Origin: a bacterium
GTDB taxonomy: Bacteria; Myxococcota_A; Bradymonadia; REDH01
Assembly (NCBI GenBank): GCA_030427825.1
Contig: JAUICO010000008.1
Span: 513 to 64,512, forward strand
DNA length: 64,000 nt
Reading direction: 5' to 3'
Below, in pieces: positions 1 through 64,000 of the stretch. Both the position numbers and the translations under genes were made by a program. The stretch's first letter is position 1, and every line of letters starts with the position of its first letter. The notes below the pieces were generated by a model that worked only from the letters and a program-made list of their open reading frames with translations, had not been told where the DNA came from and made no database searches.

Positions 1-1
1 C

Positions 2-1015
2 TATCACGCCTTCCCGAACCTCTATGCCATCCGGGGCACCGCCTGGCGCGACGTCAGCCTCTGGGTGGCCTCCCTTGATCGCGCCCGCAGCTACCCCGCA
101 GAGGTCCTCGTGCCCTGTCACGGCGCCCCCATCGTGGGCCGCGACGAGATCGCGGCCACCCTACGCGACTACCGCGATGCCATTTCCTATGTATATCACC
201 AGACCATTCGCGGCATGAACGCCGGGCTGACGCCGGACGAGCTCGCAAACAGCGTGCGTCTGCCCACACACCTGGCGTCACGCCCCTACCTCGCCGAGCA
301 CTATGGCCGCGTCGACTGGTCGGTTCGCGCCATCTTCGCAGGGAATCTGGGCTGGTTCAGCGGCGACGCCTGCGACCTCGATCCCCTGCCTCGCAGCGAG
401 CGTGCGCCACGTCTCGTGGCCCTGGCCGGTGGCGAAGGCGCGTTGCTCGCGGCGGCGCAGTCCGCGCTGGACAGCGGAGACCATCGTTGGGCCCTCGAGC
501 TTGGCACCACCCTCTTCGATGCCAACATCCGCCGTAGCGAAGCCGCCGGCGTTCGCGCTCAAGCCCTCCGAGCGCTTGCGCAGCTGGAGCCGAGCGCGAA
601 TGGTCGAAACTACCGCCTGACCCAGGCACTCGAGGCCGAGGGCTTTGAAATTCCGCGACCGTCATTGCGCGTGTCCGCAAAGAACATGCTCGCCGAGCTT
701 TCGATCGATGCCTTCTTCGCGGCAATGCAGGCGCGTGTCGATCCGAAACGCGCCGCCGGTGTCGAGTCATCGATCGCGTTTCAGTTCACAGATATCGATC
801 GCAACTTCACACTCTGTGTGCGCCGCGGAGCGACAGAACTCAGCCAAAGCGCCGACAGCGACGCGAACGCAACCCTCACGACCACGACCCTGATATGGAA
901 GGAGCTGGCCGTCGGCATACGACGCCCGGCGGGCGCCGTCGCTACCGGAAAGCTCAAGATCCGAGGCGACGCCGCAGCGCTCACGCGAGTCCTGCTCTGC
1001 TTTGACCGTGAGTGA
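2..1015 (+). CDS. alkyl/aryl-sulfatase (MBL-fold, SdsA1/YjcS-like), C-terminal part; 5' end outside window
   Basis: Frame is open from nt 2 (YHAFPNLYAIRGTAWRD...). It continues into ORF 65..1015. Dimerisation-region-like HYGRVDWSVRAIFAGNLGWFSGD...GDHRWALEL, then an SCP2-like tail (FQFTDIDRNFTLCVRRG...GKLKIRGD). Confidence 0.75.
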   Translation, partial: YHAFPNLYAIRGTAWRDVSLWVASLDRARSYPAEVLVPCHGAPIVGRDEIAATLRDYRDAISYVYHQTIRGMNAGLTPDELANSVRLPTHLASRPYLAEHYGRVDWSVRAIFAGNLGWFSGDACDLDPLPRSERAPRLVALAGGEGALLAAAQSALDSGDHRWALELGTTLFDANIRRSEAAGVRAQALRALAQLEPSANGRNYRLTQALEAEGFEIPRPSLRVSAKNMLAELSIDAFFAAMQARVDPKRAAGVESSIAFQFTDIDRNFTLCVRRGATELSQSADSDANATLTTTTLIWKELAVGIRRPAGAVATGKLKIRGDAAALTRVLLCFDRE

Positions 1016-1134
1016 GCGCATTGACTGCGATACGCCGTGGTGCTGCGGGTTGGACCGACGACTCGGCGTCGGCGCTGAGAAGCGAGCATCGAGCCCGCCG
1101 ACGACGGTCGAACCCGGCAATGCAGTGAGGCCAG

Positions 1135-1950
1135 ATGGGTAAGAAGGACACATTCCGCGACAGGGTCGCGCTGATCACCGGCGCCGCCTCCGGCATCGGG
1201 CGCGCGCTTTCGATCGAGCTGGCAGGTCGCGCCTCACGGCTCATCCTTGTCGACATCAACGCGGATAAACTCGAAGAGCTTCGCGGCGAGCTGCGACTCC
1301 GCGGAGCTCGCGTAGAGACCATCGTCGCAGACATGAGCGACCGATCCGCAGTGTTGGATCTGGCCGATACCGCCTGGCAGGTACACGGCGGCATCGACTA
1401 TCTGTTTAACAACGCGGGCACCGCGCTGGTGGGCTCGATGAAGGAGACAACGCTCGAAGAGTGGGAGCGCCTCGTCGAACTGAATCTCTGGGGCCCCATC
1501 CGGCTCACACACACCCTGCTGCCGAAAATGATCGACGGCGGTGGCGGACACATTGTCGTGACCGCCAGCCTTGCGGGACTCGTCGGCACCCCGGGCTTCT
1601 CCGCATATAGCATGACCAAGTTTGCCATGACCGGGGCCTTCGAGTCCCTGAGTATCGAGTGCGCCGGTGACAACATCCATGTGTCTATCATCTGCCCCGG
1701 ATACGTTCGCACCGACCTCGTGCGTTCGAGCACGTACGCAAACAAGACGATGGAAGACATGCTGAAGACCGCGCCGTCCTGGTACGGCACAACGCCTGAG
1801 AGCGCGGCGCGCGCGATCGTCCGAGGTGTCCGAAAGAGGCGACTCTATATCCTCGTCGGACCGGAGACGAGCGCCTGGTACCTCAAGCGCCTGTCTCCGC
1901 GCCTCTATCATGCGATCACACGCTTTGCGTCGCGTGCAGGCGGCCTCTGA
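1135..1950 (+). CDS. short-chain dehydrogenase/reductase (SDR) family oxidoreductase
   Basis: 271-aa ORF with the TGAASGIGRA dinucleotide motif, NNAG, and the YSMTKFA (YxxxK) catalytic motif. Confidence 0.85.
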   Translation: MGKKDTFRDRVALITGAASGIGRALSIELAGRASRLILVDINADKLEELRGELRLRGARVETIVADMSDRSAVLDLADTAWQVHGGIDYLFNNAGTALVGSMKETTLEEWERLVELNLWGPIRLTHTLLPKMIDGGGGHIVVTASLAGLVGTPGFSAYSMTKFAMTGAFESLSIECAGDNIHVSIICPGYVRTDLVRSSTYANKTMEDMLKTAPSWYGTTPESAARAIVRGVRKRRLYILVGPETSAWYLKRLSPRLYHAITRFASRAGGL

Positions 1951-1987
1951 AGACCCAAATTCGCTAACATCAAACAGGCCCGGTATC

Positions 1988-2671
1988 ATGATCACGCTCT
2001 ATCGACTCGAATCCTCACCCTTTGTTGACAAGGTGGAGCGTGTGCTCCGCTACAAAGGTCTCGACTTCGCATCGGAGACCCTTTCAATTGCGGACTACAA
2101 AGCCCGCGAGTCCATCCACCCGTCAGCCAAGTGCCCACTCCTCGAGCACGACGGCACCATAGTGGGCGACTCCACTCAGATCTGCCTCTACCTTGAAGAG
2201 ACCTTTCCTGAGCCGGCGCTGATTCCGAGCAACCGGAGGTCCCGGGGGCTGTGCATGATGCTCGAAGACTGGGCGGATGAGAGTCTGTATTTTCACGAGA
2301 TGCGCCTGCGCATTACGATGCCGCACAACGCACGACGCATCCTGCCGTCGATGGTCACCGGCGAACCGGCGTGGATGCGCAAGTTTGCGATGCGTGTCAT
2401 TCCACACGCTGTTAAGATGACTCTGCATATTCAGGGGATGGGTCGCCGAGACGAAGACACCTTCATCGCAGACATCGGCAGACACCTCGACTCCGTCGAG
2501 TCGGCCCTTTCGCGCTCCGCCTTTCTCGTCGGAAACACACTCACCCTTGCCGACATCGCAGTGTTCGCGCAGGTAGCGTGTATTCTTCAATCAGACGAAG
2601 GCGACGCTGCAGCTGCGCCGCTTTCGCGACTCAGGGCGTGGTACAAACGAGTCGACGAGCTCACCGCCTGA
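1988..2671 (+). CDS. glutathione S-transferase family protein
   Basis: In-frame ATG at 1988 (MITLYRLESSPFVDKVERVLRYKGLDF...) gives a thioredoxin-like GST N-domain plus a helical C-domain. The 1826 start in the ORF track overlaps the SDR gene and is rejected. Confidence 0.8.
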   Translation: MITLYRLESSPFVDKVERVLRYKGLDFASETLSIADYKARESIHPSAKCPLLEHDGTIVGDSTQICLYLEETFPEPALIPSNRRSRGLCMMLEDWADESLYFHEMRLRITMPHNARRILPSMVTGEPAWMRKFAMRVIPHAVKMTLHIQGMGRRDEDTFIADIGRHLDSVESALSRSAFLVGNTLTLADIAVFAQVACILQSDEGDAAAAPLSRLRAWYKRVDELTA

Positions 2672-2704
2672 GATCAGCCGGCGCCCCGCAGAGCCTCGAC
2701 CCTG

Positions 2705-5700
2705 TTAGCGGCGCCGGCGTAATCCAAGCATCGCAAGGAAGAACAGCCCACACAGGCCGGCAGGCGCGTTGCCGCGTACGCTTGTGCATCCTCCGCTGTC
2801 GCCGTCGTCCTCACTGTCTGCACAGACGCCGGCGCCGGGTACGTCGCCTTCTATATCGCAGAGATCGCCGGCACCATCGCCATCGCAATCCGCCTGGTCC
2901 GGATTCGCAGTGTGCGGGCAGTTGTCATCTTCGAAGGGCACACCGTCGCAGTCACCAACGGTGGGGCACACTGAATCGGGCCCATCAAAGTCCAGGTAGT
3001 TGGGCGCCCCGTCGCTGTCGCCGTCCTGACGACCGGCTCCCAGGCCACCGTCATCTCCGTCGTCGATGCCCTCACTGTCTCCGTCGGCGTCTGTGTCCAG
3101 CCAGTTCAGCGCGTCGTCGCCGTCAAGATCGGCGGCGTCGCCGAAGCTGAGGCCCAGATCACGGCTGTCCTGCACTTCAAACAGGGTGTTGATTCCGTCG
3201 TTGTCATCATCCACATCCAGCGCATCTACCGTCAGGTCACCATCGCTGTCCTGCGAAGTCGCGGCGCCCTCGCCGAACAGGCCGCCGAGACAAACAACGG
3301 CTCCGTCAACAACCACATCTACGCCACCGTGTCCGGACTCATCGCACAGTCCGTCGCCGTCAGAGTCGGGATCAAGGTAGTCTGTTACACCGAGGCGCTC
3401 AGCTGACGACGCCATCCCATCATTGTCGTCGTCACTGTCGAGGGCGTCGACGACTCCATCTCCGTCCGAATCGCGACCCTGCACGATCTGTTCTCCGCGA
3501 ACACACACGCCCGCAACTGTGATGGCGCCGTCGCAGACGCCGTCGCCGTCCGTATCCGCCGCGGCGGGGTTTGAGCCGAGGCGGGTCTCCAATTCGTCGA
3601 ATACGCCATCGCCGTCGCTGTCGTAGGTGCAGATGCTGTCAGAGCAGATTCCTGCTGCCCCGCAATCTGCGTTGAAGATGCAGTCCTGACGGCAGAGTCC
3701 GCTGTCGCAGCGAGAGGCTGCCGGGCAATCGTCATCCGCGGTGCAAACCACACCGCACGCGCCATCCACACAATCTTCTCCGCTTCCACAATCTGTACCT
3801 GCGAAGCACTCCGCGACACAGCGCCCCTGATCACAGGTATGTGCGAAGGGGCAGTCGCGGGTAGCCGTGCACTCCGGGACGCAGGTCAGGGTGTCTCGGG
3901 CGCATCGACCCTGCTCACATTCGGCGTCAGAGATGCAGTCGGGGACGCATATGCCCTCTGCGGAGCAGCCTTCGCCGGCTGCGCAGTCATCCACAGATGC
4001 ACAGGTTGTCGTGCACTCGTGGGTGTCCGTGTCGCAGCTTCCGCTGTCGCAGCCTACCAGCTCAGAGCAGGGTTCCACGCAGGTCAGCGTCGCCGCAGAA
4101 CAGACATCATCACCGCAATCCGCGTCACTGGTACACTCCGGGGCACACACAGAGTCCGCGGTACACACCTCGCTGCCCGAGCAGTCCACATCGTCGGAGC
4201 ACTCTCGGCGGCAGGTTGCGGACGCGCCGTCACAGACTTCTGCGCCGAAACAATCTGCGTCCTGTTCACACTCGGGCTCGCAGCGCATAGCGGCCGGGTC
4301 GCAGCTTTCCGTGTCGTCGCAGTCGGCGTCACTTTCGCACTCCGGCTGACAATCACCATCGATACAGATCAGCGTACCTGAACAGTCCGCGTCGTTGAGG
4401 CAGGTGTCTGAGACGCAGACACCGGTGTTGTCGCACACCAGCCCGTCCGCGCAGTCCGAATCTGCGGTGCACCGCGGCCCGCAGCTACCCTCGACCACGT
4501 CGCACAGCTCGTCCACTTCGCAGTCCGCGTTCGTGACACATTCCGGGACGCAACGGTGTGTGCTCGCGTCACACTCTTCGCCGCCCGTACACTCCGAATC
4601 GTCCGCGCATTCAGATACGCAGAAGTCATCCACACAGGAGTTCGGCGCGTCGGGGCAATCTGTGTCTGAAGCACATTCGGTCGCGCAGTACCCCTCGCCG
4701 GGTATGCATACGTAGTCGGTCGGGCAATCCGTGGCGTCCAGGCACTCGGGAACACAACGCAGGCTCACCCCGTCGCAGCGTTGCCCGAAACCACACTCCT
4801 GTTGGCTCGTGCATTCGGGACGGCATTCGCCTGAGCTCGTATTGCAGGTCAGTGGGAAGGGGCAGTGTGCGTCTATCGTACAGCCGGGCAGGTCTTCACA
4901 GGCGCCGGTGTTTGTGTCGCATATGGTGCCGTCCGCGCAATCCGGAGTGTTGGTCACGACACCGGCATCACAGCTGTCGATGGTACAGCCGACGCCGTCG
5001 TCCACCGGGGTGTTGCACCCGCCGCAGTGCGTGATGTTGAGCGCAGTGTCTACGCAGGTACCGGCGCACTCGGTCCGGCCTTCCGGACACGCACAGGCGC
5101 CGGCGACTTCACTGCACTCGAAGGGCGCGTCGCACTCGACGGTCGCGGTCTCGCACACACCTGTGCTGCTGTTGCACACTCGCTCGCCGTTGCAGATGAG
5201 TTCATCTCCAAGGAGGCCAGTCGCGGTGCACTCCGCGTCAACTGTGCAAAGACCACAGCTTCCATCGGACAGGCAGGAGCCCTCCTCACAGTCAGTGTCG
5301 GCAGAGCACGCGTCCACACATCGGCCGAGATCAAGAATGTTGGGAGGCAGGCACTCGCAGGTTCCGGCATCCGCGTCGGTGCAGCTTCGGTTCCCTTCGC
5401 AACATGCGCTTCCGCAGACGGACGCCGCGGGACATTCGCAGGCACAGGTCGCCTGATTCCAAACTTCGTTGCAGACTTCGCCGGACACGCCTTCCGGACA
5501 ACACTGATTGGTGAAGGTTTCAACAGCGCACAGATTGTCGGTGCAGACGCCCGCTGAGCACCCGTCGCCGGGCTGCGCAGGGCACTCGGCATCGACCAGG
5601 CAACAGTCCGTCGCCTCCGCCGGACACACGCACTCGCCGTTGGGCTCCGAGCATTCCAGTCCGTTGCCGCACTGCACCGCCGGCTGTTCTGCCGCCGCGC

Positions 5701-7549
5701 ACCGGTTCGCGCTCCGATCGCAGGTTTCTGCGCCGTTGCAGACAAGGCCGTCATCGCACTGGGAGTCCGCCTCACATGCGCAGAATGTGGCCAATCTGAA
5801 GCGATCGAAGAGCGCATAGGACGAAGCGCCCCGCGTGACGACGCGCACCGAGATCGTCGCCACTCCTGTGCTCGTAGCGGCAAAGCGCAAACCCCGGGCG
5901 GTGTCCCACTGCGTGGGCGCGGGCCCCGCTGCAGGCGCACGTGAGCCGGCCCGCAAGGTGTGGTCAGCGGTCGCGGCGCCGGTTACGACCACCTCAATTG
6001 CGGCGTCATCCGTGTCAACGAACTCGGCCGCCGCGAGGGGCTTGCGGCTGCCTGCCTCCACGGGCTGCACGTAGCGGCCGGTGACGGCGTAGTCGAAGGA
6101 CAGCACGTACTCTGTGCCTTCGCTCAGGGCGACGTTGGTCTCCACAGCCTCGTGAAGCCACACATCACCGCCGCTTCCGCGGCCCGGCACACTTTGTGAG
6201 AGCAGGCCGAGTGCAATAGTCCCGTCAGATGGCTGGTACATCGCACCGAGCTCAACACCGTCGTAGTCGCCGGTTTGTGTGGGTGCGCCGTCGTCATTGT
6301 AGTCCCCGTTCGTCCAACTCGGCAGGTCGAGCTGCGGCCGTGCCTCGCCTGGGTCGATGCCCCGGGCGTTTGAAGAGTGCATCCGCGGGGACAGCCACAA
6401 GTTGTCGGCGCCGGCGGCTAAGGTCGGTGTCATCAGATTCGCCGGCGCTTCAAAGGATCCACCGCTGATCAGGTTTTCTGAGCTCGAGCAGATTCCTTCG
6501 ACTTCGGCGTTGCAGCTCGCATCGCAGCCATCGCCGGGCTCGGTGTTGCCGTCGTCGCAGCTCTCGCCGGGGCCGGTGCTGCCGTCGCCGCAGGTGTACC
6601 CACAGCTGCCGGAGGCCCGGTCGCAGCTCCCCCCGGGGCAGTTGTCGTCTGTCTTGCAGATTTCCACCACGCAGCTCGCGGAGCAGCCGTCACCGTCTTC
6701 CTCGTTTCCGTCGTCGCACTCTTCACCGGCATCGATCACCAGGTTGCCACAGGCTGACACACAGCCGGCGTTTCGTTCGTCGCAGACTTCGCTGTCGGGA
6801 CACTCAACAGGCGCGCCGGCGGCGCAGGCTCCATTGGCGCCGCAGGTCTCGACGCCGCTACAGAAGGAGCCGTCACTGCAGTCGGCGTCGTCTTCGCACA
6901 CTCCGGGCAGACCAATGCACACGCCCGTGGGATCGAAGAACACCCGCATGTTATCCACCCAGATCAGCCCGTCCGGGTTTGTCGTCGCTTTGGCGCTCAC
7001 CTCGACTCGATACCCGGCACGAACGGGAGCGCCGATAGCGGACACATCGTTCGCGGGAGCGACCAGCACGGCGGTGACCCCCGCACTGCCGGCATCGATC
7101 CTGACGGGCTCTCCGGCGATCTCGCCCTCGCTTCCGATGAGGAGAATCCGCAGCCGGCGGTCAGAAATACCGGAGGCAGGGTCGTCAAATCCCTCCATCG
7201 ATGCGCAGTACGCGCCGCTGCCGCGCAGGGGTTCATCGATCTGATCTGCTACGTACACGCCGGTGCCGTCGATCTCGCAACCGCCGTTCAGGTCGTAGGT
7301 CCAGAGGCCAACCGGTGGGTCGTCGCCCTGCCCAAGCACAGGCGAATACGTATTCACGACGCTCGAGGCGCAGGGGGGCACGTCCCACGACGCATCCCAG
7401 GCCCCCGGCCCGAAATCGCCGTCTTCAAGCACAACCTGCGCCGACGGGGGCGCACCGCCGATGCATGCGACGCACAGGGCGACGAGCGCCGCCGATACAC
7501 GAAGAGGCGGCAGACCGGGTATCGGGTCCGAGGGGGTGACCGGCGTCAT
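2705..7549 (-). CDS. giant secreted Cys-rich repeat protein with thrombospondin type-3 repeats and MYXO-CTERM tail (paralog A)
   Basis: Single uninterrupted ORF 2705..7624. The codon at 7624 is TTG, so the ATG at 7549 (MTPVTPSDP...RVSAALVALCVACIGGAPPSAQV, signal-like) is preferred. Layout: two beta-sandwich-like modules, CGNLVIDAGEECDDGNEEDGDGC-type repeats, a long Cys4 module array, DxDxDGxxD Ca-binding repeats, and a GGCTSV...LFFLAMLGLRRRR tail. Confidence 0.85.
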   Translation of the reverse strand: MTPVTPSDPIPGLPPLRVSAALVALCVACIGGAPPSAQVVLEDGDFGPGAWDASWDVPPCASSVVNTYSPVLGQGDDPPVGLWTYDLNGGCEIDGTGVYVADQIDEPLRGSGAYCASMEGFDDPASGISDRRLRILLIGSEGEIAGEPVRIDAGSAGVTAVLVAPANDVSAIGAPVRAGYRVEVSAKATTNPDGLIWVDNMRVFFDPTGVCIGLPGVCEDDADCSDGSFCSGVETCGANGACAAGAPVECPDSEVCDERNAGCVSACGNLVIDAGEECDDGNEEDGDGCSASCVVEICKTDDNCPGGSCDRASGSCGYTCGDGSTGPGESCDDGNTEPGDGCDASCNAEVEGICSSSENLISGGSFEAPANLMTPTLAAGADNLWLSPRMHSSNARGIDPGEARPQLDLPSWTNGDYNDDGAPTQTGDYDGVELGAMYQPSDGTIALGLLSQSVPGRGSGGDVWLHEAVETNVALSEGTEYVLSFDYAVTGRYVQPVEAGSRKPLAAAEFVDTDDAAIEVVVTGAATADHTLRAGSRAPAAGPAPTQWDTARGLRFAATSTGVATISVRVVTRGASSYALFDRFRLATFCACEADSQCDDGLVCNGAETCDRSANRCAAAEQPAVQCGNGLECSEPNGECVCPAEATDCCLVDAECPAQPGDGCSAGVCTDNLCAVETFTNQCCPEGVSGEVCNEVWNQATCACECPAASVCGSACCEGNRSCTDADAGTCECLPPNILDLGRCVDACSADTDCEEGSCLSDGSCGLCTVDAECTATGLLGDELICNGERVCNSSTGVCETATVECDAPFECSEVAGACACPEGRTECAGTCVDTALNITHCGGCNTPVDDGVGCTIDSCDAGVVTNTPDCADGTICDTNTGACEDLPGCTIDAHCPFPLTCNTSSGECRPECTSQQECGFGQRCDGVSLRCVPECLDATDCPTDYVCIPGEGYCATECASDTDCPDAPNSCVDDFCVSECADDSECTGGEECDASTHRCVPECVTNADCEVDELCDVVEGSCGPRCTADSDCADGLVCDNTGVCVSDTCLNDADCSGTLICIDGDCQPECESDADCDDTESCDPAAMRCEPECEQDADCFGAEVCDGASATCRRECSDDVDCSGSEVCTADSVCAPECTSDADCGDDVCSAATLTCVEPCSELVGCDSGSCDTDTHECTTTCASVDDCAAGEGCSAEGICVPDCISDAECEQGRCARDTLTCVPECTATRDCPFAHTCDQGRCVAECFAGTDCGSGEDCVDGACGVVCTADDDCPAASRCDSGLCRQDCIFNADCGAAGICSDSICTYDSDGDGVFDELETRLGSNPAAADTDGDGVCDGAITVAGVCVRGEQIVQGRDSDGDGVVDALDSDDDNDGMASSAERLGVTDYLDPDSDGDGLCDESGHGGVDVVVDGAVVCLGGLFGEGAATSQDSDGDLTVDALDVDDDNDGINTLFEVQDSRDLGLSFGDAADLDGDDALNWLDTDADGDSEGIDDGDDGGLGAGRQDGDSDGAPNYLDFDGPDSVCPTVGDCDGVPFEDDNCPHTANPDQADCDGDGAGDLCDIEGDVPGAGVCADSEDDGDSGGCTSVRGNAPAGLCGLFFLAMLGLRRRR
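2708..2794 (-). other. MYXO-CTERM-like sorting tail of paralog A
   Basis: C-terminus GGCTSVRGNAPAGLCGLFFLAMLGLRRRR: Cys, then a hydrophobic helix, then an Arg cluster. Confidence 0.7.
2860..3640 (-). repeat. thrombospondin type-3-like Ca-binding repeat region (protein-level repeats)
   Basis: DSDGDGVFDELE, DTDGDGVCDG, DSDGDGVVDALDSDDDNDG, DPDSDGDGLCDE, DLDGDDALNWLDTDADGDS, and the canonical DNCPHTANPDQADCDGDGAGDLCD. Confidence 0.8.
3625..5790 (-). repeat. Cys-rich module region of paralog A
   Basis: The regular part lies at about 3625..4890. There, units of roughly 27 to 36 aa recur with 4 Cys each, e.g. ECTSDADCGDDVCSAATLTCVEP and ECESDADCDDTESCDPAAMRCEP. The region up to 5790 is more heterogeneous Cys-rich sequence. 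Confidence 0.75.
6505..6760 (-). repeat. two Myxococcus-type cysteine-rich repeats (CGNG..GEECDDGN..GDGC..C)
   Basis: CGNLVIDAGEECDDGNEEDGDGCSASC and CGDGSTGPGESCDDGNTEPGDGCDASC, matching my memory of the TIGR02232-type consensus. Confidence 0.7.
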
Positions 7550-7747
7550 GATTGTCTCACTGGCTGATGTCAGCGGCGGCTGCACGCAAAGCCGACAGCG
7601 CAAAAATGCCGGCTGTCTGGGCAATACTCGCCGCGCAGGTCCGTCGGAGGAGTCTGCCGATCACCTAACCATGAATCCTCTCACGGTGCCAACGACGCCG
7701 CCTCAGACGGTACCTGCACCGCTGCTGGAATGCAGCTCGATGTCGGC

Positions 7748-10700
7748 TCATCGCCGCCGGCGGCGACGGGCCAGAAGCGCCACTACGGCGAGGCCTGTGA
7801 ACAGTGTTGGCGCTGCCGGACGACGTGTGCTGCTGCAACCGCGGTCGGTGTCTGCGGGCGGCTCCGGCTCGACGTTGACGCAACGACCCTGCCCTTCGCG
7901 ATCCCCCTCAAGGTCGCAGACATCGCCGCTGCCGTCCCCGTCGCAGTCTTCCTGGCCGGCGTTCTGGCTGAAGGGACAGTTGTCGATCCGGTCGACCACG
8001 CCGTCCAGGTCCGAGTCGACCGCAACGGCGGCGCAGGGCTGGTCGTCGAGATAGTTCGGGACCCCGTTTCCGCTGCAGTCTCCGCGACCCGCGCCGAGCC
8101 CACCATCGTTGCCGTCGGCGACCGGCGCCGAAGGATCAGCGCTGTCACCGTCCGCGTCTACGTCGACCCAGTTGTTGAGGCCGTCGCCGTCCAGGTCGGC
8201 ATCTTCCGCCGCTATCCCCAGACCGGCGCTGAGCGCTGCGGTGTCGCTTACCTCGACTGCGGTCAGAATTCCGTCGTCGTCATCATCGATGTCGAGAGCG
8301 TTAATCGTCCCGTCGCCGTCGGTGTCCAGCCCTGAGCCGGCACCTTCTCCGCTCTCGCCCCCAACACAGGGAAGCGCAGCGGCACCTGTACGGCCCGGCC
8401 CATCGCAGAGTCCGTCGTGATCCGAGTCCGCAAGATACGGCTCTGTTGAGACCGCGAGCTCGGTGGCGGTCGGGACGCCGTCGTCATCGTCGTCCGCATC
8501 CAGAGCGTCCGGGATCAGATCCCCATCGGTGTCGCGCATTCCAACCAGGTCCTCTCCTGAGCGGCACTGTCCGGGTACGGCGATGAGGCCGTCGCAAAAG
8601 CCATCGCCGTCGCTGTCCGCCTGATTCGGATCGCCGCCAAGCGCGATCTCGACGCTGTTTGAAATCCCGTCGCCGTCGCTGTCGCCGATACAACGGTTCC
8701 CTTCGCATACCGCACCACCGGGACAATCATCATCGAATACGCATTCGCTGCGACACTGACCTGCAAGGCAGAGCTCCTCGTCAGAGCAGTCTTCGGCGTC
8801 CCCGCAGGTGTTCACGCAGCGCCCGTTGAAACACTCGCCGACAGCACAATCCGCCGAGATCATGCAGGCCGCCGAGCATCTGCCGTCTTCGTTGCACACT
8901 TCCGATGCACCGCAATCCGAGTCGACGAAACACTCGCGACGGCAGGTCAGGGACCCGCGGTCGCACCACGCACCGGTGCAGTCGCGGTTGCTGGTGCACG
9001 CGGGCACACAGCCCGCCGCGCCCGCACATACCTGTCCACCGCTGCACCCGGTGCTTCCACCACAGCTCGAAGTGCATACGCCGGTTGCCCGCCGGCAGCT
9101 CCCATCCGGGCAGTCTTCGTCGACAACGCACGGCGGCTCGCAGGTGCGGGTCGAAGGCACACACACAAGCCCGGGGGCGCAGTCACCGTTTTCAGCACAC
9201 TCCGCCCGGCAACGGCCCCCGTCGCAGATTTCGGTGCCGAAGCACTCCGAATTGCGAAGGCACTCTGCTGAGCAGGTCAGCGCCGATGAACACGCGAGGC
9301 CGGGGCCACAGTCGTCATCGTAGAGACAGCGCGGGCCGCAGGTTGCGGACTGCACGCGACACACGGAGGCGCCCGGGCAATCCGCATCGTCGGCACACTC
9401 GGGTTCACATTCGAGGCTGTCATTGCAGACTTCGCTTCCACAGTCCGCATCCGACGTGCACTCCGGCGTGCAGCGCCCACTGCTCCGATCGCAGCGCTCG
9501 GCGCCATCGCACTCAGCGTCGATGAGGCAGGGTTGCGCGCAGAAGCCGGCCGCCTCGCAGCGTCGTCCGGCCTCGCAGTCGATGTCCTCGATGCAGGCCG
9601 GCACACAGCGTCGCTCCGTGAGGTCGCAGGCGCGGCCGGCAGCGCAGTCCGAGGACGACGCACACTCGAATACGCAGCGACCCAGGGCACATATCTCGGA
9701 ACCCGAGCAGTCATCCTCCGTTACGCACTCGGAGCGGCACGTGAAGTTGAGCGGGTCGCAAATCTCGGCGCCGGTGCAGTCGCTGTCCGTGCTGCATTCC
9801 ATCACGCAGGCGCCACCCACGCAGACCTGCGCACCTTCGCAGTCAAGGCGGGTCGCACATTCGGGAGCACAGATCGAGAGCACCGGATCGCATCGTTCGC
9901 CGGCGCCACAGTCGGCGTCCAGCTCACATTGCACACCACACCGGCCGTCAGGCTGACACTCCAGGGTTCCGTTGCAATCCAGGTCGCTCGTGCAGCCGGC
10001 TGACACACAAACGCGCTCAGGACTGCATCGTTCGCCGGCGCCACAGTCCCTCTCCGACAGGCACACTGTCTCACAACTGCCGTCGATTTCGCAGCCGGGG
10101 ACGCAGACTTCGGCGTCCGTATCGCAGGCGAATTCGGAGTCGCAGTCCGTGTTGGACGTGCAGGAAACCAAACAGGTCCCGTCGCTCGCGCACACACTGC
10201 CTACGGGACACTCGTTGTCGGCGGTACAGTTCGGCCGGCAGCGCAATGATCCGCGATCGCACACAAAGTCGCCGGGGCAATCGCTGTTGTCGGTACATTC
10301 GGGCGCGCACACTCCCCCGGAACAACGCAACGCGCCGCCGCAGTCGAGATCGTCGCCGCATTCGGGGGTGCAGGTAAGAGAGAATGAGGAGCAGGTCGTC
10401 GCTCCGTCGCACTCCGAGTCGCCAACGCAGAGGGGACTACAGAGGCCCGAGTCATCGCAGGCAAGGGTGCCCGGGCAGTCGGTGTCCGACAGGCACTGCG
10501 TCTCGCAGATGTTGTCGCGGCAGACTTCACCGAGGGAACAACCCTCGTCGCCCACACAACGTACATCTTCGCATGTGTGTGTTGACCGGCGGCAGCGTTG
10601 TCCGAGTGAGCAGTGCTGATCCGCTTCGCACTCCGGGCCGCAGGTCTGCGAGATCAAATCACACACCTCGGTACCATTGCAGTCTGCGTCTTTTCTGCAT

Positions 10701-13027
10701 TCCGGACCGCAGGTCTTCAGGCTCGCGTCGCACACCGCCGTATCGGGGCAGTCCGCGTCCGATCCGCACTCAACGACGCAGGCCCTTTCGATACATGCAT
10801 TGGTGCCGGAGCAGTCGGCGTCCACGGTGCACTCGTACACACAGGTCAGGGTCGTATCATCGCAAATCCGATCGCTTGCGCAGTCAGCATCGGAAGCGCA
10901 GGGCGGGTCATCGGGGCACTGGCCGGGCACCTCGCATTCCGGCACGCAGCCATCGGCACCCTGCGCGAAGCCTGCGGCGCACGCACACGTCCCTGCCGTT
11001 GCATCGGTACACACAGAGTTTTCGGGACAGCACGCAGTCCCGCAGGTCTCAGAGGCGACGCAGACGCAGGCTCCGATTGCCTCACTGCAGGTCTGGGAAG
11101 CTGAACAGGTGATGGCGTCGCCGGGCAAACAAACTCCGGCACCGATATTGCACTCCTCGGCACCGTTGCACGTCAGCCCGTCGTCGCAGTGCCTGTCTTC
11201 TGTGCAGGCCGTCCCGATGTCGGAACAGCTGAGCGTGGCGGCGTTGCAGTCACGCACCGGGCCGAACGCAACATTGTCGAAGTACGTTGAGCCGCCAATG
11301 CACGCGAGCTGGAAGCTGAGGTCGAGCCCCTGCGTCGTGTCGAAACCGTAGTCTGCGAATACGTGTGTATGAATCAACGTGGCCTGCGTCTGCCAATGAA
11401 CGCCGGGCGCAGGCAGCTGGACCGGCAGCTTCCGAAAGCGGCCCTTCTGAAACACGCCGAGGCTGCCTGAGCTGCAGAGAACGCCGGGGTCTGAGCGATA
11501 GTCAAAGGTGAGGCCGACGCCGCAGGCGCCGTCGATCGTGATCCGGCGGCCCACGTGTGCGGCGCCGTCGAGAGCACTCCACGCGGCTTCCTGTGCCGGC
11601 GGTGGGGAGCCTGCGTCAGCTGCGATCGGCAATGTGCCGAGCGATTCCCGTGCTGCGTTCCACACAGCGATGTCGGCGGTGCAGCTGGGGTCGGGCGTTG
11701 CCACACAGGCGTCGCCCTCTTCGTCGCACACCGAATCGCTTCCACACTCAGGCGGGGTACCCGCGGTGCATTCACCGGATTCGTTGCACGCCTCGACGCC
11801 GTTGCAGAAGAGGCGGTCGCTGCAGTCGCTGTCGACGGCACATTGACGACTCGCGGCGCAGGTCGGTGGGTCGCAGCTTCCGCTTCCGCCGATCTCGCGG
11901 GACGCAAGGTTGTCGATCCAGACGCCGCCGGGCGTTGGGGTTGATCCCGCCTGCAATGTGAAACCCATCTCGAAGGGCAGCGCGGTATTGATCCCCGCCT
12001 CAACCAGCTGTGCTTCCGTCGCCTGCAACGAGTAGGTCTGCCAGTCGCCGGAGGCCGGATCATCCACGGTGTCTCCGACTTCGACCCAGCCACCGCTCTG
12101 GCGCGCGACCAGGCGCTCGCCGTACGACAGCGCCGGATTTCCCTCTGTTCGCAGGTCCCACACAAGACCGGCGCCGCAACCCGCTCCGCTGAGCGTGATG
12201 CCGCCGTGATCGAAGATTACGACTGTGTCATCATCGGCCGCCGCGACGGACTCCTGGGATACAAAATGGGCAGGCGCCGGGTTGCCGTCTTCACCGGATA
12301 GCGCGACCTGTCGGTCTGTAGCGGCGTCACCGGTCGCCGAGAGCCATACATCGTCGCTGCACGCGTCCGTTGGCGCTCCATCACATCGTCCGGTGGGATC
12401 GAAGTACACGCTGAAGTTGTCGACGCGAATACGCCCACCGAGCAGGCCGACGATCGGTCTCTGCACAGCGACGTTGATGCCGAAGCGATAGGGACCCGTT
12501 CCCTCAATCAGGCTCTGAGGCGCCCGCGTGTTTTGAGAGACCGTCCGCCATTGCGCATTTGCGGCGACCGACGCGGCGGTGCTGATTGTGCCGGTGCCTT
12601 CATCGAGGATGATGAGCGCTACTTCGACGCCGGGCTGCACGCCGCCTGACACCGCGACCATCGAATCCACCGACATGCAGTAGCTGCCGGACTCCGACAA
12701 CCTGGGGATGGCGGTCTCGTGGAACGCCCGCGCGAAGGGCGTGCAGTCGGCGGTTGCTGTATGATCGAACCTGAAGCTGCCGCTGGGTGCGGGAAACCCG
12801 GCCGCGGTGGTTCGGCCGGCGTACTCGACGAAGTCTTCGTCAGAGCAATCGCCGTTGGCGCTGCTGACGTTGAGGTTCCAGGAGGCGTCCCCAAAGTCCC
12901 GGTCCTCGATAAGAACCTGCGCGGAGGCCGCCGGCAACGCCACGACGAGCAGCACGATACATGCGGCGCCGGCAGTGAACCGGCAGACCTTTGGAATTCC
13001 CGGGTTGTTTCGCGGACTTGTAAGCAC
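7748..13027 (-). CDS. giant secreted Cys-rich repeat protein with thrombospondin type-3 repeats and MYXO-CTERM tail (paralog B)
   Basis: 1759-aa ORF with a GTG start at 13027 preceded by GGAGAA. Signal-like N-terminus (CRFTAGAACIVLLVVALPAASAQV). Same overall layout as paralog A, with a longer Cys4 array. Tail GCSSTRRPAAPTLFTGLAVVALLARRRRRR. Confidence 0.85.
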   Translation of the reverse strand: MLTSPRNNPGIPKVCRFTAGAACIVLLVVALPAASAQVLIEDRDFGDASWNLNVSSANGDCSDEDFVEYAGRTTAAGFPAPSGSFRFDHTATADCTPFARAFHETAIPRLSESGSYCMSVDSMVAVSGGVQPGVEVALIILDEGTGTISTAASVAANAQWRTVSQNTRAPQSLIEGTGPYRFGINVAVQRPIVGLLGGRIRVDNFSVYFDPTGRCDGAPTDACSDDVWLSATGDAATDRQVALSGEDGNPAPAHFVSQESVAAADDDTVVIFDHGGITLSGAGCGAGLVWDLRTEGNPALSYGERLVARQSGGWVEVGDTVDDPASGDWQTYSLQATEAQLVEAGINTALPFEMGFTLQAGSTPTPGGVWIDNLASREIGGSGSCDPPTCAASRQCAVDSDCSDRLFCNGVEACNESGECTAGTPPECGSDSVCDEEGDACVATPDPSCTADIAVWNAARESLGTLPIAADAGSPPPAQEAAWSALDGAAHVGRRITIDGACGVGLTFDYRSDPGVLCSSGSLGVFQKGRFRKLPVQLPAPGVHWQTQATLIHTHVFADYGFDTTQGLDLSFQLACIGGSTYFDNVAFGPVRDCNAATLSCSDIGTACTEDRHCDDGLTCNGAEECNIGAGVCLPGDAITCSASQTCSEAIGACVCVASETCGTACCPENSVCTDATAGTCACAAGFAQGADGCVPECEVPGQCPDDPPCASDADCASDRICDDTTLTCVYECTVDADCSGTNACIERACVVECGSDADCPDTAVCDASLKTCGPECRKDADCNGTEVCDLISQTCGPECEADQHCSLGQRCRRSTHTCEDVRCVGDEGCSLGEVCRDNICETQCLSDTDCPGTLACDDSGLCSPLCVGDSECDGATTCSSFSLTCTPECGDDLDCGGALRCSGGVCAPECTDNSDCPGDFVCDRGSLRCRPNCTADNECPVGSVCASDGTCLVSCTSNTDCDSEFACDTDAEVCVPGCEIDGSCETVCLSERDCGAGERCSPERVCVSAGCTSDLDCNGTLECQPDGRCGVQCELDADCGAGERCDPVLSICAPECATRLDCEGAQVCVGGACVMECSTDSDCTGAEICDPLNFTCRSECVTEDDCSGSEICALGRCVFECASSSDCAAGRACDLTERRCVPACIEDIDCEAGRRCEAAGFCAQPCLIDAECDGAERCDRSSGRCTPECTSDADCGSEVCNDSLECEPECADDADCPGASVCRVQSATCGPRCLYDDDCGPGLACSSALTCSAECLRNSECFGTEICDGGRCRAECAENGDCAPGLVCVPSTRTCEPPCVVDEDCPDGSCRRATGVCTSSCGGSTGCSGGQVCAGAAGCVPACTSNRDCTGAWCDRGSLTCRRECFVDSDCGASEVCNEDGRCSAACMISADCAVGECFNGRCVNTCGDAEDCSDEELCLAGQCRSECVFDDDCPGGAVCEGNRCIGDSDGDGISNSVEIALGGDPNQADSDGDGFCDGLIAVPGQCRSGEDLVGMRDTDGDLIPDALDADDDDDGVPTATELAVSTEPYLADSDHDGLCDGPGRTGAAALPCVGGESGEGAGSGLDTDGDGTINALDIDDDDDGILTAVEVSDTAALSAGLGIAAEDADLDGDGLNNWVDVDADGDSADPSAPVADGNDGGLGAGRGDCSGNGVPNYLDDQPCAAVAVDSDLDGVVDRIDNCPFSQNAGQEDCDGDGSGDVCDLEGDREGQGRCVNVEPEPPADTDRGCSSTRRPAAPTLFTGLAVVALLARRRRRR
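7751..7840 (-). other. MYXO-CTERM-like sorting tail of paralog B
   Basis: GCSSTRRPAAPTLFTGLAVVALLARRRRRR. Confidence 0.7.
7900..8690 (-). repeat. thrombospondin type-3-like Ca-binding repeat region of paralog B
   Basis: GDSDGDGISNS, DSDGDGFCDG, DTDGDLIPDALDADDDDDG, DSDHDGLCDG, DTDGDGTINALDIDDDDDG, DADLDGDGLNNWVDVDADGDS, DNCPFSQNAGQEDCDGDGSGDVCD. Confidence 0.8.
8685..11215 (-). repeat. long array of Cys4 modules of paralog B
   Basis: Dozens of consecutive units such as ECGSDADCPDTAVCDASLKTCGP, ECRKDADCNGTEVCDLISQTCGP, ECTSDADCGSEVCNDSLECEP, ECADDADCPGASVCRVQSATCGP. Confidence 0.8.
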
Positions 13028-13320
13028 GTGGCTTCTCCGATCAGTTTCTTTGCGCGAATGCGCTGAACCGCGCGCCGGTCGAACGGGACTCCCGCGCGAT
13101 GCGTTCGGTGCTCTGTCATCCTGCGCTCGGGCCGGTTGTCACTACCGGCACCCTTCATTGGGCAATCGACTTCAGGTCAGACTCAACTGCCTCTGCGCTG
13201 ATTTTCAGGGGGCATACGAGTACCTACAGCCTCGTCGCCATCACTGCCAGAAAGCGCCCCGGATTGCGCCTTGCGGAGCGCTGCACCTGTCCTCAATCGT
13301 GGGTACCTGCGTCGACAGCG

Positions 13321-13354
13321 GGAGGGGAAACTAGAACACGTTTCAGTTTCCTCC
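13321..13354. promoter_or_regulatory. imperfect palindrome in the divergent intergenic region upstream of the aldehyde dehydrogenase gene
   Basis: GGAGGGGAAACT-n12-AGTTTCCTCC, with an inner GAAAC/GTTTC pair. It lies about 50 nt upstream of ATG 13401 and is followed by a GGAG RBS. A TetR gene lies downstream of the ALDH gene. Confidence 0.3.
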
Positions 13355-13400
13355 GAAGATCCAGTATACATCTGCGCGCCTGAAGTACGGAGTATGATCT

Positions 13401-14933
13401 ATGGCCATCGTTGAAGCGATCAAGACGGCGAAGAACGCGCCACGAAAACTGAGAATCTCGAATCCGGCGACTCTGGAAGAGATTGGCGTCATTACGGTCA
13501 CAGATGCAGAAGCCACGAAGGCTGCCGTCCGTCGTGCGCGCGAAGCGCAGCGCGAGTGGGCACAAAGGCCGATCAAGGAACGCTGCCGGCTGATGTACCG
13601 GGCTCTCGACGTGCTGATGAAGAATCAGGACGAGTACATGGAGCTGATTATCAAGGAGACCGGGCGCGGACGCGCCGAGACCCTGATGATGGAGATTCTC
13701 GCGGCGGCGGACACGATGGCCTGGTTCGCGAAGCGGGGCCCCAAAGAGCTCGCCGATCGACGGGTCGCGACTCCGACCATTCTCAAGGCAAAGAAGCTGA
13801 TTCAGACCTACAAGCCCCTCGGTGTCGTCGGTATCATCGCGCCCTGGAACGGCCCCTTTGTGATGGGTATCAGCCCGGCGATCCCGGCGCTGATTGCCGG
13901 CAACGCAGTCGTCATCAAGCCCTCCGAGGTGACACCCTTCTCGGGGATGCTCATACAAGACCTCTTCGCCGAGGCCGGCTTTCCCAACGACCTGCTTCAG
14001 GTGTTGCCCGGGGACGGAGAGACCGGCGCCGCGCTCATCGACGCCGGCGTCAACAAGATTTCATTTACAGGGTCCACGGCGACCGGCCGAAAGGTCGCTG
14101 CAGCCTGCGGGCAGAACCTGATCCCGTGCACACTCGAGCTGGGTGGCAAGGACGCGATGATCGTCTGCGCCGATGCGAACCTTGAGCGCGCCGCCGCCGG
14201 CGCACTGGCCGCATCCATGTTCAACACCGGGCAGTTCTGTTGCGCGACCGAGCGCTGCTACGTCGTGGAGTCCGTCGCCGAAGAGTTTATCTCGCTGGTC
14301 GTCGAGAAAGCTCGGGAGCTGCGCCAGGGTACGGACGGCGACCAGGACATCAGTGTGATGATCTGGCCCAAACAGCTGGAGATTATTCAGGATCACATGG
14401 ACGACGCCGTACAGAAAGGGGCGACGGTCCTGGTCGGCGGGCGACAACACCCGGATCTCAACGGGGCGTGGGAGCCGACGGTGCTGACCAACGTAACGCA
14501 CTCGATGAAGATCATGACCGAAGAGTCCTTCGGGCCCATCCTGCCCATCATGATCGTGCCGGATCAGCACGCTGCAGTGCAGCTGGCCAACGACTCCAAG
14601 TACGGGCTCAGCGGCACGGTCTGGAGCCGCAGCGAGAAGAACGCCATCGCGGTCGCAAAGCAGGTAGAGACCGGCAGCGTATGCATCAACGAGACGGCAC
14701 TCACCTTCGGCGTCCACAACGCGCCATTTGGCGGCGTGAAAGATTCGGGCATGGGCTACGTGCACGGGCCCGATGCGTTGAAGAGCTTCTGCCAGCCGGT
14801 TCCACTCATCGTCGACCGACTCGGCATGAAGACCGAGCAGAACTGGTATCCGCTGACCGCCGACAAGTTCGAAGGCATGCAGAAGTTCGTGAAGGTCTTC
14901 TACGGCAGCGTGCTGCGAAAGGTGTTCGGGTGA
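13401..14933 (+). CDS. NAD(P)-dependent aldehyde dehydrogenase family protein
   Basis: 510 aa with ELGGKDAMIV (catalytic Glu region), FNTGQFCCATER (catalytic Cys region), FTGSTATGRKV, and EESFGPILPI. Confidence 0.9.
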   Translation: MAIVEAIKTAKNAPRKLRISNPATLEEIGVITVTDAEATKAAVRRAREAQREWAQRPIKERCRLMYRALDVLMKNQDEYMELIIKETGRGRAETLMMEILAAADTMAWFAKRGPKELADRRVATPTILKAKKLIQTYKPLGVVGIIAPWNGPFVMGISPAIPALIAGNAVVIKPSEVTPFSGMLIQDLFAEAGFPNDLLQVLPGDGETGAALIDAGVNKISFTGSTATGRKVAAACGQNLIPCTLELGGKDAMIVCADANLERAAAGALAASMFNTGQFCCATERCYVVESVAEEFISLVVEKARELRQGTDGDQDISVMIWPKQLEIIQDHMDDAVQKGATVLVGGRQHPDLNGAWEPTVLTNVTHSMKIMTEESFGPILPIMIVPDQHAAVQLANDSKYGLSGTVWSRSEKNAIAVAKQVETGSVCINETALTFGVHNAPFGGVKDSGMGYVHGPDALKSFCQPVPLIVDRLGMKTEQNWYPLTADKFEGMQKFVKVFYGSVLRKVFG

Positions 14934-15021
14934 ACCCGCGTCTGCAGCCAACCCCACGCTCCGATTCCAACCTCGGGAATAGCGGTCGACAGCGGCACGG
15001 GCGCTGCGATAGGCTCGCATC

Positions 15022-15711
15022 GTGAACGCAAGGCGAAAGAACCCGCTCACCCGAACGGGCATCCTCGACACTGCGCTTGAGATCGCTTCCAACGAGGGGC
15101 TCGACGCGCTCTCACTACGACGGCTCGGCAAAGAGCTCGGTGTGTCTGCGACCGCCCTCTACGGGCACTTCGAGAGCCGGGACCGACTGCTGATGTCCCT
15201 GGTTGAGCGTGCCCTACAGGTTGCGAAGATGCTTCCCACAGGGGACACCGATCAGCCCTGGCAGGAACGAGTCGAGGCCTTCTACATGGCCGGCTTTGAC
15301 TCGATGATGAGCTGTCCGCCGCTGCTGCAGATTCTGCAGCGCATGCCGCCTGACGATTTCTCACCGGGAGTCCCGGAAGCGTTGGAGTACTGCCTCAAGA
15401 TCGTCGCTGACGCCGGCCTCACGGAACAACAGCTCGTCGACACCTACCTGGACCTCCGTGCCTTCACCTACGGCTGGGTGATGGTGGCGCTGCACAACCG
15501 GGGCATGCGGGACACCACCGACGACGCGAAAGAGAACCTGCGCATGTATCAGCTGGGTTTCGAACGCCGAGACAGGCGGCGATATCCACTCACCGTTGAG
15601 CTCGCGCCCCATCTCGCAAAAGCCGGCAGCCGCGACCAGTTTCAACGCTCGCTGCGGGTCTTGATCGAGTCGATCGCCACTCGAGCGGCCGAAAGCTGCG
15701 ACGCGAGGTAA
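15022..15711 (+). CDS. TetR/AcrR family transcriptional regulator
   Basis: N-terminal HTH ILDTALEIASNEGLDALSLRRLGKELGVSATALYGHFESRDRLL. GTG start as given in the ORF track. Confidence 0.85.
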   Translation: MNARRKNPLTRTGILDTALEIASNEGLDALSLRRLGKELGVSATALYGHFESRDRLLMSLVERALQVAKMLPTGDTDQPWQERVEAFYMAGFDSMMSCPPLLQILQRMPPDDFSPGVPEALEYCLKIVADAGLTEQQLVDTYLDLRAFTYGWVMVALHNRGMRDTTDDAKENLRMYQLGFERRDRRRYPLTVELAPHLAKAGSRDQFQRSLRVLIESIATRAAESCDAR

Positions 15712-15732
15712 TCGGACGGAGCAGAATCCGGC

Positions 15733-16707
15733 TCAGAGCCAGCCGTCCTCGCGATACCCGGAAACAGCGCGGTCTATGGCGTCCTGTAGGCCGACCTCTG
15801 CCCGCCAACCCAGGTCCTGATCCATGCGATCGCCTGAGCACACAAAGGCGGGCGCCAACATCTGGTTCACCTGCTTCCTGTCGAGCTGATTTCGGGTGCG
15901 AAACAGCGCAGATCCAAGCGTTGCAAACACGCTCAATATGCGCAGAAGAAAAGGCGGAATTGGGATCATGCGTACTCGGCGCCCGACCCCTGCTTCAAGG
16001 GCGTCCCAAAGCTCGTTGACCGTAATCATGTCCGGTGAGGTCGTGAAGTAACGCTGGTGCCCGGGCCGTGTGTCGCCGGAGAGCACGACAATCGCGTCAA
16101 CCAGGTCGTCGATTGCGACAAAGCTGATTTGTTGAGGCGTCCCGGCGACACGAAAGCCGACGCCACGATTCGCCATCTTGAACAGGGTCAGGAAGGCAGG
16201 GTCACGGCGTCCGATAACGATCGGCGGACGGAAAGAGGTGACGGGAAACTCGACAGTATCGAGGAACGCTTCCGCATCACACTTTGAGCGGCCGTAACTC
16301 TCGACCGGGTTCAGGGTGTCCGCCTCGCTGTGTGGTTGACCGGGCACAGACGGCCCTGCGGCGGCAAGCGATGACGCAAACACAAAGCGAGAGGGAGTCC
16401 ACGACTGACGGCGGATGCAGGCGATCACGTCCTGTACAGACTCAAAATTCAGGGCGCGATATTGCGCGTCGTTGTCGGCAGCAATCACAGCCGCGAGGTG
16501 TACAAACACGTCTACCTCCGGGAGCTCAAAGTCCGCGTCCGCAAAGGCCGCCAGGTCGCCGGGCACAAGGTGAGCTCCGGCTTCTTCAATGAGGCCGGCC
16601 TTCGATGGCGTCCGGACCAGCGCGTGCACTTCGTGGCCGTCAGCGAGAAGCCGCAGAGTCAGGTGGGAGCCGATAAACCCGGTTGCACCGGTGACAAAGA
16701 ATCTCAT
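15733..16707 (-). CDS. NAD-dependent epimerase/dehydratase (extended SDR) family protein
   Basis: MRFFVTGATGFIGSHL Rossmann motif, YGRSKCDAE (YxxxK), GGAGG RBS upstream. Confidence 0.85.
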   Translation of the reverse strand: MRFFVTGATGFIGSHLTLRLLADGHEVHALVRTPSKAGLIEEAGAHLVPGDLAAFADADFELPEVDVFVHLAAVIAADNDAQYRALNFESVQDVIACIRRQSWTPSRFVFASSLAAAGPSVPGQPHSEADTLNPVESYGRSKCDAEAFLDTVEFPVTSFRPPIVIGRRDPAFLTLFKMANRGVGFRVAGTPQQISFVAIDDLVDAIVVLSGDTRPGHQRYFTTSPDMITVNELWDALEAGVGRRVRMIPIPPFLLRILSVFATLGSALFRTRNQLDRKQVNQMLAPAFVCSGDRMDQDLGWRAEVGLQDAIDRAVSGYREDGWL

Positions 16708-16758
16708 GTGGGGTCCTCCTCGTGCAGAAGCACTCTGATCGGTAATTTCGGCTGCGAG

Positions 16759-17745
16759 TCAGCGAAACACAGTGGGCGAGCGTTGGTACGTGTCTGAGAT
16801 TGTTCGTACAGAATCGAGGTCGCTGCCGAAATCTGCTTCGAGCTTGTGGGCGATCCCTCGCCGAGCGAGGTCGTCTGCAAACACGCGGCGCACATGGGAG
16901 GGCGTCAAGTCGTCCGAATGATCATCGAATCGCTTCTCTTCGTCCCGGTCGACAAAGACATGCGCCTTCCATGACACACTGATTCGAACGTGTGCACGTG
17001 GCCAGCGATACAGCATCTGCCCGCCGTCACGTATCTCATAATGGTCGCCGTCGAAGTGCAGCCCTGCGTTGATCGTCAGTCCTCCCGGCAGCTCAGCGCC
17101 TCGCGGACCGATGCGCTGCACCCGGTGAAACATGCGCTCGTTGTCTCCGACGACAGCGCTGTTGTTAACGCACGGCCTGCGGACGGGGGGCGCATCGGGG
17201 CCTTCGGGCCAGTAGGTAAAACCACCGCCTTCGCCCGTGTAGAACCACGCGACAGCTGTGGCCTGCTTGACTCGCCAACTCTCAAAGAGTCCGGATTTCT
17301 GCATCGCTACCAGCAGCCACACCGGCTGCGTAGAGCGATCGAAACCACGAAATGCGGGGACGTCGAGGTGGCCCGGGTCAACTGCCGGCATGGGTGGATT
17401 GAAGTTTGCGTAGACGAGAGTTGGACGCACCCGGGCCGCACCAAACAGCTTCCGTGCGCCGTCCACAAAAGCGGGCAGGTGTAGCAGGGTGTCAGCTCCG
17501 TCGACGAGAGCTGTGTCCCGCGCCCAGTCGCCGCGAAACCAGGGCGCGATGAAGGCCTGTGCCGAGTCATCCGCCGCACCGCGGCCGGCGTCGCTGAGGG
17601 CAGACATCTCAGCGAGGTTCTTCAGGTAACGTTGGACGCACGAATACGGAGCGCCCCGCCGTGCGATCTCGTACACGAAATCAGGGTCCTGCAGGACTTC
17701 ATCGATAACCACCGGAGTCGGCGGGACGAAACGATCGAGGCTCAT
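16759..17745 (-). CDS. hypothetical protein; possible cupin / non-heme Fe(II) oxygenase-like (HxD...H)
   Basis: 328-aa ORF with coding-like GC3, co-oriented with the epimerase and 51 nt upstream of it. H126-L-D128 and H207 (ERMFHRV) could form a facial triad. No family recognised with confidence. Confidence 0.55.
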   Translation of the reverse strand: MSLDRFVPPTPVVIDEVLQDPDFVYEIARRGAPYSCVQRYLKNLAEMSALSDAGRGAADDSAQAFIAPWFRGDWARDTALVDGADTLLHLPAFVDGARKLFGAARVRPTLVYANFNPPMPAVDPGHLDVPAFRGFDRSTQPVWLLVAMQKSGLFESWRVKQATAVAWFYTGEGGGFTYWPEGPDAPPVRRPCVNNSAVVGDNERMFHRVQRIGPRGAELPGGLTINAGLHFDGDHYEIRDGGQMLYRWPRAHVRISVSWKAHVFVDRDEEKRFDDHSDDLTPSHVRRVFADDLARRGIAHKLEADFGSDLDSVRTISDTYQRSPTVFR

Positions 17746-17856
17746 CGGCGTTCAAGCTCCTTCAAAGGCGTCGTGTTGCCGGTCATAATGCCGGACGGTG
17801 GCCGTGTCGCCCTGCTTCGGGGCCACAGGCACTGACGCAAGCACGCGAGGATCAAC

Positions 17857-18291
17857 ATGTTACGATTTCTGATGATACTCTTCCTCCTCTCACTCAGCGG
17901 CGTCGCGGCGGCGGACATACCCAGCAACCGGCCCGAGACCTGCACGATGGAACGGGTAGCTCGCGGCGACACGTGTGAAGTTTGCAGCGGCGCGTACCAC
18001 GCCGACACGGACTACTGCGTGCGCAATTATGAAGGACGAGACTTCGAGCGCCGATGTCGCACGAGCGGCGCGTCCACCTGGAACGAGATCTGGTGCGAGC
18101 GTGCCGCCGAAGCCGAGGTAGCCGCAGGCGACGGCGAGGCCGGGAGCCACGGCGCGCAATCGAATGAAGCGGCGACGGACACCCGTTCGAAGCGCTCGCG
18201 CAACTGCTCTGTAGGCGGCAGCTCGGGAGCGGTCGCCGGCATGGCGCTGGCCGCGCTGATGCTCCTGCACCGCCGCAGGCATTCGCTGTGA
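17857..18291 (+). CDS. small secreted Cys-containing protein with MYXO-CTERM-like tail
   Basis: Signal peptide MLRFLMILFLLSLSGVAAA, several Cys in the mature part, and C-terminus NCSVGGSSGAVAGMALAALMLLHRRRHSL. Confidence 0.6.
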   Translation: MLRFLMILFLLSLSGVAAADIPSNRPETCTMERVARGDTCEVCSGAYHADTDYCVRNYEGRDFERRCRTSGASTWNEIWCERAAEAEVAAGDGEAGSHGAQSNEAATDTRSKRSRNCSVGGSSGAVAGMALAALMLLHRRRHSL

Positions 18292-18300
18292 ACAAGGCAG

Positions 18301-19323
18301 GTGCCCCAGGCTGTCGTGGTTGAAGCGCTGCTGCGGCCGCTCGATCGGGTACGACGATACTTGATCGTAGCCATGGGCGCCGTCGGTCGACGGCTGATCG
18401 TCGATCGGCGACTGCGCGTGTCTACAATGGGCGTCGCGATAGTGCTCGTCCTCCTGGCCCTGGCGGGCACCGTACCGCTCTGGATGCTCGCTCTGGGACC
18501 GGTCGTGTGGGGCGTCCCACACCTGATGGCCGATGTGCGCTACCTTGTCGTGCGACCGGGTTATCATCGCCGCACACGGCTGGCAGTGTGCACGCTCGGT
18601 CCCCTGATCGCCACCGCGATTACGGCGGACGTATTGTGGGGCCTCGCAGCCTGTGCGGTCGCCGGCCTTCTGTCCCGTGCATCCCGGCTGCGTCGAGCCG
18701 GGGTATTGGTCGCGGTCGCGGCCCTTGCGATCGCGTTGTATCTCGCAGGCCCGGTACGAAACCTCTACTTCGCGTATGCACACAACTTCATCGCAGTGCT
18801 TCTCTGGTACCTCTGGCGCCCCCGCGACCGCTACACACACACGGTGGCGATTGCCTTTGTCGCGGCGAGCGCCGTGGTCATGTGGGGCCTTCCCTTTTCG
18901 GTCATCGAGGCATCGTACGCCACCACGCCAAGCGGCCGGCTGAACATCGACTACTTTGCGGCGTCCCTGGCGCCGAACACTGCCTACGCCCCCGCGCTGC
19001 GACTTCTGACCCTCTTTGCTTTCACCCAGGCAATGCACTACGCGATCTGGCTGCGTCTTGTCCCCGAAGACGATCGAAAGCAACGCACAACGCGCACCTA
19101 CGTCAGCTCGTGGCGTGCCCTGCGTGACGACTTCGGCGCTGTCGCGCTCGCTGTTATTGGCGTGGCTGCGGTGGGTGTTGCGTTGTGGGCGTGCTGGGAC
19201 CTGGTTGGCGCGCGGGCAGGTTATCTTCGGGCTGCAGTATCACACGGCAGCATCGAGCTGGTCGCGCTGGCGCTGATCGCCTGCGAGGGACGCCCGTACA
19301 ATCGCGAGGCATCGCACACGTGA
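18301..19323 (+). CDS. polytopic membrane protein, possibly Brp/Blh-like (beta-carotene dioxygenase family); start uncertain
   Basis: Multiple hydrophobic helices with His residues inside them: GVPHLMAD, FAYAHNFIAV, FTQAMHYAIW, VSHGSIEL. GVPHLMAD resembles the GxPHGAxD motif I recall for Brp/Blh. In-frame alternative starts at M25 and M43. Confidence 0.5.
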   Translation: MPQAVVVEALLRPLDRVRRYLIVAMGAVGRRLIVDRRLRVSTMGVAIVLVLLALAGTVPLWMLALGPVVWGVPHLMADVRYLVVRPGYHRRTRLAVCTLGPLIATAITADVLWGLAACAVAGLLSRASRLRRAGVLVAVAALAIALYLAGPVRNLYFAYAHNFIAVLLWYLWRPRDRYTHTVAIAFVAASAVVMWGLPFSVIEASYATTPSGRLNIDYFAASLAPNTAYAPALRLLTLFAFTQAMHYAIWLRLVPEDDRKQRTTRTYVSSWRALRDDFGAVALAVIGVAAVGVALWACWDLVGARAGYLRAAVSHGSIELVALALIACEGRPYNREASHT

Positions 19324-19694
19324 GCGAAGGTTACGTCGCCGCGTGGGCGGCCGCGCTGACGCTCACACTGGTTGTCGAGACGCCGCTGTACGTCTGGCTG
19401 TCGCGGACTTTCTCAGAGAAGGATCGCAGCCTCGTGGTGTGGATGCTGGTGGGCCTGCTGGCGTCGCTGATCACCCACCCATGTGTGTGGTTCGTTTGGC
19501 CGCGGATCATTGACCCCGCGACGGACTACGGCGCCTTCGTTCTGGCCGCTGAGTGCTTCGCGGTCCTGGCCGAGGCGCTGTGGTTGCGGCTGTGGGGCGT
19601 CCCTTTGCGGTACAGCGTGTTGATTTCGCTCGCTGCGAACATGAGCAGCGTCGCTGCCGGCGAATTCACTCGAAGCGTGTTTGGTTGGCCCTGA
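19320..19694 (+). CDS. small integral membrane protein (about 124 aa), translationally coupled to the upstream gene
   Basis: GTG at 19320 overlaps the upstream TGA (GTGA). The product is mostly hydrophobic (AAWAAALTLTLVVETPLYVW..., VVWMLVGLLASLITHPCVWFVWP). The 19185 start in the ORF track lies inside the upstream gene. Confidence 0.5.
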   Translation: MSEGYVAAWAAALTLTLVVETPLYVWLSRTFSEKDRSLVVWMLVGLLASLITHPCVWFVWPRIIDPATDYGAFVLAAECFAVLAEALWLRLWGVPLRYSVLISLAANMSSVAAGEFTRSVFGWP

Positions 19695-19730
19695 TTCCGG
19701 CGCCTCCGGTTCCAGCACCCCGGAGTCAGC

Positions 19731-21266
19731 CTACTTTTTTCGGTCCAACGAACGATACGCGACCGCTTCTGCGATGGCAGCGGAGCTGATGCCGTCGTCG
19801 GCGGCGAGGTCAGCGATCGTGCGGGCGACTTTCAGAATTCGGGCGTAGGCGCGGGCGCTCATGCCAAGCTTGTCCACGACGCGTTGCAGGAGGCGGTGAC
19901 CTGCGGCATCGATCACACAGAACTCCTGGATCTCGCGCGGCCCCATCTGGGCATTGGAGTAGATGCCCCGTCCGGCGAAGCGTTCGCCTTGAATGGCGCG
20001 GGCGCGGTCTACACGGGTGCGGATGTCGACCGAACTCTCGCCGGGCTCGCAGCCGCGCAGCTCGTCGTAGCGCACCGCGGGAACGTCGATGTGCAGGTCG
20101 ATTCTGTCGAGGAGCGGCCCGCTGATCCGGGACCGATACCGTTCGATATCCCGAATGGAATCTGTGCAGGCGTGGGTGGGGTCTCCGTGATAGCCGCAGG
20201 GACATGGGTTCATCGACGCTACGAGCATCACCGACGCCGGGTAGGTGACCGTCATCAGGCTGCGCGAGATGGATACGACGCCGTCTTCGAGGGGTTGCCG
20301 CATCACCTCAAGCACGTTGCGGCGAAACTCAGGGAGCTCGTCGAAGAAGAGAATTCCGTTGTGCGCCAGGGACACTTCGCCGGGGCGCGGCACCCCGGAG
20401 CCGCCGCCGACGACGCCCACATCGGAGATGGTGTGGTGTGGGGACCGAAAAGGGCGTTGTCGGATGATGGCGCGGTCCCGCAGCAATCCGGCAACCGAGT
20501 AGACGCGGGTGGTTTCCAGCGCTTCTTCGAAGGTGAGCTCCGGAAGAATGGTGAGCAGCCGCTTGCTCAACATCGTCTTGCCGGAGCCGGGCGGTCCCAC
20601 CATCAACACGTTGTGTGCGCCGGCGGCGGCGACTTCGAGGGCGCGCTTTGCGTGCGCCTGACCGCGGACTTCGGCCATATCAAAGTGGTAGTCTCGCTCT
20701 CCCGGCAGCTCGTCGTCCGCGGGCGCTTCGACGCGAAAGAAGTCGTCATCGTTGCGAATGAAGTCGACGGCTTCGCCGAGGGTTCCGCAGGCGACTACAT
20801 CGATGCCTCGTACCACCACAGCCTCGTCGGCGTTTTCACGCGGCACAATGATGCCGCGCAGCTTCTGCTCTCGTGCGCACAGGGCCAGCGGAAGGACGCC
20901 GCGGACCGGGCGCAGCTCGCCATCGAGGGAGAGTTCACCGGCGACAAGGTAGCTTTCGAGGCGGTCGCGTTCATCCTCACGAAACTCCCGAGCAGCCGCC
21001 ATCACGGCGAGCGCGAGGGGCAGGTCGAATGAGGTGCCGTCTTTTCGAATGTCTGCGGGCGCCAGGTTCACGCTGAGGCGCTTCATCGGCCAATCGAAGC
21101 CGGAGTTCTCGATGGCTGCTTTGATTCGTACCCGCGCCTCGCGAATGGCGCCGTCCGGCAGGCCGACGATATCGAATCGTTGCAGCCCGGGGCCGAGGTC
21201 AGCCTCTACGAGTACAGGGGCCGCGTCGCAGCCAAGCAGGGTTCCCGCGCATACACACGCATACAT
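19731..21266 (-). CDS. YifB/ComM family Mg-chelatase-like AAA+ ATPase
   Basis: [25 protein letters not shown]-terminus, Walker [19 protein letters not shown], and a C-terminal [18 protein letters not shown] region. Confidence 0.9.
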
Positions 21267-21387
21267 GATGCCTCTCCGTTCCGGTGTTTGTGGTCGCCGG
21301 GGGAGAGTCGGGGGCACAGGGGATGTGTTGCCCGGTTGTGAGTTCAGCTGTCGCGCTTGGCCACGCAGATCGCGCGACGAAAGCGCG

Positions 21388-21420
21388 CTCAGGGTGCGGA
21401 CTCAGGGTGCGGACTCAGGG
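21388..21420 (-). repeat. 13-nt tandem repeat (2.5 copies) containing the stop codon of the esterase gene
   Basis: The minus strand reads CCCTGAGTCCGCA CCCTGAGTCCGCA CCCTGAG. The first TGA is the stop codon of CDS 21415..22872. Confidence 0.8.
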
Positions 21421-22872
21421 AATCGTGCAGTAGTCCGGGAACACCTCCGGCAGCTCACTGCCAAAGGGGTTGGTGGTGTCGCCATACTCAAACCGGCTGA
21501 GGAAATCCCACGCTGCCGCAGTCATGGCACCGGGCCAGGTGTGTCCGGCGCCGTGATCGCAGGCGACATGAAAGCGCCCTTCCGCCGCGTATTGCGTGAG
21601 CAGGGCTTCGGCGAGATCGTCGAAGTTGGTGCTTACTGCTGTGTCTGTCTCCCCACCCCACGAGACAAGGATGGGCGTGAGGTTGTCGTAGGTTTCTGGG
21701 AAGGCGAGTCCGAAGCCGCCCGAGAAGGGTGCGGCAGCCGCGACCACGTCCGACTGGGTCAGCGTAAGGAAGGTCGAGAAGAGTCCTCCGGCGCTCATTC
21801 CGCTGAGGTAGATGCGGTCCTCGTCGATCATCCACGCCTCCGCGGCGCACTTCAACACGTCCCTGAAGTACACGACGTCCGGGTTGTCGTTGCCGTAGCG
21901 GGGCAGCAGGTAGTTCCACTCGGTGGGATGCACCTGCTCGCCGACACTGTCGTCGGCACCGTGGGCGTATATCACGATGGCGTTGCCGGCCGCCGCCACC
22001 GTGTCGTAGCCCGAGTAAGCGACCATCTCTTCGGCGTTTCCACCCAGGCCATGAAACACAAAGAGTAGCGGAACCTCGGTCTCCCCGTCCCATCCTTCGG
22101 GCAGGTCCACGAGGATTTCGCGCTCCAGGTTGGCGCTCGTAAACGTGTTTGTTCCTTCGACAAAGGTCGGGCAGTCGGCGATGAAGTCCCAGGTCTCGAC
22201 GACGGTGCCCTCACAGGAGGACTCCGGCGGCGAACTCTGATCCCCATCCGCGACCGCCTTGAACGCGCTGCCTGCGAGGTCGATGCTGAGAAGGGGCAGT
22301 GCTCCGGTCACGTCGCCGCAGAAGGTGCCATCGTCGTTGATGGTGCCGTTCAACACGAAGTTGTCGAGCCGTACCGGAGTCCCGATCGGCGTCGCAACGC
22401 CGGGAACTGTCAGGGTGTCGATGCTGATTTCAAATTCACCATTGGCGACGGTGATATCGCACACGCGGGCGATTAGCTCTGTGTCCGTGACCGTCTGATC
22501 CGGGCTGATGCCATACATCTCGATGCTGAGGATGCTGTCTGAACCGCCGACAACGTCGACTGCGAAGAACACCTGGATGCCGTTCATCGCCGCGATCTCG
22601 ATGGCCATGAAGTAGCGACCGGTCGCGATCAGCGCGTCACTGCTTGCGGCGGTGTCGCAGGTCGGCCAGGGGTCGGTATCCGTGTCCCCCGAACTATCCT
22701 CGGCGGCATCCCCATCGTTCCCAACGTCATTCGCCGAGTCCTGCGCGGCGTCGCCGCCTGCGTCGCTGCCGGCATCGTTGCTGTCGTCGTCATCTGTGCA
22801 ACCGGTGGCGAATACGCTCGCGGCGACGAGGATCAGGGCGGCCGCCCGGAGTGTGTGGGATATGGACTTCAT
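21415..22872 (-). CDS. lipoprotein with C-terminal esterase (PHB-depolymerase/LpqC-type alpha/beta hydrolase) domain
   Basis: ATG at 22872 gives MKSISHTLRAAALILVAASVFATGC (lipobox), then an acidic linker. C-terminal LLFVFHGLGGNAEEM and the GMSAGG nucleophile elbow. The longer 23316 start overlaps the upstream gene. Confidence 0.75.
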   Translation of the reverse strand: MKSISHTLRAAALILVAASVFATGCTDDDDSNDAGSDAGGDAAQDSANDVGNDGDAAEDSSGDTDTDPWPTCDTAASSDALIATGRYFMAIEIAAMNGIQVFFAVDVVGGSDSILSIEMYGISPDQTVTDTELIARVCDITVANGEFEISIDTLTVPGVATPIGTPVRLDNFVLNGTINDDGTFCGDVTGALPLLSIDLAGSAFKAVADGDQSSPPESSCEGTVVETWDFIADCPTFVEGTNTFTSANLEREILVDLPEGWDGETEVPLLFVFHGLGGNAEEMVAYSGYDTVAAAGNAIVIYAHGADDSVGEQVHPTEWNYLLPRYGNDNPDVVYFRDVLKCAAEAWMIDEDRIYLSGMSAGGLFSTFLTLTQSDVVAAAAPFSGGFGLAFPETYDNLTPILVSWGGETDTAVSTNFDDLAEALLTQYAAEGRFHVACDHGAGHTWPGAMTAAAWDFLSRFEYGDTTNPFGSELPEVFPDYCTIP

Positions 22873-22969
22873 GGCTGAGGCTCCGACTGCGTAGATGGCA
22901 CGCGAAAAGAAAAGAAACGGTGCGCTGCATCGCGGCGCTTCGCTGACACCTGCCACATTCGAGCGACGC

Positions 22970-25900
22970 CTAGAAGAGCGCGCTACAGTCGCCGGGTGTG
23001 GGGCTGGACTGAATCTGCCATTGATCGACAACGCGTTCAACCGAAGACCCGGACGACGCGTCGCCGACATGCACGATAGAGGGCGTCCCGTCAGGTCCGA
23101 GCAGATTGCTGCTGTTCGTCGCGCCGTACAACACAATGTCCACCGGGACACTCGATTCCTCGAGCTCTGTGACCGGCAATGCAAAGAGGCCAACTCCGTC
23201 AGCGACTCCGGCGGAGTTGGAGTTCTGCAGGTCCGGGTTGAAGTCCACCGGAAGCAGGTAGATCGGAAGTCCGTTGTCGCTGCTTGAGATCGGCCCGCCG
23301 ACAACGACGCAGTCACCCGGGTTCACGACGCCACTGAGCTGCAGGGTCGAATAGGTCGGCACGGTACCGCCCGCGCCGAGCGAATAGGCGGCGAGATCGA
23401 TAGTGGCGCCGGACCCGTTGTACAACTCGACCCACTCCTTTCTGTCGTCCTCACCCGGCGAGTCGTAGAAGACCTCCGAGAGGACGAGTCCGAGTACCGG
23501 GCCGTCGATGACATTGGTCACCGCCTCGGCTGTCGAAGCGCCGGCGCTCGCCTCTACGACCAACGTTCCAAGCGCCGATGGAGTGACCTGAACAGTGGCG
23601 GACGTCATCCCCTGTGCAACGCTGACTTCGGCAGGCAGCGTTGCTGCGCCCTCTTCCACGTTGAGCGCTACGATTGCGCCACCATTCGGCGCCGGTGCAT
23701 CAATGGTGACAACGAGGGTCGTCGCTTCGTCGATTCGCACATTTGCCTCTTCGAAGCGCAAATCTGTCACCGTGCGCTGTGCATCCGGATCAAACACGTG
23801 CACGTCTACGCTGAAGTTGCGGCTGCCCAGCGTCGCGGTCACTTCGACACTCCCGGGTACAGTTCCGGTCGTGAAAGGTACTGTAATCGTTGTCAGCCCC
23901 TCCGGTATCGTTCGTACCGACGGCGGAATCGCTCTTGTCGGGTCCGACGAGGACACCTGGACCTGCGTCCCACCCTCTGGAGCCGGCCGGTTCAAGGTGA
24001 TCGTCAGCGGCGGAGTCGTCTGGGTCACGCTGCGCGATGTCTCAATAAATACGTCGTCCGGTCCGAGGCCCACGAGACTGGGGGGTGCGTTCAAATCAAA
24101 CACGAGGTCAGCGGCGCTGCGCGGCGCGAGCTTGAAGTCATTGTGGTAGTAGATCAGCGGCGCTGTAATCGTGACCGCGTCGCCCACGAGCGGCGCTTCG
24201 GCCGGGACGTACCACCTGTCGCCGACACGAAGTATGTCGCCGACAACAAAATCCATGTCTGTGCAGCCGGGGCTGAACTCCACGCAACGCGACGTGATGA
24301 AGGACTCCGTAATGTCGGCAGTTTCGACGCGGACAAGTGATCCCTCCCAGGCGTCTGCGTCCGCTGCGGGTGTAACCGATACGCTCCCGCCGCTGCCGAT
24401 CTCCGATGGGGCCACGACAACCGGTTCAGGCACGGTCCCGCTCCCGACCACCGCGATATCGCTGACAGATTCAAGCTGGTACTGGCCAAAGAAGAAGTTG
24501 GTCAGGCCGAATGCTTCAACGAGATCTCCGACGGCCGGGGTCGGCAACGCACCCGAACTGTTGCCGGTGTATACGAAGAGGCCCGAGTACCGACGGCCGA
24601 GGGTCGGGTCCAGCTCGTCGTCGGGGACCGCAACGAAGATCCCGTCGGATACGACGGAGTGAACAACGCCTGAGACGATCGCTGCCGTGCCGTTTTCGAG
24701 GTTCCCCTGTTTGATATCGTAGATCGATACCGGGCAGGAGTTCGTGTTTGTATTGTCGAAGTCCGGGCAGAGATCGCATTCGTCGGCGATTCCGTCGTTA
24801 TCTGCGTCAAAGCGGTCATCGCAGGGATCGCAAACATCACCGATACCATCGAGGTCGACGTCCTCCTGACCGGGGTTGGCGACGGTCGGACAGTTGTCCT
24901 CATCGGAGTCGAGTCCGTCGCCGTCACGGTCGAAGGGGGTGCATGTGTCAGACACGTCCAACGGGCACGGGTCGCAGACGTCGCCGGCGCCGTCCGAGTC
25001 GAAGTCCGGCTGCATATCGTCCTCGTCGACGGGTCGGACCGGATTGAACACATCAGGGCAGTTGTCCGCATCGTTCATGATGCCGTCACCGTCCGTATCG
25101 TCGGCCATCGTCATTCCGTCATATTCCGTTGGGCGGAAGGGAATACAGGTTGGCTCGCCGTCAGGCGTGTCGCAGAAATGCAGGTCGTACGATCCCATGT
25201 TTGCACTCTGCAGCTGCGAGAATGTGCGATCTGTGTCCTCAAGCAAACACACAGAGCGCGACTGCTCGCAGATGCCACCGGCGATGCTCTCGCAGGTTCC
25301 GATGCCGGGTATGGCGGTCAACGTAGCGGTTTCGCCGTAGAGCGGTTTGCCGCCGCGAACTACCAGGTGAACGTCGGCGAGCTCTGCGGTGATGACCGCG
25401 GTGAAGGGGTCATCGATTCCGGCGGCATCAAAGATTGCGATGTCTCCGTAGAGTCCCTCCTGCAGGGACCCGATGACGTCATCTGCACCCAGCGCTCTTG
25501 CGGCGGTGTGGGTAACCATCTCCCAAAGCTGTCGATCGCTGAAGTACCCGCCGAGGTGGTTGTCATTCAGATATATAGCGCAGGCCAGCTCGCGCAGGAT
25601 GTGCATGGAGCCCGACGGCGTCCAATCCGTGCCCAGGGCCAGGTCAATCCCCTGCGCGGCATACATTGTCACCGGGGCGGTGTTTCCATAGAGCGAGATG
25701 TTTGAACGGGGAGACCAGATAACGGCGGTCCCTGCCGCGGCCATCTCCTCGCCGTCCTCCGCGCGCAGCCCGATGGCATGCACAAACGCGGACCTGGCTT
25801 CCGCAACGTCGATGCTGCCGGATTGCGCGCCCGAAAGGCAGAGGAACTCATTGCGGGCTTCGTTATCGATGCCCTCAGAGACGTGAGCGTGGAAGCAATC

Positions 25901-26974
25901 GTCCGCGGCAGCGAAGTTCTCGGCGGTTGCGCTGTCGACGTAGCTGCAACTGTCTACAGCGAGAATTCCGCCGCTGTCTCGGAGAGGAAAGGTGTTGTAG
26001 TCGACGTCCTGCTCAGGGATCCCCTCCTGGCGCCCGAAGCGGTCAAGGTTGCGTAGGATGCCGGCCGCCGCGCCTGAGCCGACCAGCGTGGTCGTGCCGG
26101 CGATCAGCTGACGCAATTCGCCCCAACGTACTTCGTCGCCGGAAGCACTGCCGGACACGTTGATCGAGTTGTGCCCGCGGATACCGCGGCGCCAGTCGTG
26201 GCGATGGTCGTAGCGTTCGTCGCCCCAGTCGCCGGGATCGTTCTGCGTGTACGTGATGTGGTCATGGGCGTTGATGAGGCCGGGGGAGATTGCCGCCTCG
26301 GGACAGGAGATCACGGTGGCGCCGGCAGCTGCCGGGTCGCCGCTACAGTCGCAGCCCACGCACGTAATGAGGCCACCGCGGTTTACGAGAACGCTGCCCC
26401 CTTCAAAGACGGCGTCGAACCCGAGAACGCGGCCTCGAATCAGCAGGTTCTGGTCCCCCGCGGTGACCGAGCACACGCCGTCATTGACCGGCGCCAGGGA
26501 GCCACACTCGACGACTGGTGGGAGTCCGCCGCCTGAGTCCGTCGCGTCCGTCGCGTCCGAGGTATCCGTCGTGTCGCTCACATCCGAAGTATCGGCGACA
26601 TCCGAGGTGTCCGTCGTGTCGGCGACATCCGAAGTATCGGCGACATCCGAAGTATCGGCGACATCCGAGGTGTCCGTCGTGTCGCTCACATCCGAAGTAT
26701 CGGCGACATCCGAGGTGTCGGTGGTATCCGCCGTGTCCGTCACGTCTGCAGTGTCAGACGTCTCTGCCGCGTCAGAGCTATCGGCTACGTCCGCCGCGTC
26801 GGCGTCGCCCGAGTCGCCTGTGTCCACCACGTCCGTCGCATCCTCGCCCGAGTCTCCGGCGTCGCCCGTGTCGCTGATCGCCACATCGGCGGGGTCCACC
26901 GCGTCTTTGCATCCGCCGAACAGCGATACGAGGACAAGGGCCGCAAGAATCTGCAGCCACATCGATTTCATCAT
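22970..26974 (-). CDS. mosaic lipoprotein: acidic repeat linker, amidohydrolase domain, thrombospondin type-3 repeats, Ig-like region, C-terminal lamin-tail domain
   Basis: - ATG at 26974: [22 protein letters not shown].
- (TSDVAD)n at about 26534..26896.
- Amidohydrolase at about 25319..26461: [24 protein letters not shown].
- TSP3 at about 24758..25111: [11 protein letters not shown]...[40 protein letters not shown].
- LTD at about 22973..23500: [37 protein letters not shown]. Confidence 0.8.
26540..26760 (-). repeat. in-frame tandem DNA repeats encoding (T/S)D-rich acidic linker
   Basis: The plus strand shows reiterated gacatccgaagtatcggc and gacatccgaggtgtccgtcgtgtcg units. The protein reads [36 protein letters not shown]... 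Confidence 0.85.
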
Positions 26975-27152
26975 TCCCTCTCCCAGGACGCGAACGGCTT
27001 CGCGGCTGCATGTGTGCTGAATCTGGTGTACGTTCCGCGACACAACGTAGCGTGCACATCTTTCGGGCTCAACGGCTATGGCCTTTTGCCCGGATCATGT
27101 TGAGAGTAAATGCGACCAATGTGCACACTCGCACCCACACGGTGAGCAGACG

Positions 27153-27830
27153 ATGTCCGAAGAGAACGACGACAAGGCGAAAAACTGGGGTCAGCCCGTG
27201 CAGGCCGGCGGCGAATGGAAGCAACCCGGGCAGGCGCCGAACATCCATGATCCGAACGCGTCGACACCCGCATGGCCCGAGCCTCAGGCGCAGCAGCCCG
27301 CGTCGTGGGGTCAGCCGGCCGGCGCACCACAGCACCAGGGGTGGCAACAGCAGCCGGGGCACACGCCGCAGGGCGCTCCACCGCCGGCACAGGGACAGCC
27401 CGGATGGGGGCAGCAAAACGCACAGCAGGGGCAACCCGGATGGGGGCAGCAAAACGCACAGCAGGGGTGGCAGCCGCAGCCCGGCCCGCAGCACGCCCAG
27501 GGACAACCCGGACAGGCCCCGTGGCAACAGCAACAACCGCACGGCGCACCGGGCCAGAACCCAAACTGGAACCCGCAGAACTACCCTGTACAGGCGAACA
27601 AGACCTGGGTTCAGCCGAAGAACAACTCGCCCGGTCTCATGGCCGTCGCCAGCTTCTTCATCCCCGGACTCGGCCAGCTTCTTCTCGGCCAGACCGTCAA
27701 GGGCATCGCCCTCTTCTTCGGCGCCTGGTTCGGCCCCTGCATCGTCAACATCCTCGCCGCTGTCGATGCACAGAAGATCGGTGAGAAGATGAACAAGGGG
27801 CAGGCCGTCGAAGAATGGGAGTTCTTCTGA
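27153..27830 (+). CDS. Gln/Pro/Gly/Trp-rich low-complexity protein with C-terminal membrane hairpin
   Basis: ATG at 27153 (MSEENDDKAKNWGQP...). Repeats of WGQ/QPG. C-terminus LMAVASFFIPGLGQLLLGQTVKGIALFFGAWFGPCIVNILAAV. Confidence 0.65.
   Translation: MSEENDDKAKNWGQPVQAGGEWKQPGQAPNIHDPNASTPAWPEPQAQQPASWGQPAGAPQHQGWQQQPGHTPQGAPPPAQGQPGWGQQNAQQGQPGWGQQNAQQGWQPQPGPQHAQGQPGQAPWQQQQPHGAPGQNPNWNPQNYPVQANKTWVQPKNNSPGLMAVASFFIPGLGQLLLGQTVKGIALFFGAWFGPCIVNILAAVDAQKIGEKMNKGQAVEEWEFF
27399..27470 (+). repeat. 36-bp tandem duplication (2 copies) inside the Q-rich gene
   Basis: cccggatgggggcagcaaaacgcacagcagggg occurs twice in tandem and encodes PGWGQQNAQQG twice. Confidence 0.9.
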
Positions 27831-27854
27831 GAATGTTCGCGTCGCAACCGGATC

Positions 27855-28637
27855 TCAGTCCACGCCCAGCGCTTCCCGCGCGCGGCGATACGCCGGCGTA
27901 ATCTCACCGTCCGCGCCCCGTATCGCGAATGCCACATCTTCTTCCCGCGCAGCCGCAGCTGCAGCGTGTGCGAACGCGTACACTGAGAGAAAGGGCTCCC
28001 CGCCTGCGCGCATCGCCACGTCGCCTCGGCGAATCAGCGAAAGGCCGGCTTCTGTCGCCGCTTCGATGACCCGACCGTCGAAGGCGCTCTGAAAGACACA
28101 GACAAAGCGGCCCGCAGGCGCCAGCAGCGAAGCCGCGCGCTCGCAGTACGCCTCAATGCCTCCGCGCAACTCAAAGCGACATGCGGCGCGCTGCGGGTCC
28201 GGCGACAGGATCCCCGTACCGACGGGGAAGTATGGCGGCGAACCCGTCACCAGGTCGGCGCCGGCGTCAACAGTCACTTCGCGGAAATCTCCTTCCACGA
28301 TGTCGATTCGAGGCCCGTCCGGAGGCAGCTCGGAGACCGTACGACGGGCCATCATCGCGCTCTGGGCCTGCGCCTCAACGCCAATCGACCGAGCCGGCCG
28401 CAGCCGATGCGCGGTCATCAACAGGACACTCCCAATGCCGCAGCCAAGGTCAACGTATTGGCGCGGCGTGTCCGCGACAGCGACACTCGCGAACCACGCT
28501 GTGAGCACGTCGTCCGTGCTGGTTCGGTGCCCGCGACGCCGCTGATACAGGAACCAGTCGCCGATTAAGCGATCGCGGGTTGCGTCGTCGGGCCACACAC
28601 AGGGCGCGGCGTTTTCTCGCGTTGGTTGCGTTGCCAT
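27855..28637 (-). CDS. class I SAM-dependent methyltransferase (methyltransferase-small / YfiC-TrmN6-like, [N/S]PPY motif)
   Basis: VDLGCGIGSV SAM motif and DLVTGSPPYFP. ATG at 28637; a GTG at 28676 is an alternative start. Confidence 0.7.
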   Translation of the reverse strand: MATQPTRENAAPCVWPDDATRDRLIGDWFLYQRRRGHRTSTDDVLTAWFASVAVADTPRQYVDLGCGIGSVLLMTAHRLRPARSIGVEAQAQSAMMARRTVSELPPDGPRIDIVEGDFREVTVDAGADLVTGSPPYFPVGTGILSPDPQRAACRFELRGGIEAYCERAASLLAPAGRFVCVFQSAFDGRVIEAATEAGLSLIRRGDVAMRAGGEPFLSVYAFAHAAAAAAREEDVAFAIRGADGEITPAYRRAREALGVD

Positions 28638-28678
28638 CGCGCGGAACCCTATAACCACGCACGCTCGCTGCAACACTT

Positions 28679-30520
28679 ATGATCTACTGCCCCCGCCGAG
28701 GTGTTCTGATGACACGTTCCTGCGCCAATCTTTCTTCGTCGATGACCGCTGCTATCCCTGCCGCGCTGTGTGCTGCTGTCGTTACCATGAGTGCTCAGAG
28801 CGCGTTTGCACAGGAGAGTGCAGGGGTTTCAGTCCGTGCGCAATCCGGCGATTCGGTGACGGTCGACCTGACGAATCCCTTTGACTTCGAGCTGCGCGTC
28901 GTCGGCATTCGCCTTCTCTGCGACAACGACGACGGCTCGGCGACCATCTACGAGAGCGCCGGTGGCGACATCGCGATGCTCGCTCCCGCGCAGGCCGCCG
29001 GGACGGGCTGGAGCGGCGACGTCACCGTTGCAAAGCGAGACGACGACACCCCCTCACACAATGACCTGACCGCCTGCCGCGGCGCAGCAGCTGCAGGCGT
29101 CGACCTCGACGCAACCGCGGAGCTGGTCGACACAGCGATACGCTCGGGCAGCATCGAGTCGCTATCCGCAGCGCTCACACAGGTCCGCAACCGAGCACGC
29201 CCTATCTCGCGCGCCTCGAGGCATCACCCCGAACAGGTCGCCGCATCAGGTATCGAAGAGGCGGACTGGTTCAGTCTTGAGCGAGTCGACGCCCTGCGGG
29301 CGCAGGTCGAAGCCACGATCTGCGAGAACGCATCCCGCCGCTTTCTCGCAGCCCGCGGCCAGTCGCGACGACAGGAACTCTATACCGTGCTCGCGGAGCA
29401 GGTGCGGGAAGCCGACCTGCACATTACCTGCATGAACCCGGCTGCATCTCTTGCCGCCGCTCAGATGCTCATCGCGAGCAATCGCCCGCAGGACGCCGTC
29501 GCCTTCGCCGGCCGCGACGAGGAAGGACAGCTGCTGCCGGAGTGGCGCCCGATTTTCGTTCAGTCACGCATCGCCTTCGCGCAGTCCGCCATCAGCCTGA
29601 ACGCAAACACATTCAACGCTTATCGCCCGGTCCTTGAGGCAATGCGCGATGTGCACCAGGTCGCGCCCGACCATCAAGCGCTGGCCGAGGCCGCAGACAC
29701 GATCTTCCCGCGCGTCCGCGATTGGATCAACACCGCGATCGCGCAGGGAGAGCTCGACGACGCGCAGCGCCTGATCGAGATCATGCGGCCTACATTCTCA
29801 GACCACCCCGCTGTCGCTGAGGCCGCAGGCGCGTACGCAACCGCTCTGCTCAACGAGGGTCTGCGCCACGCTCGTGAAGGCCGCTACCGCCCGGCACGCA
29901 ACCGCTTCGTCCGCGGAAACAACCTGCTTGAGGGCGTGCCGGAGTGGGACAATCACCGCGACGAAATCAACCACGTTCGGGCGCTCGGCGTGCTCGACGA
30001 TGGGCGCGAGATTGCGAGCAACGCAAGCGATGATTCGGCGCCCGCGCGGGGACACGCCAAGCTCGCCGAAGCGCAGGAGATGTTCGACCTCACCGAGGCG
30101 GAGATCGCTCTGTTCAACGCGGACATCGCAGAATCCTGGGTCGCGGTCGCACACTCCGAGCTTGAGGAGCACTCCTTCGTCGGCGCCCGGACCGCCCTGG
30201 AGCGCGCCGAAGGCCTCTCGCCCACGGGCCCATCGGAATCCATCCAGAACGCCTGGCTTGACTACGCCGAAGCACGCCACAGCCGTGGTGGCTTCTTCAT
30301 GTCCGGTGACGACGTCGCGGACGCCCGAGAGGCGATCGAACGCGCAGGCGACGTGGACCCGGACCGGGCATCGAAAATCGGGAGCAGGCTCACGATGGCC
30401 TTCTACGGCTATCGCGTCGGCATCCCGGCGGTCGGTGTCCTGATCCTGCTGCTGATCGGTATCGGTACTATCGCCTCGCGTCGGCGAGCGAGAAAGTACA
30501 GCATGCTCGCCAACGATTGA
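28679..30520 (+). CDS. hypothetical exported protein with C-terminal transmembrane anchor
   Basis: 613-aa ORF with signal-like AAIPAALCAAVVTMSAQSAFAQ, a helical (TPR-like?) body, and C-terminal IPAVGVLILLLIGIGTIASRRRARK. No family recognised. Confidence 0.6.
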   Translation: MIYCPRRGVLMTRSCANLSSSMTAAIPAALCAAVVTMSAQSAFAQESAGVSVRAQSGDSVTVDLTNPFDFELRVVGIRLLCDNDDGSATIYESAGGDIAMLAPAQAAGTGWSGDVTVAKRDDDTPSHNDLTACRGAAAAGVDLDATAELVDTAIRSGSIESLSAALTQVRNRARPISRASRHHPEQVAASGIEEADWFSLERVDALRAQVEATICENASRRFLAARGQSRRQELYTVLAEQVREADLHITCMNPAASLAAAQMLIASNRPQDAVAFAGRDEEGQLLPEWRPIFVQSRIAFAQSAISLNANTFNAYRPVLEAMRDVHQVAPDHQALAEAADTIFPRVRDWINTAIAQGELDDAQRLIEIMRPTFSDHPAVAEAAGAYATALLNEGLRHAREGRYRPARNRFVRGNNLLEGVPEWDNHRDEINHVRALGVLDDGREIASNASDDSAPARGHAKLAEAQEMFDLTEAEIALFNADIAESWVAVAHSELEEHSFVGARTALERAEGLSPTGPSESIQNAWLDYAEARHSRGGFFMSGDDVADAREAIERAGDVDPDRASKIGSRLTMAFYGYRVGIPAVGVLILLLIGIGTIASRRRARKYSMLAND

Positions 30521-30562
30521 GTCCGGGTTTGAGTCCGGGTTGAGTCCGGGTTGAGTCCGGGT
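30518..30562 (+). repeat. 11/12-nt tandem repeat (4 copies) starting at the stop codon
   Basis: TGAGTCCGGGTT TGAGTCCGGGT TGAGTCCGGGT TGAGTCCGGGT. The first TGA is the stop codon of CDS 28679..30520. Confidence 0.9.
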
Positions 30563-30610
30563 ACGGGGCCGCAGTGGGCGACCGCGCAAGTCGGCGTCAA
30601 AAATGAAAAA

Positions 30611-30643
30611 CCCGACGCGGGCAGATGCCGGCATCGGGTCGGG
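30611..30643 (-). terminator. candidate rho-independent terminator of the DUF4397-like gene
   Basis: CCCGAC...GTCGGG outer stem with an inner GATG-CCGG-CATC stem. On the minus strand it is followed by TTTTTCATTT. Confidence 0.5.
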
Positions 30644-30665
30644 GTCATCACCCACGAACCTGCTG

Positions 30666-31373
30666 TTATCGAACAGCGTCCGTGATGTTGATGAAGCGGC
30701 ATCCGTCGCCGTCGGGCACGACAACCGTCGTGATCTGACGACCGGAGTTAAAGGGCACCGGGCCGCTGTAGATCTGTTCGCCGCCGACGATGACCTGCAC
30801 GCGGTTGGCGCTGGTCGGCACCTGAGTGAACTGCGTCGACTGACCGAAGTTCAGGTTGCTCGCGACGCTCGGGCCGTCTTCAACGCGGAAGCTGGCGCCG
30901 TTTGCACCGGGGACAGCGTGAATCACGCGGAAGCTGCTGGTACCTGAAGCAGGAGCCACACGGGGGCCGCCTGCAATCTCGACTTCAACAGCGCCTTCAG
31001 AGCCGATGAGCGCGACCGTGTAGTTGCGGCCGCCGGCAAAATCCGTCGGGAAGCTTGCCATTGCGGTGCCGGAGCCCGCAGCGTGGATGGCGACCGTATG
31101 GTTGCCGGCCGGAATCTGGAGCGCGGTCGAGTTGAACGCGCCCTGTGCGAGATTCTGTACCTGACGCTGTCCGTCGACGTGGATGTCGACGTTTCCGCCG
31201 GCCGCCGCGTGAACGAAGCGGACGTAGGCGGGGCCTTCGTCGACGGTAGAGCCAACGGCTTCTTCCGAGGTGCTGCTGCCGCCGTCACCGGCGTTCTGCT
31301 TGCCGCCACAGGCGGAAGCGAGGACGAGCGAGCCCGCGAGGGCAAGAAGAAGGATTAGGTTTCGGTTCTGCAT
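30666..31373 (-). CDS. DUF4397-like lipoprotein
   Basis: MQNRNLILLLALAGSLVLASACGG lipobox. Repeated VRFVHAAAGGNVDIHVDG and FRVIHAVPGANGASFRVEDG modules, typical of DUF4397 as I recall it. Confidence 0.7.
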   Translation of the reverse strand: MQNRNLILLLALAGSLVLASACGGKQNAGDGGSSTSEEAVGSTVDEGPAYVRFVHAAAGGNVDIHVDGQRQVQNLAQGAFNSTALQIPAGNHTVAIHAAGSGTAMASFPTDFAGGRNYTVALIGSEGAVEVEIAGGPRVAPASGTSSFRVIHAVPGANGASFRVEDGPSVASNLNFGQSTQFTQVPTSANRVQVIVGGEQIYSGPVPFNSGRQITTVVVPDGDGCRFINITDAVR

Positions 31374-31550
31374 CGTGTGTTCCTCTCTGGAAACGATAGG
31401 GTTTGATGTCGACGACCAACCGACGACACCGGTTCATCCGCGTTCGTGTAGGGTGCGGGCGGGGTACAATGAAGCCCTGAGGAACGCAAGATCAGGATTT
31501 CTGTAACGACCCTGTTCCAAGGCGCCACAGCGGCGCGCGGACGACCGCGA

Positions 31551-32468
31551 TTACTCGGGTACCGCGACCTCGAAGTCGTCAAAATCACGAGCGATTGTCG
31601 TGTTCTTGAACACCGCCCGAGCTTCCCTGACCAGGGGACGTGTGTCGTTGTGCTTGGTCGAGATGTGGGTGATGATCAGCTGCTTGACCCCGGCGCGTTT
31701 CGCCACTTCTGCGGCTTCGCGGACTGTAGAGTGACCCCGCTCAACCGCCTGACCATGAAACTCATGCGAGTAGGTGCCCTCGTGGATCAGCAGGTCGGCG
31801 CCGGACACAAACTCGACGACTTCACGGGTTGGGCGGGTGTCCGAGATATAGGCCACCCGTCGACCTCTGCGAGTGGGTCCGAGGACCTCCTGTGGCGAAA
31901 CAACACGCCCGTCGACCTCGATGGACTCGCCGCGCTGCAGTCGCCCGAAGAGCGGTCCCGCAGGGACTCCGATTTCCTTTGCGCGAGCCAGATCGAAGCG
32001 GCCCGGAAGGTCGCGTTCGACAAAAAGGAAGCCGCGGGCCGGAATGCGATGGTCCAACTCCACCGTGCGGACCTCAAAGCCGTCCCCTTCAAACACCACC
32101 GGCTCGGTATTCTCGACGTGGATCACGGGAAACGAGGGGTGTAGGATGGAGAGATCGCGCAGAACGCCGAAATAGCGCTTCATGCCCCGTGGCGCTGCGA
32201 GCAGCAGCGGTTCCCGATGACCGTTCAAGCCCATCGTGCCGAGGAAGCCGGGCAACCCGTTGATGTGGTCGCCGTGAAAATGAGTGATGAAGATTCCGCG
32301 CAGGCGGCTGGTGCGAAGCCCCGCCTGCATCGCCTGGGTCTGGCTGCCTTCGCCGCAGTCGAAAAGTAGGGAGTCCCCGCCGTAGCTGAGCGCGATGCAC
32401 GCTACGTTTCTGCGCGGTGTCGGCCGGGCGCTGCCGGTGCCGAGGAATTGTACTTTGAGTTCATGCAT
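31551..32468 (-). CDS. rnz: ribonuclease Z
   Basis: LGTGSARPTPRRNVACIAL, FDCGEGSQ, ITHFHGDHINGLPG; 305 aa. Confidence 0.9.
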   Translation of the reverse strand: MHELKVQFLGTGSARPTPRRNVACIALSYGGDSLLFDCGEGSQTQAMQAGLRTSRLRGIFITHFHGDHINGLPGFLGTMGLNGHREPLLLAAPRGMKRYFGVLRDLSILHPSFPVIHVENTEPVVFEGDGFEVRTVELDHRIPARGFLFVERDLPGRFDLARAKEIGVPAGPLFGRLQRGESIEVDGRVVSPQEVLGPTRRGRRVAYISDTRPTREVVEFVSGADLLIHEGTYSHEFHGQAVERGHSTVREAAEVAKRAGVKQLIITHISTKHNDTRPLVREARAVFKNTTIARDFDDFEVAVPE

Positions 32469-32582
32469 AGTGTTGATCCCAGGCGCGGCGGCGTAGCGGC
32501 CGGAGATAAAGTCGGCAAGAGAGCGATTGACAAACCTGTGACCGTTGCCAGATTGGACGCCGAAACCCAGTAGGAGATCATC

Positions 32583-32909
32583 ATGGCCCTCTCACTCACA
32601 GAGTCCGCAGCCGCGCGCATTCGGGCAATCATCTCGGACCAGAAGCTCGGTGACACCTACGGAGTGCGTCTCGGTGTGCAGTCGGGTGGCTGTTCCGGCT
32701 ATTCGTACCTGCTCGAGATCGACGAGCCGTCAGACAGCGATCGCCGCTACACCAGCAATGGCGTCGAAGTCTTTTGCGACCCCAAGAGCTACCTTTTCAT
32801 CAACGGCGTCGAGGTCGACTACATCGACGATATCCTCAACGGCGGCTTTCGCTTCGAGAACCCGAACGTCTCACGTTCCTGCGGCTGCGGCACCAGCTTC
32901 GCAGTCTGA
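32583..32909 (+). CDS. HesB/IscA/ErpA family iron-sulfur cluster insertion protein
   Basis: 108 aa with GCSGYSY and a C-terminal SCGCGTSF. AGGAGA RBS upstream. Confidence 0.9.
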   Translation: MALSLTESAAARIRAIISDQKLGDTYGVRLGVQSGGCSGYSYLLEIDEPSDSDRRYTSNGVEVFCDPKSYLFINGVEVDYIDDILNGGFRFENPNVSRSCGCGTSFAV

Positions 32910-32931
32910 GTCAGGCCGGCCTGAGTCTCAG
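32906..32931. terminator. hairpin shared by convergent IscA-family and purN genes, spanning both stop codons
   Basis: CTGAG-TCAGG-[CCGG]-CCTGA-(GT)-CTCAG. The TGA at 32907..32909 and the minus-strand TGA at 32928..32930 both lie inside the stem. Confidence 0.4.
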
Positions 32932-33569
32932 CCCGAAGGCGTGCCCGCGAGCGCCGTGACGCCGGGCTGATCGTCTCCCAACGAATCGAGGTGAATCTCA
33001 CCGGCGCAGATTCGCTGCACCGCCTCCGGGTAGAGCTCGTGCTCGACCGCCTGGATACGGCGATGCAACGTGTCCCTTGTGTCGCCGGCTTCGATGGGAA
33101 CCGGGCGCTGAATGATCACCGGGCCGGCGTCGACGTCTTCGACAACGACGTGAATCGTGCAGCCGGTCTCTTTGGCACCGTCCGCCAGCGCATCCTCAAC
33201 CGCCGTACCTCCCCGATACAGGGGAAGCAGGCTCGGGTGCACGTTGATCACTCGGTTTTCGAATCGGCGAACGAAATCAGCGCCCAGTATTCGCATGAAG
33301 CCGGCCAGAACGATGAGTTCTGCACCCCAGGCCTCAAGTTGATCGGCCACCGCGTCGTCAAAATCGCGACGTACTGCAAAGGCGCTTGCATCGATCACTG
33401 CCGTCGGCACGCCGTGTGCCTCTGCTTTGTGGAGTCCTTCTACGCCGGGCTTCGACGATATGACGCCGACGAAGTCGGCGTTGATCCCATCGCGGGCGCG
33501 AAGAATCGCGTCCATGTTGGAGCCGGTCCCTGAAATGAGGATCGCGACGCGAGCAGGCTTCGCACGCAC
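32928..33569 (-). CDS. purN: phosphoribosylglycinamide formyltransferase
   Basis: VAILISGTGSNM, INVHPSLLPLYRG, and a 213-aa length typical of PurN. Confidence 0.9.
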   Translation of the reverse strand: MRAKPARVAILISGTGSNMDAILRARDGINADFVGVISSKPGVEGLHKAEAHGVPTAVIDASAFAVRRDFDDAVADQLEAWGAELIVLAGFMRILGADFVRRFENRVINVHPSLLPLYRGGTAVEDALADGAKETGCTIHVVVEDVDAGPVIIQRPVPIEAGDTRDTLHRRIQAVEHELYPEAVQRICAGEIHLDSLGDDQPGVTALAGTPSG

Positions 33570-33571
33570 CT

Positions 33572-34117
33572 TCAGTAGTCCTCGGTGTCGATCTCCATGC
33601 CGACCACCTCTTCGACGTTCGCGCCGCCGAAAATTGCGTCGTCCACTTCAGCGTCCGTAAGGTCTGCGGCCATCAGGTTCGCGTTTGTGAAATCGGCGCC
33701 GCTCATGGTGGCGCCGTTCAGCAGGGCTTCCGTCAGCTCTGCCGCGATGAAATTGCACTCGCTGAGGTCGGCGTCGATCAGACTCGCCTGGTTGAATGTC
33801 GCGGTCCCGAAATTGCCGCCGGTGAGAGCGGCGCCCTCGAGGGTGGCATTCGTGAAGTCCGCGGTCTGCGCGTTTACGTGCGAGAGGTCGGCGTCGTTCA
33901 GGTTTGCGTCCTGAAAAACCGACTCCGAGATGTCGCAGCCCTGGAAGCTGGCGCCGTTCAGTTCGCATTCACTGAAGTCGCACCGCGACAGGTCAGCTCC
34001 GGCGAAGTTCGCGCCCTTGAAGTCGTGGCCCGCAAAGTTCGAGCCGGCCGCCTCGAAGTTCTCCAGGCCTTCACCCCTGGCAAGCGCTTCTCGCAATTCA
34101 TCTGCTGTTACCGCCAT
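33572..34117 (-). CDS. pentapeptide repeat protein
   Basis: ATG at 34117 (MAVTADELREAL...). Continuous A(D/N)LxX pentapeptides (ANFAGADLSRCDFSECELNGASFQGCDISESVFQDANLNDADLSHVNAQTADF...). The stop lies 2 nt before the purN start. Confidence 0.8.
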   Translation of the reverse strand: MAVTADELREALARGEGLENFEAAGSNFAGHDFKGANFAGADLSRCDFSECELNGASFQGCDISESVFQDANLNDADLSHVNAQTADFTNATLEGAALTGGNFGTATFNQASLIDADLSECNFIAAELTEALLNGATMSGADFTNANLMAADLTDAEVDDAIFGGANVEEVVGMEIDTEDY

Positions 34118-34268
34118 ATCGCGATACTCACCTTCGTGACGCCTGTAAGAACTCGGCGCATTTCGACACTGAAATCGGGCGGCCGGACGATCACGCGCGG
34201 GGCCCTGCCCGGATCGCCTGATGGCGCCCGACCGGCGCCTCGCTACCCCTGGCACTTTTAGAAAGCAA

Positions 34269-34290
34269 GCGCGGAAATCGCGCCGATTTC
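34269..34290 (-). terminator. candidate terminator hairpin downstream of the HD-domain gene
   Basis: Alternative stems GCGCG-GAAAT-CGCGC and GAAATC-GCGCC-GATTTC. On the minus strand they are followed by TTGCTTTCT. Confidence 0.35.
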
Positions 34291-34324
34291 AGAAAGTGGC
34301 CTCAAGTCTGTCGACAGCGCTTTC

Positions 34325-35581
34325 TCAAGGTCTAAAGCTGCGGATCGATCGCTCGACTTTGGATGCCACCGAAGGGTGCACGTACCAGCGTCGCAGGCGC
34401 CCGGCCTCGTCAGCGAGCGTGCGAACCACTGGGGAATGATCTTCGATGAACGTCAGCGTTCCGTCACGACCGCGGATCCGCAGCGCGCGGCGCTCGCCGG
34501 CTTTTGCGGGTCGATAGGGGTGGTAGGCAGCGTGGGCGAAGCTGTCGACGAAGAACAGATACTGCTCCTTGGGCGCCAACTCAGTGCGAACTCTCTGCTC
34601 CACCTCGACAGCAGTGTCCTCGCTGAGCTCACCGAGGCGCAGGGTGCGGAAGAGGCGCCGCTCAAGCAGACCGGTGGCGAGCGTCGACAGGACGGCGTCT
34701 TCGTTCCGGCGCCAGCGGTCGATCACCGTCCATGCGTCGTAGTCTGTGGGCATTTCCGGACCGACCTCGTTACCTTCCATCAGGCCGCGCAATGGGCCGG
34801 CGGCGACCTCACTTCTACCGGCTGCAACGAGCTCGCCGGCCCGGCGGAAGAGGAGTTCGAGCATGGACTCAGCGGCCCGCACACTGCGGTGAAAGTACAC
34901 GAGTCGATACATGTGATAGCGCGCGAGAAGGTAGCCCTCGACGGCCTCCCATGCGCCGATATCCACCCACAACCCGCGCTCGTCGGCGCCGAGCCGGCTG
35001 ATGATTCGCTCGAGATCGAAGCCGCCCACGCGGACTCCCGTCATCAGCGCGTCTCGCCGCAGGTAGTCGAAGCGATCGGCGTCAAGTTGACTCGAGATGA
35101 TGTCGGCACCGGGCCCGGCCTCCGTGCCGCTGATCAGGCGGGCGACCCGACCGGGAAGCGCGGCATCATGCGCGCTGAGAACACGGTGCACCTCGGTGTC
35201 TTCGCTGAGCACAATGCGGACTGACGCGTCTTCGTGTGAGAAGTGAAAGGCTCGCTCGGTGGCGTGGCTGAAAGGTGCGTGGCCGACGTCGTGAAGCAAC
35301 GCCGCGCACACGACGGCGAGGCGCTCGTCCGGGTCGACGCCGCTGCTGATCGCGTCGCACATCCGCGCTGCGAGCCACGCCACGCCCATAGAGTGCGAAA
35401 AGCGGCTGTGCTCAGCGCCGTGAAACACGAGGTTTGCCATGCCGAGCTGTCGGATGAATCGAAGTCGCTGAAACTCCGGGCAGTCGATAATCGCGCCGAT
35501 CAACACGCCTTCAGGACGGACTTTCCAGTCGATGGTGTCGTGTACGGGATCCCGATACGTGCGCGCGCGCGATGCCTTCAT
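34325..35581 (-). CDS. HD-domain phosphohydrolase (dNTP triphosphohydrolase / SAMHD1-like family)
   Basis: ATG at 35581 (MKASRARTYRDPVHDTIDW...). FQRLRFIRQLG, HSRFSHSMGV, and AALLHDVGHAPFSH motifs. Confidence 0.8.
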   Translation of the reverse strand: MKASRARTYRDPVHDTIDWKVRPEGVLIGAIIDCPEFQRLRFIRQLGMANLVFHGAEHSRFSHSMGVAWLAARMCDAISSGVDPDERLAVVCAALLHDVGHAPFSHATERAFHFSHEDASVRIVLSEDTEVHRVLSAHDAALPGRVARLISGTEAGPGADIISSQLDADRFDYLRRDALMTGVRVGGFDLERIISRLGADERGLWVDIGAWEAVEGYLLARYHMYRLVYFHRSVRAAESMLELLFRRAGELVAAGRSEVAAGPLRGLMEGNEVGPEMPTDYDAWTVIDRWRRNEDAVLSTLATGLLERRLFRTLRLGELSEDTAVEVEQRVRTELAPKEQYLFFVDSFAHAAYHPYRPAKAGERRALRIRGRDGTLTFIEDHSPVVRTLADEAGRLRRWYVHPSVASKVERSIRSFRP

Positions 35582-35690
35582 GCATGCTCCGGGCTGAGTG
35601 GGTTGTGCGGACCGGGCTACGCGCATCCGGTCGACACCGTGGATGTCGTTGTCCGCGTCCCGCGGTTGCTGCCGAAGTCGGCACAAGCCG

Positions 35691-36053
35691 ATGGCCGAAC
35701 GCGCTGTGGCAGCCTATTCTGTCAGCAACCATGCGCAAGTTCTCAAAACTGCCGGCGACGACGGCGACACACACGTGAAAGTCTGGGACATCCGGGACTT
35801 CGAAGAAGATGACGGCATTCGCGACGTGTTCCGGTGGAACAAGCTGTTCAGCCCACGCGTCGTCATGTTGGTGGTAGGGGCCGCGATTCTGGCCATCGTC
35901 GCCGTGTCCTCCGGTCAGCGCAACCCGACGAAGGTTGCGGCACGACGGGTTGCCGGTGTGGTGGCGACGCAGGCGGCTGAGCTCGCAGGGAGCCTGCAGC
36001 ATTCCGGCGACGGCGTTGAGAGCAGTACGGAAGAGCCCGACACAGAAAAGTGA
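35691..36053 (+). CDS. hypothetical small membrane protein (weak call)
   Basis: ATG at 35691 (MAERAVAAY...), one TM segment (VVMLVVGAAILAIVAV), and coding-like third-position GC. No homology recognised. Confidence 0.35.
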   Translation: MAERAVAAYSVSNHAQVLKTAGDDGDTHVKVWDIRDFEEDDGIRDVFRWNKLFSPRVVMLVVGAAILAIVAVSSGQRNPTKVAARRVAGVVATQAAELAGSLQHSGDGVESSTEEPDTEK

Positions 36054-36217
36054 GTAAACACTCACCTGGCCCTTGCGTGCCCCGCCAGGTCCCCGCTACA
36101 TCAGGACTCGACTGCACGTGGGACCGACCAATCGGCGGAGATCTCCCGCCCGCGCGGTTGATCACGAATGCGCGCCAATGCCGGCGGTGACGCATGAGCC
36201 GACGCATAGGGACCGCC

Positions 36218-37573
36218 ATGAAGCTTCGAATCCAGAACCTGCCACTTCTCTTTGCTTCTGCCCTGCTCGTCGTGGCCGCGGGCTGCTCAGAGGATCCCTC
36301 CGGGGCCGGTAACGACGATGACGCATCGAGCTTCGACGGCGATCCCGGCGATTCGTCGGACGACGTTGAAGAGGACCTGCGCGACGACGACGGGGATACT
36401 GTTGGTGATGCGCCGCAGGACACCGGCGACGACGCGCCGGACGATACTGCGGAGGACATCGACGTGGAGTCCGACGCAGGCGGCGTCCCGGACGGCACAG
36501 ACGCGACAGACCCGGGCGACGCTTCGGATTCCGGCGACACCGAAGACGATGCGGCACCGGACGCGTCAGACACCGCCGATTCCACAGACACTGTCGATTC
36601 CGCAGACAGCGCGGATTCCACCGAAGCATCGCCGGATGTCGAGCCCGACGTACCGGGCCCTCAGGTGGATCCCTATGCCGTCGGCGATCACACCGTCACC
36701 GTATACACCTACGCCATCGACGTCGGTGCGCCGGGAGGCGGCTTCGGCGGCGGCGGCGGCGAGATCGACGTGGACATCTACCTGCCTCAGGGCGCGCAGG
36801 AAGCGCCCGTGCTCGTGTTCGCACCCGGCTTTCAGATCAACGCTGACAGCTTCGCGTGGGTCGGAGAACACCTTGGCAGCCACGGCTACGCAGTACTGAT
36901 TCCGACCTTCGGCGACAGCGCATTCTCGGCGTTCGATCACTCCGACCTCGCAGACTACATCATCAAGATCATTGACTGGGTCGTCAGCGAAAACACTCTT
37001 GTCGGGCTCTTTGGCGGACACGCAGACCTGACGCGGATCGCGGCCGGCGGCCACAGCCGCGGAGGCAAGGCCACGATCCTCGCTGCCACGAGGGACTCCC
37101 GAATTCGCGCCTCGTTCAACCTCGACCCGGTCGACGTGCCGCCACCTAACGGCATCCCAATCGGGCCGCCGCCCACACCCACGCCCGAAAACCCCAGCGT
37201 CACACCCGAGCTCATGGGCAGCTTCACGATTCCGGGCGCCTTTGTCGGCTCCACGCTGGGCGGCGACGGCGCACTCGGCGCAGCCTGCGCACCGGTCGAT
37301 GACAACTACCAGCAATACTACGATCATGCCGCGGGCGCGCGCGTGGTGTACCTGCCGCCGGACAGCGGTCACAACGACTTCGCGGATCCGGTACCGATTC
37401 TCGTTAGCTTTGCATGCGCGGCCGGTGGCGACGCTTCGGGGCTGCGTTCCTGGGCCGGCGCCACAATGCTGTCCTTCTATAAGCTGCTCCTTGAAGGAGA
37501 CACCCGCTACCGCCCGTGGGTAGACGGCGCCGCAGTTCCCGGCGGAACAACCGTCACCTCAGACCGGTTCTGA
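36218..37573 (+). CDS. lipoprotein alpha/beta hydrolase (chlorophyllase / dienelactone-hydrolase-like) with long poly-acidic linker
   Basis: ATG at 36218 gives MKLRIQNLPLLFASALLVVAAGC. A D-rich linker of about 120 aa. PVLVFAPGF, and GGHSRGG (GxSxG). Confidence 0.75.
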   Translation: MKLRIQNLPLLFASALLVVAAGCSEDPSGAGNDDDASSFDGDPGDSSDDVEEDLRDDDGDTVGDAPQDTGDDAPDDTAEDIDVESDAGGVPDGTDATDPGDASDSGDTEDDAAPDASDTADSTDTVDSADSADSTEASPDVEPDVPGPQVDPYAVGDHTVTVYTYAIDVGAPGGGFGGGGGEIDVDIYLPQGAQEAPVLVFAPGFQINADSFAWVGEHLGSHGYAVLIPTFGDSAFSAFDHSDLADYIIKIIDWVVSENTLVGLFGGHADLTRIAAGGHSRGGKATILAATRDSRIRASFNLDPVDVPPPNGIPIGPPPTPTPENPSVTPELMGSFTIPGAFVGSTLGGDGALGAACAPVDDNYQQYYDHAAGARVVYLPPDSGHNDFADPVPILVSFACAAGGDASGLRSWAGATMLSFYKLLLEGDTRYRPWVDGAAVPGGTTVTSDRF

Positions 37574-37694
37574 ATCCGCCGGACCTGCGTTACGTCGGAT
37601 TCGCAGGGCTCATTGCCAGACCGGCCGGAATTGACCATGCTGCCGATTCGCTTTTGTAAGCCACGGGACCGTCGTGCAGACGTCATCAAAAAAC

Positions 37695-38378
37695 ATGCGG
37701 ACCATCCGGCGCTCCGGCAGCCCACGGCGCGGAGGCGCGCTGCGCGCGATCGTCGGCTTTGTACTTGCTTTTGCCCTCTTTGTGCCCGGCACGACCCGGT
37801 CCTCAAACGGTCTGCCGGACGGCTACGCGCGTCTGCTGGTGATCACCGACTTCGACGTTACCGAGGTCTCGATCAACGACGTCTCCTACCCCTACGAGTG
37901 GCTCTACGGAGATCGCAACGGCGTGCTGATTCCCGCCGATATCACCTTCCGACTGAAGGTCGCGGTGTCGCCCACGCAGGAGCGCACCTTTCGGATGCGC
38001 CTCGACAGCGGCGAGACACGGGTAATCCTCGTCGACATCGAGAACATGGGGCAGGTCGCGGCGCCGCCGGAGCAGCCTGAGCAGCCGGCGCGACGCGCCG
38101 CCCAGGCCGACGACGAAGAAGACGAGGATGGCGACGACGAAGAGGACGAAGACATCGGCTACCTCGGCGTCAGCTCGTCACCGCGCGGCGTGGTCTATGT
38201 CGACGGCTCCAGCACCGGCCGCCGCACGCCCGCTCGGCGCATCGAGCTTGAGCCGGGACGACACCGGGTCCAGGTCTTCTACGAAGAAGAAGAGACGATG
38301 TCAGAGACCAAGCACGTGCTGGTGCGCTCAGGCGTGAACACCAACGTGTTCTTCCGGCAGCGCCGAAACCGCGAGTAG
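37695..38378 (+). CDS. PEGA domain-containing exported protein
   Basis: ATG at 37695 (MRTIRRSG...AIVGFVLAFALFVPG). DDEEDEDGDDEEDED linker. C-terminal IGYLGVSSSPRGVVYVDGSSTGRRTPARRIELEPGRHRVQV (PEGA-like). Confidence 0.7.
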   Translation: MRTIRRSGSPRRGGALRAIVGFVLAFALFVPGTTRSSNGLPDGYARLLVITDFDVTEVSINDVSYPYEWLYGDRNGVLIPADITFRLKVAVSPTQERTFRMRLDSGETRVILVDIENMGQVAAPPEQPEQPARRAAQADDEEDEDGDDEEDEDIGYLGVSSSPRGVVYVDGSSTGRRTPARRIELEPGRHRVQVFYEEEETMSETKHVLVRSGVNTNVFFRQRRNRE

Positions 38379-38494
38379 CGCACCGCCGGGTTCTACGCGG
38401 ACCCCGCACGCTCGCCGGGCTGCAACCTTGTCCGGAAGTGTCGTTCGTTTTCGCCTGAGGTTCGCGCCGGCCTGCGCGTCGGGGTGCCGCCGGC

Positions 38495-39607
38495 TCACCC
38501 GCCGCTGTAGTGCTCCGACGCCTCGCCGACCACGTCCTTCAGGTCGCTGCCTCGACCGGCAAGCTGCCGATCGATATAGCGCAGGGTGCGGCGAACGAAG
38601 TGCGGTCCGCCGTACACGAAGCCCGAGTACACCTGCACGGCCGCAGCCCCCGCGCGCAGCATCTGCCAGGCGTCGTCCGGGGTCATGATGCCGCCGACGC
38701 CGATGATGGGCAGGCGGCCGGCAGCGAGTCGGTACAGGGTCGCGACGAAACGGCGGCTACGCTCGGTGAGTGGGGCTCCGCTGACGCCGCCATTGCCAAG
38801 AGCCGAGACGGCGGCTTCGGGCGTTTGGAGCCCTTCGCGAGAGATGGTCGTGTTGGTCGCGATAATCCCGCTGATGCCCACCTCGACACAGAGCTCAACC
38901 ACATCGCGCATCGCGCCTTCGTCGAGGTCGGGCGCGATCTTCACAAACACCGGGCACGGATCATCCCCCGCCGCGAGAGCCAGCGCCCTGTTGTCGTCTA
39001 CGATCGCGCCAAGCAGCCGTGAGAGCGGGTCTTTCGCCTGCAGATCACGCAGACCTTTCGTGTTCGGGGAGCTGACGTTGACCGTGATGTAGTCGGCGAA
39101 CGGTCGCAGGCGACGCAGGCTCGCGAGGTAGTCATCGACCGCGTCTTCGTTAGCAACCACCTTCGACTTGCCGATGTTCACACCGAGCACGGGACGAATG
39201 GTCGCGCCCTCGAGCCGCTGTGCGGCGGCCTCGGATCCGTCATTGTTGAAGCCCATGCGATTGAGCAGCGCGCGGTCCGCCTTCAGACGGAAGATGCGTG
39301 GTTTCGGGTTGCCGCCCTGCGCCCGACCGGTGAGGGTGCCGACCTCGACGAAGCCGAATCCAAGGGCGTCGAGCTGATTGAACCAGCGCGCGTTCTTGTC
39401 GAAGCCGGCCCCCAGGCCCACAGGTGCCTCCAGGGCCAGCCCGGCGACCTCAGTTCGCAGGCGCTCGGACCGGTAACGGAGCGCCACGGCGGTCAGAGCC
39501 CGCAGTGGTGGAAAGCGCAGCATCGCGGCGAAGAGGCCCATCGTCGCGTAGTGCACCTTCTCGGCGTCAAAGAGAAACAGGATAGGACGGAGCAGGTACT
39601 TCCACAT
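38495..39607 (-). CDS. pyrD: quinone-dependent dihydroorotate dehydrogenase (class 2)
   Basis: ATG at 39607 (MWKYLLRPILFLFDAEKVHY...). GFDKNA, GFVEVGT, NVSSPNT, GIIATNTT, GGI motifs. Confidence 0.9.
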   Translation of the reverse strand: MWKYLLRPILFLFDAEKVHYATMGLFAAMLRFPPLRALTAVALRYRSERLRTEVAGLALEAPVGLGAGFDKNARWFNQLDALGFGFVEVGTLTGRAQGGNPKPRIFRLKADRALLNRMGFNNDGSEAAAQRLEGATIRPVLGVNIGKSKVVANEDAVDDYLASLRRLRPFADYITVNVSSPNTKGLRDLQAKDPLSRLLGAIVDDNRALALAAGDDPCPVFVKIAPDLDEGAMRDVVELCVEVGISGIIATNTTISREGLQTPEAAVSALGNGGVSGAPLTERSRRFVATLYRLAAGRLPIIGVGGIMTPDDAWQMLRAGAAAVQVYSGFVYGGPHFVRRTLRYIDRQLAGRGSDLKDVVGEASEHYSGG

Positions 39608-39733
39608 GGGCAGGCGCTCTACCCGGACGCGCAGCGCGGGTAAACGCCTGATGCGCGTTTCGTTGGCAGCGAACACGGCGGCACCGTTCACGAAGCAGCG
39701 ACGAACGGACGGCCACGGCGGCCGGGCGACAGC

Positions 39734-40537
39734 TCAGTCTTCGGCGTCCAGCGTCAGCTCCTGGCTGAGCAGGATGTAGCGTTCGGATCGTATCGCGCCG
39801 ACGCCGCCGAAGGTGAAGTTCGGGGTGAGGATATTCCGTCGATGGTCTTCGCTGTCCATCCAGGCGAGATGGGCGCGCTCAACCGTGGGAAAGCGCGCCA
39901 GGTTTTCGCCGGCCATCTGGTAGTCGATTCCCATCACCGAGAGTCGGTCAAAGGGGTCAAGGCCGTCGTTGTTGACGTGATCGAAGAAGTCGTCGCGCTC
40001 CATGTCTGACGAGTGCTTTCTGCCGAGCCAGACCAGGCGCAGGTCGCAGGTCACGGGGTCCAACCCGCGGGTGATGCGCTCGCAGTTCATCAGGCGCCAG
40101 GAAAGGGTCTCGAGGTCGTCGCCGCAGCGGTTCGCCGCCGCCTGGATGGGACCGCTGGACCAGTCTGCCATGGGGACATCGTCGACGTAGAGATTCGAGA
40201 GATCGTCCGTACGCACGTGGGCTGTGCTGCAGTAACCATAGCCCTCGGGCGAGACGCCTTCATCAGAGCGGCTGCCGGCAGTGCCCCATCGTTCCCATGA
40301 CTCGATCTCGTCGGGCGTAAAGTGGGCGTCGTGGCCGGTCCACGCGTCGGCTCCGGTGGAGATCAATCCGCTGCGACGCGCGCAGGTTCCGTCGTTGCAG
40401 AACTCGTCGCCGGCACAGTCCCACGCCTGTTCGCAGGGCTCACCGACAGCCTCACCGGTCAGGTCGCAGGATCCGAGGAAGGCCCCCAACGCCGCAGCGG
40501 CGAGGTAAAGAACCGTTCCTGGAATGAATCGCGCCAT
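39734..40537 (-). CDS. CAP/SCP (PR-1-like, YkwD-type) domain secreted protein
   Basis: Signal plus lipobox-like LGSC. C-terminal HSSDMERDDFFDHVNNDG...GENLA...WMDSEDHRRNIL. Confidence 0.8.
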   Translation of the reverse strand: MARFIPGTVLYLAAAALGAFLGSCDLTGEAVGEPCEQAWDCAGDEFCNDGTCARRSGLISTGADAWTGHDAHFTPDEIESWERWGTAGSRSDEGVSPEGYGYCSTAHVRTDDLSNLYVDDVPMADWSSGPIQAAANRCGDDLETLSWRLMNCERITRGLDPVTCDLRLVWLGRKHSSDMERDDFFDHVNNDGLDPFDRLSVMGIDYQMAGENLARFPTVERAHLAWMDSEDHRRNILTPNFTFGGVGAIRSERYILLSQELTLDAED

Positions 40538-40721
40538 GGTTGATCTGTTACCTTCCGGGAGGGGCGACGTTCTTACAAACTACGATCTCTCAGTAGGACG
40601 TTTTTGACCCCGCTTTGTTCCCGAGTAGTGACGATTGTTGTTCAACGCCAGCTTCGACCCTTGCCCCGGCACCTTTGCCTGTCTAGATCGGGCCGGTACC
40701 CGTTGGGAGCCACAGACACCC

Positions 40722-41777
40722 ATGCGCATCGCTGTTTTTCCATTTCAGACGCGTCGGTCTGACGAGCGCCAGGGCGTCTACGCTCGGCAGTTTCCGCGCT
40801 TCCTGGCCCTGCACCTGCACCGGGCCGGGGTGGACACCGAGTACTGCCCGTGGACCGCGCGCCGCGGACGCCAGGTCAGCCACGTAGTTGTCGAGGCTCC
40901 GCTGCCCGCGAACGTGCTACGCAGCGAGGCTGAGCAGCGCGGCGCAGACGCCGTGCTGGTCGGATACTCCCACGTCAGTTCGGCCCGGGTCGAGCTCCGC
41001 GCTCAGCTGCTGCGCGCTTCGGACGGTGAGCTTCTCGCGGAGTGGGACGCCGTGCGAACGCGGATCAACATGCGCAATCTTGTATGCGAGGCGGCGCGGG
41101 TGATCGCGGCCTGCGCGGCGCCGGGCGTAGAGATCGAGGCGCCGCGGCTGCCCGAGGCGCCGGAGCTGGTCGACGCGCTCTTCTGCGACGCGGATAACCA
41201 GCAACTGATCGAGACAGGCGGCCACGCCTGTCTGCGGGACGAAGACGATGCCTGGCGACACCTGGCTCGCGCGGTCCGACTTGCCACGACCCGCCCGGGG
41301 GGCCTGGAATGCGCCCGCACAGAAATGCAGCGGCGCATCCATCGGTGGGGTGAAGAAGGATCGACCTCGATGGCGGCTCGTGCAGCTACGGCGCTCGCGG
41401 AAGCGCTGAGTACCGATGAAGACGCGTGGTCCGACGCGATGACGCGCAGCGAGGCCGCCGGCGACAAGGATGCGATGGAGATTGCTCTGCGGCAGCTCGC
41501 CGAGCATTCTGCGGATCCGCAGAGCGCGCGCCTGACTCTCGGCGTGTTTCTGCTGCGCGAGGACCGAAGCAGCGAGGCCGTCGAGCACCTGCGCGAAGCG
41601 GGCAGTGACCCGGAGCGGCGTGACGCGGCCGACACCTATCTCGGGCTCGCGTACGCAGCATCCGGCGATCTGGAGACCGCGCTCGCGAAGTGGCACCGGG
41701 TCGTTGAACAGGGGCGCGATACCCGGATGATTCGCATCGCACGGGACAACATCGCACGGGCGAAAGGCGGCACCTGA
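40722..41777 (+). CDS. hypothetical protein with C-terminal TPR-like helical repeats
   Basis: ATG at 40722 (MRIAVFPFQTRRSD...). C-terminal AVEHLREAGSDPERRDAADTYLGLAYAASGDLETALAKWHRVVEQ. Confidence 0.5.
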   Translation: MRIAVFPFQTRRSDERQGVYARQFPRFLALHLHRAGVDTEYCPWTARRGRQVSHVVVEAPLPANVLRSEAEQRGADAVLVGYSHVSSARVELRAQLLRASDGELLAEWDAVRTRINMRNLVCEAARVIAACAAPGVEIEAPRLPEAPELVDALFCDADNQQLIETGGHACLRDEDDAWRHLARAVRLATTRPGGLECARTEMQRRIHRWGEEGSTSMAARAATALAEALSTDEDAWSDAMTRSEAAGDKDAMEIALRQLAEHSADPQSARLTLGVFLLREDRSSEAVEHLREAGSDPERRDAADTYLGLAYAASGDLETALAKWHRVVEQGRDTRMIRIARDNIARAKGGT

Positions 41778-41876
41778 GCTTCGCAGCTTCTTCGCTTTCG
41801 TCGCGCGCCGCGGGCTGATAAGCAGCGCCCGCGATTTCACTCGTATGACCTACTTTGCACCCTCTGGAGTGTTGCG

Positions 41877-42977
41877 ATGCGCCTGTCTGTCGCGATTGTC
41901 TTAAGCTCGTTGATTTTCGCCGCCTGCGGCTCGCCTCAGAGCAGCGATGATGGAGGCATGGAGATTGCCTCTGAGATGCCTCGTGGCGACGAGAACCCCG
42001 ATGCTCTCTTCGCCCGTGCCGACACAGCATTCATCGCCGGGGACTACGACACCGCAGAACGTGCTTTCACGCACCTGTATATTCTGAGCCCGGACTACCG
42101 CGGCGGCGTCCCTGCACAGGCGCTGCGGGAGATCGCGGCCCGTACCCAGCGCTCCTTCGACTTGATGGAGGCGCGCGCGAACTTCATCCGCGATGCCTTC
42201 TACGGCGCCTTCAACGGCCCCCGCAGCTCCTGGGTGCCGGCCCAGGAGAACGACTACCGCAACGTTGTCGCCTGCTACGACCTCGTACTTGCCGGCGACG
42301 CGAACAACGCCCTGGCGGCAGGTGGCCCCGTCACTGTCGCCCCCTACCCGCCCTTCGCTCAAGTCGCCTCGCACTGCACGCAGGTCGCGAACGCCCAGCT
42401 GGCGCAGGCGCAGCAGCGCGCAGCCGCAGAGCGCGCGTTCGCCGACTTTCAGGCCAACGCCCCGTGCATGAACGAGCAGCGCTCGATACTCCTTGAAGCC
42501 GAAGTTGCGGGCGACTGGGAGACCTTCGTGAACGTCCTGCCGGGGTACCGGCTGTGCGCCGATGTGATGCAGTCCATTGTGGACTCCGGCGTGCTGCGAG
42601 GGGATCCCCGCGTGGGGCTTGAGTTGGACATCGCATACACCAACATGAGCGAAGTGGACGCGATCGCCGAAGACAACGCAGCGGTGATCGCCCAGACACG
42701 CGCAGGACTGGAATCGCTCGACGCAAACGCTGAGTTCTCGAACCTGATGGTGAGCTTCGAAGAGCTCCGCGCCGGCCACGACGATAATGTTCGTGCGATC
42801 GCTTCATTGAGCGCAGCGCGCGACGCGCTCGGTGGATCAGAGCGGCGGGCAATCCAGAACCAGATCGACGCACTTGAGAGTGAGCAGCGCGGTCTCCGCC
42901 GCGAAATGCGTGAAGTGCTCGGACGCATCAATCGAATTCGACGAAGCGCCGGTCTACAGCCCATAGACGCCCCCTGA
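41877..42977 (+). CDS. hypothetical lipoprotein (helical / coiled-coil rich)
   Basis: MRLSVAIVLSSLIFAACGS lipobox; 366 aa. No family recognised. Confidence 0.6.
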   Translation: MRLSVAIVLSSLIFAACGSPQSSDDGGMEIASEMPRGDENPDALFARADTAFIAGDYDTAERAFTHLYILSPDYRGGVPAQALREIAARTQRSFDLMEARANFIRDAFYGAFNGPRSSWVPAQENDYRNVVACYDLVLAGDANNALAAGGPVTVAPYPPFAQVASHCTQVANAQLAQAQQRAAAERAFADFQANAPCMNEQRSILLEAEVAGDWETFVNVLPGYRLCADVMQSIVDSGVLRGDPRVGLELDIAYTNMSEVDAIAEDNAAVIAQTRAGLESLDANAEFSNLMVSFEELRAGHDDNVRAIASLSAARDALGGSERRAIQNQIDALESEQRGLRREMREVLGRINRIRRSAGLQPIDAP

Positions 42978-43023
42978 GGGTCGACGCGTTGCGATGGGGG
43001 CCACCCAAAGTAGCATGCACGAC

Positions 43024-43045
43024 CGGCCCGTCGGATTGCGGGCCG
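43024..43045 (+). terminator. candidate terminator hairpin
   Basis: CGGCCCG-tcggattg-CGGGCCG (7-bp stem) followed by TGGTTGTT, about 45 nt after stop 42977. Confidence 0.4.
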
Positions 43046-43110
43046 TGGTTGTTCGCCACAGTGGCGGGTGCTAGGTTCGTCCCCCAGCTACAGCCTGCAC
43101 CTGCACGCCT

Positions 43111-45666
<2,556 letters not shown>

Positions 45667-45673
45667 GAGCCGC

Positions 45674-46711
45674 GTGGGCGCAACGAAGCAGGTCAGCCCC
45701 GGAATCTGGCGACTCCGCCTTGAGGCCAAAGGCAGGCTCGTGGTCAACGCATGGCTGTGGCGACGCGGCGAGCGAAACATACTGATCGACACCGGCTTTC
45801 CGCAGACCACAGATCAGTTGATCGCAAACATCGAAGCGACGGATCTACGCCTGAGCGACATCACCGACGTGTTCTATACACACACACACAATGACCACAT
45901 GGGCGGCGGTGTGGTGCTGAAAGACGAGTGGGCGCCGAACACCCGGCACTACGCATTCGCGGGCAGCGGTGAAGCGCTCGAAGACTACTTTACATTCTGG
46001 GAAGCCCGCCGTGGAACCGCCGGCTCGCTGAACTCGCTTCTTCCGGACACGGAGCGCTGGCGCTCGATGCTCGCAGAGATCAAGAGCATCCCCCCTGCCC
46101 CGCTGCGGGTGGCCGGCGACGGCACCATCCCCAACCTGACCCGCGTCGAAGTGGGCGCCACGGTTCGGTGTGGCGAGGCGAGCCTGCGCTGTGTGGATGC
46201 CCGCGGTCACGACCCCGTTCATGTTGCGTGGCTGGACGTCGATGGCCGACGGCTCTTCTCGGGCGATGTGATCCTGCGAGTACCCACGCCCATATTGCTG
46301 CACATGCGAGACGAGCTCTTTACCTGGCTCGACACCCTGGATCGGTGGCAGAAGTCACTCGCGGTAGACCTGCTGCTCCCCGGGCACGGCATGCCGACCG
46401 CCCTCTTTCAACAGTCCATCGATCGCTCCCGCGCCTTCTGGCAGTCCCTATACACCCTGACCTCGGAAGAGCTCGAGGCCGGCGTTCCCGTGGACCCGCT
46501 CGACATCACCTTCGCCTGGCTGGGTGACGACCGATCCCGCTACGCCGCAAGGTCAACCGTGTTTGTCGCGAACACACTGACTCTGCTTGTGTGCCTCCAA
46601 AAGCTTGGATTTGTGACGCAGCTCCCGTCGCGGCACTGGGTAGCGACCCGCGCGCTGCCGGACTTCTCTACGCTGCGCGCAATTGCGGCCACCCAGGGAA
46701 TACGAGGGTGA
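45674..46711 (+). CDS. MBL-fold metallo-hydrolase
   Basis: GTG at 45674, 7 nt after the upstream stop. NAWLWRRGERNILIDTG and the HTHNDHMGG (HxHxDH) motif. The 45560 start in the ORF track overlaps the upstream gene. Confidence 0.75.
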   Translation: MGATKQVSPGIWRLRLEAKGRLVVNAWLWRRGERNILIDTGFPQTTDQLIANIEATDLRLSDITDVFYTHTHNDHMGGGVVLKDEWAPNTRHYAFAGSGEALEDYFTFWEARRGTAGSLNSLLPDTERWRSMLAEIKSIPPAPLRVAGDGTIPNLTRVEVGATVRCGEASLRCVDARGHDPVHVAWLDVDGRRLFSGDVILRVPTPILLHMRDELFTWLDTLDRWQKSLAVDLLLPGHGMPTALFQQSIDRSRAFWQSLYTLTSEELEAGVPVDPLDITFAWLGDDRSRYAARSTVFVANTLTLLVCLQKLGFVTQLPSRHWVATRALPDFSTLRAIAATQGIRG

Positions 46712-46835
46712 CGGGCGAGCAACGGGTCAATGGGCTCGGCGACTTCCACAGTCATCAAGGCAAGGCTGTCAATCACCGGACAATTGTTTAGTCGCAATCT
46801 AAATCGAGAAACGCGTCAGAAAAAGCGGGGTTGGG

Positions 46836-48038
46836 ATGGAGCGCGGAATCCAGGCAAAGCGAGAAAGCGCCAGTGCAGAGACTGGAAGTGAATTCGGTAT
46901 CGTGGATGTATTTTCGGGGTGCGGTGGGATGACCTGCGGCTTCCTGCAGGCCGGTGGCTTTGAGAGTAGATGGGCCATCGATTACGAGCCGGACATGATC
47001 GCGACGTATCGCTCCAACTTCGACCAAAAAGGCGAGCACACGACTGTCGGCGACGTACGCGAGTGGTTTGCTAGTAGTTCGACCGATATGCCTAAGGCTG
47101 AGGTTGTCGTTGGCGGGCCACCTTGTCAGGGGTTTTCGCTGCTAAACAAGAACCGACGACAGGACTCACGCCGCGCTCTGTGGTGGTACATGGCTGCCAC
47201 CGCGAAGGCTTCCGGCGCCTCAGTTGTTGTGATCGAAAATGTACGTCAGCTGATTACTTCGCCAGAGTTTCCGCAAATCATCGAGGCGCTGCGTGAGATT
47301 GGGTTCAACAGTTTCTCAGCGGCGGTACTCTGCACTGCGGATTTCGGCGTTCCGCAGGTGCGACACCGAACCATTCTAATGGCCTCGCGCGTTGGGCCGA
47401 TTTCTCTTCCCAGACCATCACATTGTGATCCGGCTCGGCTCCACGAGATTGACTGTGCCGCAGAGTTGTCGCCCTGGCAGGATGTGCGGAGCGCGATTGG
47501 AGACCTTGGGGCTCCTGTCGGCACCCAGGTTCGTAACGAAGCGCCTCCGTTCGACCTGCATTTCGGACGCAACCCCACACAAAAAAGCAAAGATCGGTAT
47601 AGGGCAGTACCGCCAGGCGGAAATCGCTTCGACCTCCAACGAAATCGTCCGGACCTTACACCCGACTGCTGGGTTCGGAAGAAGAGCGGCGGCACTGATT
47701 TGTTTGGTCGGCTTTGGTGGGACAGACCGTCGGTCACGATAAGGACAGAATTCTTCAAGCCGGAGAAGGGACGTTATCTTCACCCGGTAGAGCACCGTCC
47801 AATCACTCATCGTGAAGGCGCAAGAATCCAGGGGTTTCCGGACGATTTCATCTTTCGCGGAAGCAAGATTCAAATCGCAAAGCAGATCGGAAATGCTGTG
47901 CCTCCTCCGCTTGGTCGTGCAATCGGCGAGGAGGTGCGTCGTTGCCTGCGTGGGGAATGCTCCCGGCAATACGTGGCGGACACCACCACACACTATGAAG
48001 TCGCTACAGGTCGGGCTCCGACGCTAGTCATCGCCTGA
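46836..48038 (+). CDS. DNA (cytosine-5)-methyltransferase
   Basis: Motif I DVFSGCGGMTCGF, IV GGPPCQGFS, VI ENV, VIII QVRHR, IX REGARIQGFPDDF, X QIGNAVPPPL. Visibly lower GC than the flanks. Confidence 0.9.
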   Translation: MERGIQAKRESASAETGSEFGIVDVFSGCGGMTCGFLQAGGFESRWAIDYEPDMIATYRSNFDQKGEHTTVGDVREWFASSSTDMPKAEVVVGGPPCQGFSLLNKNRRQDSRRALWWYMAATAKASGASVVVIENVRQLITSPEFPQIIEALREIGFNSFSAAVLCTADFGVPQVRHRTILMASRVGPISLPRPSHCDPARLHEIDCAAELSPWQDVRSAIGDLGAPVGTQVRNEAPPFDLHFGRNPTQKSKDRYRAVPPGGNRFDLQRNRPDLTPDCWVRKKSGGTDLFGRLWWDRPSVTIRTEFFKPEKGRYLHPVEHRPITHREGARIQGFPDDFIFRGSKIQIAKQIGNAVPPPLGRAIGEEVRRCLRGECSRQYVADTTTHYEVATGRAPTLVIA

Positions 48039-48040
48039 CA

Positions 48041-48985
48041 ATGGCGAGTCGGATTTCCTCGAGTCCGGAGGCGCTTCGCCGCGAGTTGATCACTCTCCTG
48101 GAGCGTCTCGAGGATACCCTTGAGTACGGTGAAATCCGCGAACAGGTACGGTTGATGCTGTCTGCTCGCGCGCTGCTGCGCACAATGGGGTCGTCTGTCA
48201 TTGACAGCTCAGAAGCCCGGTCGGCACGCGAACGCATTCTGGCTTACTTGAAAGCGAACGTCAGAACTCCAGTTGCCGGCGATGAACTCGCAATGGTCGC
48301 GGGCATCTCGGAAAGGGCAAGACGGGTTCGCGAGCTTCGCAGCGAATTGGGATACGCAATTGTCACGGGGAGAACTGCCGTCGAGATGGCGCTGGAAGAT
48401 GACAGTCTCAAATCGATCCCCGGTATCGGTTCGGTCAAGGTGACTGACTACATTCTGCTTGAATCCGCGCCCGACACAGACGCGGCAACCCGCTGGACCC
48501 GCGCGAATACAATTCGGCGTAAGGACACGTCAGTGCGCTCGCGATTGCTTGAGTACCTGCGCACGTATGTAGGAACCCCGGTGTCGGGAGAGGAACTCAG
48601 GTATGTCGCGGATGGAGCCACTGAGTGGGCGAGCCGAGTACGCGAACTCCGCACCGAGCACGGCTGGCCGGTTGTCACCAGAACGACAGGCCGACCCAGC
48701 CTGGATGTTTGCGTCTACATGCTTGAGTCGGATCGACAGTTGCCGGAACACGATCGTCGAATCCCTGACACGATTCGAATCCAGGTGCTGGAACGCGACC
48801 GCTTCTCATGTACGGATTGTGGGTGGGGGGAATCATCGTGGCACAAGGCGGACCCTCGAAATCATCTTGAGCTGCACCACCTTACGAGCCACGCGGACGG
48901 TGGAGAGAACTCCGCCGAAAACCTCGTCGTACTCTGCAACGTGTGCCACGACCAACGGCACCGCAGCGATATCGACGCGCTCTAG
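48041..48985 (+). CDS. HNH endonuclease with duplicated N-terminal winged-helix-like modules (probable restriction partner)
   Basis: It starts 2 nt after the methyltransferase stop. HNH/Zn-ribbon region CTDCGW...HLELHHL...NLVVLCNVCHDQRH. Two related N-terminal modules: ILAYLKANVRTPVAGDELAMVAGISERARRVRELRSELGYAIVTG and LLEYLRTYVGTPVSGEELRYVADGATEWASRVRELRTEHGWPVVT. Confidence 0.85.
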   Translation: MASRISSSPEALRRELITLLERLEDTLEYGEIREQVRLMLSARALLRTMGSSVIDSSEARSARERILAYLKANVRTPVAGDELAMVAGISERARRVRELRSELGYAIVTGRTAVEMALEDDSLKSIPGIGSVKVTDYILLESAPDTDAATRWTRANTIRRKDTSVRSRLLEYLRTYVGTPVSGEELRYVADGATEWASRVRELRTEHGWPVVTRTTGRPSLDVCVYMLESDRQLPEHDRRIPDTIRIQVLERDRFSCTDCGWGESSWHKADPRNHLELHHLTSHADGGENSAENLVVLCNVCHDQRHRSDIDAL

Positions 48986-49112
48986 GCATCGCACGGCATT
49001 CCGACTCTCCGGTTCGCGGGCATCTTCGCCACACTGCGCAACTGGAACACGTTGCGATATCCTTGCTATCCCACCAGAACACAACGGCAATGATGCGAAA
49101 CCGACCGGTAGG

Positions 49113-49128
49113 TATTAACTTTTTAATA
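49113..49128. promoter_or_regulatory. AT-rich palindromic element upstream of the FAAL gene
   Basis: TATTAA-cttt-TTAATA, a striking AT-only 16-mer in a GC-rich context, about 10 nt upstream of the candidate -35. Confidence 0.3.
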
Positions 49129-49136
49129 TCAGCAAC

Positions 49137-49179
49137 TTGCACGCCGCGATCCCCAGGTGATAGTTCCGCCCCGCGGAAC
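49137..49179 (+). promoter_or_regulatory. candidate sigma70-like promoter with overlapping inverted repeat (possible operator)
   Basis: TTGCAC (49137..49142), 16 nt, GATAGT (49159..49164). The inverted repeat GTTCCGC-ccc-GCGGAAC (49163..49179) overlaps the -10/+1 region. About 100 nt upstream of ATG 49280. Confidence 0.3.
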
Positions 49180-49279
49180 ATCGGGCGAACGAACCACCTT
49201 CGTCCGGAATATCTCGTCGAAGCTGCACAGCAGCAGTCAGCGAAGCTCCGCGCACTTCGCAGCGAAGGGGGAAATCGCC

Positions 49280-51064
49280 ATGCACTACGAATACCGAACG
49301 CTTGCCCAGTCCATTGTCGACTCAGCGGCGAGGTATCCCAACAACACGATGACCTTTCAGGACAGCTCCGGCGCTGAAACGAGCTACACCTATCCTGAGT
49401 TTGAGAAACGCACCGCAGAAGTAGCCGCCGGCATGCAGGCGCGCGGAATGAAGCAGGGGGACACGGTTGGACTCGTGATCATCGAGCCGGAAGATTTCGT
49501 GACCACCTTCATGGCTGCACAGCGTATCGGTGTGATTCCGGTGCCGCTGTACCCGCCGATGTCGATGGCGGATCTCGACGCCTATCTGGGCAAGCTCACC
49601 CGCATCGTTACAGATGCAGGGGCGACCGCGATGATCGTGTCCGATCGCCTGAAGCTGGTGCTCTTTCAGCTTGTCGACCGCGTCCCGTCCCTGAAGCGTA
49701 TCGAGATCGCATCGAAGCTGGCAAGCCCCGGAAAGACACCGGACTATCCGGTCGTCGAGCTCGACGACATCTCCTTCCTTCAATACACGTCCGGGTCGAC
49801 GTCGGACCCGAAAGGCGTAGTCGTCACCCACCGAAGCCTCAGCGCCAACGCGCAGGCAACCCTGTACGCAGGCCTGGAAGGCGGCGACTTCGACACGACC
49901 GTCAGCTGGCTGCCGTTGTACCACGACATGGGCCTCATCGGGTTCGTGATCATGCCGCTGATCGCCGGCATGAACGCGGTGTTCATCCCAACGATGCGCT
50001 TCCTAAAGCGACCGAATACGTGGATGGAGACGGTCAGCCGACACCGTGGGACCATCACGTTCTGCCCGCCCTTTGCGCTCGCGCTCGCTGCGCGTCGCGC
50101 GAAGTCGAAGCAGCTCGATAGCTGGGACCTTTCCTCGTTGCGCGTCGTTGGCGTCGGCGCGGAGCCGATCAACGCCGATGGTGTGCGACAGTTCACCGAC
50201 CTCTTTCATTCGCGCTGTAATCTGCCGAAGAACGCGGTCCTCTCGGCCTACGGCATGGCAGAAGCGACGCTCGCGATGTCGCTCAAGCGGGTCAACGAAC
50301 CGCTGAAGACCCGCTTCATCAATCATCAGACCTTCCAGGACGAAGGCATCGCCGTCGAGCGCACTCCCGGCAAAGAGGCGATCGAGCATGTCTCGTGCGG
50401 CGTCACGTTTCCCGGACACGAGGTCGCGGCGTTCACGGAACACGGCGTCGAATGCGCCGAAGGTGTCGAGGGCGAGCTTCGCTTTCGCGGCCCCTCGGTC
50501 GCTGCCGGATACCTCGGAAACGCAGAGGCCACGGCAGAGACCTTCCTCTCTGACGGTTGGCTGCGCACCGGCGATCTCGGCTACATTCATGAAGGTGAGA
50601 TCTACGTCACCGGGCGCATGAAGGACCTGATCATCGTCAACGGCCGGAACATTCATCCACAGGCCATCGAGTGGCCGCTCTACGAAATTGAGGGGGTACG
50701 CCGCGGCAACGTCGTAGCGTTCTCGCGTCCCGGCGACTCTACAGAAGAGCTGGTTATCGTCGTCGAGACCCGCGGAGAAGCACCTGAGGGCATGGTCAAC
50801 GCCATCCGCGAGTGCGTACAGACCGAGTTTGGTCTGGCCGTCGGCGACGTACGCGTGCTGCCGGCAGGCCACCTTCCCAAGACCTCATCCGGCAAGCTGC
50901 AGCGTCGACGTACGCGACAGCTCTACCTGTCGGGCCGCCTTGGCGTGGAAGGTTCACGCCAGATGGGGACCAACGCATCGAAGGTCTCACTTGCCCGTCA
51001 CGTCGCGCGCTCCATGTGGTCGCGCGTGAAGCAGGCAACACTCAGCCTGATGGTGTTTCGATAG
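49280..51064 (+). CDS. fatty acyl-AMP ligase (FAAL)
   Basis: ATG at 49280 preceded by GGGGGA. FLQYTSGSTSDPKGVVVTHRSL (FAAL-type A3 motif), YGMAEATLA, GDLGYIHEGEIYVTGRMKDLIIVNGRNIHPQ, LPKTSSGKLQRR. No C-terminal carrier domain. Confidence 0.85.
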   Translation: MHYEYRTLAQSIVDSAARYPNNTMTFQDSSGAETSYTYPEFEKRTAEVAAGMQARGMKQGDTVGLVIIEPEDFVTTFMAAQRIGVIPVPLYPPMSMADLDAYLGKLTRIVTDAGATAMIVSDRLKLVLFQLVDRVPSLKRIEIASKLASPGKTPDYPVVELDDISFLQYTSGSTSDPKGVVVTHRSLSANAQATLYAGLEGGDFDTTVSWLPLYHDMGLIGFVIMPLIAGMNAVFIPTMRFLKRPNTWMETVSRHRGTITFCPPFALALAARRAKSKQLDSWDLSSLRVVGVGAEPINADGVRQFTDLFHSRCNLPKNAVLSAYGMAEATLAMSLKRVNEPLKTRFINHQTFQDEGIAVERTPGKEAIEHVSCGVTFPGHEVAAFTEHGVECAEGVEGELRFRGPSVAAGYLGNAEATAETFLSDGWLRTGDLGYIHEGEIYVTGRMKDLIIVNGRNIHPQAIEWPLYEIEGVRRGNVVAFSRPGDSTEELVIVVETRGEAPEGMVNAIRECVQTEFGLAVGDVRVLPAGHLPKTSSGKLQRRRTRQLYLSGRLGVEGSRQMGTNASKVSLARHVARSMWSRVKQATLSLMVFR

Positions 51065-51075
51065 AGAAGGTGGGC

Positions 51076-51098
51076 CTCGCCGAGCGATTCTCGGCGAG
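51076..51098 (+). promoter_or_regulatory. strong hairpin in the FAAL-PKS spacer (attenuator, stabiliser or weak terminator)
   Basis: CTCGCCGAG-cgatt-CTCGGCGAG, a perfect 9-bp stem 12 nt after the FAAL stop. No T-tract follows. Confidence 0.4.
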
Positions 51099-51275
51099 AG
51101 AGCTGCGATCGGGCACGTCGCAACGACGGGGCACCCGCAGTCTCAACGAGCGAGACGACGACCCTTTCGCAAACTATGCGCTTGTGCGGGTGTGCAACTC
51201 CCGCTCTGAACTCGGCAGCGAACGCATTCACGTACAGCACGCCGATGCTGCCACATCTGACCCGGACCCCAGCCG

Positions 51276-54200
51276 ATGACCCAGAACTCTGCCATTGCAA
51301 TCGTCGGAATGGCCTGCCGTTTCGCCGGCGCAGACTCCCTTCAAGAGTATTGGCGCATGTGTGTGGAGGGCCGAGACGGGTTCAGCTCGGTGCCGGCGGA
51401 CCGTTGGGATGCCGACGCGTTCTACTCGGAGAACAAGCGCTCCTTCGACAAGAGCTATGCACCTCGTGGCGGCTTCATTGAAGACGTTCGCAGTTTTCCT
51501 GCCGTCGAGCTGCAGATTCCGCCGCGACGCGTCGAGGTCATGGATCCGCAACAGCGCATGACCATCGAGCAGGGGTTGCTGGCCATTGAGGATGCCGGCT
51601 GTGGGATCGGCGATATGCCCCGACGCACCGGCGTGTTTGTCGGCGTTACGGCCACGGAGTGGAAGACGCTGATGTCTTCGCGAATCACCGCCCAGCTGAT
51701 GGCCAGCGGCGACTTCGGAGACGCCCCTGAAGACACCGAAGCGCTGGCCAGAGCGGTCAGCCGTGTGGTGCCGCCCAGAGCCTTCACCGCGCCCGGCGCC
51801 CTCGCGAACATGGCCGCCTGCTCGGTCGCTCAGGAGCTCAAGCTCGCAGGGCCCGCCTACACCGTCGACGCAGCATGCTCGTCTGCGCTCATCGCCGTCC
51901 ATGACGCTGTGGCTCAGCTGCGCGCCGGCCTCATAGACGCGGCCCTCGCCGGCGGTGTGTATATCTGCCTGACTCCGGAGCACCACATCGCCTTCTCCCG
52001 CATCGGCGCGATGAGTGCCTCCGGCTACTGCCGACCTTTCGACGCCCGCGCCGATGGCTTCGTACAGGGAGACGGATGCGGCATGCTCGTCCTCAAGCGT
52101 CTCGACGACGCGCTTGCACACGGCGACCGCATCTATGCAACCATCCGGGGCATCGCGGCAAACAATGACGCCGGCGAAGCGGGACCTATGGCCCCCGTGC
52201 AGGCAAGCCAGACCGCCGTCATCCGGGAAGCGTGGCAGGGCTCCGGATGCGACCCCGCACAGCTGGGTTACGTCGAGGCACACGGCACGGGAACCCTCGC
52301 CGGTGACAAAGCCGAGTTTGACGGTTTGGTGGCAGCGATTGGCGTTCAGGTGCGTGACGCAGCGCTCGGCTCGAGCAAAGCAAACATCGGGCACACCATG
52401 TCCGCCGCGGGGGTGGCGGGCGTTATTCGAGCCGCCCTTGCCCTGCATCACCAGACCGTACCGCCGATGGCGAGCTTCGAGCACGCGAAGAGCGACCTTG
52501 GAATCGACGCAAGCGGTTTTCGGATCCCCACCGCCGCCACCCCCTGGACCGAGACGGAGCGGCTCGCGTCGGTCAGCGCCTTTGGTTTCGGCGGCACCAA
52601 TGTGCACGTAGTCCTCTCCTGTGCCCCCGGTCTCGAATCGACGCAACAGCCCGCCGATCAGGCGGAGCTGGTCCTGATCTCGGGGCCGGATGAACCCGGA
52701 CTGCGCGCTCTGGCGGCGGCGACGGCAGACGCGATCGAATCGGACGCCGCGATCACAGTCGCCGCGGTGGCTCGCGCCTGGTCGACGCGCCGTCCACTGA
52801 GATGGCGTCTGGGTGTCGTCGCTGAATCCCGCGAGCAGCTCATCGAGCGCCTGCGCGCGGTCGCCGAAGACCGTCGTTGTGACGGTGTAGAGCTGCACGA
52901 GGCAAAGCGCTCGCCGAAGGTGGCGTTTCTCTATCCGGGCCAGGGCGCCCAACGCACCGGCATGATCGCCGGAATTCGCGACCGCTTTCCCGTTGTCGCC
53001 GACACCATCGCCAAACTCGAAGCAGCAGCCGATGGCAGGACGCGGCTTCCACTCAGCCACTACCTTTACCCAGAGCGCCGCGCGCAGTCGGTGTCCGACG
53101 ATGAAGCCACGGCGGAAATCACGGCCACTGAGAACTGCCAGCCGGTGCTCTACGCGGTCGCTGTCGCGCTCACGCGGCTGCTTTCGCAGGTGGGCGTAAG
53201 ACCGGCGATGGCCGCCGGACACAGCGTCGGAGAGTTTGCCGCGGCTGCCGCTGTTTCGCTTGTCAGCGACGAAGACGGGCAGCGCTTCGTGTGTGCTCGC
53301 GGTCGGGCGATGGGCGACATGCAGGGAGACAGGGGCGCGATGCTCGCAATCCGCGGCGGCGTCGATGTCGCCGAGCCGCTGTTGGTGGACGGCGCAATCA
53401 TCGCGAACGTGAACCACCCGACGCAGGTGGTTATCTCGGGACGAACGGAGGCCATCGACAGGGTGCAGGCGCGCGCCGAAGCCGCCGATGTGCGCGCCGT
53501 GCGCCTTGGAGTCAGCCACGGTTTTCACTCGGAAGTTTTTGACGGACTCGACCTCAGCGATGCGGTCGACGCTGTCTCGTTTCGCAGGGCAGATGCACCT
53601 GTGATCTCGTGCATCACGGGCGAGGCCTACGACAACGCTGAGCGGGGCCGCGACATATTCAACCGCCACGCAACATCCCCGGTCGACTTTGTTCAGACCT
53701 TGAACGCGTGCTCGGACGAAGGCGCAGACATCTTCCTTCAGGTCTCGGCCGGCGGGCCGGTGCTGACCTTTGCGAAGCGCACCCTCAAGGGCCGTAGCGA
53801 TGACATCGTATCACTCGCGACGAACCGCGATGACGACGGCGGCGCGTCGCTTCTCCAGGGACTCGCTGCATTGTGGACACGCGGCGTGGATATGGACCTG
53901 CGTGCGATCACGGCGGCGTCAGCTCCAGCCAGCCTGCCGCCATCCAGGCTGCCGCGCGAAGCCTACTGGTGCATACGAGCGGGCCAGGGTGTGGCCGCCG
54001 AGATCAGCGGCGCTTCGAGCGATCGGCACAGCGGCACGAGCCTCGGCGGTGGTGGCGAAAGCCCGGTCGAAGCGCCCACATCTGCGGCACCCGAAGGCGA
54101 CGGCAGAGTCGAGGCCGCCGTATATGGCGCGGTGTCCCGGGCAAGCGCATACCCGCTCGACTCGCTGCGCGGCGACATGCGTTTGATCGAGGACCTCGGC

Positions 54201-57200
54201 TTCGACTCGATGATGACCGCCGACCTCGTCGAGGAACTCACGCGGACAATTGACGGTGTCACCGCGATTCCGCGCGAGCTGCTGATGCGCAGCCCGACCC
54301 TGCAGGATATGGTCGATTTCTGCGAGTCGCCGGGCGAAACCACCGATCCCTCAGCGGACCACGAGCCGCTGCTTCGATACGTTCCGGACTGGCATCGCTC
54401 CGAGCTGACGGCACCGGGCTCCCTGCTCCACGGCGACTCCCATGTTTGGATTGCAGGGCCCAACGACATGCTTGCTTCAGTTGTGTCAACGACCCTGCAA
54501 TCGCTCGGTGCCACCACGGAACGGGTCGCCGGCGACGCGACTCTGAACAAATCGGCGTCACTCGTTGTGTGGTGCGAGACAGACGACATGCCCGCACCTG
54601 TTGCGACGATCGCTGGGGGCGACGACGGGCGGCTGCACGACGCCCGCGCGTTGATCGACGTTCTCGCCCGGGCGAAGAACGCCGGCTCGGAGCCGAGCCT
54701 CATCGTGTGTGCAAACATTGATGACGTGTGGGCAGAGGGCTGCGGCGGCGTTGCGCGCGCAATGTCAAAGGAGTGGCCGGACGCGTGTGCGCGGTTCCTG
54801 CGCTTTGAGCGAGGCCTCAGCGCCCGGGATCGAGCGCAGATCGTCGCGAACGAATGCAGCAGAGACGATCGCTCGACAGACGTCTTGTATCGGGACGGAC
54901 TTCGCTACGTTGCATCACAGCAGCTGCGCGAAGACCTCGCACCCTGGGCCGCCGCGGCAGACGACTGCGTGCTGATTACCGGCGGCACCCGTGGGATCGG
55001 ACTCAAGCTCGCTCGCAGGCTGGCGCCGAGCGGTGCGACCCTTCTGCTACTGAGTCGCAGCGAGGCCGAGGGCGAATGTGCGGAGTGGATCGCAAACACT
55101 CCTACGGTCCATCATGTGCGCGCTGACGTAACAGACCCGGGCGCCCTGCGTTCGGGCCTCGCCGGCTACCCCGCCGTCACCACACTCGTCCATGCCGCCG
55201 GTGTGCTCGCCGATGGCCCCGTCGAAAGCAGCGACGCAGAGCGCGGGCGCCTCGCGAGAGAGACCAAGGCCCGTGGCTGGGCCTGCGCCCTCGAAGCGTG
55301 CGGCCAAAGCTTGAAGCGCGCGCTCGTTGTCGGTTCGTGGGCGGGACGCTTCGGCAATCGGCATCAGAGTCACTACGCCTCCGCAAACGCGCTGGTCTCG
55401 GCGCTGACAACTGCAGCGCCCGACGGTGTGCAGGCGGCTTGCGCGGAATACGGCCCCTGGATCGACTCCGAGATGGCGGCGACGATTCCGACGGCGATCC
55501 GCGCCGCAATGCGAAACGATGGTGTGGACTTTGTAGGCGATGAGGCCGGCATCGACGCCCTGCTCCGTGATCTGAGCGCAGGCGGTGCGTCGATCCGCGG
55601 TCGTCGCATCCCGTCGAGTGGACGTCGCAAGACCACACACCAGAGGCTCGCGGTCGACACGCACCCCTTCCTCGCTGATCACGCGATCGGTGACGTTCCT
55701 GTGTTTCCGCTCGCATCGGCGGCAGATCTGTGCGCGCACGCCGCCGGCGTCGCGACCCCATTCGAGCTGGCCTCACTTGAGCTCTTTGATGGCATCCGGG
55801 TGACCCGCCCGGTCGAAGTCACCGCAGAAGCGACCAACGACCGGGTTGAGCTGAGCTCAGAGGGGGTGGTTCGCTATCGCGCGCGGGTTCCCGCCGCGCC
55901 GGGCGACCTGAACATCGAAGACCGTCTCATCGGGGGCGAGGCACCGTCGATGAGCCTCGATACGTTCTACTCCGATGTCACTTTTCATGGCCCGTTGCTC
56001 GCGGGTATCGTTTCTATCGACGGTATCGGCGACGACTTTGTACGCGGCAGGATCCGCACATCGAAGCCGGTGGACTGGATCCCCGGCAGCCACCGTTCAG
56101 CGTGGAGTATCGATCCGCTCGCGTTAGACAGCGCGTTTCAACTCGCCGCCTATGTTGCCTGGAACCGATACCAGCGCGCGGGTACGCCCGTGTCTCTGGA
56201 CCGCTATGTTCAGCTCAAGCCGATGCCTGAGGGCGAAGTGTACGCCGACGTTCGATTCGGCGAACGGGACGACGACCGGTTCAGAGCGGACATCACACTG
56301 CGCGACGAACAGGGAGACGTTGTGGCCGCGGTTCGCGGCGTGACAGCGGTCCTGAGCGTCGTTGAGGATGCGTCGGATAACGGCGAGACAGCCGTTTCGA
56401 AGGCGGATGCGGCCCCGGACCCCGGTACACAATACACGCCCCCCGCAGAGCATGTGGACCCGGACGAGTGGCCCGAAGTTCGCGACATTCAGATGAAGAC
56501 GATGGCGGTGAAGGCCTTCGGACTCAAGGACCCGTACTTCGACCTGCACGATGGCACGGCGCGCGACACCTCACTCGTCGGCGGCCGAGAAGTCATCAAT
56601 TTCTCTTCATACAATTATCTCGGCTACTCGGGAGACAGCCGCGTCATCGCGGATGTGGAAAAGGCGATTCATCAATTCGGCACCTCCGTCAGCGCGTCAC
56701 GCGTTGCGTCGGGCGAACGGCCGTTTCACCGCAACCTGGAGGCAGCGCTCGCCAAGGCAAACGACTGCGACGACGCGATCGTTTTTTCGGGAGGCCACGC
56801 GACAAACGTAAACGTAATCGGCCACCTGTTTGGTCCGAAAGACCTCATCCTGCACGATGAGCTGGTCCACGACTCCTGCCTCCAGGGGATCAAGCTATCG
56901 GGGGCTGCGCGACGCGGTTTTCGACACGACGACGTAGAGCATCTGGAGAGTCAGCTGCGCGAACTGCGGCCGCACTACGAGAAAGTGCTCATCGTCATCG
57001 AAGGTGTGTACTCGATGGACGGCGACATCTCGAACATACCCGGATACGTCGCCCTGCGCGCAAAGTACGGCGCGCTGCTCATGATCGACGAGGCACACTC
57101 TTTCGGCACAGTCGGCGCCACCGGCCTTGGTGTGCGTGAGCACTTCGGGCTTCGCGGATGTGATGCGGATATTTGGATGGGTACGATGTCGAAGTCCCTC

Positions 57201-57656
57201 GCATCGATGGGCGGCTGGGTCTCAGGCAAGGCGTCGCTCATCAAGTATCTGCGATACTCGGCGCCCGGCTTTGTCTTCGCGGCGGGAATCCCTCCCGCCC
57301 TCGGACAGGCCGCGCTCTCGTCACTCGAGCTGATGCTGCAGGAGCCGGAACGCGTTGTGACGCTGCAACACAACTGCGCATACTTCTTCAAAGAGCTGTC
57401 CTCGCACGGAATCAACACCGGCCCCGCGCTCGGAGAGTCCCCGGTCGTACCCGTCATTACCGGCGACTCGATGAAGGCGCTCAAGCTGTCCGAAATTCTG
57501 CTGGATCGCGGGATCAACGCGAAGCCGATCATCTACCCGGCGGTCGCCGAGGACGCCGCGCGGCTCCGCTTCTTCCTCTCATCCACACATTCTGAAGAGC
57601 AGCTCAAGCACACGGCCGCGATGATCGCGCAGATATTGAGCGAACTGAGCGAGTGA
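51276..57656 (+). CDS. type I polyketide synthase, KS-AT-ACP-KR-DH, fused to a C-terminal alpha-oxoamine synthase (SPT/AONS-like, PLP-dependent)
   Basis: One continuous 2126-aa ORF. Motifs: DAACSSAL, EAHGTGT, NIGHT (KS); GHSVGE, VSHGFHS (AT); LGFDSMM (ACP); ITGGTRGIG, HYASAN (KR); HPFLADHAIGDVPVFP, ALDSAFQ (DH); DEAHSFG, GTMSKSL (AOS). Confidence 0.9.
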   Translation: MTQNSAIAIVGMACRFAGADSLQEYWRMCVEGRDGFSSVPADRWDADAFYSENKRSFDKSYAPRGGFIEDVRSFPAVELQIPPRRVEVMDPQQRMTIEQGLLAIEDAGCGIGDMPRRTGVFVGVTATEWKTLMSSRITAQLMASGDFGDAPEDTEALARAVSRVVPPRAFTAPGALANMAACSVAQELKLAGPAYTVDAACSSALIAVHDAVAQLRAGLIDAALAGGVYICLTPEHHIAFSRIGAMSASGYCRPFDARADGFVQGDGCGMLVLKRLDDALAHGDRIYATIRGIAANNDAGEAGPMAPVQASQTAVIREAWQGSGCDPAQLGYVEAHGTGTLAGDKAEFDGLVAAIGVQVRDAALGSSKANIGHTMSAAGVAGVIRAALALHHQTVPPMASFEHAKSDLGIDASGFRIPTAATPWTETERLASVSAFGFGGTNVHVVLSCAPGLESTQQPADQAELVLISGPDEPGLRALAAATADAIESDAAITVAAVARAWSTRRPLRWRLGVVAESREQLIERLRAVAEDRRCDGVELHEAKRSPKVAFLYPGQGAQRTGMIAGIRDRFPVVADTIAKLEAAADGRTRLPLSHYLYPERRAQSVSDDEATAEITATENCQPVLYAVAVALTRLLSQVGVRPAMAAGHSVGEFAAAAAVSLVSDEDGQRFVCARGRAMGDMQGDRGAMLAIRGGVDVAEPLLVDGAIIANVNHPTQVVISGRTEAIDRVQARAEAADVRAVRLGVSHGFHSEVFDGLDLSDAVDAVSFRRADAPVISCITGEAYDNAERGRDIFNRHATSPVDFVQTLNACSDEGADIFLQVSAGGPVLTFAKRTLKGRSDDIVSLATNRDDDGGASLLQGLAALWTRGVDMDLRAITAASAPASLPPSRLPREAYWCIRAGQGVAAEISGASSDRHSGTSLGGGGESPVEAPTSAAPEGDGRVEAAVYGAVSRASAYPLDSLRGDMRLIEDLGFDSMMTADLVEELTRTIDGVTAIPRELLMRSPTLQDMVDFCESPGETTDPSADHEPLLRYVPDWHRSELTAPGSLLHGDSHVWIAGPNDMLASVVSTTLQSLGATTERVAGDATLNKSASLVVWCETDDMPAPVATIAGGDDGRLHDARALIDVLARAKNAGSEPSLIVCANIDDVWAEGCGGVARAMSKEWPDACARFLRFERGLSARDRAQIVANECSRDDRSTDVLYRDGLRYVASQQLREDLAPWAAAADDCVLITGGTRGIGLKLARRLAPSGATLLLLSRSEAEGECAEWIANTPTVHHVRADVTDPGALRSGLAGYPAVTTLVHAAGVLADGPVESSDAERGRLARETKARGWACALEACGQSLKRALVVGSWAGRFGNRHQSHYASANALVSALTTAAPDGVQAACAEYGPWIDSEMAATIPTAIRAAMRNDGVDFVGDEAGIDALLRDLSAGGASIRGRRIPSSGRRKTTHQRLAVDTHPFLADHAIGDVPVFPLASAADLCAHAAGVATPFELASLELFDGIRVTRPVEVTAEATNDRVELSSEGVVRYRARVPAAPGDLNIEDRLIGGEAPSMSLDTFYSDVTFHGPLLAGIVSIDGIGDDFVRGRIRTSKPVDWIPGSHRSAWSIDPLALDSAFQLAAYVAWNRYQRAGTPVSLDRYVQLKPMPEGEVYADVRFGERDDDRFRADITLRDEQGDVVAAVRGVTAVLSVVEDASDNGETAVSKADAAPDPGTQYTPPAEHVDPDEWPEVRDIQMKTMAVKAFGLKDPYFDLHDGTARDTSLVGGREVINFSSYNYLGYSGDSRVIADVEKAIHQFGTSVSASRVASGERPFHRNLEAALAKANDCDDAIVFSGGHATNVNVIGHLFGPKDLILHDELVHDSCLQGIKLSGAARRGFRHDDVEHLESQLRELRPHYEKVLIVIEGVYSMDGDISNIPGYVALRAKYGALLMIDEAHSFGTVGATGLGVREHFGLRGCDADIWMGTMSKSLASMGGWVSGKASLIKYLRYSAPGFVFAAGIPPALGQAALSSLELMLQEPERVVTLQHNCAYFFKELSSHGINTGPALGESPVVPVITGDSMKALKLSEILLDRGINAKPIIYPAVAEDAARLRFFLSSTHSEEQLKHTAAMIAQILSELSE
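51288..52610 (+). other. PKS domain: ketosynthase
   Basis: IAIVGMACRFAG; active-site Cys201 in VDAACSSAL (nt 51876..51878); His in EAHGTGT and NIGHT. Confidence 0.9.
52917..53795 (+). other. PKS domain: acyltransferase (malonyl-type predicted)
   Basis: FLYPGQGAQ, GHSVGE (Ser650), R675, and an HGFH variant of the HAFH malonyl signature. Confidence 0.8.
54108..54329 (+). other. PKS domain: acyl carrier protein (the only one)
   Basis: LIEDLGFDSMMTADLVEEL. Ser978 (nt 54207..54209) is the predicted phosphopantetheine site. Confidence 0.8.
54390..55595 (+). other. PKS domain: ketoreductase (structural plus catalytic subdomains)
   Basis: CVLITGGTRGIGLKLARRL, HAAGVLADG (LxD, B-type-like), K1331, S1354, Y1367 (HYASAN). 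Confidence 0.75.
55638..56360 (+). other. PKS domain: dehydratase (PS-DH hot-dog fold)
   Basis: HPFLADHAIGDVPVFPLA resembles HPLL...HxxxGxxxxP. Downstream IDPLALDSAFQLAAY resembles the DxxxQ motif. Confidence 0.65.
56493..57653 (+). other. PKS domain: alpha-oxoamine synthase (class II aminotransferase fold)
   Basis: INFSSYNYLGYSGD, FSGGHATN, DEAHSFGTVGATGLG, GTMSKSLASMGG (Lys1973, nt 57192..57194, as PLP lysine). Confidence 0.85.
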
Positions 57657-58462
57657 GAGTACTCTTCGCGGCGGCGTCTCCCGGTGACCTCGCAGGCGGC
57701 TCCTATGACGCTCAGCTGGCGCAGCTGCGCGAATCTGACCAACACCGGGCCGCCGACCTTCCCCGGGCCGCCTCACGGGAGAGCTTTGTGGCCTCGCGTC
57801 TGGTGCGCGACCGCCTCCTGCAGCAGCGCTGCGATTGGGACGGAACGCCATTGCTGCGATTGAAGGACGAGCGTCGTCTCTTTCGCACACGGGGTGGCGC
57901 CTGGGGCGTCGTGTCTCTGGCACACACGGATGGCATGGTTGCAGTGGCCGCGGCGGAGGGGATCGCGGTGGGCATCGACGTCGAAGCTGCGACGCGACCA
58001 TGCCGCTTTCGTGCGCTTTCACAGCGCTATTTCTCATCGCGGGAGGCGACGCGGATACGCGAATTGGACGATCAAAGCGGACACCGTGCCTTCATCGAGC
58101 TTTGGACACTCAAAGAGGCCTACGGAAAGGCGACCGGCGAAGGTGTGGCGATGGTTGCAGCGCACGCAGAGTTTGAGTGGCGTCCGGCTAACGTAACAAA
58201 CACGGCAGGCGGCGTGTATGGCGCCGTCGCTGTGCCGAAACACGCTGCGCCGAAACACGCTGCGCCGAAGCACGCTGTGCCGAAGCACGCTTCGCACGTC
58301 GTCACCACACAGCGACACCTGCGATTCCTGCGCAATGACGTCCCGCTCACGCAGTGGAGCTTCACGCAGCAACAACACGACGGCTTTGTCGTCGCGGTCG
58401 CCGCCGCCGCCCACGGAGTGCATTTCGAGTGTGTGGAAGTGTGGGCTCCGCATCCATTCTGA
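57653..58462 (+). CDS. 4'-phosphopantetheinyl transferase (Sfp-type)
   Basis: GTG at 57653 overlaps the PKS stop (GTGA). GIDVEAA and FIELWTLKEAYGKATGEG motifs. Confidence 0.85.
   Translation: MRVLFAAASPGDLAGGSYDAQLAQLRESDQHRAADLPRAASRESFVASRLVRDRLLQQRCDWDGTPLLRLKDERRLFRTRGGAWGVVSLAHTDGMVAVAAAEGIAVGIDVEAATRPCRFRALSQRYFSSREATRIRELDDQSGHRAFIELWTLKEAYGKATGEGVAMVAAHAEFEWRPANVTNTAGGVYGAVAVPKHAAPKHAAPKHAVPKHASHVVTTQRHLRFLRNDVPLTQWSFTQQQHDGFVVAVAAAAHGVHFECVEVWAPHPF
58231..58290 (+). repeat. 15-bp tandem repeat (4 copies) inside the PPTase gene
   Basis: tgtgccgaaacacgc, tgcgccgaaacacgc, tgcgccgaagcacgc, tgtgccgaagcacgc, encoding VPKHA APKHA APKHA VPKHA. Confidence 0.9.
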
Positions 58463-58475
58463 GCCGGTGCGGCTC
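58461..58475. terminator. small hairpin at the convergent junction after the PPTase gene
   Basis: GAGCCG-gtg-CGGCTC, overlapping the TGA stop at 58460..58462. No T-tract. Confidence 0.3.
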
Positions 58476-58489
58476 TCACCCACACAGAA

Positions 58490-59173
58490 TCAGAGGGCTT
58501 CGCACTGCTCGTCGTCGCAGACGAGTCCATCGCCGCACACCAACACGCCTTCGCTGCAGCGCGCATCAGCGGGCAATCCGACGCACTGTTCATCGTCGCA
58601 GGTGCCGCCGAAGTCGGCGCAGTCCAACAGCGTTGGGCTCCCCACGTTGCAGCCCATTACGAGTCGCTCGCCGCGACAGGTGCCGATGTCCGATTCTTCG
58701 CAGGTACCCACATCAGATTCGCACGCATTGCCGTCGGCTTCGGACACACAGCCGGCTCCGGGGTCGGCGCAGAATGCAGTCACCGGGCGTTCATCGTCGA
58801 GGACAAAGAGACAGGTCTGCCCGGTCTCAACCGCGCATTCAAAGCCATAGTCTTCGCTGACTCGGACGCAGGCGCCGGGCACGCCAAAGTACGTCGCGCA
58901 GTCGCGGGATTGAATCACGCCGGCGACGCAGCGGCTGAGCACGCTTCCATCACAACGGCCGCGCGCGCTTGTGTTCGAGCAGCTGGCTGCGGCGTCAACG
59001 TCGTCGCTCACGTCCGCGCCGTCTCCGCTGCCTGTGTCCGTGTCGTCGTAGCAGCCGCACAGGCCCAGCATGCATACAAGCGCGATCGCGGCGGCCGGCA
59101 GGTCCCCGCGCCGGCGTATCCACGGCGTGTTTGTGTGCTCCGCACCGGCGTCGAGCCGCGTCGAACCGCTCAT
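58490..59173 (-). CDS. Cys-rich lipoprotein, hypothetical
   Basis: RRRGDLPAAAIALVCMLGLCGC lipobox, short acidic linker, and many Cys in the mature part. Its ATG overlaps the upstream gene's stop (ATGA at 59170..59173). Confidence 0.6.
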   Translation of the reverse strand: MSGSTRLDAGAEHTNTPWIRRRGDLPAAAIALVCMLGLCGCYDDTDTGSGDGADVSDDVDAAASCSNTSARGRCDGSVLSRCVAGVIQSRDCATYFGVPGACVRVSEDYGFECAVETGQTCLFVLDDERPVTAFCADPGAGCVSEADGNACESDVGTCEESDIGTCRGERLVMGCNVGSPTLLDCADFGGTCDDEQCVGLPADARCSEGVLVCGDGLVCDDEQCEAL

Positions 59174-60213
59174 GTGCGCAGATAGAATTTTTCGCCCATT
59201 CCAAACATACCGTCGAGGGAGACCCTGTCACCGCCCCCGGTCTGGACGTAACCGCTGAAGTACCCGAATGGCCCACGGTATCGGCTTTCAACGATGAGTG
59301 CGTTCAAATCAACTCGTCCATCGAGTTCGATAGTGAAGGTCGCGTCCACTCGACCCAGCTCATCACGAACGCGCCAGGTGGCGCCCACACCTTCGCCGTT
59401 TCGCTCGAACTTCACTGCGGGCAGCAGGTGCGGTTCCCCGTCGATCCACACACAGTTTTCGTTGTTCAGTGTGGGGTTGTTGCACTGGTTTCGGGTGAGA
59501 TTGAACGCGAACAGCTTTCCGTCTCTCCACTGAGCTCCGGTTACCCAATCCCACTCCATTACGTAGGGGTAGTAGCCCTTGTGGTCGTCTACCAGCAGGT
59601 AGGCCTCGCCGCGCGTCAGCGGTACGTTTTCGCCGTCAATCGACATCTCGCCTTCGACAGGCAGCGGTGACTTGTGGGAGTACATCCCCCGGTTTCCATC
59701 GAACGGCAGGCTGACGACCTGCGGCGTAACACCGTTCGCAAAAGCCAGGACACTGCCGCGAATCGAGGGCGTGTCCTTTGTCGCTTTGATGTCGATTTCA
59801 AAGCTGAGTCGATTGTCCGCGAGTCGGTTGATGAAGCGAACCGTGCAGTCGTTGCTCTCATACTCCGCGCGCGAACGTACCAGGTTGTCCGGGATGGTGA
59901 GCTTCCACGGCGCGACCTTGCGCTCGTACAGATACTTCTTTTTCGCGACGCGATCGTAGAGCTTCACCTGGACGAGGCCGACGCTCTGCGCGTTGAAGAG
60001 TGCGACGATCATGAACCAGCGTTTGTTGCCGACCTGTACCGCCTGCCATTCTTTGAGTCGCATCCTCCGCATTGCGCGTGGCCACTTCACCCGCCCGCCG
60101 ATCGCCGCGTCGATCAGGTTCACGGACGCGATGGGGCCATCGAAGGTTCCAAACTTCACGTTGCCACCCTGCACGAGTGCGTTGGGAGGCCTTTCGTAGG
60201 CGCGAGCTGTCAT
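59170..60213 (-). CDS. conserved hypothetical protein, possibly DUF2804-like
   Basis: 347-aa ORF with good coding character and beta-rich sequence (KFGTFDGPIASVNLIDA..., WRVRDELGRVDATFTIELDGR). The family assignment is from memory of size and sequence style only. Confidence 0.55.
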   Translation of the reverse strand: MTARAYERPPNALVQGGNVKFGTFDGPIASVNLIDAAIGGRVKWPRAMRRMRLKEWQAVQVGNKRWFMIVALFNAQSVGLVQVKLYDRVAKKKYLYERKVAPWKLTIPDNLVRSRAEYESNDCTVRFINRLADNRLSFEIDIKATKDTPSIRGSVLAFANGVTPQVVSLPFDGNRGMYSHKSPLPVEGEMSIDGENVPLTRGEAYLLVDDHKGYYPYVMEWDWVTGAQWRDGKLFAFNLTRNQCNNPTLNNENCVWIDGEPHLLPAVKFERNGEGVGATWRVRDELGRVDATFTIELDGRVDLNALIVESRYRGPFGYFSGYVQTGGGDRVSLDGMFGMGEKFYLRT

Positions 60214-60243
60214 CGGAGTTCCGGGTGTGCGGATGCGGGCATC

Positions 60244-61026
60244 CTACCAGTTGTCGCGGAGGCTGCGCAGGGTTCGAAAGCAGCGCTCGCCGGCATCCTC
60301 AACCGAATCGTCGCTGAGCTCAGAAAAGCGGCCGGCGATATGCTCCTGCAGCGACGGGTCCAGTGCACGGTGAAACGGGTTGTAGGCGCGCTCCTCATCC
60401 AGCGTCAGCAGAAAAGGGCCGTCTTCGCGACGGTGTCGGTCAGCGCGGGCCTTGAGCTCTGCGGCGCGTTCATTGCCGGGCTCCACGTGCAGACAGAACG
60501 CGAGGTTGTTCTGTGCGTAGTCGTGGCCCGGATAGAATCTTGCGCTGCCATCGAGGTCTGCGAGGCGGTGACAGACCGTGTTGTAGAGAATGCCGGGCTC
60601 GCCGCCGAATTTGCAGGTGCCGACGCCGCCAACGAAGTAAATATCGCCGCTGATATGGTGCTCGCCGTAGGACGCGATCACGTGACCATCGGTGTGACCG
60701 GGGGCCCACCGTATCGCGAGCTCGATACCGCCCAGCGTGAGACGGTCTCCGTCCGAGACGCCTTCGTCATGAGGTACCGCGAACATCTGAGCGTGGGTCG
60801 ATGCGATAACGCGGCAGTTGAGCGCGGCTTTCACCGCGTCGTTGCCGCCGGCGTGGTCCGGGTGGCCGTGTGTGGTAAAGATGCGGACCCGCCCGGGCGC
60901 GCGCGCGCGTACGAAATCGATCGCGGTCGCGGCGTCCACCGGGTCCACGATCAACGCGTCTCCGTCGTCCTCGACGTAGTACATGAAGTTGTCACTGATC
61001 GTAGACGCTATCGCTTCAACCTGCAT
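60244..61026 (-). CDS. gloB: hydroxyacylglutathione hydrolase (glyoxalase II)
   Basis: ATG at 61026 (MQVEAIASTISDNFMYYVEDDGDALIVDP...). THGHPDHAGGN, APGHTDGH, and a C-terminal NPF region. The ORF-track start at 61575 is a spurious extension. Confidence 0.85.
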   Translation of the reverse strand: MQVEAIASTISDNFMYYVEDDGDALIVDPVDAATAIDFVRARAPGRVRIFTTHGHPDHAGGNDAVKAALNCRVIASTHAQMFAVPHDEGVSDGDRLTLGGIELAIRWAPGHTDGHVIASYGEHHISGDIYFVGGVGTCKFGGEPGILYNTVCHRLADLDGSARFYPGHDYAQNNLAFCLHVEPGNERAAELKARADRHRREDGPFLLTLDEERAYNPFHRALDPSLQEHIAGRFSELSDDSVEDAGERCFRTLRSLRDNW

Positions 61027-61053
61027 GGCCGCTCCTCTTGTGCAGGTCCGGTC

Positions 61054-61080
61054 ATACACACTTTCCCTACGCGTGTGTAT
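61054..61080. promoter_or_regulatory. 8-bp perfect inverted repeat in the gloB / pseudouridine-synthase divergent region
   Basis: ATACACAC-n11-GTGTGTAT, flanked by outer GGTCCG (61045..61050) and CGGACC (61090..61095). Confidence 0.3.
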
Positions 61081-61125
61081 AGGGGCGGTCGGACCGAAAT
61101 GGGCGGCGAACAGGCTGAGAAACTC

Positions 61126-62148
61126 ATGGGGAGAAGAAAGAAGGCGCCGCTCAAGCGAGGCGGTTTTCGCACGCAGGTCGAAGTCACCGGCGGCATCATC
61201 GAAGAGGCGTACCCGGTGCACGAGATGTACAACGGGTGGCGCCTTGACCGCTTTCTCGTAGCGCGCCTCAACCGCAGCTCGCGCACGCAGGTCGCGCTCT
61301 TCATTCAAAGCGGCGTGTACTTTGATGACGGCCGAAAGGTGAAAGCAGGCACGCGAGTTCGCGAAGGAGACGTCGTGCGGGTTCGACGTCAGGAAAAGCA
61401 AACAGCTACGGCGACCAGCATCGACGGCGTCAGGGTACTTCACGAGGACCCATACATGATGGTCCTCGACAAGCCGGCCGGCATCCTGGTTCACCGGACG
61501 GCGCGCGAGCTCTCGAACACGGTCACTGCGTGGCTCGAACGAGAGTATCCCGGCGAGCGGATCGAGGCCGCGCACCGTATCGACCGTGAAACGTCAGGGT
61601 GCCTGGTGTGCGGTCGCGGCGTGGACGCGATCCGTGCGCTGCGTACCGCCTTTGCCGACAATCGCGTCGCAAAGACCTACCGCGCCGTGGTGGTGGATCC
61701 GGACCGCGTATGGTCTGTCGGCGACCGGGTGACGGAGGCTACGCCTCTGGGGCCCGACGCGACCTCGAGTGTGCGCTTGCGTATCGGCGCCGGCACGCTT
61801 CCCTGCGCCTCACACATTCACTGCCTCTCTCGCAACGGCGAGTACGCGCACCTTGAGATCGCCATCGATCAGGGTCGCCAGCACCAGATCCGGGCGCATC
61901 TCTTCATGCGCGGCACACCTATCGCAGGCGACAAGCTCTACGAGATGGGTGACGAGTACTTCGACAGCTGGTCCCTGGCGCCTGACGACCCGGCGCTTCT
62001 GTCTCAGCTCCGCTCCCAATCGCACTGCCTTCACGCCTTACGGGTTGTCGTTCCCGGCGCTGAAGGAGAGCTTCGTGTCAGCGCCGACCTGCCGCAGCGA
62101 ATCCTGGCTCTGTGCGCGGCGGATGCGGAAGGGGCAGGCGCAGGCTGA
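61126..62148 (+). CDS. RluA-family (RluD-like) pseudouridine synthase
   Basis: S4-like WRLDRFLVARLNRSSRTQVALFIQSGV, VLDKPAGILVH, HRIDRETSGCLV, KTYRAVV. An ATG at 61099 is an alternative start. The 59674 start in the ORF track is an artefact. Confidence 0.85.
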   Translation: MGRRKKAPLKRGGFRTQVEVTGGIIEEAYPVHEMYNGWRLDRFLVARLNRSSRTQVALFIQSGVYFDDGRKVKAGTRVREGDVVRVRRQEKQTATATSIDGVRVLHEDPYMMVLDKPAGILVHRTARELSNTVTAWLEREYPGERIEAAHRIDRETSGCLVCGRGVDAIRALRTAFADNRVAKTYRAVVVDPDRVWSVGDRVTEATPLGPDATSSVRLRIGAGTLPCASHIHCLSRNGEYAHLEIAIDQGRQHQIRAHLFMRGTPIAGDKLYEMGDEYFDSWSLAPDDPALLSQLRSQSHCLHALRVVVPGAEGELRVSADLPQRILALCAADAEGAGAG

Positions 62149-62150
62149 GC

Positions 62151-62171
62151 ACGTTGCCCATCCGGCAACGT
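62151..62171. terminator. hairpin at the convergent junction
   Basis: ACGTTGCC-catcc-GGCAACGT (8-bp stem), between stop 62148 (+) and stop 62191 (-). Confidence 0.4.
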
Positions 62172-62190
62172 AGACCCCGCGCGAGCGCTC

Positions 62191-63357
62191 TCAGTCGATG
62201 TCCCAGGCGTCCGCATCGAATTCAGCCGGCGCCGAGGGCTCCACCTCTGCGACGGCCTCAGCGGCTCCGGTTTGCGCTCGAAGAGCGGGTGCACCCGCAG
62301 CCCTCGCACCTTCGACCGCGATGGGCTTTGCTGCCTCTTCGAGGACGGAGGCTACCGCTGCTTCGGGCGCGGGTTCGGCTACCGCCGCTTCTACCGGCGC
62401 GGCGGGCTCTGACGCCTCCGCAGGGGCTTCAACTGCAGGCGCCTCTTCCGGTGCGGCCGCCGCGGGCGTGGCCTGTGCGGGCGCGGCCTGTGCGGGCGCA
62501 ACCGTTTCCTCGGGCGTCGCTGCCGGCTCCGCTACTGCAGCCGGCTCCACCGGTGCTTCCACGACAGGCGCAGGTCTCGGCGCAAGGTCTGCGGGTGTCA
62601 GGGCGTCCGGACGGCGCAGCGACTGATCAATGGACGCCACTCGATCGAGAGCCGCTTCGAGCTGGCTCTTCATGATGAGATACGCCTTGTCGTTGTTCTC
62701 GGCACGACGCCGCTCTTTCTCAAGGTCGACGACGGCGCGCTTCAGCTTGCCGCGAAGCTCACGTATCTCGCCGCGGTAGCGGTTACGCTCTTCAGAGACC
62801 TGCTCGTTGAAGCTGTTTCGGAGCTCGTTTGCCTGTGCGCGCATCTTGCTTCGAATCTCGGCGACTTCAGAGCGAGCCTTGGATTCGGCTCGTTGCAGGG
62901 CCTCGTCCGACACCGACGCCACCGGCTGAGCGGGCTCTGACGATTCCTGCGGTGCGGCCATCAGCCGATCCAGCTGTGCGCGCAGGTTTGCCGCTTCAGT
63001 CTGCGCGGACATCATCTCGTCGCGCATTTGAGACACATCGCCGACGGCCTTTCGCTGCCGCAGCGTCTTCTCAAGCTTCTTTGAGGCCTTTTCTGCTTCT
63101 GCCTTCGCCGAGTGCAGCTTCTTCTTGGACTCTTTGAGGTCTCCGCGCGCGCTGCGGGCTTCGGCGGCCTTCTTTTCAAGCTCCTGCCTGCCCTTCGAGA
63201 CCTCGGTCTTCAGCGACGCGATCTCAGAACGCAGCGTTCCGATCTCCTCTTTGGCTACCGAGAGCTCCTCGTCCGTCTTTGCGCCGCGCGCTCCGAGGAT
63301 GAGGTAGAGGACGACGATCACGAGGAGGGCGCCGAAGATGATAACAATGGGATCCAT
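62191..63357 (-). CDS. membrane-anchored coiled-coil protein with Ala/Pro/Glu-rich C-terminal tail
   Basis: N-terminal TM MDPIVIIFGALLVIVVLYLILG, a long heptad-like K/E/A/L region, then PAPVVEAPVEPAAVAEPAATPEE... Confidence 0.65.
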   Translation of the reverse strand: MDPIVIIFGALLVIVVLYLILGARGAKTDEELSVAKEEIGTLRSEIASLKTEVSKGRQELEKKAAEARSARGDLKESKKKLHSAKAEAEKASKKLEKTLRQRKAVGDVSQMRDEMMSAQTEAANLRAQLDRLMAAPQESSEPAQPVASVSDEALQRAESKARSEVAEIRSKMRAQANELRNSFNEQVSEERNRYRGEIRELRGKLKRAVVDLEKERRRAENNDKAYLIMKSQLEAALDRVASIDQSLRRPDALTPADLAPRPAPVVEAPVEPAAVAEPAATPEETVAPAQAAPAQATPAAAAPEEAPAVEAPAEASEPAAPVEAAVAEPAPEAAVASVLEEAAKPIAVEGARAAGAPALRAQTGAAEAVAEVEPSAPAEFDADAWDID

Positions 63358-63568
63358 TACACACTCAGTTTCGGGTCGCCGCAGACAGATTGTGAAACCT
63401 GCAAGTCACTGAAATTTAAGCGTTTTTCAGCGGTCTGCGGACAAGGTGGTGTGTCTTAACACCCACCCTGGGGAGTGTCAATTCGGCCTTTTTTCGCTTT
63501 TGCAGCTGTGATCGACATCGGCGGCGCCTCTTGCTGCCGGCGCGCCCCTCTGGCAGTCGCCCCTGCCT

Positions 63569-64000
63569 GTGACTGAAGACGACATCATAGCGGCGCTGCA
63601 GCCGCACCTGTCGGCGCGGCGTCTCTCGCGCCTCGATCGCGTGATCAGCAGGCGAATGCACGGGATCTGCGTGGGTCTTGAAGGGCTCTATGACCCCGGG
63701 AATCGCTCGTCCATCTATCGAAGCGCTGAGGGTCTTGGCCTGTACTGCATCGATGTGATCTATCCGGAAGCTGCTCGCAAAAGCCAGGCAAGGCAGGTGT
63801 CCCGGGGCGCCGAGAAGTGGATAGAGGTACGAACACACAAGACCACCGCCCTCGGCATCGCGAGCCTGCGAGAGCGTGGGTACCAGATCGCAGCGGCGGA
63901 TCTCGAGCACGCGCAACCCCTCGAAGCCGTCGACTTCGCGCGGCCTACGGCGCTGGTCTTCGGCAACGAGCGAGATGGGATCAGCGACGAGCTTCGTCAG
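63569..64000 (+). CDS. SpoU/TrmH family RNA 2'-O-methyltransferase, 3' end outside window
   Basis: Not in the ORF track because the frame runs off the window end. GTG at 63569 follows an in-frame TGA at 63509. My translation is VTEDDIIAALQPHLSARRLSRLDRVISRRMHGICVGLEGLYDPGNRSSIYRSAEGLGLYCIDVIY...LVFGNERDGISDEL, typical of TrmH. Confidence 0.7.
   Translation, partial: MTEDDIIAALQPHLSARRLSRLDRVISRRMHGICVGLEGLYDPGNRSSIYRSAEGLGLYCIDVIYPEAARKSQARQVSRGAEKWIEVRTHKTTALGIASLRERGYQIAAADLEHAQPLEAVDFARPTALVFGNERDGISDELRQ

Follow-up and report, generated by a model that had tools for sequence, protein, structure and literature searches.

A serine palmitoyltransferase-like domain fused to a one-module polyketide synthase in a member of the Bradymonadia

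What does a pyridoxal phosphate (PLP)-dependent domain do at the end of a type I polyketide synthase (PKS), which amino acid would it use, and what would it release? These questions are raised by a gene in a 64-kb (64,000-nt) stretch of bradymonadial DNA, which we refer to as the window. An initial annotation had placed a fused PLP domain at positions 56493-57656, judged it to resemble serine palmitoyltransferase (SPT) rather than BioF, and suggested a 3-ketosphinganine-like product.

The fused gene and its cassette

Positions 56493-57656 (+ strand) translate to 387 open residues plus a stop and form the C-terminus of an open reading frame (ORF) of 2126 aa located at 51276-57656. The existence of a fused PLP domain was thus confirmed, but its proposed start is an internal codon, Met 1740, and similarity with stand-alone relatives extends some 17 residues further upstream, to residue ~1723 (nt 56442). 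The Pfam family Aminotran_1_2 covers residues 1772-2115 of the protein with an E value of 3e-40, so the α-oxoamine synthase (AOS) domain is not a chance match. The ORF is flanked upstream and downstream by two genes with which it forms a three-gene cassette, composed as follows.

49280..51064, + strand: fatty acyl-AMP ligase (FAAL); open frame from GTG 49157, with Met 49280 as the probable start; Pfam AMP-binding, E = 9.5e-67
51276..57656, + strand: type I PKS fused to AOS; a single ORF of 2126 aa with the order KS-AT-ACP-KR-DH-AOS
51288..52478, + strand: ketosynthase (KS), aa 5-401; Pfam ketoacyl-synt and Ketoacyl-synt_C
52926..53792, + strand: acyltransferase (AT) of the malonyl type, aa 551-839; Pfam Acyl_transf_1
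54126..54320, + strand: carrier protein (ACP), aa 951-1015, between AT and KR; Pfam PP-binding, E = 1.3e-5
54969..55460, + strand: ketoreductase (KR), aa 1232-1395; Pfam KR
55617..56345, + strand: PKS-type dehydratase (DH), aa 1448-1690; Pfam PKS_DH_N and PS-DH
56442..57653, + strand: AOS (SPT-like) domain, aa ~1723-2126; Pfam Aminotran_1_2, identity to PfSgaB, tree, and AF2 model
57087..57131, + strand: DEAHSFGTVGATGLG, in the AOS domain; Asp1938 to PLP N1 and His1941 to PLP O3', then the SPT-type Ser1942
57180..57215, + strand: GTMSKSLASMGG, in the AOS domain; Thr1970 and Ser1972 around the Schiff-base Lys1973 (codon 57192-57194), then the SPT-type Ser1974
57653..58462, + strand: Sfp/HetI-type 4'-phosphopantetheinyl transferase (PPTase); Pfam ACPS, E = 3.9e-15

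We found an identical protein (P0121) together with at least 119 full-length relatives, which show 49-58% identity and the same Pfam set. The fused architecture recurs in at least 120 protein clusters, practically all of them from uncultured MAGs labeled as Myxococcota, Deltaproteobacteria, or Bradymonadia. A scan of genome contigs yielded one real relative (L001, 53%), and P0006, a candidate "stand-alone" member within the fused group, proved to be a fused PKS fragmented by frameshift.

Judged by sequence, every PKS domain is catalytically intact, and the catalytic residues are kept in all of the 120 fused relatives over which conservation was counted. Cys201, His336, and His373 of the KS, the LGFDS motif of the ACP with Ser978, and His1469, Asp1618, and Gln1622 of the DH are each the same in 120/120 relatives. 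The GHSxG (Ser650) and H[GA]FH (748-751) motifs of the AT are likewise invariant, TGGTRGIG of the KR is nearly so, and Tyr1367, Asn1371, and the L-A-D1313 motif of the KR are invariant or nearly so. The ACP at aa 951-1015 is the only one in the ORF, as there is no second ACP ahead of the AOS domain. No enoylreductase (ER) follows the DH, and no ER/ADH_zinc Pfam family was detected in the 120 relatives.

In NCBIfam, the FAAL scores best against subfamilies of fatty acyl-AMP ligases (NF006624, 474 bits) and FadD32-like models. The start of the PPTase gene overlaps the stop codon of the PKS (GTGA), and its NCBIfam matches to HetI, AcpT, and AusB are all below the cut-off. In each of nine related loci that we examined (9/9), a FAAL gene immediately precedes the fused PKS; in four of them (L021, L022, L006, and L024), the next gene after the PKS encodes a PPTase and overlaps the PKS in L006 and, with the same PPTase and the same 4-bp overlap as here, in L021 and L022. 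A free ACP gene separates FAAL and PKS in L005-L007, L023, and L024; the closest relatives, L021 and L022, have none at that place, and none was found there in any frame in our cassette. Genes for desaturases, an SDR, a CMAS-like methyltransferase, glycosyltransferases, Wzx, and MMPL, of the kind involved in lipid or glycolipid tailoring, adjoin the cassette at the relatives' loci. Here, no 3-ketoreductase, ceramide synthase, or glycosyltransferase gene adjoins it. In line with the initial annotation, a search of the whole 64-kb window for a KDS reductase or a ceramide synthase returned only unrelated SDR and epimerase genes 35-50 kb away.

Family placement of the AOS domain

Among characterized enzymes, PfSgaB from Pseudomonas fluorescens MYb115 comes closest, at 52% identity across 374 aa (E = 7e-138). 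This AOS works together with a type I PKS and, once purified, acts as a serine-specific palmitoyltransferase (Peters et al. 2025, PMC12134224). The phylogeny that had been proposed as a test of SPT likeness was built by neighbor joining from AOS domains (46 sequences, 394 columns, 200 bootstraps), with no CqsA sequence included. Our domain, PfSgaB, and all other PKS-linked AOS fell into one clade with 99% bootstrap support, so the domain groups with PfSgaB and lies outside the BioF (90%), KBL (100%), and ALAS (100%) clades. The placement among BioF or KBL that would have spoken against the initial reading was thus not obtained. The fused proteins make up their own subclade (92%) next to the core SgaB group (89%), and the clade also contains an ACP-AOS didomain relative (P0030). 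Canonical SPTs are 30-35% identical to the AOS domain.

The curated NCBIfam models were of little help in this assignment. The SPT equivalogs all scored under their cut-offs (CFB, 300 versus 640; Beta, 273 versus 500; Alpha, 219 versus 670), and a control Sphingomonas SPT cleared its own (833 versus 670). The top match was bioF with 330 bits, under the TIGR00858 cut-off of 426, and the two KBL models (294 versus 460 and 245 versus 493), the ALAS model TIGR01821 (234 versus 338.55), and the CqsA/LqsA model NF005526 (150 versus 428; PDB CqsA, 73 bits) also remained under threshold. The same profile, with bioF first, was obtained for an orthologue of PfSgaB. A clean Pseudomonas orthologue, P0089, has 82% identity to PfSgaB and adjoins a 2500-aa PKS. 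Since the orthologue of a verified SPT behaves alike, this subthreshold profile is no argument against SPT function, and we dropped assignment by equivalog as uninformative. A Phocaeicola plasmid gene considered as a Bacteroidetes SPT reference scored 388 versus a cut-off of 640 and was treated as unclassified.

We then compared the active site with those of verified enzymes. The domain has the hallmarks of the AOS superfamily, namely, the PLP-stacking and carboxylate-anchoring His, the Asp to the pyridine N1, the His to O3', and the C-terminal Arg, and its catalytic set is complete by alignment (His1865, Ser1913, Asp1938, His1941, Thr1970, Lys1973, and Arg2098). His1865, Asp1938, His1941, and Arg2098 are, where checked, the same in all 120 relatives. 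In the T-x-S/G-K Schiff-base motif, Thr1970, Ser1972, and Lys1973 are the aligned counterparts of Thr241, Ser243, and Lys244 in S. multivorum SPT. Both DEAHSFGTVGATGLG and GTMSKSLASMGG, already reported in the initial annotation, were found at the positions listed above. The D-E-A-H-S stretch of the former is identical in 120/120 fused relatives; in the latter, T, S, and K occur without exception, and position 1974 is Ser in 119/120 and Thr in 1/120.

The reference motifs given in the initial annotation were essentially right: in our alignment, DEAHSMG and GTFSKSVG occur in Sphingomonas SPT, DDAHGTG and VTFGKGFG in E. coli BioF, DDSHAVG in a Vibrio KBL-like sequence, and GTLGKALGG in Ralstonia KBL, with which the Vibrio sequence pairs at 100% bootstrap. 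In our small sample, His-Ser and Lys-Ser/Thr were present in 4/4 verified SPTs aligned and in none (0) of BioF, KBL, ALAS, and ThAOS, which have G or A after the catalytic His and Lys. Within that set of verified SPTs, the His-Ser and Ser-Lys-Ser contexts are therefore SPT-like and not BioF-like, as first proposed, and the tree and the identity to PfSgaB agree. On current sequences, these motifs are best viewed as lineage signatures, a correlation, rather than as proven determinants of specificity. Over 23 active-site positions, taken from the structure of S. multivorum SPT, the domain matches PfSgaB and Sphingomonas SPT at 18/23 each, SmSPT and LCB2a at 16/23 each, ThAOS at 14/23, KBL at 12/23, and ALAS and BioF at 10/23 each. 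The structure prediction called for earlier gave an AF2 model with a pLDDT of 90.1 and a pTM of 0.88, whose best PDB fold match is S. multivorum SPT (TM 0.92); SPT, ThAOS, KBL, BioF, and ALAS all score 0.86-0.92, as members of the AOS fold, so a fold search cannot tell these families apart.

Altogether, these results place the AOS domain in the recently defined PKS-coupled SPT lineage (SgaB type), and it is reasonably probable that here, fused to a one-module PKS, it serves to release the chain.

Amino acid and acyl chain

Clade membership and the conserved pocket residues point to L-serine as the putative amino acid substrate. AOS enzymes at 52% identity can differ in this respect, and the one assayed member of the clade, for which serine specificity was measured, is PfSgaB, 52% identical to our domain. 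The same chemistry in the same clade might thus employ another amino acid, for example, Ala or Gly to give 1-deoxy-type bases, with Thr, cysteate, and others also possible, and the product would be an amino-ketone without the C1 hydroxyl or with another head group. The structure of S. multivorum SPT shows the serine hydroxyl being recognized via the PLP phosphate and waters and not by the side chains of the motifs (PMC10196870); since no dedicated side chains make these contacts, sequence cannot settle the amino acid. The subclade of our domain also departs from PfSgaB at three pocket positions, equivalent to SmSPT 271, 273, and 274, with Ala at the PLP-phosphate-binding Ser273* of S. multivorum SPT where PfSgaB keeps Ser, and cysteate acyltransferases, close kin of SPTs, have the same fold. 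In contrast, His-Ser, Lys-Ser, SYNYLG, and GTSVSASR, in our alignment, separate verified SPTs from the Gly- or Ala-using AOS, and the domain is SPT-like at these positions, which are common to PfSgaB and invariant or nearly so in the 120 relatives. We therefore regard the use of another amino acid as unlikely, although it deserves serious consideration.

Somewhat less probable still is a PKS programmed otherwise than for a single extension. Iterative use of KR and DH with no ER would yield a conjugated polyene, or the AOS domain could take a β-keto intermediate, as RedL does, and in either case a polyunsaturated amino-ketone or pyrrole-type metabolite would result instead of a membrane-type long-chain base. 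The order KS-AT-ACP-KR-DH is that of iterative PUFA-type and enediyne-type synthases, an ER is absent from every relative, and the KR-DH part weakly matches the PfaA C-terminus (69 bits; the PfaA model scores 508 overall versus a cut-off of 1010). Moreover, SgaA, the partner of the closest characterized AOS, is iterative (PMC12134224). Against this, the conservation of the FAAL at every locus examined argues for a preformed fatty acid starter, the KS-AT region is nearest to modular cis-AT PKSs (best PDB matches: the putative PKS 7zma, CurL, DEBS, and MAS), and interception of a β-keto intermediate is unlikely because KR and DH are catalytically intact. A likeness to enediyne PKSs, in which KS-AT-ACP-KR-DH would be followed by a PPTase, was considered and rejected, as the 60 best PDB matches of the KS-AT region include no enediyne synthase.

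Finally, it is extremely improbable that we are dealing with a conventional BioF, KBL, or ALAS, fused by chance or miscalled: bioF is the domain's best NCBIfam match and its relatives are labeled "aminotransferase class I/II" or "BioF" in databases, often as "8-amino-7-oxononanoate synthase" at the source, but the domain misses the curated bioF, KBL, and ALAS cut-offs just as the orthologue of a verified SPT does, falls outside those clades in the tree, has 10-12 of 23 active-site positions in common with them, has no bio, tdh, or hem genes around it in the window, and is kept as a fusion in at least 120 proteins.

Proposed pathway and comparison with known systems

For an SgaB-type domain condensing serine, we propose the following sequence of reactions. 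The PPTase would activate the ACP, and the FAAL would adenylate a fatty acid and load it onto the synthase. In other relatives, the FAAL would load the small free ACP; as the present subclade is without it, loading presumably occurs directly onto the module's only ACP. The KS would accept the acyl chain, the AT would load malonate, and a single decarboxylative extension followed by KR reduction and DH dehydration would leave a 2-enoyl-S-ACP, the end-state expected of a module with no ER. In the dimeric AOS, the external aldimine of PLP and L-serine would attack this thioester in a decarboxylative Claisen condensation, releasing a 2-amino-1-hydroxy-3-keto-4-ene long-chain base, that is, a 3-ketosphingosine-type compound. 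Because KR and DH are present and ER is absent, such a 4-ene 3-keto base is a more likely product than the 3-ketosphinganine-like compound suggested initially. The domain set, the conserved catalytic residues, the clade of the AOS domain, and the cassette itself are seen directly in the sequences; serine as the substrate, the single extension round, the enoyl end-state, and any later step at the 3-keto group are inferred. Overall, the likely role of the three genes is to produce a sphingosine-like lipid base through a fused version of the pathway first reported in 2025.

The domain resembles PfSgaB in its GTSVSASR, GHATNV, DEAHS, and GT(L/M)SK(S/T) motifs and in a predicted supply of acyl chains by the carrier protein of a type I PKS. 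Unlike PfSgaB, a stand-alone protein of ~450 aa, it is fused to the PKS and is without the first ~48 residues of SgaB. SgaA-like PKSs have the order KS-AT-DH-ER-KR-ACP and are iterative and fully reducing, whereas the present PKS has the order KS-AT-ACP-KR-DH, no ER, and FAAL priming; the two are 30% identical over KS-AT. SgaAB homologues occur mostly in Burkholderia (PMC12134224). The sga loci of Pseudomonas and Shinella are of the capsule type with an SgaC-like SDR, whereas no capsule locus was found in the window and no SgaC-like SDR next to our cassette, and L021 and L022 have neither. We take the Burkholderia homologues to be wcbR/wcbT of the CPS-I capsule locus.

With canonical bacterial SPTs (S. 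paucimobilis and S. multivorum), the domain shares the fold, the catalytic residues, and the His-Ser and Ser-Lys-Ser contexts, and the FAAL and free ACP of relatives mirror AasR and AcpR of the canonical system. The canonical enzyme differs in that it falls in another clade, stands alone, and accepts acyl-CoA or acyl-AcpR that no PKS has extended. Sphingolipid production by myxobacteria, invoked in the initial annotation, is beside the point here, as Myxococcus, Stigmatella, and Sorangium have canonical SPTs that stand alone and resemble those of Bacteroidetes (PMC9386255). Fungal sphinganine-analogue pathways (Fum8 and SphA) follow a like logic, joining a polyketide chain and an amino acid into a sphingoid-like base, but are eukaryotic and keep PKS and AOS as separate proteins; SphA (9pep) scores 97 bits against our domain. 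RedL and PigH/RedN (prodiginines) and SxtA (saxitoxin) also place an AOS at the end of a carrier-protein assembly line. Compared by description, their C-terminal AOS likewise off-loads a carrier-bound acyl chain onto an amino acid, but substrates and products differ (glycine or serine to pyrroles; arginine). BioF, KBL, ALAS, CqsA, and ThAOS have the same fold-type I PLP scaffold; other AOS families have NN or ND before YLG, whereas our domain has YN.

PKS-derived sphingolipid synthesis in bacteria was recognized only in 2025, as a two-protein system mainly of Burkholderia and Pseudomonas. What is new here is that the same AOS lineage is welded to a different PKS module, ER-less and FAAL-primed, an architecture for which we found no description in the literature. 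We know of no SPT that accepts an α,β-unsaturated acyl thioester. Our fuller model is accordingly tentative: a single FAAL-primed polypeptide may form the 4,5-double bond on the assembly line, and its fused SPT-like domain may condense the 2-enoyl-ACP with serine, giving desaturase-independent 3-ketosphingosine-like lipids in uncultured Myxococcota-type bacteria. Such lipids might be glycosylated or otherwise tailored in some lineages, as suggested by a Bradymonadia locus with glycosyltransferases, Wzx, and MMPL. For the family at large, bioF as the top HMM match misleads across the whole clade of PKS-linked AOS. If the model is true, more bacteria would be expected to produce sphingoid bases, unsaturated bases would have an assembly-line route, and the three genes would provide a compact cassette for expression and engineering.

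Organization of the fused synthase and its cassette

Translation of positions 56493 to 57656 yielded 387 residues without a stop. This stretch is not a separate gene but the C terminus of a 2126-aa ORF, in which Pfam recognized five PKS domains ahead of the alpha-oxoamine synthase (AOS) domain.

Features of the PKS-AOS cassette (residues are those of ORF 51276-57656)
49157-51064, probable start 49280: fatty acyl-AMP ligase (FAAL), upstream of PKS-AOS
51276-57656: PKS-AOS ORF
residues 5-401: KS domain (Pfam)
residues 551-839: AT domain (Pfam)
residues 951-1015: ACP domain (Pfam)
residues 1232-1395: KR domain (Pfam)
residues 1448-1690: DH domain (Pfam)
residues 1772-2115: Aminotran_1_2, the AOS domain (Pfam, E 3e-40)
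57087-57131: DEAHSFGTVGATGLG, in the AOS domain
57180-57215: GTMSKSLASMGG, in the AOS domain
57653-58462: Sfp/HetI-type 4'-phosphopantetheinyl transferase (PPTase), downstream of PKS-AOS

The two motifs from which the initial annotation had called the PLP domain SPT-like rather than BioF-like are both present. Stand-alone relatives align from residue ~1723 (nucleotide 56442) onward, slightly upstream of the internal Met chosen in that annotation. The single ACP lies between AT and KR; the ORF has no second ACP ahead of the PLP domain, and the FAAL-PKS interval holds no free ACP gene. The best NCBIfam matches of the FAAL were FAAL and FadD32-like models. The PPTase GTG overlaps the PKS stop by 4 bp as GTGA (57653-57656), and the same junction overlaps by 4 bp in the closest relatives (loci L021 and L022) and by 1 bp in the related locus L006; synthase and activating enzyme may therefore be translationally coupled. 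The annotation had also seen neither a free-standing Spt nor a ceramide synthase or reductase gene nearby. This is correct; the remainder of the 64-kb window codes for unrelated functions.

Between the Lactamase_B gene and the FAAL lie a C5 cytosine DNA methyltransferase (46836-48038) and an HNH endonuclease (48041-48985). This pair is missing at this position in the syntenic L021 and L022 and has a GC content of 57-60%, versus 63-67% in the flanks, so that 46836-48985 resembles a restriction-modification module that was inserted here. The 851-aa protein encoded at 43111-45666, upstream of Lactamase_B, carries three putative copper-binding motifs of the MopE type and has no counterpart at that position in L021 and L022. 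A long ORF at 59674-62148 (+) has a pseudouridine synthase domain at residues 595-743 only and overlaps minus-strand DUF2804 and HAGH-like ORFs (59170-60213 (-)); its N-terminal two thirds are probably noncoding.

Family assignment of the AOS domain

Curated HMMs do not decide the family of the AOS domain, which scored below the NCBIfam cutoffs of the bioF (330 versus 426), SPT-CFB (300 versus 640), KBL (294 versus 460), ALAS (234 versus 339), and CqsA (150 versus 428) models. Among solved structures, S. multivorum SPT gave the best sequence match (232 bits), ahead of Thermus ThAOS (220 bits), plant and human LCB2, KBL, ALAS, and E. coli BioF (131 bits). The structure prediction proposed earlier as a check gave an AF2 model (pLDDT 90.1) that also matched S. 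multivorum SPT best (TM 0.92), but it does not discriminate, since all AOS families fell within 0.86-0.92.

What decided the family was the homologue search. Close Myxococcota fragments (60-78% identity) were followed by a large family of stand-alone ~450-aa proteins (~54% identity) from Pseudomonas, Bordetella, Sulfuriferula, and others. One of them, Pseudomonas P0089, follows a 2500-aa PKS (KS-AT-DH-ER-KR-ACP, where ER is enoylreductase) within a Kps-type capsule locus, and PKS and AOS are arranged alike on plasmids of Pseudomonas and Shinella. P0089 is 82% identical to PfSgaB, the serine-specific palmitoyltransferase that works with the type I PKS SgaA, and the Pseudomonas pair is SgaAB. 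The window AOS is 52% identical to PfSgaB over 374 residues (E 7e-138), the latter sequence being the machine-read text of Fig. S6 of PMC12134224 with a few letters missing. P0089 shows the same subthreshold profile as the window AOS (bioF 341, KBL 306, SPT-CFB 298), so a top match to bioF is uninformative on function in this clade.

We aligned 46 sequences, namely, the window AOS, 17 fused relatives, SgaB-like proteins, PDB references (S. multivorum SPT, ThAOS, and Arabidopsis LCB2a), and plasmid genes validated by context. Sphingomonas SPT, Ruegeria ALAS, Ralstonia KBL, and E. coli BioF passed NCBIfam cutoffs; Mesorhizobium ALAS was accepted because it is annotated as such and pairs with Ruegeria ALAS at 100% bootstrap, and Acinetobacter BioF, below the cutoff, because it lies in a bio operon. 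The tree was neighbor joining, not maximum likelihood (394 columns, 200 bootstraps), and did not include CqsA/LqsA, SxtA, Fum8, PigH/RedL, or cysteate acyltransferase sequences. All PKS-linked AOS, comprising the fused proteins, the SgaB family, an ACP-AOS didomain protein, and a KR-AOS fragment, formed one clade (99% bootstrap), with 92% for the main fused group and 89% for core SgaB. The window AOS belongs to this clade and lies outside the separate BioF (90%), KBL (100%), and ALAS (100%) clades; a position within BioF or KBL, which the initial annotation had named as refuting its reading, was not obtained. Deep nodes of the tree are weak (47-66%), but they put the PKS-linked clade toward SPT/LCB2. 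The didomain protein, P0030, is complete (588 aa; locus L026, Logan SRR7119511 contig, 156-1922), and its place in the clade indicates that fusion to carrier proteins took more than one form in this lineage.

In all verified SPTs of the alignment (S. multivorum, Sphingomonas, LCB2a, and PfSgaB), the O3'-binding His is followed by Ser; in BioF, KBL, ALAS, and ThAOS, it is followed by Gly or Ala. The residue after the Schiff-base Lys is Ser/Thr in SPTs and Ala/Gly in the same four families. The window AOS has Ser at both, in line with the SPT-like contexts noted earlier. Two further signatures point the same way: SYNYLG, which the window AOS has in common with LCB2a, Sphingomonas SPT, and SgaB (NN or ND in other families), and GTSVSASR, identical in the window AOS and PfSgaB. 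Of 23 active-site positions taken from the S. multivorum SPT structures (PMC10196870), the window AOS agrees with PfSgaB and Sphingomonas SPT at 18, S. multivorum SPT and LCB2a at 16, ThAOS at 14, KBL at 12, and ALAS and BioF at 10 each. None of 120 fused relatives departs from DEAHS, SYNY, or GTSVSASR or lacks the catalytic Arg; at the K-S position, 119 have Ser and one has Thr. Residue 1841 (window ~56796-56798) is the His of GHATNV in every PKS-linked AOS, fused or SgaB-like, whereas other AOS families have Phe or Tyr there (Phe114 of S. multivorum SPT); judged from the alignment, this His is a clade-specific active-site signature. Residue 2002 (window ~57279-57281) is Ala in the window and its nearest relatives and Ser in PfSgaB and other fused relatives; at the equivalent position of S. 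multivorum SPT, Ser273 of the partner subunit binds the PLP phosphate.

Fused relatives and their loci

At least 119 nonredundant full-length relatives (49-58% identity, ~2100 aa) have the same domain set. Nearly all come from MAGs labeled Myxococcota, Deltaproteobacteria, or Bradymonadia. The proteins are named only "aminotransferase class I/II" or "BioF," and none contains an ER. In the alignment of 120 relatives, the catalytic residues are intact: KS Cys201, His336, and His373, AT Ser650 with the malonyl-type H[GA]FH motif, ACP Ser978, and DH His1469, Asp1618, and Gln1622 are invariant, and KR Tyr1367, Asn1371, and the L-A-D motif are invariant or nearly so.

The cassette is conserved as well. 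In each of the nine related loci inspected, the PKS has a FAAL ahead of it, and in four (L021, L022, L006, and L024) it has a PPTase after it. L021 and L022 have the order Lactamase_B, FAAL, PKS-AOS, PPTase in the same chromosomal neighborhood as the window. Additional genes encode a free ACP of 81-85 aa (L005, L006, L007, L023, and L024), an acyl-ACP-desaturase-like protein (L001), and two membrane desaturases, an SDR, and a CMAS-like methyltransferase (L024). In L023 (Bradymonadia MAG JBKAGE010000035, 1-26513), the FAAL-ACP-PKS/AOS cassette lies amid glycosyltransferases and rml/dTDP-sugar genes, with a Wzx flippase, an MMPL transporter, and a 3-beta-HSD-type reductase; a glycosylated product is hinted at by this setting, which parallels that of SgaAB in its capsule locus. 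Taken together, the accessory genes are consistent with tailoring of a lipid or glycolipid product. P0006 (409 aa), a candidate stand-alone AOS, proved to be the tail of a fused FAAL/PKS-AOS locus (L025, ERZ25039500 contig_49014, 2683-11230) whose gene calls are in pieces by frameshifts or assembly errors.

Predicted pathway and relation to SgaAB

The domain architecture, the intact catalytic residues, the clade of the AOS, and the conserved cassette are established. Which amino acid is used, how many rounds of extension occur, the enoyl end state, and the fate of the product we infer as follows. The PPTase would activate the ACP, the FAAL would load a fatty acid, and KS and AT would add one malonate unit that KR and DH would convert to 2-enoyl-ACP. 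The dimeric AOS would condense this with serine and release a 3-keto-4-ene long-chain base, which may then be tailored.

An amino acid other than serine is unlikely, though the best placed of the alternatives. Purified PfSgaB almost exclusively prefers L-serine over alanine and glycine and forms 3-ketodihydrosphinganines (PMC12134224). The SPT-like motifs are lineage markers: the crystal structure of S. multivorum SPT shows the hydroxyl of serine in contact with the PLP phosphate and with waters that Asn52, the carbonyl of Ser243, and the amide of Gly80* hold in place (PMC10196870), and His-Ala occurs in a Shinella SgaB-like protein and a neighboring Streptomyces AOS, in or beside the PKS-linked clade. 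Iterative or beta-keto programming leading to a polyene or pyrrole metabolite seems somewhat less probable still; the KR-DH part bears a weak likeness to the PfaA C terminus, the KS-AT is most like modular cis-AT PKSs, and KR and DH are intact. A housekeeping BioF, KBL, or ALAS function, as the bioF top match might suggest, is barely conceivable for a domain within the PKS-linked clade.

The preferred reading, a serine-derived long-chain base, would extend a known theme. In P. fluorescens MYb115, PKS-derived sphingolipid synthesis is already known, SgaAB making sphinganines and phosphoglycerol sphingolipids (Peters et al. 2025, PMC12134224), and SgaAB-homologous clusters are found predominantly in Burkholderia (PMC12134224). 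Canonical myxobacterial SPTs are stand-alone and Bacteroidetes-like (PMC9386255). The SgaAB paper and its supplements contain no myxobacterial names (PMC12134224), and we found no description of the fused, FAAL-primed, ER-less form in the literature searched. The CPS-I operon spans wcbT to manC, and wcbR has been linked to fatty-acid synthesis for the capsule. These CPS-I findings and the prevalence of homologous clusters in Burkholderia lend indirect support to a probable equivalence of SgaAB with Burkholderia wcbR/wcbT. The AOS lineage is common with SgaB, but the window KS-AT is only 30% identical to SgaA-like PKS and most resembles modular cis-AT PKSs, so its PKS partner is a different recruit.
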